From Microcoleaceae cyanobacterium (GTDB taxonomy: Bacteria > Cyanobacteriota > Cyanobacteriia > Cyanobacteriales > Microcoleaceae), in contig JBOFUV010000031.1 in NCBI GenBank assembly GCA_051652765.1, positions 1 through 25,260 of the forward strand: a DNA stretch of 25,260 nucleotides. The letters run 5' to 3'. The notes beneath the pieces are model-generated. The model saw nothing but the letters and a program-made list of their open reading frames with translations, searched no databases and was not told where the DNA came from. The position numbers and the translations under genes were made by a program. This document shows positions 1 to 25,260 of this stretch, piece by piece. How positions within the stretch are numbered: the first letter of the stretch is position 1; each line of letters starts with the position of its first letter.

Positions 1-58
1 CGCTAGTACATAATTAGTACATTGGAGGTGTCCAAGTACATTACACCGTGTACTAGCG
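1..58. repeat. AGTACAT direct repeats plus 10-bp inverted repeat; candidate integrase arm-type sites
   Basis: AGTACAT at 5-11, 16-22 and 35-41. CGCTAGTACA (1-10) and TGTACTAGCG (49-58) form a perfect inverted repeat. Lies next to the att core. Confidence 0.55.
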
Positions 59-96
59 AACTGCTCAACCCCTTGCCTAGACGGCTTTTGAAAACA

Positions 97-138
97 TCGG
101 AGCGGCGGGATTTGAACCCACGACCCCCACTACCCCAA
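97..138 (-). mobile_element. att site: duplicated 3' half of tRNA-Pro(GGG), from anticodon loop to acceptor stem
   Basis: Reverse complement reads TTGGGGTAGTGGGGGTCGTGGGTTCAAATCCCGCCGCTCCGA: GGG anticodon, 3' anticodon stem, T-arm (GGTTCAAATCC) and acceptor strand. The D-arm and 5' half are absent because the sequence diverges at the anticodon loop. Confidence 0.88.
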
Positions 139-200
139 GGTTACAGTCATGTCTTTGAAATACAGTCACAGAGGGGATTGTACAATGCGCGTGTTTTGGA

Positions 201-219
201 TAGACCCAAATTAGACCCA
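201..219. repeat. TAGACCCA direct repeat; candidate integrase arm-type sites
   Basis: TAGACCCA at 201-208 and 212-219 (11-bp period), about 60 bp inside the att core. Confidence 0.5.
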
Positions 220-224
220 GGCAA

Positions 225-509
225 CTACAATCTCCGTTTACGTGCTTGAACTCGCTTAGATGGCATAGATTTGCGGGTTGGCTTGAGGCTTTCTAAATGT
301 TGATGGCACATCGCTTCATGCAATACTGGATCATGCCGTGTCAGGAACCAATGCTTAATTAGTTCCAAGTTATAACGAATTAATTTCTGGGTTGGCTGAA
401 CGAAATGTACCCCAAGAATGAAGTATTGTTTCCGATAGCCTGCCAATGTACGAGGTGTGATTTCAAAGGCTTGGCAAATAGTTTCTTCTGAGACAAGATT
501 TGCTTCCAT
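225..509 (-). CDS. Excisionase-like / winged-HTH DNA-binding protein
   Basis: 94 aa with an HTH-like N-terminus (EETICQAFEITPRTLAGYR) and a GVHF...IRYNLELI..W motif. Lies immediately inside the att site. Confidence 0.65.
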   Translation of the reverse strand: MEANLVSEETICQAFEITPRTLAGYRKQYFILGVHFVQPTQKLIRYNLELIKHWFLTRHDPVLHEAMCHQHLESLKPTRKSMPSKRVQARKRRL

Positions 510-540
510 ATTTCAAGGTGTCGCTACTTGCATTAGAGGT

Positions 541-680
541 TTGGGTTGAGTGCCGTACATACACATCTACGGCATCAAATTTTCTTAGAGCTGAGAGAGC
601 TGGATTTTCCAGCTCTCTTTCTGACAAGATCGTCCACCCCCTTAGCTTTCAGTAGATGCAGCTTCTACAGCCCAACCCAA
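541..680. ncRNA. Candidate structured RNA / leader upstream of the excisionase-like gene
   Basis: Closing helix TTGGGTTG(541-548)/CAACCCAA(673-680) encloses three hairpins: 551-557/568-574, 594-604/608-618 (11 bp perfect) and 652-656/664-668. Confidence 0.35.
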
Positions 681-1146
681 TTAATACGAATGCTATTCAT
701 TTAGGTCAAGCAATAGATGGCATAAATCAAATGATCATAAGTTGGAAAATCATTGAAAGAATGATGTTATCGACTTAGATCATTTGCTTGAAATAACCCT
801 GGCTAAAATGTGTTGCTAGGTGTCATTAAATTATTCTTTATATTGTATCTATTTCATAAATATTTGACAAGTCAAAATATATTTATTTAACTAACTTATT
901 TTCAGAGAGAAAATGAAAGAGAAATTAATCCTAGATCTCTTATTTTTACAGCTATCATGTTTAGAATTCTGGGTAAGATCTGATTTCTTCTGGAACCAAA
1001 AGCGCATAGTTAGAGTATCACTGCGAGAAGTGGTACTCTAACCCATATTTTTTGTCTCTATCTCACAGCTTTGTTGTTTGACTAGAATACTTGAGCATCG
1101 TAGAGATGGCATTTTGTGCGATCGCTCCTTTGATGCAGACATGCTT

Positions 1147-1804
1147 ATCTGGATCAATCACCAGATAGTTCATCATCTTCATGTGGATAATTTGCTCCAC
1201 CACCGGATGACTAATCATGCTTCTATCTCTGAACGTTCACAGATAAGATGAAATCGCTCCTATCCCGAACGAACATTTTAAGTAAGCTAAAGGATGGGCG
1301 ATCGCCCAATGGATCTGGATAAATCACCAATCAACATTTGGGTCGTAATCAGGAATAATACTTGCCCAAATCTCCGGTGGTGATTCTGCGATTTGATTCA
1401 TCGCATCCAGGACAGCTTTGAACTTTCTCCGGGTTGCAAGCTGTTGTGTCAGAGTTCTGGCGATCGCCTCTGAGTCATTATTACAGTCATAGGTAAAGTT
1501 TGCACATTGGGTGCGAGTAATTTCCTCCGGTTGTTGACTCCTTTGCAACCAGGTGGGATCACCACCTTCCTGAGCATTTTTACGTTCTTTGTTGATATTG
1601 CCTGTCCGCATTGTGTAGGACTTGCCATTGCGAATGAATGTTCGGACTTGAGGAGTATCATTAGAAGATGATGAATTTTCACTGGTGGATCTGGAAAATG
1701 TTCCAGATAGCTTTTCACCAGGTGGAACATTTTCATCCTCGGATCTGGAAAATGTTCCAGATAGACTTTCCTCTTCGTCCTGGGATCTGGAAAAAGTACC
1801 AGAT
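1147..1804. repeat. Cluster of 20-bp palindromes ATCTGG-N8-CCAGAT (parS-like)
   Basis: Exact arms at 1147-1166, 1689-1708, 1743-1762 and 1785-1804. Variants at 1225-1244 and 1313-1332. Confidence 0.7.
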
Positions 1805-2622
1805 AACTCTGCTCGAAGCCGCCCGACAGTTATATGAGCAACACCACATTGTTTGGCGATTTCTCTATCGCTCCAGTGCAACCACTCCTCATCGCGCAAC
1901 AAGGTCAAGACGGCCCGTCGCTTGTCAGCATTATTACAGCGTAAACCGTGCTTGGTATTAGCTCCAACAGAATAGAGAACGGCATCTCGCCGAGAACCCG
2001 GATGAATTTCAGCATAAATCATTGCCCGGTCAGCCCGGACATGAGCATAATAACGGTGAAAACCATCTGCCAACCAGTAATCTTCACCATCATAAAATAC
2101 AACAATGGGTGGAATTTCCACCCATTGTTCTAAGTCCTGTTGGTAAGCATAAATTGTTGTTTCATCAGTCATTTCTCTGGGTTGGGTGTTCCCATCCAGG
2201 CGAACTCGAAGCATATCTAGTTGGCAGACTTCTCCCTTAGTAACTGGAGCCAAATCTGAAGGATTCAGCTCAGTAAAATCTTCAAAGCTCAGAAATTCTG
2301 TCATCAACTCATGAGCTTTCAAAAGTTCATGGGGAGTTAGATGTTCAAGGTGATATTTACCGAAATAGTGATTCAGCCAATCTTCTAAATCTGAGATGGG
2401 GAAGAGTTCTAGAGTTTGAATCAATTCCTGGCATTTCTCTGATTCATAAAACATCTGATGGGTAACCCACTCGAACTTCTGGCGGTTTTCAGAGTCAAGT
2501 TCTGTCGCGGCTTCTTGCAGTTCTTGAGAAGAATGTTTCTGTCTGAGTTGGGCAATTCTGTTGTAATGTTCAGTTGGATTATCTCCCTGTAAAGCATTGA
2601 AAATTTCCAGTGTTAAACTCAT
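1324..2622 (-). CDS. ParB/Srx-like N-terminal-domain protein with HTH
   Basis: PPIVVFYDGEDYWLADGFHRYYA ParB motif, AN..HGL...ADKRRAV, and HTH WSDREIAKQCGVAHITVGRLR. Confidence 0.8.
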   Translation of the reverse strand: MSLTLEIFNALQGDNPTEHYNRIAQLRQKHSSQELQEAATELDSENRQKFEWVTHQMFYESEKCQELIQTLELFPISDLEDWLNHYFGKYHLEHLTPHELLKAHELMTEFLSFEDFTELNPSDLAPVTKGEVCQLDMLRVRLDGNTQPREMTDETTIYAYQQDLEQWVEIPPIVVFYDGEDYWLADGFHRYYAHVRADRAMIYAEIHPGSRRDAVLYSVGANTKHGLRCNNADKRRAVLTLLRDEEWLHWSDREIAKQCGVAHITVGRLRAELSGTFSRSQDEEESLSGTFSRSEDENVPPGEKLSGTFSRSTSENSSSSNDTPQVRTFIRNGKSYTMRTGNINKERKNAQEGGDPTWLQRSQQPEEITRTQCANFTYDCNNDSEAIARTLTQQLATRRKFKAVLDAMNQIAESPPEIWASIIPDYDPNVDW

Positions 2623-2689
2623 TAGGTTTACTCCTTATATGACTGTGTGATGCGTGTCAATTTTGAGTAACACCCGTTGAAGATTTGAG

Positions 2690-5600
2690 TCAGCCCTTGT
2701 AATGCCTAATGAACCAGGCTTTAGCAGGTTCAGAAATCTTGTATCTTAATAGATTTTCTATCTCCTGTGATGTAGGAAACCGATACTTGCCTTGCTGAAG
2801 ATCTTCAGGCTTGATACAGCTTCCTCTTCGACTGATAAATCCACTTGAATTAATAGTGACAATTTCATGAATGTTTCCAAGTGGATCAAGCAGAACGGCA
2901 TTGATCGCTAATTGGGGGATTTCAGGCGGAGAACGTTCGATGGGGGTGTCTAAATTTTTTAGACACTTTTTAGACAAAATTGAGACATCTTGATCTACTT
3001 CAGGGTAGAAGTTTGAGGCTGATTTTTGACCATTTTTAGACAATTTAGACAGGGTACTTATTTTTTTTGACGAGTCTGTAGGCGTGAAAAAATAAACATC
3101 GGTATCTAAATTGTCTAAATTTTGCATTTTTTCACCCTCTATTTCCCTCTGATTAGGACTTTGATGTGTCTCAAATTCGTCTAAATTTTCAGCTAGGGAT
3201 TTATACAGGGGAGTGTCTGATAAAAAACTGTATTTTTTGTCAATCCGGCTCACTAACCCCAATTCGGTTAAGTTGCGGCACATTAAGTTGACCTGCTGGG
3301 TGGTCATTTTTCTCAGGGCCCGGATGGAGTTTTTCAGGATTGATGGGTTGTAAGATTTGTTGGGTCTGGCTTTGAGGAATTCATGGATAATTTTCTGGGG
3401 AATGGATAAGGGAGTGTCAGGTGTGATTTGTTCACACAGCTTGAACTGAACAACTCGGAAGGAGGCAATGTAGTACTGTGTGTGGTAAATGGCCTTGTTC
3501 ATAACCTCTGGAGGCAATCCTTGATCTTGGAGATTTGCCAATCGCTGAGTCAGTTCTTGGTCAAGTCTGGATAAATCACCAGCTAACTCTTCTTGACCCA
3601 CTTGCCCTTCCTGAACTATTTCACAGACAAGCCATTGGGACAGGTGATGAACGGCCAGTCTTAAACAATGGCCTGGTGCTTTGCCCAAAAAGGCCGCGAA
3701 CGCTGGATTCAGTTCGGAATAATTCATCACCGACTTGCGGCAAGCCATCCAGAAACCGATGAATTGCTGTTTGGAACTTGGTGAAAGTTGAATCAGATAG
3801 CGTTCATTTGGAAGTGCATTCAGGATTTCATAGACCTGATAAATCAACTGGTAAATGTTGACGGAAGCGTCTGACCATTCAACATATTTAGAATGTCGAT
3901 TAGGATAAGAGAGGAGCAGCCGAGAGGCCAAGCCATCGGGGTCATCATATTCTCCCTTGGGGTCAAGTAATGTCCTCGCTGGCGTGGGTTGGAGGTTCCC
4001 GCCGATGATGACGACTTGCTGATTGAACCGGAAGGAGTCCTGGTGTTGCTTGCGGCCCACCCCACTTTTGAGTGGCCCTTTCCAGGCATCCAGAATCCAC
4101 TGCCGACCTGCACCTCCACTGATGATATAGCGGTCAATTCCTTTGAAGATTCCCATCAATTCATCCTCTAACAGTCCAACTCCTGAGAAGATGGGCTGTT
4201 CAGCGATGCGTTGTTTAATTGATGCGAGGGTAGAATCTTCAGCCATGTTGTATTGGCGAGGTGGAATCAGGTACTTCTGGCTCCACAGTCTGAGGTTAGT
4301 TTCCTCATCTTCCACATAATTCCGTTTCTCACTGCTGCTCATTAATGCCCAGTGTTCCTGGATGGTTTCGTATCGTTGCAGTAGAACTTCATATTTCTGG
4401 TGTTCAACATCCTGGAATTCTTCAATCGGGTCAAGGATGCAGTCCCGGCCAACTGACTTCCCAGAAGAGGGGTCGTTGATAATCACTGTCCACAGAACGC
4501 TGTATTCTACCCAACCCCCTTTGTAGATAACAGTTCCATCCTTTCTTTGGATGCGTTCTCCCGGTTGGGCGATCGCCCCTAGCTTGGAACCACAGAAGAT
4601 GGAGCAAGTACTGACATAGGGCTGGATAACAAACTCGATGGGGATGCGGGCGACTTCTGCTTTGCTGGAGAGGGCTTGCCAAATGAGTGGGGGATAAACG
4701 GTGCTCCAATCAAAGTTGGAGACGACCAATTGGTATTCATGCAGGCGTTTGAAGTCATTATGATCTCTTTCTAAGATCTGCTCAGCGTCAAGTTCCTGGC
4801 ATAAGGCTTGATATTGTCGTTGTAAGCCGTAACCCCTGGCAATGTTGGGATAGCGGACTTCCAACTCTCGAAACTTGCTGTAGATCTGGGATTCTGAAAG
4901 TTCGCCTCGGTTCAAGGCAAGTTCTTTCAGTTCGATATCAATTTCCTGGATGACTTGCTCTGGGGTAATTCTTCCTACCTCCTGCTCCGAGTTTTTTGAG
5001 GGCTGCAACTGGTGGATCGGTTCCGGTTTGACCAACTCCAGAATTTGTTCAGTAGTCGGCTTGAAATCTGCAATCCAGTCTGAAAGGTCGAGCCCATGCT
5101 TGATTGGTAGGTTCTGCCAGACTTTAGAATCAGGGAACGCATACAGCCAACCCACCACATTCAGGAGTTTGGCTGTCATCTCCATGTGCAGAACTCCCGG
5201 TTGATCTCGGTCAGGGGCTTGAATGATGGGGGTGTTGCCCAGATCCAAGAGAGCAGGTTTGAGATGCTCTAACCCTTCGTAGAAAGGCTTGATTCCATTT
5301 TTGGTTTTGGACACGGTTTTACCCGTGCCGCCGATGGTACAAAATGCTGGAATCCCTTTGCTCCATAAATCATCTACAACTCCTTCACCCTCGGCATGGA
5401 TGATGGTTTTGCCCTGGGCGATCGCTTCCATCACCTCTGCATAACGGTAGATGGGAATCCCTTCCCGTTTCACACTGCCGTAGCCCGAAACCCAGGTCTG
5501 ACCGTTCCAGTGTTCCTGCCAGATCTTCTTGTCCGTGCCGTCTTTGATGTAAAGCTTAACGACTCGGATCAGGGGATTACCTTGGCGATCGCGGTAAACG

Positions 5601-5845
5601 TAATCAATTGGCTCTGTCTGGGTTCTAGGCTTTTTGGTGGAGCGTTCCTGCTCGGCCACCACCTCCGACCAGGGGCGAATGGCTTCTCTGATGTCTCGGC
5701 GATCGCACCCGTGGAAGCAACTGTACTCGCCTGTTGTGGGGCTTATGCTCAGATCGTTGCCACTGCAGACGGGGCAGTAATATTTGTTCCGTTCCTGAGC
5801 AGGGGTGAGGCGATCTAACCAATCGAGAATGTTAAAATCATTCAT
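2690..5845 (-). CDS. Replication primase-helicase: Zn finger + TOPRIM + DUF3987-like P-loop domain
   Basis: CPVC...CFHGC Zn finger; TOPRIM AEGE...PDRDQPG; Walker A-like DPSSGKS; DEL Walker B; DGLASRLL. Start placed at MNDFNIL (5845); the ORF is open to 5902. Confidence 0.8.
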   Translation of the reverse strand: MNDFNILDWLDRLTPAQERNKYYCPVCSGNDLSISPTTGEYSCFHGCDRRDIREAIRPWSEVVAEQERSTKKPRTQTEPIDYVYRDRQGNPLIRVVKLYIKDGTDKKIWQEHWNGQTWVSGYGSVKREGIPIYRYAEVMEAIAQGKTIIHAEGEGVVDDLWSKGIPAFCTIGGTGKTVSKTKNGIKPFYEGLEHLKPALLDLGNTPIIQAPDRDQPGVLHMEMTAKLLNVVGWLYAFPDSKVWQNLPIKHGLDLSDWIADFKPTTEQILELVKPEPIHQLQPSKNSEQEVGRITPEQVIQEIDIELKELALNRGELSESQIYSKFRELEVRYPNIARGYGLQRQYQALCQELDAEQILERDHNDFKRLHEYQLVVSNFDWSTVYPPLIWQALSSKAEVARIPIEFVIQPYVSTCSIFCGSKLGAIAQPGERIQRKDGTVIYKGGWVEYSVLWTVIINDPSSGKSVGRDCILDPIEEFQDVEHQKYEVLLQRYETIQEHWALMSSSEKRNYVEDEETNLRLWSQKYLIPPRQYNMAEDSTLASIKQRIAEQPIFSGVGLLEDELMGIFKGIDRYIISGGAGRQWILDAWKGPLKSGVGRKQHQDSFRFNQQVVIIGGNLQPTPARTLLDPKGEYDDPDGLASRLLLSYPNRHSKYVEWSDASVNIYQLIYQVYEILNALPNERYLIQLSPSSKQQFIGFWMACRKSVMNYSELNPAFAAFLGKAPGHCLRLAVHHLSQWLVCEIVQEGQVGQEELAGDLSRLDQELTQRLANLQDQGLPPEVMNKAIYHTQYYIASFRVVQFKLCEQITPDTPLSIPQKIIHEFLKARPNKSYNPSILKNSIRALRKMTTQQVNLMCRNLTELGLVSRIDKKYSFLSDTPLYKSLAENLDEFETHQSPNQREIEGEKMQNLDNLDTDVYFFTPTDSSKKISTLSKLSKNGQKSASNFYPEVDQDVSILSKKCLKNLDTPIERSPPEIPQLAINAVLLDPLGNIHEIVTINSSGFISRRGSCIKPEDLQQGKYRFPTSQEIENLLRYKISEPAKAWFIRHYKG
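2946..3185. repeat. GTCTAAA/TTTAGAC iteron-like cluster within the 3' end of the primase-helicase gene
   Basis: Seven exact heptamers starting at 2948, 2958, 2969, 3035, 3044, 3113 and 3179, in both orientations, in AT-rich DNA. Confidence 0.6.
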
Positions 5846-6080
5846 AAATAATGAGTTAAACGACTCTGAATGTCTTGGGGAATTACACTGCCACCAAGAC
5901 ATTTTTGTGTTTAATTTCCGATTGAATGAATTAAAGAAATAAGTTCTCAGCAGGCCATGACAAATCGTTTAGTCACGACCCACGTAACACCGTCGGTTAA
6001 GGTTTTTACCGATTGCAACGATCTCTGAAGTTCGTCGGTTTAGAACCTAAATCAAGCTGAAACTCTGGTGAGAACTAGAG

Positions 6081-6221
6081 TCAAACTGTTGCTCTTGAGG
6101 TGAGAGCTTCATCAAAAACTGTGCCAGGGGATTCTGTACAAATCCAAATTACGTCATGTTCTTGCTGGCGTAATGCTTCTACAGCATCCAGAGGAAAGTT
6201 CTCGTTGGCAAGGAAGCGCAT
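6081..6221 (-). pseudogene. Truncated DUF5615 PIN-like toxin
   Basis: MRFLANENFPLDAVEALRQQEHDVIWI is the typical N-terminus of this family, but the ORF stops after 46 aa. Lies downstream of DUF433. Confidence 0.7.
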
Positions 6222-6471
6222 GGACGACCGGAATGGCATAAACTTTTTCAGCCTTGAGCATAGCACTGGCATAGCTGAGGCAGGCTTGGATATCTTTAAG
6301 GCTGATACCGGGATAATTGCGAAGGATTTCATCGGTGCTCCAGCCTTGGGCAAGGAGGTCAATGATGAATTCAACAGCAAGGCGAGTACCTCGGATGATG
6401 GGTTTACCAACTAGGATATCCGGGTTGAGGATGATGCGAGTTTGCTGATCCACAAACAAACCTGAATACAT
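6154..6471 (-). CDS. DUF433 family antitoxin (C-terminus probably extended)
   Basis: IILNPDILVGKPIIRGTRLAVEFIIDLLAQGWSTDEILRNYPGISLKDIQACLSYA is the DUF433 signature. Confidence 0.85.
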   Translation of the reverse strand: MYSGLFVDQQTRIILNPDILVGKPIIRGTRLAVEFIIDLLAQGWSTDEILRNYPGISLKDIQACLSYASAMLKAEKVYAIPVVHALPCQRELSSGCCRSITPART

Positions 6472-6729
6472 GTCTTTTTTATTTTATGGTCAAGATCAAT
6501 TTTCGCATTCGCCTCTGCATTATTCCTATAAGATCACTTACACAGCCCAAACAGTTTCAGGAATGAGGATGCCTTCAAAAAGACGAGGTAGAAGCTCTAT
6601 AGTTTTTTAGTATGGCGCGATCGCCTTTAAATCACCTCTGCATCAGGTGGGGGTGTGCTTTAGAAAACTGCACAGGCGAGCTGGTCTGAGTATACACTTT
6701 GGTAAACGTTCAATCAAACCCAAACCACT

Positions 6730-7250
6730 ATGCATCCCCTGAACCTCAGAACTTTCAGTCTTGCCTTAGTGTTGAACCTGCTCACATCCTTAGCGCCCGG
6801 AGCCGTTTTGCCCACTCGCTCTGAACCCACCCTTCTCGCCCAAGTTCTAAGCGATCCCAAGTCCCAAGCAGCTCAGTTAATTCAGCAGGGCAATCAACAG
6901 CTTCAGACCAGTCAATATCGAGAAGCCTCCAATCCTACGAACGCGCCCTCGCACTCTATCGGCAAGTGGGCGATTCTCCAGAGGAGAGGCTGCGCCAACG
7001 CAACGGCGAAGCTGACGCACTGACGGGTCTGGGTGTTGCTTACGGGTCTCTGAGCCAACCCGATCAGGCGATTCAATATTTGCAGCAATCCGTTCAGGTG
7101 ACGGAATCTATTCGGGCACAAATTCCGGCTGTGTCTCAGGCGGCCTATCTTCAGAGCGTTGCTCCCCGGTATCGGTTACTGGCAGAACTGTTGCAGAAAC
7201 AAGGACGAAGTACCGAAGCTCAAGCAGTGCTGAAGTTGTTGGGGAATTAA
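6730..7250 (+). pseudogene. Frameshifted secreted TPR protein (TPR-CHAT family remnant, no CHAT domain)
   Basis: Signal-peptide-like N-terminus. Restoring one base near 6927 gives YREALQSYERALALYRQVGD and joins ORFs 6730-7023 and 6966-7250. TPR motif GEADALTGLGVAYGSL. Confidence 0.7.
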
Positions 7251-7385
7251 ATGTAGATTCAATGAAAAAGTTCAAGTTAAACTTTTGGTCATTCCTCGCT
7301 TTAGGTTCGGACTCAAATCAACGTTAATGGGGATTTGAATCCGCTAGAATCTAACCAGCCAATCTCAATGAAAGGAGCGGTCGAG

Positions 7386-8000
7386 ATGGTACAAACCCCG
7401 ACACAATTGGAAACTGAAACGCTGTTACTGCATCTACCCAAAACCCTGAAGCTCTATGTCACCCCGGAACAGTTTGTTGCCCTCGCCGCTAGTAATCGAG
7501 ACTTACGACTGGAAAGAACGGCAGAGGGAGAATTAATCGTGAATCCACCAACGGGCTGGGAAACTGGAAAGCGAAATAGTCGTATTTCTGGAGAGTTGTA
7601 TCTCTGGTGGCGCAATGCCGGTGAACCGGGAGAGGTTTTTGAATCTTCTACGGGATTTTTCTTACCCAATGGCGCAAATCGTTCTCCGGATGCCTGCTGG
7701 ATTAGTCAGGAACGTTGGGATGCCCTGACCGAGGAACAAAAGGGAACCTTTGCGAATATTTGCCCGGACTTTGTGGTGGAGTTGCGTTCCAGTTCCGATA
7801 CCCTCAAATCCCTACAGGAAAAAATGCAGGAGTACCGGTCGAATGGGGCGAGATTGGGCTGGTTAATCGATCCCCAAAAACGAACGGTGGAAGTGTATCG
7901 AGCGGGAGCAGAAGTGGAAGTTCTGGCAAATCCGGCGGAGCTATCGGGTGCAGAAGTTCTACCGGGTTTTGTGTTGGATTTGCGTCGGGTCTGGGGTTGA
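7386..8000 (+). CDS. Uma2 (DUF820) family PD-(D/E)xK endonuclease
   Basis: LRLERTAEGELIVNPPTG, RSPDACWI, CPDFVVELRS, GARLGWLIDP. AAGGAG RBS precedes ATG 7386. Confidence 0.92.
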   Translation: MVQTPTQLETETLLLHLPKTLKLYVTPEQFVALAASNRDLRLERTAEGELIVNPPTGWETGKRNSRISGELYLWWRNAGEPGEVFESSTGFFLPNGANRSPDACWISQERWDALTEEQKGTFANICPDFVVELRSSSDTLKSLQEKMQEYRSNGARLGWLIDPQKRTVEVYRAGAEVEVLANPAELSGAEVLPGFVLDLRRVWG

Positions 8001-8860
8001 TAGACTCAGATCCAACTTATCGGTTGATTTGATGGCAACCGCGATCGCCTTCTGACTTCCCACCAAAATTACCAGCTTCTTGGCACGGGTAATCCTGGTG
8101 TAGACCAGATTCCGGCTGAGCATCATGAAATGCTGCATGTACAGAGGCAGAACCACCACCGGAAACTCACTGCCCTGACTTTTATGGATGGAGATGTTCC
8201 AGGCCAGAGAAATCTCATTCAAATCGGCGTAGTCATAAACCACGATCCTCTCCCTATACTGCACCTGAACTTCCTGTTCGACGGTATCAATTCCATGCAC
8301 CAAGCCCAAGTCCCCGTTGAACACCTCTCTTCCATAGTCGTTGGTCAGTTGGATACTCGGTCTCCCACCCGCAAAACTGCACCCCCTCGCGCCAGCTCAA
8401 CTTTCCCTGGTTCCGGTGGATTGAGCAACTGTTGCAATACCCGATTCAGGTTCCGGGTTCCGACCACGCCCCGAATCATGGGAGAAAGCAACTGCATTTG
8501 AGTTCGAGGATTGAAGCCCAACTTGGGGATGGAGATGCTGAAGATGATGGCACTTTGGGCCGCCTGCCGGAATACCTGCGTTAACCGCGCCACTGGGATC
8601 TGGGCAGAGTCGATTAAATCCTTCAACACACTTCCTGGCCCCACGCTGGGGAGTTGATCCACGTCCCCCACCAACAGCAATTGGGCATCCTTGCTGCCGA
8701 CAGCGGTTGCCAGATCCCTGGCTTTTGGGAGTTGAATGTGGGCCACGGTGTAGCCGGATTCTTCGGAGTGGGAGGTGATGCGCTCGACCACTCCGGTGAG
8801 GGTTTCGGTGTGAGAAGTGGTATTAATTGTTTTAGCAGAATATTGAGCTGGCTTGGACAT
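7959..8860 (-). pseudogene. recD2: Internally deleted, frameshifted RecD2/TraA-like SF1B helicase
   Basis: The N-terminal block (LTGVVERIT...SGYTV) is fused directly to [16 protein letters not shown] and [24 protein letters not shown] and RNLVYT.ITRAK follow in another frame. Walker A region missing. Confidence 0.85.
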
Positions 8861-8905
8861 TTTCTAGACTGGTTTCAAGCAAGAAACTTATAAAGAAAAA
8901 TTGAA

Positions 8906-11050
8906 ATGTTGAGTCTTGCAACTCACAAATTATCAGAACTCTGTTGCCGAAGTTCAATTGGCAAACTGTTGCCGGATGCCCTGTATGTTCATGTCTCTGC
9001 ATTGAACACCCTTGATCCCCAACTGCAAGATTATGAACGCCAAGCCCGACTGATTGCGGGAGAGATCCAACAGGCAACTCTGGTCAAGTTCAGTTTGAGT
9101 CAAGTCAAAGTTGCTTACTTATTCTACCCTGATTTCAATACTGATCCGCATCCTGCCCTACACCAAAGCATTCAGGTGAACTTGAATACGCTTCAAGCCA
9201 AGGTTCAAGATTTTAGTGATCGTGCCAATCCTCCCATTCTGCATCGCAAGGAAACCTTTGTTACCCCTGAATATCTGTACTACAAGCAGTTTTCCCACTT
9301 AACCCAACAGGAAGAGTCACTGGGATTGTTGGAGAATTCCCGCACCATCGGCACATTGAAGGGATGGTCACAGCGATTGCAGGAAAAGCGAATTGAGGTT
9401 CACGATCATTGTCTGGCTTGCCCTTTGACTGTTGCCGAACCTTCACCCCCCTTGGATCGCCCTGCCAACGTCAACTCCAACAGTGATTCTAATGATGGTT
9501 TTAATGGTGATTTTCATCAAAAGTCTGATCCTAAAATTGAGCGGCATAAGGCAGCCATTTTTCGGGTGGGGGCATCGAAGCCTGTGCGGTTGGGGTTGGA
9601 GGCAGGTTTGTTTGGAACTGTAACCACCTTCTTTGACTACGGTTGCGGTCATGGAGTGGACATTGAATTCATTCACCAGCAGGGTTATGTCAGTTCTGGC
9701 TATGACCCCTATTACCGACTGGATTCAGAACGGGTGGTGGCAGAGGTGGTGAATCTGGGCTATGTGATCAATGTGATTGAAGACCCAGCGGAACGACGGC
9801 AGGCGTTACTGAAAGCTTGGGAATTAACCCAGAAGGTGTTGATTGTGGCGGCTCAGGTGCTAATTGATGACCGTCGTTATGGGTCTATTGCTTATGGGGA
9901 TGGGGTGATTACCCGTCGGAATACGTTTCAGAAATATTACGAGCAGGAGGAACTCAAAGCCTACATTGACCAGGTGTTGGGAGTAGATGCGGTGGCGGTG
10001 GCCCTAGGGATTTACTTTGTGTTTCGGGATGAGGCTCAGGCGGAGAGTTTTCGGGCTTCACGGTTTCGGTCACGGGCCACTGCGCCGAGGGTACGGGCGG
10101 GCGTTAAGCGGTTTGAGGAGTACAAAGAACTGTTACAACCGTTGATGGACTTCTTCACGGAGCGGGGGCGATTGCCAACAGTGGCAGAGATTGAACCGGC
10201 TGAGTTTACCGCAGTCCAGGAACAGTTCGGTAGCCTGAAACGGGCGTTTCGGGTGGTGCTGCAAGCCACCGATGTAGAAGAGTGGGATGCTATCAGTGAG
10301 AAACGTCGTCAGGATTTGTTGGTGTATTTGGCCTTGAGTCAGTTTGGTCGTCGCCCCAAATTCAAAGATTTAACCCTTTCCACGCAGAATGACATCAAGG
10401 CATTGTTTGGAACCTATCAACAGGCTTGTGCCGCAGCGGATTTGATGTTGATGAGTTTGGGGAATCTGAAAATTCTGGGCAATCGCTGTCGCAGTAGTGA
10501 GGTGGGGCAGCAACATCAGAATTCCTTCTGGGTACATGTGTCGGCGTTGGAGCGACTTGATCCGCTGTTGCGGTTGTATGAAGGGTGTGCCTCTCGAACG
10601 ATTGGGCGACCGGAGGAGGTGACGGTAGTGCAATTTCATCTGAAATCGCCTCGGATTTCCTATCTCTTCTATCCCACATTTGATGCTGAACCCCATCCCA
10701 GGCTGCGAACCAGTATGCAGGTGGATCTGCAAACTGTGCAGGTACGGTATCAGGATTATGACCCCGAGGATAATCCACCGCTGCTGCACCAGAAGGAACA
10801 GGTTGTGGCTTCTGACTATCCCAATATTGAGAAGTTCATCAAGTTGAGCCAGCAGGAACGGAACTGGGGATTATTGGATGATTTGGATCGAATTCAGAAT
10901 TTACAGGGGTGGCAGAACTGTTTGGTGGAATATTGTGCCGAGTTGCGGGGGTATCGGGTGGTTTGGCGCAAAGATGCTGATCCCTATCGGGTGAAGGTTG
11001 TGAAATCGTTGCAGAGAAAACGAAGTACAAGAAGTGAAAATGGGGAATGA
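8906..11050 (+). CDS. DNA phosphorothioation-associated putative methyltransferase
   Basis: FFDYGCGHG SAM-binding motif, VVNLGYVINVIED, DGVIT.RNTFQKYY; duplicated YVHVSAL/YPDF..DPHP/NPP.LH.KE domain; dnd context. Confidence 0.85.
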   Translation: MLSLATHKLSELCCRSSIGKLLPDALYVHVSALNTLDPQLQDYERQARLIAGEIQQATLVKFSLSQVKVAYLFYPDFNTDPHPALHQSIQVNLNTLQAKVQDFSDRANPPILHRKETFVTPEYLYYKQFSHLTQQEESLGLLENSRTIGTLKGWSQRLQEKRIEVHDHCLACPLTVAEPSPPLDRPANVNSNSDSNDGFNGDFHQKSDPKIERHKAAIFRVGASKPVRLGLEAGLFGTVTTFFDYGCGHGVDIEFIHQQGYVSSGYDPYYRLDSERVVAEVVNLGYVINVIEDPAERRQALLKAWELTQKVLIVAAQVLIDDRRYGSIAYGDGVITRRNTFQKYYEQEELKAYIDQVLGVDAVAVALGIYFVFRDEAQAESFRASRFRSRATAPRVRAGVKRFEEYKELLQPLMDFFTERGRLPTVAEIEPAEFTAVQEQFGSLKRAFRVVLQATDVEEWDAISEKRRQDLLVYLALSQFGRRPKFKDLTLSTQNDIKALFGTYQQACAAADLMLMSLGNLKILGNRCRSSEVGQQHQNSFWVHVSALERLDPLLRLYEGCASRTIGRPEEVTVVQFHLKSPRISYLFYPTFDAEPHPRLRTSMQVDLQTVQVRYQDYDPEDNPPLLHQKEQVVASDYPNIEKFIKLSQQERNWGLLDDLDRIQNLQGWQNCLVEYCAELRGYRVVWRKDADPYRVKVVKSLQRKRSTRSENGE

Positions 11051-11124
11051 TGTACAGAATAGTCTTGAAAGTGGACTCAGATTGAGCCAGCATAAATTAG
11101 TACGCCGAAATGGAAGCTTAACCA

Positions 11125-13260
11125 ATGGGGCTGAGAGATCTAACGCTGCGGAATCAGTACCGAAGCGATCAGTTCGCTAACGCGGAGGGTCAGGATTTAC
11201 TGGATGATTTTTATCTTCCTTGTTTAGCTCAAGCAATTTATTATGACCGGGCCGTTGGATTTTTCTCCAGCACCTCTTTGGCGCTGGCTGCTCAAGGATT
11301 AATAGCATTTGTTAGATCCAATGGCACAATGCGGTTGGTTGCCTCGCCTTGTCTTTCCCAGGAAGATATAGAGGCCATTGAAAAGGGGCTGAAGCACAGA
11401 CAAGATGTGATTACAGCTAGAATTACGTGGGAGCTTGAACAGGAATTGGAACAGGCGGTTCAGGATCGGTTGGCTTGTTTGGCTTGGTTACTGAGTCAAG
11501 GTTTTTTGGAAATTAAGCTAGCGGTACATCGTAACGTTCAGCAAAATGGCATCTATCACGAAAAGTTGGGCATCTTCACGGATGTAGCCGGGGATCAGGT
11601 GGTATTCACCGGGTCAGCCAATGAAAGTGCTCACGCTCTGATTAATAATTTTGAATGTATTGATGTGTTTCAGTCCTGGAAAGGTGCTGATCAGGAACGC
11701 ATTGCAGAAAAAGTTCTGAATTTTCAGCGACTCTGGCAAAATCAAACTCCAAATTTAGAGGTTTTAGAGTTTCCTGAAGCTGCCAGACGTTCCCTCCTGC
11801 GCCACTGCCCAGAACAGCCCCCAACTCAAGAACCGCGAGTTCGATCAACTGTCGGTAGTTATCAGTTCAATCCTTCAACCCTGTTAACTCAGCCTCCATC
11901 CGGAATTCCGATCTTACCCAACTGGTTAGAATTGCGTCTCTATCAGCAACAGGCCGTTGATAACTGGTTCGCTAACGACGGACGGGGAACCCTGAAAATG
12001 GCAACAGGGAGTGGAAAGACGATTACAGCCCTGGCAATCGCCGCAAAACTCTATCAAAAAATTCAGCTTCAGGCATTGATCGTGGTGTGCCCATTTCGCC
12101 ATCTGGTGAAACAGTGGGAACGGGAGTGTCGCAAGTTTGGACTGGAGCCAATCCTGGCCCATGAGAGCGTTCGGATTTGGTAAAAGGATCTCTCAACCCA
12201 ACTTTTAAGTGTTCGTTCGGGCTATCAACTTTTTGTGACGGTGATCACAACTAATGCCACGCTAATCAGTGAAGGATTCCAATCTCAACTTCAATTCTTT
12301 CCCAAGAAAACCTTAATCATTGGTGATGAAGCTCATAATCTGGGGGCAAAACGGTTGGAGACAAGTCTACCCCGCAATATTGGGTTGCGATTGGCGTTGT
12401 CTGCCACTCCTGAACGTTACTTTGATGAAGTGGGAACGGAGGCGTTATTAAACTACTTTGGGGACGTGTTGGAGCCAGAATTCACCCTCAAGGATGCCAT
12501 TCAGCAGGGGGCTTTAGTGCATTACTTGTACTATCCGATTCTGGTGGAACTGACAGAGCCGGAGATTAACATCTATGCAGAACTGACAGCCAAAATCGGT
12601 CGAGTCATTGCAACTGGAGGTGAAGATGAGGACAATGAAGCCTTAACTCCACTGTTGATGCAGCGGGCCAGATTAATTGGGGCGGCGACCAATAAGCTAG
12701 AAGCCTTGCGAAAACTTATGAGCAAACGACTCAACTCGACTCATACGCTAATTTATTGTGGGGATGGCAGGGTTGAGCATGAACCCAGCGAAGAGAGTCA
12801 GCGCCAACTGGAAGCCGTTGCCAAAATCTTAGGGTATGAACTGGGCTATCGAATTAATACTTATACGGCTGAGACGACGTTGGACGAACGGGAAGATTTG
12901 CGCCAACAGTTTGAGACTGGAGAACTGCAAGGGTTAGTGGCGATCCGATGTTTGGATGAGGGAGTGGATATTCCAGCAACCCGCACTGCAATTATTTTGG
13001 CCAGTAGTAGCAATCCTCGCCAATTCATTCAGCGTCGGGGCCGGATCTTACGTCCCTATCCCCATAAACAACGGGCAGAAATTTTTGACATGATTGTGTT
13101 GCCTCCGGATCTGGGGAGGGAATCATTAGAAATAGAGCGGAATTTACTTCGCAAAGAACTCAGGCGATTTGTTGAATTTGCTGATCTTGCCGATAATGCA
13201 GGGGAAGCCAGAATCAAACTCCTGGACTTGCAACGGCGTTATGGATTACTCGATATGTAG
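11125..13260 (+). pseudogene. Dnd-associated restriction enzyme (PLD nuclease + SF2 helicase) split by an in-frame stop
   Basis: YHEKLGIF...FTGSANES (PLD), MATGSGKT, DEAH, LSATP, QRRGRILR. ORFs 11125-12183 and 12235-13260 share a frame, with a single TAA at 12181-12183 between them. Confidence 0.88.
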
Positions 13261-13271
13261 CAGGAAACATC

Positions 13272-13448
13272 ATGGCAAAACCAAAGGAACTGACGAATCC
13301 AGACATTCAGGAACCCATTAAAACAGCCCCGACTGAAGTGAAAAAGATCATTACAGAAGTGCTGAAATTAGAAAAAGATCGACAATATCAACAGAGACCT
13401 CGTGTGAATGATGAAATCTTGGAGATTATCAAACAGGCAGTTCAGTGA
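13272..13448 (+). CDS. Small protein associated with Dnd/SMC-ATPase modules (58 aa, not in ORF track)
   Basis: MAKPKELTNPDIQEPIKTAPTEVKKIITEVLKLEKDRQYQQRPRVNDEILEIIKQAVQ. AGGA RBS; fills the gap between helicase and ATPase. Confidence 0.7.
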   Translation: MAKPKELTNPDIQEPIKTAPTEVKKIITEVLKLEKDRQYQQRPRVNDEILEIIKQAVQ

Positions 13449-13515
13449 GTTCAAGTCAATTTGATTTAGTTTAATTCGGCTCAAGCTTTGTATTCCTCTA
13501 TTCTCATTTCTCTTT

Positions 13516-15582
13516 ATGAAGCTAACTTCCCTCAGACTGTGTAACTTTCGGCAATTCTACGGTGAGACTTCTAAAATTAGTCTGGCCGCAGGTGAATCCC
13601 ACAAAATTACTGTTATCCATGGGAACAATGGTGGGGGTAAAACTAGTTTATTAAATGCTTTTATCTGGGTACTGTATGGAGATGGCAAATTCTCGGCGGC
13701 TTTTGCCTCTCCCGAACAACTGGTGAATAAACGGGCGATCGCTGAACGCACAGATCAAGAACCTGTTAAATGTTGGGTCGAAGTAGAATTTGAGCACGCT
13801 GAAAAACGTTACCGTATGCGGCGGCAGTGCCAATTTAATAACACTAGTAACTCCCTGAGTAAAAGTGAACTTCAGATTAAACTGATCCAACCTGATGGTA
13901 GCTACACCTCTCCACCTGGTGATCCAGAGGATGTAATTGGTCGGATTTTGCCTGTGAGCTTGCATCAATATTTTTTCTTTGATGGAGAACGCATTGAACA
14001 AATTGTGCGTTCCGATAAGAAAAAAGAAATTGCCGAAGCAACAAAAATTCTCCTGGGGATAGAAGTGATGAGTCGCTCCATTAGACATTTGGGCGATGCT
14101 TGCAAATCTTTGGAACAAGAATTAAAGAATATTGGTAGTCCAGAAACTCAAAAACTGTTACAGCAGAAACAAAAGTTGGGTACAGAAATTGAGGTTGCTC
14201 AAACTGAACAAGAAGGTATTGAGTCAGAACTGAAACACTTTGAGGAAATTAAACAAGAAACCAGCCAGCGATTGCGAGAACTAGATGCGGTCAAAGAAAT
14301 CCAACAACGGCGAGACAATTTGACGGAGCAACAGCGGGTCACACAAGATAAGTTTGATCAGAGTAAAAGTAAACTGAAATTAGCAGTTTCCACTAAAGGT
14401 TATACCGTGATGCTGACAGAGGCGATCGCCAAATTTCGGACTCTATCGGATGAGTTGCGCCAGCGGGGAGAGCTGCCAGCAGGTATCAAGCAACAGTTTG
14501 TAGAAGATTTGTTGGAGCAGAGACGCTGCATTTGTGGGGCTGAATTGTTGCCAGGAAAACAACCCCATAACCATGTCAAAGCCTATAAGGAAAAGGCGGG
14601 ATTGGCAGATGTGGAAGAAACTGTCATTAAGATGGGGGCGCAGGTAACCACTATTGATCAGCAAGTGCCTCAGTTCTGGCAGGAAATTGATCAGGAACAA
14701 GCCAATATTCATCAACTGAAAAACTCCCTTTCACAGATTGAAAGAGATTTAGATGAAATCCATGAAAAGCTTAAAAATAACCCAGTTGAGGATATTCGTC
14801 AGATTGAGACCAAGTTGAAGGAGCATGAAGACAAAATTAATGAACTGAATCAACAATTGGGGGCAAATCAGCAAATCATTAAAGATAGGGAAACTGAAAT
14901 TCAGCGACTCAGTGAAGAGATCAAAAAACTAGAACTTAAGGAAGAAAAGCAAGCCCTTACTCAACGACGGATTGCTGCAACAGAAGATGCAATTGCTCGG
15001 CTGAAAGAGGTACAGAATCGGATTGACAAAGTGTTTCGAGTTGAGCTTGAAAAGCGAGTTCAGGAGATTTTTGAGCCGATTGTTGCGGCTCCTTATGTCC
15101 CGAAACTGACTGAGAAATATGAGTTAACCCTGGTGGAAAGAACTACGGGTCAGGATTCTCCAGTTGCGGCTTCGACGGGAGAAAATCAGATTTTGAGTTT
15201 GTCTTTTATCTGCGCGATTATTGATCGGGTGCGGGAATGGAGTAAAGGTCAATCAGGACTGTTGATGGGGCCAGACAGCGGTACATTTCCGATGGTGATG
15301 GATTCTCCCTTTGGTAGCTTGGATGAAATTTACCGCAAACGAGTTGCACAATCCCTCCCAACTTTGGCCAATCAACTAGTAATTCTAGCGAGCAAGACCC
15401 AATGGCGGGGAGAGGTTGAAACGGAGATGCGACGTTATATTGGTAAAGAATATGTTCTGGTCTACAACTCACCCAAACTGGAGGAGGCAGGCGATCAGAT
15501 TGAACTCAGCGGAAAGTCCTATCCATTAGTTAGGTTGAGTCCGAATGAGTTTGAATATACTGAGATTTTAGCAGTGAGTTGA
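13516..15582 (+). CDS. SMC/Rad50-like ATPase (DndD-related, CxCG hook)
   Basis: GNNGGGKTS Walker A, YFFFDGE, long coiled coils, CICG, STGENQ signature, MDSPFGSLD Walker B/D-loop. Confidence 0.9.
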   Translation: MKLTSLRLCNFRQFYGETSKISLAAGESHKITVIHGNNGGGKTSLLNAFIWVLYGDGKFSAAFASPEQLVNKRAIAERTDQEPVKCWVEVEFEHAEKRYRMRRQCQFNNTSNSLSKSELQIKLIQPDGSYTSPPGDPEDVIGRILPVSLHQYFFFDGERIEQIVRSDKKKEIAEATKILLGIEVMSRSIRHLGDACKSLEQELKNIGSPETQKLLQQKQKLGTEIEVAQTEQEGIESELKHFEEIKQETSQRLRELDAVKEIQQRRDNLTEQQRVTQDKFDQSKSKLKLAVSTKGYTVMLTEAIAKFRTLSDELRQRGELPAGIKQQFVEDLLEQRRCICGAELLPGKQPHNHVKAYKEKAGLADVEETVIKMGAQVTTIDQQVPQFWQEIDQEQANIHQLKNSLSQIERDLDEIHEKLKNNPVEDIRQIETKLKEHEDKINELNQQLGANQQIIKDRETEIQRLSEEIKKLELKEEKQALTQRRIAATEDAIARLKEVQNRIDKVFRVELEKRVQEIFEPIVAAPYVPKLTEKYELTLVERTTGQDSPVAASTGENQILSLSFICAIIDRVREWSKGQSGLLMGPDSGTFPMVMDSPFGSLDEIYRKRVAQSLPTLANQLVILASKTQWRGEVETEMRRYIGKEYVLVYNSPKLEEAGDQIELSGKSYPLVRLSPNEFEYTEILAVS

Positions 15583-15583
15583 G

Positions 15584-16240
15584 ATGATTGAAGTTCTGAG
15601 CAAATCTCCAAAATTCATTACGGATGCTTGGGTCAAATCAACCTGGGAAGAATTTCTGCGGTTCGCTGACCAAAACGAATTGCAGCGAGGGAAGTTTTAT
15701 TATGATCAGAACTTGATGAGGATTGAAATGTTACCGATTGGGCCGCTGCATGGACATGATAATTCTGTAATTGCCAGAACAATTAGCCTGTTTGCAACTT
15801 TGAATAACATTCCGATTATGGAGTATTTGAATACGAGTTTTCGACATCCTCAAGTCCGGGAGTGTCAACCCGATGTGGCCTACTACATTGGTTCAGAATT
15901 GAAGTTGCCGCCCCGGAATGATAGCCCTGTTGATGTGACTGAATTCGAACCACCGACTCTGGTTGTGGAAGTTGCTTCAACAACGCTGAATGATGATCTG
16001 GGGCGGAAACGATTGCTCTATGAGCGGTTGGGAGTTCAGGAATATTGGGTGGTGGATGTGAAGGCGGGAGAGGTGATCGTGTTTGCGGTGGCGGATGGGG
16101 GGAGTAAGCAAGTTCAGGAATCGCAGGTGTTGCTCGGTTTGGGGTTGGAGATTGTGTTGGAGGCGTTGCAGCGGGGTCAAACGGAGGATGATGGGGCGGT
16201 GAATCGGTGGTTGTTAGAAATTTTTAGTAAGGTGAAGTAA
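15584..16240 (+). CDS. Uma2 (DUF820) family endonuclease
   Basis: QPDVAYYIG, PTLVVEVA, KRLLYERLGVQEYWVVDV. Confidence 0.9.
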   Translation: MIEVLSKSPKFITDAWVKSTWEEFLRFADQNELQRGKFYYDQNLMRIEMLPIGPLHGHDNSVIARTISLFATLNNIPIMEYLNTSFRHPQVRECQPDVAYYIGSELKLPPRNDSPVDVTEFEPPTLVVEVASTTLNDDLGRKRLLYERLGVQEYWVVDVKAGEVIVFAVADGGSKQVQESQVLLGLGLEIVLEALQRGQTEDDGAVNRWLLEIFSKVK

Positions 16241-16314
16241 TGGCAGATATACGGGTTAGGATTGCAAAAGATAAGGCGAAGTTAGTCAAAGAGTTGAGAG
16301 CTTCAGAGAGGTGA
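16240..16314 (+). pseudogene. N-terminal stub resembling DNA phosphorothioation-associated protein 4
   Basis: MADIRVRIAKDKAKLVKELRASER*, coupled to the upstream gene by a TAATG overlap. RIAKDKA.LVK resembles the cyanobacterial family N-terminus (from recall). Confidence 0.55.
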
Positions 16315-16357
16315 AGACTATCAGAATGAATTTGATTTAACTCAGTTTCTCTAAGCA

Positions 16358-16990
16358 ATGTTTGACTCTGGAAAGCATAAAAAGCCCACGCAAATTGAGA
16401 TCTTGAGTTACTACACCTACAAATTCATGCGGGTTCGGGTGGATCGAGCTTGGGGAATTGCACCACACAAACCGATTTTGCTATTATCCGTGATTGAACT
16501 CATTCGACGTGAAATTATCACAGAAAACAAGATTTTTCTCACTTCAGAACTGATTACAACATTCCTAAAATACTGGCTTTACTTCGGCTCTGAAAATCAT
16601 AATCCTGATATTTCCCGTCCTTTCTTTTTTATGCGAAGCGGGAAGTTTTGGCATCTCTGGCCGAATCCGGGTTACTCAAAGTTATTGGCTTCAAAAGTCA
16701 AGTTGAAAACTTTTGCAGAAGTAGATCGAGCGGTTAAATATGCTTATCTAGATGAAGATTTATTTGACCTGCTGCAAATTCCCAAGACCAGAGCCAGTCT
16801 AATTTTAGCATTGACAATTCAATGGTTTAAAGGTCAGCATGAATTAATTGAAGTTGTTTCTCAAATCGATTTACCATCTGAATTGCAGCACCGTTCAGAT
16901 TATCGGTGTTTAGTTACTCTCGGAAAAATTCTCTCAGAAACCCATGAACAAAAATCTCGGTTACTACATTGGGAAATTTACGAAACTTAG
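16358..16990 (+). CDS. Stand-alone sulfur-binding-domain (SBD)-like protein, paralogous to the N-terminus of the next gene
   Basis: RVDRA...APHKPILLLSVI, FL.YW, PFFFMRSGKFWHL.PNPG, YAYLDEDLFDLL; no HNH motif. Confidence 0.7.
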   Translation: MFDSGKHKKPTQIEILSYYTYKFMRVRVDRAWGIAPHKPILLLSVIELIRREIITENKIFLTSELITTFLKYWLYFGSENHNPDISRPFFFMRSGKFWHLWPNPGYSKLLASKVKLKTFAEVDRAVKYAYLDEDLFDLLQIPKTRASLILALTIQWFKGQHELIEVVSQIDLPSELQHRSDYRCLVTLGKILSETHEQKSRLLHWEIYET

Positions 16991-17918
16991 AGTAGATCGC
17001 GCAACCGGGAATCCTGCACCTCATAAACCCGTATTGCTCTTATCAGTCATTGCTTTGATTGAACAGAACATAATCCATAGAAATCGGTTTTATTTAACTC
17101 CAGAATTGATTGCAAAGTTTCTAGAGTCCTGGACAGATTTAGACATTACTTCCCATCGCTCAGATATTTCTTTGCCATTTTTTCATCTACGAGGAGATAG
17201 CTTTTGGCATTTAACCCCCAATCCAGGCTATGAAGCTGTGATTCATTCAAAGTCTAAAATCAAAGGATTAAAAGCAGTTAGAAATGCGGTTCAATATGCT
17301 TTTCTAGATGATGAATTATTTGAGTTGCTGCAGGATCAAGATGCCAGAGCAATTCTAGTTCATACTTTAATTGAAAACTGGTTCTCTGGAAAAACAGTTC
17401 AAGTGGATGGTTTATTGAAAGTTGATTCTCTGCAAAAATTACAACTGGTTTTGAGAGAAAAAGGAGGAGAAGTTTATGACACCAGTATTCTGGAAGATGA
17501 ACAGAAATTAATTGTTCGAGATGCCGCATTCCGAAGATTAGTCACTCAAATTTATGAACATCGCTGCGCCCTTTGTCGCTTGAAAATTTTTGATAACAAA
17601 AGCCAAACAATTGTCGATGGCGCACACATTAAACCCTTTGCTGAATTCCGAGATGATCGCATTGATAACGGTTTATCCCTCTGCAAAAACCATCACTGGG
17701 CCTTTGATCGGGGCTGGTTCAGTGTGGATGATTCCTACAATGTCATTGTTTCTAACGATTTGCATGAAGATTCACCGAATGCTAAAGAAGTTAAGGAGTT
17801 CCAGGAAGAAAGGATTTTATTACCCAGCAATTCTGATTATTTTCCCCGAACTGAAGCACTCGCATGGCATCGAGAGAATGTTTTTAACGAGGGACAGCCG
17901 CCAATTTTGTACTATTAA
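16944..17918 (+). CDS. SBD-HNH endonuclease (putative phosphorothioate-dependent restriction enzyme)
   Basis: N-terminal APHKPVLLLSVI/PFFHL SBD-type domain. C-terminal RDAAFR, CALC, GAHIKPF, NGLSLCKNHHWAFDRG HNH. Confidence 0.85.
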   Translation: MNKNLGYYIGKFTKLRVDRATGNPAPHKPVLLLSVIALIEQNIIHRNRFYLTPELIAKFLESWTDLDITSHRSDISLPFFHLRGDSFWHLTPNPGYEAVIHSKSKIKGLKAVRNAVQYAFLDDELFELLQDQDARAILVHTLIENWFSGKTVQVDGLLKVDSLQKLQLVLREKGGEVYDTSILEDEQKLIVRDAAFRRLVTQIYEHRCALCRLKIFDNKSQTIVDGAHIKPFAEFRDDRIDNGLSLCKNHHWAFDRGWFSVDDSYNVIVSNDLHEDSPNAKEVKEFQEERILLPSNSDYFPRTEALAWHRENVFNEGQPPILYY

Positions 17919-17996
17919 CACTGAAAAATCAAGGCTTGGTTTTATGAAAAGATCAAGTTAGGTCTGGAGAGAGTTAAGCTTAGGTTTGATCCAAGA

Positions 17997-18133
17997 TCAA
18001 CTTGAACATGAAGTAAGTTCAACCTGAACTTGATCTAAAATCAACTTGAACATGAAGTAAGTTCAATCTGAGCTTGATCTAAAGTCAACCTGAAGATGGA
18101 GTAAGTTCAACCTGAACTTGATCTAAAGTCAAC
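17997..18133. repeat. Tandem repeat, 3 x 44 bp (22-bp sub-period)
   Basis: Units start at 17997, 18041 and 18085; consensus TCAACYTGAACATGAAGTAAGTTCAACCTGAACTTGATCTAAAR. Confidence 0.9.
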
Positions 18134-18190
18134 GGGAAGTTAATACCAGAGCTGCACTAGAAATATTCTCTTCCATCAAAGAATGGAAGA

Positions 18191-18442
18191 TTAGGTCGGA
18201 TTATCATCATTGGAGCCATTAAAGTCGCTCATATAAAGCCTCCTAAACTCTGCTGCTGCATCGGGGTTCAATTTCTCTAATGCTGCCAGAATATTCATGA
18301 CTGTTTCAGAACCCGGATCTCGGATCTCATTTGCCCATCGGTAAACATTAGACACACCAATTCCCATGACCCCGGCCAGTTTTCCCTGACTGATACCGTG
18401 GCTCTGCATCACCGTTTTCAGAACTCGCCCTGCTTTCCCCAT
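18191..18442 (-). CDS. XRE-family HTH transcriptional regulator
   Basis: LKTVMQSHGISQGKLAGVMGIGVSNVYRWANEIRDP is a Cro/C1-type HTH. Confidence 0.88.
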   Translation of the reverse strand: MGKAGRVLKTVMQSHGISQGKLAGVMGIGVSNVYRWANEIRDPGSETVMNILAALEKLNPDAAAEFRRLYMSDFNGSNDDNPT

Positions 18443-18506
18443 CGCTTTTTAACATGGCTTAACCCAAGCAAGATCAATCGTGTCAGAGCTTTGCGTCTTC
18501 GTATAC

Positions 18507-18550
18507 AGTCCAAATGGACTATGGTATTCTATTCATAGACTAAATGGACT
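18507..18550. promoter_or_regulatory. Two operator-like sites flanking an extended -10 in the divergent promoter region
   Basis: Palindrome AGTCCAAATGGACT (18507-18520), variant AGACTAAATGGACT (18537-18550), and TGGTATTCT between them. Confidence 0.55.
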
Positions 18551-18599
18551 GTGACAGTTTAATGTGACAGTTCTTCCTTTCTGTTTAGGAGTACTGGAA

Positions 18600-18845
18600 A
18601 TGTTCATAGATAGAGATTCTTTAGGCGATTCGAGTCAGCCACCCGAAGGCAATTTTGCCGAATTTTCTCCAAGTGGAGAGCCTGTAAAAATGACCTTGAT
18701 CGGCACTCGTAAAACCGTTGATGTCATAGTTAGGCTGCTTCACCGACATAACATCATTTCTGGTAGCGAATGGAGCCGTCCAGTTCCGTTCAGGAATTCT
18801 GATGAGGTGATCAGCGTTGCCAGTCGAGTAGTTCAGGTTGATTAA
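18600..18845 (+). CDS. Small hypothetical protein divergent from the XRE regulator
   Basis: AGGAG RBS before ATG 18600; VKMTLIG...LH......SEWSRPVP pattern of small cyanobacterial proteins. Confidence 0.65.
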   Translation: MFIDRDSLGDSSQPPEGNFAEFSPSGEPVKMTLIGTRKTVDVIVRLLHRHNIISGSEWSRPVPFRNSDEVISVASRVVQVD

Positions 18846-18870
18846 AAACTGCACAGACGAAAGCAATAAT

Positions 18871-18906
18871 TTCAGGGGCAGATTCGAGCAACGATCTGTC
18901 CTTGAA
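18871..18906 (+). other. 13-bp RNA hairpin upstream of the Argonaute gene
   Basis: TTCAGGGGCAGAT / ATCTGTCCTTGAA. Both mismatches are G-U pairs on the + strand. No U-tract follows. Confidence 0.5.
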
Positions 18907-19098
18907 CTGATGGAAAATATTCAGTTTTTAACCGAGGAAATCCAAGCCCTGTAAACCCTGGATTGGGTTTTGACTATCTGGTGAACAAGACTTTGGTTAA
19001 GTTTTCTAGAAATACTGTTCCATCAAGTTGGATTTGAAGTCAAACAGGTACTAAAATTACTAAAGTTCAATGCATAAGCCAAAGGATTTCATATTCCC

Positions 19099-21300
19099 AT
19101 GACACCCTCGCCAAGTTTTGAAAAGACCTCGATTGTGTTAAATCGTTTTTTTGTTAAGCAATTGAATACTCAGGATTGCACAGTTTATGAATATAGCTGT
19201 GCTTTTAAACAAAATCCAGAGCAGGGGGATGAGCAGAGAGAAATTGCTAGTGTATGCTACAAAGTTGGAGTAACTGCGGTCAGACTAGGAAATAAAATTA
19301 TCACTAAAGAACCTGTTGAGTCAGATAAAATGCGGAGCGGTGATTGGGAGTTAAAGGGAGTAGGGACAAGAATATTAAGCTGCGGAAATCCTATTGAGAG
19401 AAAAGCATTAGAAAGCTTTGAGCGGAAACAGCTAGAGTACGGACTAAGAAATTGGTCAAATAAAACTGCTGTTGAAAAAGCTCCTGAAGGTGGACTGATT
19501 TGGTGGATTGCTGGTGGCGAAGGGAAGGAGAAGTCTGGTGATGGTTGGGAAATTCATAGGGGAAGAAGAGTAGATATTGTTATTGACTCTGAAGGTAAGC
19601 TTTACTTAGAGATTGATATACATCATCGTTTCTACACTCCTTGGACACTTCACCAATGGCTAGAGCAATATCCTGATATTCCGATCAACTATGTGCGAAA
19701 TAAATACAAAGATCAGAACAATAACTATATTAGTTGGCGTTATGAGGATATTTCTGATAAAACACCAGATAAGGTGTTGATAGAAGATTTAGGAACCACA
19801 TTGGCTGATTATCATCGCAAACATGGGGCGACAGAGCAAGAAATCCAAAACTCTCATGTTGTTTATGTAAAAAAAGCCAATCAACGGAATGCCAAATTGT
19901 TACCTCATCTCTCTCAAAGGTTATCGCCTAGTCTGACAATGGAGATGCTAGCAAATGTTGCGGAACAGTCTGGGAAGCAAGAAAGTGATAACATTCAAGA
20001 AGTTTTTAATTGCATCAAAAAGAGCTTAGATTTCCGTCTGAAAGAGTCAGGAAAAACTGCTCGACGAATCCTTAATAGGATATACAAAGTTCCTGTTGCT
20101 TCAGAAGCCCTGATAGTTGATGGATATATTTTGCCAAGTGCAAACTTGGTTGCACTCAGTGGATCAGTGAAAAAAGCTGGTGAAGTTCGTTACAAGGGCT
20201 GTGTCAAAGTTGGAGAGACTGATTTTGGTTGCCTCAATCTACTTGATGATCGGCATAAGTATCCTGATGAGGTGAGTAAGTGTATAAGAGAAGTGGCACA
20301 AAAAAGTAATGCACAGATCAATATTGATTCTTATCGAACATTAAATCAATTACCTGAAGGCTCGCTTGATCGGCAAATGTTTTGGCAAGAGTGGGCGAAT
20401 AAAGGAATAAATACAGTTTTGGTAGTTATGCCTCGGTCACCTAATAAGCGTAAGCAGCAAATTAGAGTTGAGGCATTGCAAGCTGGTATTGCCACTCAAT
20501 TTATAGTACCTCAGCCAAAAGCTGATGCTTATAAAGCGATGAATGTAGTATTAGGTTTACTATGCAAAGCAGGTTGGCAGCCTGTACGTTTAGAGCCACT
20601 TGATCATCTTGAAGCCGCAGACCTAATTATTGGTTTTGATACGGGTACAAACCGTGAACTTTATTATGGTACTTCAGCTTTTGCCGTATTAGCAGATGGA
20701 CAAAGCTTAGGTTGGGAACTTCCTGATGTGCAGAGAGGAGAAAGTTTTTCAGGATCAGGAGTTTGGCAAACCGTTTCTAGACTTATTATCAGATTTCATC
20801 AGGTTTGTGCTCGTTATCCTAAAAAGCTTTTGTTAATGAGAGATGGATTAGTTCAAGAGGGAGAGTTTGAACCAACTATCAAGGCGTTACAAGAGAAGGA
20901 TATTGCTGTTGATATTGTAGGAGTACGAAAAAGCGGAGCAGGCAGAATGGGACATGAAGTTATCCAAGGCCAAGAAGTGATATATCGTGATGCACAAAAG
21001 GGAAGTGTTGTATTTACCCCAAAAGAGCGCTCCTTCACTCTAGTAACAACTCAACCCGTTAGTAGAAATATTGGAAGTGTCAGACCTCTGAGAGTTGTAC
21101 ACGAGTACGGGAATACATCTCTTGAGTTATTGGCTCTACAAACTTACCATCTTACTCAATTACATCCTGCAAGTGGTTTCAGTTCTTGTCGATTACCTTG
21201 GGTACTTCATCTAGCCGATAAAAGCAGTAAGGAATTTCAACGTATTGGTCAAATTAGTGTCCTTCAAAACTTAAATCGAGAAAAGCTAATTGCTGTTTAA
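19099..21300 (+). CDS. ago: Long prokaryotic Argonaute (SeAgo-like) with intact catalytic tetrad
   Basis: 733 aa. MID motifs GIATQF and NVVLGLLCKAG. PIWI motifs IIGFD(514), RGE(548), LLMRD(582)G, VRKSG, RLPWVLHLAD(707). C-terminus KLIAV. Closely resembles Synechococcus elongatus Ago as recalled. Confidence 0.95.
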   Translation: MTPSPSFEKTSIVLNRFFVKQLNTQDCTVYEYSCAFKQNPEQGDEQREIASVCYKVGVTAVRLGNKIITKEPVESDKMRSGDWELKGVGTRILSCGNPIERKALESFERKQLEYGLRNWSNKTAVEKAPEGGLIWWIAGGEGKEKSGDGWEIHRGRRVDIVIDSEGKLYLEIDIHHRFYTPWTLHQWLEQYPDIPINYVRNKYKDQNNNYISWRYEDISDKTPDKVLIEDLGTTLADYHRKHGATEQEIQNSHVVYVKKANQRNAKLLPHLSQRLSPSLTMEMLANVAEQSGKQESDNIQEVFNCIKKSLDFRLKESGKTARRILNRIYKVPVASEALIVDGYILPSANLVALSGSVKKAGEVRYKGCVKVGETDFGCLNLLDDRHKYPDEVSKCIREVAQKSNAQINIDSYRTLNQLPEGSLDRQMFWQEWANKGINTVLVVMPRSPNKRKQQIRVEALQAGIATQFIVPQPKADAYKAMNVVLGLLCKAGWQPVRLEPLDHLEAADLIIGFDTGTNRELYYGTSAFAVLADGQSLGWELPDVQRGESFSGSGVWQTVSRLIIRFHQVCARYPKKLLLMRDGLVQEGEFEPTIKALQEKDIAVDIVGVRKSGAGRMGHEVIQGQEVIYRDAQKGSVVFTPKERSFTLVTTQPVSRNIGSVRPLRVVHEYGNTSLELLALQTYHLTQLHPASGFSSCRLPWVLHLADKSSKEFQRIGQISVLQNLNREKLIAV

Positions 21301-21315
21301 TCAAATTACGGATAT

Positions 21316-21627
21316 CGCCTCTCCGCTGGGGAGAAACAAATGTTGGCAATTTCTCTGCTGTGGGGACTGGCTCGCGCATCAGGTCGTCAATTACCCATTG
21401 CGATTGATACGCCGCTCGGTCGGTTAGATTCATCGCATCGGCATAACTTAGTGGAAAAATATTTCCCAACAGCTAGCCATCAAATGATTTTGCTATCTAC
21501 GGATACAGAAATTGGCCCTGTTGAAGTTCAGCAATTGAGAAAGGAAGAGGCCATTTCCCATGAATATTTATTGAAGTATGATCCTAAGTTACGCCAGACT
21601 GTTGTGGAGTCGGGATATTTCTGGTAA
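21316..21627 (+). pseudogene. dndD: 3' remnant of DNA sulfur modification ATPase DndD
   Basis: RLSAGEKQMLAISLLWGLARASGRQLPIAIDTPLGRLDSSHR..LVEKYFPTASHQMILLSTDTEI...GYFW is the DndD C-terminus. Walker A and coiled coil are absent. Confidence 0.9.
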
Positions 21628-21715
21628 CGTGGAGGTCATTTGTAATCCGTAATAGCAACCTGGATTGTGGATTAAGTGAAGAATGACTCTGCTAATGATC
21701 AGATGTTTTGTAGCC

Positions 21716-22051
21716 TTAACCAACCGCAAAACCATCATATTGACGCATGAAAGGGGAATGATAGGCTAAAACGATATCTGCCTTAGGAATGCCAGATTCA
21801 GTTAATTCGTTAGCTACTCCAACCTCCGTACCATCATACTGAACCCAAATTTTCTCACCCTTCAAATCAATATGAATCAGAGCCCCATAAACACGTCTTT
21901 TCTGTAACCAACCCGCCCTCAAAACTTGATAGCGATCGCGCTCATGATCAAACAAAACTCCCATCTCAATCTCACCAAAAGCAGGTTGAATTTGGCTATG
22001 GGCGAGGAGAACTTCTTGAATAATTTTGCGATATTGAGTTACTTTATCCAT
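21716..22051 (-). CDS. xisI: XisI family protein
   Basis: FDHERDRYQV...GW...RVYGALIHIDLKGEKIWVQYDGTE.GVANEL...GIPKADIVLAYH.P..RQY.GFAVG. Confidence 0.93.
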   Translation of the reverse strand: MDKVTQYRKIIQEVLLAHSQIQPAFGEIEMGVLFDHERDRYQVLRAGWLQKRRVYGALIHIDLKGEKIWVQYDGTEVGVANELTESGIPKADIVLAYHSPFMRQYDGFAVG

Positions 22052-22452
22052 TGTAAAATCTTCTCCTCTTCTACATCATAAATGAGCAGATAAAGCTGAT
22101 ATTCCCTTACCCCCTCCTCGATAAATCTAAGACGAAAGAATTCATCATAAGTCTGGCTAGGTACTGCAAGATAAAGGATTCTTGCCGGATCTTGAACTCG
22201 CAATGCTCGTCGGTAGTTCAGGTACTGCCCCACTGCACCGTGAAATTCAGAAATGGCTGAGGGATTTGTAAAACTCTTAATCTCTACAGCAATTTTCTCT
22301 GCACCTCGTTCAGCAGCGAGTAAGCGTTCGGCACCCAAATCAATTTGCATCTGTACCTCCCCATAATCTATCGGAAAGGGGTCATGGGTAATCTGCCATC
22401 CATCTATAATTAGAGCATCTTTGACAAGATAGTGAAACACATCTTTCGCCAT
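22039..22452 (-). CDS. xisH: XisH family PD-(D/E)xK protein
   Basis: MAKDVFH..VK.AL..DGWQITHDP, IDLGAE, KIAVEIKSF, FH.AVGQYLNYR; overlaps xisI. Confidence 0.93.
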   Translation of the reverse strand: MAKDVFHYLVKDALIIDGWQITHDPFPIDYGEVQMQIDLGAERLLAAERGAEKIAVEIKSFTNPSAISEFHGAVGQYLNYRRALRVQDPARILYLAVPSQTYDEFFRLRFIEEGVREYQLYLLIYDVEEEKILQWIK

Positions 22453-22497
22453 GTGATGTTTCAATTCTGAAAAAAGCTATAGCAACCTAATTTTATT

Positions 22498-22890
22498 ATG
22501 GAACCGCCAATCGACCGAATCAAACTCTCTCAAACTGCAAAAGATCAACTGATCAAACTGAAGCGAGTCACCAAGATTGATCAGTGGAATATTCTCTGTC
22601 GCTGGGCACTCTGCCGTTCACTGGCTGAACCGACACCCCCCTCCGCGATTCCAATTCCAATGGATAGCAACGTTGAAATGACCTGGCAAGTTTTTGGGGG
22701 CAACATCGCCGATTTACTTGTAATTTCCCTGAAGCAACGTTGCTATAACGATGGTTTATCAACGGATCAAGAAACTTTGGCTGAACAGCTTAAACTGCAT
22801 CTTCATCGAGGGATTGGTTACTTAGCAGGGGATTCTAATCTCAAAACCATTGAGGATTTTGTAGCGCTTGCAACTAAGAATAATTCGTAA
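22498..22890 (+). CDS. dndE: DNA sulfur modification protein DndE
   Basis: IKLSQTAKDQLIKLKRVTKIDQWNILCRWALCRSLAE, SNVEMTWQVFGG, LHLHRGIGYL. Confidence 0.93.
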   Translation: MEPPIDRIKLSQTAKDQLIKLKRVTKIDQWNILCRWALCRSLAEPTPPSAIPIPMDSNVEMTWQVFGGNIADLLVISLKQRCYNDGLSTDQETLAEQLKLHLHRGIGYLAGDSNLKTIEDFVALATKNNS

Positions 22891-23125
22891 GTTCATATTT
22901 TCCATCTGCGATCCTTTTGAAATACTTTGGCTGAATCGAATCCTTTCGCTTCATTCCCTCACAACGCCGCTCAATTGCTCCTCGAACCATTCCTCTTGGA
23001 TCTTTCGTATTAAAACTATATAGATTCTGATCAGTGATACTCTGAGTGATTTCAGAAGCAGTCAAAGGCTTTTGAGCCTGTGTTAGAACTTCGATGGCAG
23101 CTTGAGCAATTGTTCGCTTTTCCAT
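22874..23125 (-). CDS. Small HARE-HTH-like winged-helix protein
   Basis: TIAQAAIEVLTQAQKPLTASEITQSITDQNLYSFNTKDP pattern. Start placed at MEKRT (23125). Confidence 0.7.
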   Translation of the reverse strand: MEKRTIAQAAIEVLTQAQKPLTASEITQSITDQNLYSFNTKDPRGMVRGAIERRCEGMKRKDSIQPKYFKRIADGKYELTNYS

Positions 23126-23138
23126 TGTTTCTTGAAAG

Positions 23139-24395
23139 TTAAATTTCATCAAACAATAGTAGCTGCTCGCTGCCATCTGGTAACACATGGGGTAACAGTT
23201 TATCGCCTTGGTATTCCGTTCCATCCCACTTGTCTGGCCAAGTGTTTGCCTCGATCAATTCATAAATTCGAGCTAGTTCTTCAGGGTTAATTAAACTGAC
23301 TTCCGATTGATTCAATGCTGTAGCTGCTTGATTTACTTCTGTTTGAATCTGTAAGATTTGCTCTAAAAAATGTTGCCGAGCCTCCATGTGTAACGGCCCT
23401 AGCCGCCCCTGTTTTGCTGCCAATGTCCCATCCTTATTCGTTTCTCGAAACTTCCGCAGTCGATGGTGGGGCTTTTTCATTTCCCGATACAACGGGCGTA
23501 ACTTTCGCAATGGCGCTAAATATTCCCAGCCCTCAGACTTGATAACGGTCTCTAACGCCCGATCTTCCTCCACTAGAGGACAACCAATACAACCCGTTCG
23601 GAGATTTAAAGGTTCTTCTTTCTCAGTTCCTTCAGAACTCATGCCGTAGACCAAAGCGACTTCCTCAGTGGGAAATCCCAAACCCGGAGCCTCAAACATT
23701 AACCAATCCCAAACATTACAGATCCGCCAATGGATTAGGGGTGCTAAAACATCTGCCACCGCTGCCGATGACGTGTGTTGGAACCAGCCTTGACCGCATT
23801 CGCCCCCATCCTTAGAACAACTTAAAGCAATTCGGCGATCCCTAGCTGCACTTTCTCCAATTCTCACCCCAGTCATCCAGAGAAACTTTTCTCCTCGCTC
23901 CTGTCGCAAGTTTTCTAATTCATGCTCCATGCTCATAATTTTGAGCTTTGGCGTACACCAACGAAAGGTATTACTGGGAGGTGGAACCCCCCGACCCAGC
24001 ATGTACACAAAGAAGCGATGATCTAGCCTTGGATAGACAATCCGAGTATCAAACCCTCGCTGTTTTAGCTCCCGCAAAATTCCTAGGGCCGAAGCGTGGA
24101 GTGGTGGTAATTCCTGACGAGTATCGGCGTAAATTACCGATAAACACTCAGGCTGAGGAATCTGACCTGTCTGAATCAAGTGAGCTACTAAAGTTACCGT
24201 TGCCGAGGAGTCCTTGCCGCCGGAAAAGGCGATCACCCAGTGTTTGTAGAGGGAACCGTAGTAACGCAGGGACTCAACCGAAAGTTCTATGCTTTCAGCC
24301 ATTGTCAACCGTTCATCTTCAAATAAAGTTGGACTTGCCATTGTTACCGATGACCTGCAGACCTGATTGTTAATTGCTTGGCTCAGAGCTACCAT
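23139..24395 (-). CDS. PAPS-reductase-family PP-loop protein (DndC-like)
   Basis: AFSGGKDS PP-loop, ADTRQELP, RWCTPKLKI, GVRIGESAARD, RTGCIGCP cysteine motif. Confidence 0.85.
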   Translation of the reverse strand: MVALSQAINNQVCRSSVTMASPTLFEDERLTMAESIELSVESLRYYGSLYKHWVIAFSGGKDSSATVTLVAHLIQTGQIPQPECLSVIYADTRQELPPLHASALGILRELKQRGFDTRIVYPRLDHRFFVYMLGRGVPPPSNTFRWCTPKLKIMSMEHELENLRQERGEKFLWMTGVRIGESAARDRRIALSCSKDGGECGQGWFQHTSSAAVADVLAPLIHWRICNVWDWLMFEAPGLGFPTEEVALVYGMSSEGTEKEEPLNLRTGCIGCPLVEEDRALETVIKSEGWEYLAPLRKLRPLYREMKKPHHRLRKFRETNKDGTLAAKQGRLGPLHMEARQHFLEQILQIQTEVNQAATALNQSEVSLINPEELARIYELIEANTWPDKWDGTEYQGDKLLPHVLPDGSEQLLLFDEI

Positions 24396-24461
24396 TCTAT
24401 CCTTTCCGAGCTGCCAACTCAGTCATACTTAAAATTCACCTTGATGATCTCAGCAAATAGA

Positions 24462-24731
24462 TTAAGAGCCACCGTTCAGTTTTCCCTTATTGAGGATACC
24501 TTTTAGTTTTGCTTCAAGTTCTTGATGACTAGCGATTCCCAAGGCTGCACATAGCAATGATATTTCTTGAGGCTTAGGCATCTCCCCCTGAGTAACCTTG
24601 CGCCAGCACTCCAAGGCAATTTCATTATCTCCATTGTCAGTATCATCAAAAATCTCTTCCAACGATTGCTCTACCAGTTCAAACATCCAATCCTGAATAC
24701 TAGTTTCCTCTTCGACAGTCCGCATTTTCAT
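24462..24731 (-). CDS. Hypothetical protein or HTH-like C-terminal fragment
   Basis: Weak XRE-like tail (GEMPKPQEISLLCAALGI). The 5' part appears disrupted near 24735. Confidence 0.3.
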   Translation of the reverse strand: MKMRTVEEETSIQDWMFELVEQSLEEIFDDTDNGDNEIALECWRKVTQGEMPKPQEISLLCAALGIASHQELEAKLKGILNKGKLNGGS

Positions 24732-24899
24732 CAGACACTGGAGCAGCAACCCGACAAAACCATCGAGGTCGCCCAAGATGCCTTTCTTGGCCACCTGACC
24801 GAATCCGTCCAAGCCCAGACCCAGCAGCAGGTTCACATCGACCAAGTGCAAGCTACCGAAGCCGTTGAAACCGGAATGGAAAAGGGTGAAATCCTGGCC

Positions 24900-25022
24900 C
24901 TAATGGAAGCTCAGAGTCAAAGGAGCCAACAAACGCAAAGAAAGGAATCGTCGGCTTAGAATTTCGGGGCTATCTGCCAGTTGACTAGCAATGTGATCGG
25001 GAATCTCAAGAGTGATTTTCAT
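24900..25022 (-). pseudogene. Truncated UPF0175-like antitoxin N-terminus
   Basis: MKITLEIPDHIASQLADSPEILSRR, then unrelated sequence and an early stop; AAGG upstream. Confidence 0.5.
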
Positions 25023-25076
25023 ATCAAGTACCTTTTAAACAGTTGCCGTTATCAACACCTCTAAAGTTGTTTCTCT

Positions 25077-25260
25077 TCAATCAGGAACATGAATAAGACG
25101 ATTCTCGATCTCCTGACCACTAGAGGTGAAAATTTGTAAGCGAATGACCTCTGAATCACTGGGTCGCCAAGCAACTTGATATCGACGACTGCTGTTTTCC
25201 CATGTATAAATCCGGCGTTCGTTAGTCCCAGAAAGGGTTGCTCCGCTCAAAGATATAGGC
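25077..25260 (-). CDS. 3' end of a hypothetical protein (runs off window)
   Basis: Open frame ...LSGATLSGTNERRIYTWENSSRRYQVAWRPSDSEVIRLQIF...VPD*. Confidence 0.55.
   Translation of the reverse strand, partial: PISLSGATLSGTNERRIYTWENSSRRYQVAWRPSDSEVIRLQIFTSSGQEIENRLIHVPD

Follow-up and report, generated by a model that had tools for sequence, protein, structure and literature searches.

How an Argonaute gene came to lie within a DNA phosphorothioation (PT) locus, and whether it works together with the PT genes around it, is the question raised by the cyanobacterial DNA described here. All coordinates refer to the window, the whole 25,260-nucleotide stretch that was analyzed.

Identity and origin of the Argonaute gene

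A preliminary description of the window had reported a 733-aa prokaryotic Argonaute (pAgo) with the DEDD tetrad D514/E548/D582/D707, and this was borne out by PADLOC, Pfam, and an alignment to TtAgo. The open reading frame (19099 to 21300, plus strand) matched the PADLOC pAgo model over residues 10 to 733 with 970 bits and Pfam PAZ_3 with an E value of 4e-28. With phmmer, the match to TtAgo (3dlb) was full length (E value, 6e-67; query residues 8 to 731, chain residues 5 to 683), at only about 30% identity. In that alignment, D514, E548, D582, and D707 stood opposite TtAgo D478, E512, D546, and D660, respectively, which we take to be the catalytic residues, and a deposited chain named "TtAgo (D546N)" was among the structure matches. 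The N-PAZ-MID-PIWI alignment spanned the full length of the protein, and the 733 codons contained no internal stop. As judged from these alignments, the gene encodes a stand-alone long-A pAgo of the TtAgo/SeAgo type.

The GC content of the pAgo gene was 39.6%, versus 46.1% for the genome, which placed it in the lowest 3.4% of the genome's 2.2-kb windows. Its nearest homologues were only 68 to 71% identical and were scattered in records of Aphanocapsa, Nostoc, Chamaesiphon, and Pseudanabaena. It was missing from all 25 same-family genomes sampled, and G001 and the same-genus genome G002 gave no match; the same query detected pAgo in G000 and in 10 genomes of a further 400. On the basis of base composition, absence from the 25 same-family genomes, and distant, scattered homologues, the gene was evidently acquired horizontally.

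Boundaries of the inserted DNA

A gap of 15 bp had been reported between the end of the pAgo gene and a dndD 3' remnant, and this is correct, since the pAgo stop codon lies at 21298 to 21300 and the remnant begins at 21316. The remnant (21316 to 21627, plus strand), delimited with TIGR03185 and an alignment to G002, spans the ABC signature motif through the stop codon. It matched TIGR03185 over 21316 to 21621 (profile positions 551 to 650 of 650; 168.8 bits) and was 85% identical to residues 564 to 666 of G002 DndD, with the junction also aligned. Upstream of pAgo, tblastn with the N terminus of G002 DndC revealed a dndC 5' remnant (about codons 7 to 43; 18853 to 18972, plus strand) that carries an in-frame stop at 18952 to 18954 and a 3-codon deletion and ends just before the GYSGGKDS PP-loop. 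This match was a single, short alignment of 40 codons (21 of 43 residues identical; E value, 8e-8), and the remnant also aligned with the N termini of 13 cyanobacterial DndC proteins. Between it and pAgo lies a 126-bp spacer (18973 to 19098) that contains the left insert junction and resembled none of the flanking sequences of 19 pAgo homologues. Because the dndC remnant is only 126 bp upstream of pAgo, the alien DNA would be essentially the pAgo gene alone, at most about 2.34 kb (18973 to 21315: the open reading frame with 126 bp before and 15 bp after it). By these alignments, the insert stands in for the interval from about codon 44 of dndC to about codon 550 of dndD and keeps the orientation of the old operon.

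These junctions also bear on the possibility that an AT-rich pAgo segment was mis-joined during assembly from a contaminant or another genomic place, as the draft state of the assembly (158 contigs) and the atypical GC content might suggest. Such an artifact is extremely unlikely, however, given that pAgo is flanked by remnants of adjacent operon genes in the right order and orientation, that a chimera would require false joins at two exact points separated by 2.3 kb, and that the estimated contamination is 0.18%. Moreover, the assembly contains neither a second pAgo copy nor the deleted dnd parts.

Comparison with an intact locus of the same genus

At the orthologous place, G002 possesses intact dndB-dndC-dndD-dndE and no pAgo, so that the comparison with an intact relative suggested in the preliminary description could be made. 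The G002 locus comprises the methyltransferase gene, pbeA (721 aa, intact), pbeC, Uma2, dnd_assoc_4, dndB, dndC, dndD (666 aa), dndE, and a DndC-like gene, and the flanking DNA of the two loci was 76 to 88% identical. Homology stopped at about 16300, the left breakpoint, and 16301 to 21315 differed throughout, beyond pAgo alone: dnd_assoc_4, HTH, DGQHR, and HNH genes and dndB in G002 face SBD, SBD-HNH, HTH, and orf93 in the window. The whole of this block differs, and the two HTH proteins share just 51% identity, so at least one additional exchange took place, and G002 is, from this comparison, no clean "before" state. The earlier proposal that ago replaced dndB, dndC, and the 5' part of dndD holds as a swap, given the intact G002 locus and both remnants, but the demonstrable loss is limited to the interval between these remnants, and dndB is unmatched in most of the cyanobacterial SBD-HNH loci analyzed. 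The replacement may have occurred in this lineage, or recombination may have brought in the whole block from 16301 to 21315 from a donor locus with pAgo already in place; the SBD genes (GC content, 38.7%) are as AT rich as pAgo, which would also be consistent with joint import.

Apparent decay of the surrounding Dnd-Pbe locus

The left part of the locus begins with a DNA phosphorothioation-associated putative methyltransferase gene (dnd_rel_methyl; 8906 to 11050, plus strand; TIGR04096, 842 bits; 77% identical to the G002 orthologue). It is followed by pbeA (PLD/HKD plus SF2 helicase, "dnd_restrict_1"; 11125 to 13260, plus strand), which is broken by an in-frame TAA at 12181 to 12183. The N and C halves matched PADLOC PbeA with 388 and 412 bits, respectively, and a single tblastn HSP to the intact G002 protein crossed the stop, which is Q in G002. 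A candidate pbeB (58 aa; 13272 to 13448, plus strand) corresponds to a conserved 59-aa open reading frame at the same place in G002, and its size fits the 66 aa given for PbeB (Xiong 2019, PMC6459918); because no PADLOC model matched it, its identity is one that we infer. Next are an intact pbeC (DndD-like SMC/ABC ATPase; 13516 to 15582, plus strand; PADLOC PbeC, 973 bits; 87% identical to G002) and a gene for a Uma2-family putative endonuclease (15584 to 16240, plus strand; Pfam Uma2 E value, 9e-27), the last before the left breakpoint. Within the differing block, a small HTH protein gene (83 aa; 18191 to 18442, minus strand), whose 51% homologue occupies the same place in G002, diverges from its partner orf93, a small conserved frame (18564 to 18845, plus strand). 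HTH homologues come after SBD-HNH in loci L091, L097, L099, L107, and L136 and before it in L112; both L112 and L136 also have a weak orf93 homologue next to the HTH gene.

Downstream of the dndD remnant, a XisI-XisH pair (XisI, 21716 to 22051; XisH, 22039 to 22464; both minus strand; Pfam E values, 2e-41 and 5e-53) has been inserted ahead of dndE; in G002 it is not found between dndD and dndE. The dndE and DndC-like genes previously noted downstream of pAgo are both in place. The former is an intact orphan (22498 to 22890, plus strand; TIGR03184, 129 bits versus a cutoff of 72; 85% identical to G002). The latter encodes a 418-aa PAPS-reductase-family protein (23139 to 24395, minus strand) whose orthologues adjoin dndE in G002 (88%) and L136 (68%); it was rejected as a true DndC on account of its TIGR03183 score (150.7 bits; cutoff, 290) and its 27% identity to G002 DndC. 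A 116-aa HARE-HTH frame (22874 to 23224, minus strand; Pfam E value, 2e-8) lies in a stretch of about 259 bp missing from G002 (blastn gap). A RecD2 fragment was also counted among the lesions of the surrounding locus. The XisH/XisI insertion, the pbeA nonsense codon, and the dndC 5' remnant extend the preliminary description, as does the regular membership of SBD-HNH in such loci (see below).

No further DndC or DndD was detected in the window genome (99.97% complete); DndC scored above the cutoff in all 25 sampled same-family genomes and in 111 of 400 sampled genomes. The cell thus presumably no longer produces Dnd-type PT. In addition, dnd_assoc_4, possibly PbeD from its size and place, had no match in the window. 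PbeABCD is described by Xiong et al. (2019, PMC6459918) as acting solely when PT is present and as not toxic without it. Since the Pbe module needs PT to act and the PT writer is lost, the module, with its pbeA nonsense codon and absent dnd_assoc_4, appears to be decaying.

In such a setting, pAgo might itself be the latest junk in a locus being dismantled, intact in sequence yet unexpressed or nonfunctional in this host. The pbeA nonsense codon, the dndC and dndD remnants, the XisHI insertion, and the RecD2 fragment would agree with this, as would the lack of an adjacent ACE1/Cas4 partner and the upstream promoter-like matches, none convincing: one weak match near the 126-bp spacer fell below the chance level (shuffle mean). 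We consider this explanation unlikely, however. The gene retains 733 stop-free codons and all four catalytic residues and aligns over its full length, whereas its dead neighbors already carry stops. It is also oriented like the operon and preceded by the old dnd upstream region. Furthermore, since its homologues are solo everywhere, a missing partner is normal for this clade.

SBD genes and possible coupling of pAgo to PT

The SBD and SBD-HNH genes reported upstream of pAgo were both confirmed. The first encodes a stand-alone sulfur-binding-domain protein (210 aa; 16358 to 16990, plus strand) that is 48% identical to the SBD part of the second, a putative phosphorothioate-sensing endonuclease (324 aa; 16944 to 17918, plus strand). 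The assignment of SBD-HNH is based on a phmmer match to the solved domain SBDHga (8h0l; E value, 3e-24), on accompanying HNH matches, and on Pfam HNH_2; its NCBIfam NF045808 score (136 bits) was under the 180-bit cutoff. SBD-only homologues precede SBD-HNH in L097 (65%) and L136 (57%). Among 57 cyanobacterial SBD-HNH loci, dndC adjoined SBD-HNH in 45, full-length dndC and dndD were both present in 39, and most had no dndB match; of 55 genomes with SBD-HNH, 50 were DndC positive. Rakesh et al. (2024, PMC10853773) likewise mention a general association of SBD/wHTH-HNH nucleases with Dnd loci. Its genomic distribution marks SBD-HNH as a normal component of dnd-pbe loci in cyanobacteria, and arrival of this gene together with pAgo is therefore rejected. 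What had been regarded as noteworthy companions of pAgo would be ordinary residents of a Dnd locus.

The preliminary description had also raised a functional coupling of pAgo to PT-associated nucleases. In the version weighed here, SBD and SBD-HNH would cleave invader DNA that carries PT marks, and the ends so produced would feed the generation of pAgo guides; the swap would then have created a two-step system in which sensing of a foreign mark leads to guided clearance. These genes share a strand and fall within 4.4 kb, no terminator-like site was called on the plus strand from SBD-HNH to pAgo, and SBD-HNH is full length with the HK and P sulfur-contact positions (residue roles as in Liu 2018) conserved in the 8h0l alignment. 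Because DndC is common in related cyanobacteria, by the counts given above, PT-marked foreign DNA should be frequent, and long-A pAgos have been described as using guides that other nucleases generate at DNA ends (Bobadilla Ugarte 2025, PMC12094033). However, the combination did not recur. Neighborhood scoring, as had been proposed, covered 21 pAgo homologue loci at 37 to 71% identity, some of them nonindependent (L021, L051, and L052 share neighbors), and dnd, pbe, or SBD genes were found in 0 of 21. Conversely, pAgo was found in 0 of the 57 SBD-HNH loci, and SBD-HNH in 0 of the 10 pAgo-positive genomes of the 400-genome sample; one of these 10 possessed DndC, on a different contig. The 47 open reading frames neighboring pAgo at 18 homologue loci were unrelated housekeeping genes (RNR, TrmD, RimM, RNase III, carboxysome shell, PdxJ, KARI, and CobN), with no Cas4 or recurring partner among them. 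The clade of the window pAgo has no conserved gene partner. Moreover, SBD-HNH belonged to this type of Dnd locus and was not recruited with pAgo, and since any nuclease that makes double-strand breaks could feed pAgo, a synergy would be generic. Coupling is accordingly very unlikely; a dedicated pAgo-PT system is not supported, and a module swap is.

Proposed history and function

It is thus highly probable that a solo TtAgo/SeAgo-type pAgo, acquired horizontally, overwrote the PT-writer core of a decaying cyanobacterial Dnd-Pbe locus, which, by comparison with related genomes, is a one-off gene replacement in a decaying defense locus rather than a new combined system. As do SeAgo, TtAgo, and CbAgo, this pAgo would load small DNA guides and, with no need for PT, cleave invader DNA complementary to them. 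Its transcription may perhaps start at the promoter that once served the dnd operon, as the absence of a terminator-like site between the dndC remnant and pAgo faintly hints. SBD and SBD-HNH would be leftovers of the PT locus and may still serve to sense and cut foreign DNA that bears PT marks.

Relation to known systems

The locus resembles DndBCDE-PbeABCD (Xiong et al. 2019, PMC6459918) in having pbeA, candidate pbeB, pbeC, dndE, and the associated methyltransferase gene in the usual order, and the complete set is present in G002. It differs in that dndC and dndD persist only as remnants of 40 and about 100 codons, pbeA carries a stop, and dnd_assoc_4 is missing, so that it appears dead as a PT writer. 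SBD-HNH shares SBD and HNH_2 domains with the PT-dependent type IV enzymes ScoMcrA, SprMcrA, and EcoWI and with Dnd-embedded SBD/wHTH-HNH nucleases (PMC10853773), the latter also in its Dnd-locus setting. In contrast to these, it has two domains only, with no SRA/SAD domain, is preceded by a stand-alone SBD paralogue, and scores below the NCBIfam cutoff; its PT dependence is predicted.

APACE1, a long-A pAgo with the Cas4-family nuclease ACE1 (Bobadilla Ugarte et al. 2025, PMC12094033), likewise includes a cyanobacterial long-A pAgo whose tetrad is intact. This assignment was rejected in favor of the solo type because ACE1/Cas4 adjoined pAgo neither in the window nor among the scanned neighbors at 18 homologue loci; the Cas4-family frames of the window genome lie away from it, on C32 and (281 aa) on C133. 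The closest likeness is to the stand-alone long-A pAgos TtAgo, SeAgo, and CbAgo, which are DNA-guided DNA endonucleases and of which SeAgo reportedly restricts transformation and the maintenance of plasmids (PMC10653904). The window pAgo shares with them the DEDD tetrad, PAZ_3, the full-length alignment to TtAgo, and a solo arrangement with no co-encoded partner at any of the 18 scanned loci, and it has cyanobacterial homologues at 59 to 71% identity. Unlike them, this predicted nuclease has, unusually, landed inside another defense operon and destroyed it.

The pAgo gene occupies the place of dndC and dndD

The long Argonaute gene of the window (pAgo; 19099-21300, plus strand, 733 aa) was found to be bracketed by remnants of dndC on its 5' side and dndD on its 3' side, both in the right order and orientation. 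Downstream of its stop codon (21298-21300), a DndD match begins at 21316 and covers profile positions 551 to 650 of 650. Upstream, a six-frame comparison of the spacer at 18443-19098 matched the 5' end of dndC from the same-genus genome G002. This remnant (18853-18972, plus strand) consists of 40 codons set against DndC residues 7 to 43, with 21/43 identical positions to the G002 protein (E 8e-8 with an 800-bp subject); it can be aligned to the N-terminal motif conserved in 13 cyanobacterial DndC proteins and stops short of the GYSGGKDS PP-loop, which would follow directly. An in-frame stop (18952-18954) and a three-codon deletion were present within it. Since both remnants flank pAgo, the insert would be essentially the pAgo gene alone, and insertion-specific DNA is estimated at 2,343 bp at most (18973-21315, i.e., 126 bp, the 2,202-bp open reading frame [ORF] and 15 bp). 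That the join is an assembly chimera is extremely improbable, since two exact misjoins would be needed, one at each of two remnants from neighbouring genes of an operon.

A DNA search across 40 relatives located the orthologous locus in G002 (contig C51). Read in the orientation of the window, it contains a methyltransferase gene, an intact pbeA, pbeC, a 219-aa ORF, Uma2 and dnd_assoc_4, followed by an HTH gene on the opposite strand and an 84-aa ORF. Next come oppositely oriented genes for DGQHR and HNH proteins, then dndB (489 bits), dndC (670 bits), dndD (607 bits, 666 aa), dndE and a DndC-like gene. DNA identity between the two loci is 76 to 88%; the homology breaks off near 16300 and is taken up again at precisely 21316, where the ABC signature motif of dndD lies. 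No match to pAgo was obtained in G002 or in a second same-genus genome, G001, and a true DndC was not found in G001. The preliminary description had listed pAgo, a dndD remnant, genes for a sulfur-binding domain protein (SBD) and an SBD-HNH protein, dndE and a DndC-like gene, all of which lie where it had placed them, and had offered a module swap as one of two readings. With dndC and dndD remnants on either side of pAgo and an intact G002 locus that carries no pAgo, the swap is the reading that the comparison bears out.

Several smaller differences were seen around the junctions. Between the dndD remnant and dndE, an XisI/XisH pair (21641-22480, minus strand) has been inserted; in G002, dndD and dndE are adjacent, with no XisH/XisI between them. 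XisH and XisI paralogues gave 4 to 5 further matches in the window's own genome. The DndC-like gene (23139-24395, minus strand), 27% identical to DndC, is convergent to dndE in the window, in the G002 locus (L016, 769-1971) and in a locus of genome G292 (L136, 3802-4998), where it is followed by a PT-associated methyltransferase gene. A divergent small HTH gene with an ORF of 84 to 104 codons (window 18191-18845; L016 9268-9875) recurs in several loci, in a variable slot between dnd_assoc_4 or SBD-HNH and dndB or dndC, and is possibly a local regulator. The window spans the complete contig C31 (25,260 bp) of its genome. Its last ~318 bp (24943-25260) are found again, 95% identical, on contig C156 of that genome, and this repeat probably caused the contig break.

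Probable loss of the PT writer and decay of the Pbe module

We next consider what the genome (5.04 Mb, 99.97% complete) retains for DNA phosphorothioation (PT). Intact DndC, a PAPS-reductase-like sulfurtransferase, is absent; there is the 40-codon remnant and the DndC-like PAPS-reductase gene, whose 150.7 bits fall short of the DndC cut-off (290), and the genome has no further copy. Intact DndD, an ABC/SMC ATPase, is likewise absent, with only profile positions 551 to 650 left, and the other DndD-profile match is PbeC. DndE (22498-22890, plus strand) is present at 129 bits against a TIGR03184 cut-off of 72. No second copy of DndC, DndD, DndB, SBD-HNH or pAgo was found elsewhere in the genome. 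DndC was kept in all 25 sampled genomes of the same family. Because the gene content lacks DndC and DndD, we infer that Dnd-type PT writing has been lost. As a mechanism, a solo pAgo would have landed in a Dnd-Pbe locus and overwritten its dndC and dndD core; the loss of the writer would then have left an orphan dndE, a Pbe module that gained a nonsense codon, and PT-reader nucleases without a resident writer.

The Pbe module, a PT-dependent defence module, lies upstream next to a PT-associated methyltransferase-like gene (8906-11050, plus strand). Its pbeA (11125-13260, plus strand) is interrupted by an in-frame TAA (12181-12183) at a position that is Q in the same-genus orthologue; the 713-residue alignment is otherwise 86% identical, and a single tblastn alignment to an intact 721-aa PbeA crosses the stop. 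Between pbeA and an intact pbeC (13516-15582, plus strand) lies a 58-codon candidate pbeB, picked out by conservation only, and pbeC is followed by a Uma2 gene (Pfam). No match to dnd_assoc_4 (TIGR04062), a possible PbeD, was found in the window, although it comes after Uma2 in G002 as well as most cyanobacterial loci. Thus, the full intact PbeABCD set is not found in the window: pbeA is broken, pbeC intact, pbeB a candidate and dnd_assoc_4 missing. PADLOC gave no model matching the candidate PbeB or dnd_assoc_4. A RecD2-type helicase fragment of 171 codons (8345-8860, minus strand), with similarity to two short parts of a profile of 713 positions, is a further gene remnant in this region.

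According to the relevant passages of Xiong et al. 2019 (PMC6459918), PbeABCD is active only with PT, is neither toxic nor active without dnd, and requires all four Pbe genes for defence. We considered the possibility that loss of PT had made Pbe autotoxic and selected for the pbeA stop; this was rejected, as Pbe is described in the same passages as harmless without dnd. Since Pbe without dnd would be neither toxic nor active, relaxed selection is the better reading, and it fits both the nonsense codon in pbeA and the absence of dnd_assoc_4.

SBD-HNH is native to cyanobacterial Dnd loci

The window SBD-HNH (16944-17918, plus strand) matched the solved sulfur-binding domain SBDHga (8h0l; E 3e-24). 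The PHK and LPF motifs of the sulfur-binding cavity are conserved in the window protein, and its HNH_2 domain (Pfam) covers profile positions 1 to 66 of 66; its score is below the NF045808 cut-off. Roles of the H-K/R and P cavity residues are treated in the SBD passages of Liu 2018. From these features, the protein is a putative PT-dependent endonuclease.

Homologues of SBD-HNH were present in 58 of 400 other genomes sampled from the phylum, with three weak HNH-only matches among them. When ~20 kb were fetched around 57 sites in 55 genomes (L083-L139), dndC adjoined SBD-HNH in 45 loci, and full-length dndC and dndD were both present in 39. The recurring order was pbeA, pbeC, (Uma2), dnd_assoc_4, (dndB), SBD-HNH, dndC, dndD, dndE, (methyltransferase), and none of the 57 loci contained pAgo. 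DndC above its cut-off was found in 50 of the 55 SBD-HNH-positive genomes versus 111/400 overall (Fisher p 9e-27, which is overstated because related genomes are non-independent). In G334, which has the best match to SBD-HNH (59%), the order is Uma2, dnd_assoc_4, SBD-HNH, HTH (opposite strand) and dndC-D-E. These results indicated that cyanobacteria normally have the PT-reader nuclease and the PT writer together. A model in which the whole 5-kb block at 16301-21315 (SBD, SBD-HNH, HTH and pAgo) is foreign, with an SBD-HNH incompatible with the resident dnd genes, was therefore rejected, given dndC beside SBD-HNH in 45/57 loci and the dndC remnant downstream of the SBD genes.

The tandem of SBD-only, SBD-HNH and HTH genes also occurs in G054 and G292. 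In G292 (contig C12), the dndC slot is filled by an IS200-like transposase ORF and tandem repeats (L136, 7363-8940), with SBD, SBD-HNH, HTH, orf93 and, further on, dndD and dndE otherwise as in the window; this is an independent loss of dndC. The SBD-only gene is a stand-alone paralogue of SBD-HNH (~165 to 210 aa, no nuclease domain) directly before it in the three genomes (window 16358-16990, plus strand; G054, L097 11930-12421; G292, L136 10538-11032), and partial copies were seen in L107 and L138.

The synteny of SBD-HNH and dndC contrasts with the association of <3.6%, mostly for non-cyanobacterial enzymes, in the relevant section of Lutz et al. 2020 (PMC7461809), and is in line with Rakesh et al. 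2024 (PMC10853773), where SBD(wHTH)-HNH, HKD-helicase and HARE-HTH nucleases are generally linked to the genes for Dnd modification. A HARE-HTH ORF of 116 codons (22874-23224, minus strand) was noted in the window, in a ~259-bp stretch without a counterpart in G002; it overlaps the 3' ends of dndE and of the DndC-like gene, from which its frame differs, and could be a remnant of a nuclease of the HARE-HTH type that Rakesh 2024 lists, in that part of the text, for Dnd loci.

The pAgo protein is predicted to be active

The N-PAZ-MID-PIWI architecture of pAgo is complete (phmmer, residues 8-731 against 5-683 of TtAgo [3dlb], E 6e-67; PADLOC pAgo model, 970 bits, residues 10-733; Pfam PAZ_3, E 4e-28). 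In the phmmer alignment, the DEDX tetrad of PIWI (D514/E548/D582/D707) stands opposite TtAgo D478, E512, D546 and D660, which we take to be its catalytic residues; a deposited TtAgo chain with the D546N mutation was among the matches. Counted on the same alignment, K452, R456, Q467 and K490 are opposite TtAgo R418, K422, Q433 and K457, presumably the MID contacts to the guide 5'-phosphate. Because tetrad and architecture are intact, guide-directed cleavage is predicted, and the function of pAgo is most likely small-DNA-guided cleavage of invading DNA without PT dependence, as in characterised relatives.

The gene is in operon orientation, and no terminator-like site was called between the dndC remnant and the pAgo start; promoter and terminator matches in a scan of 17900-22600 were at or below shuffle expectation. 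It is plausible from this arrangement that pAgo is transcribed from the old dnd upstream region. That pAgo is instead a silent passenger is unlikely, since its ORF is intact, whereas stops are already found in the dead genes next to it.

pAgo relatives lie outside Dnd loci

Relatives of pAgo were collected from 185,579 species genomes (8 loci, 68 to 71% identity), the 400-genome phylum sample (10 loci, 38 to 70% identity) and metagenomes (3 further contigs, a fourth being identical to the fetched locus L017). All close relatives came from cyanobacterial records, and the window's own genome, with XisH/XisI and Uma2 genes present, looks cyanobacterial too; pAgo was present in 10/400 sampled genomes and in none of the 25 of the window's own family. 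When 34 proteins of the window and the G002 locus were searched by tblastn, dnd, pbe, SBD-HNH, dnd_assoc_4 and methyltransferase genes were found in 0/21 pAgo loci, which represent one clade, some of them ending at contig ends and three (L021, L051 and L052) sharing neighbours and thus non-independent. The sole matches were stray Uma2, HNH or orf93 genes, kilobases away. Among 47 ORFs flanking pAgo in 18 loci, Pfam identified ribonucleotide reductase, TrmD, RimM, RNase III, carboxysome shell proteins, PdxJ, ketol-acid reductoisomerase, CobN and similar proteins, with no recurring partner and no Cas4/PDDEXK gene. DndC occurred in one of the ten pAgo-positive genomes (on another contig) and SBD-HNH in none.

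The GC content of pAgo is 39.6%, compared with a genome value of 46.1%, and falls in the lowest 3.4% among 2.2-kb windows. Along with the patchy distribution of the gene, this speaks for horizontal acquisition. The SBD genes match pAgo in AT-richness (38.7% GC), and the G002 locus differs across all of 16301-21315, where the HTH proteins are only 51% identical; these features would fit recombination of a block from a donor locus already carrying pAgo as well as insertion of pAgo within the lineage. DNA shared between the window pAgo junctions and the flanks of 19 homologue loci was confined to the coding 3' end. A plasmid origin was rejected: a tblastn search of PLSDB with pAgo returned 28 records (27 Thermus and 1 Hydrogenophilus), none of them cyanobacterial and all below 60% identity (~30% among the matches listed).

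The second reading of the preliminary description, a functional coupling of pAgo to PT-associated nucleases, was not supported, as dnd, pbe and SBD genes were missing from the 21 pAgo loci and pAgo from the 57 SBD-HNH loci. Among the 21 loci of one clade and the 400-genome sample of one phylum, no independent genomes were seen in which pAgo again lay beside dnd, pbe or SBD genes. A dedicated coupling, in which pAgo takes its guides from PT-dependent SBD-HNH cuts, finds no comparative support and is very unlikely. The preliminary description also knew of no described pAgo-PT system; this agrees with the full-text literature searched, which yielded only reviews and the PT papers cited here and in which none was found. 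The word "Argonaute" has zero occurrences in Rakesh 2024 (PMC10853773). Likewise very unlikely is that the swap inverted a self-marking defence, which writes PT and excludes DNA lacking the mark: SBD and SBD-HNH would attack PT-marked DNA from the many dnd-positive relatives, and pAgo, in the dnd slot and under its regulation, would load guides from the breaks, making a two-layer system de novo in one lineage. If true, a PT-sensing and Argonaute two-layer system would here be seen at birth.

Comparison with known pAgo systems

Replacement of the dndC and dndD core by pAgo is genuine and could be resolved in detail, but it is of an ordinary sort and represents no new kind of system. Its value is that of a documented case: a natural example of defence-gene turnover at single-gene resolution, in which a member of a cyanobacterial pAgo clade that is transferred as a gene on its own, to unrelated sites in chromosomes, has entered a defence locus. 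It also cautions against reading functional linkage from adjacency within a defence island.

For other cyanobacterial long-A pAgos, the APACE1 type (long-A pAgo with ACE1) is reported in the pertinent part of PMC12094033. Two Cas4/PDDEXK-family ORFs lie elsewhere in the window's own genome (G000:C133:31793-32524 and G000:C32:8575-9090), one of them a 281-codon frame near the reported average ACE1 length (278 aa); that they take part in guide processing is speculation. In APACE1, ACE1 is in an operon with pAgo, whereas the neighbours of the window pAgo are dnd remnants, with no Cas4-family gene. Since its clade has neither Cas4 nor a recurring partner, it is of the solo type and not APACE1, and the window protein is a solo long-A pAgo of the TtAgo/SeAgo type.
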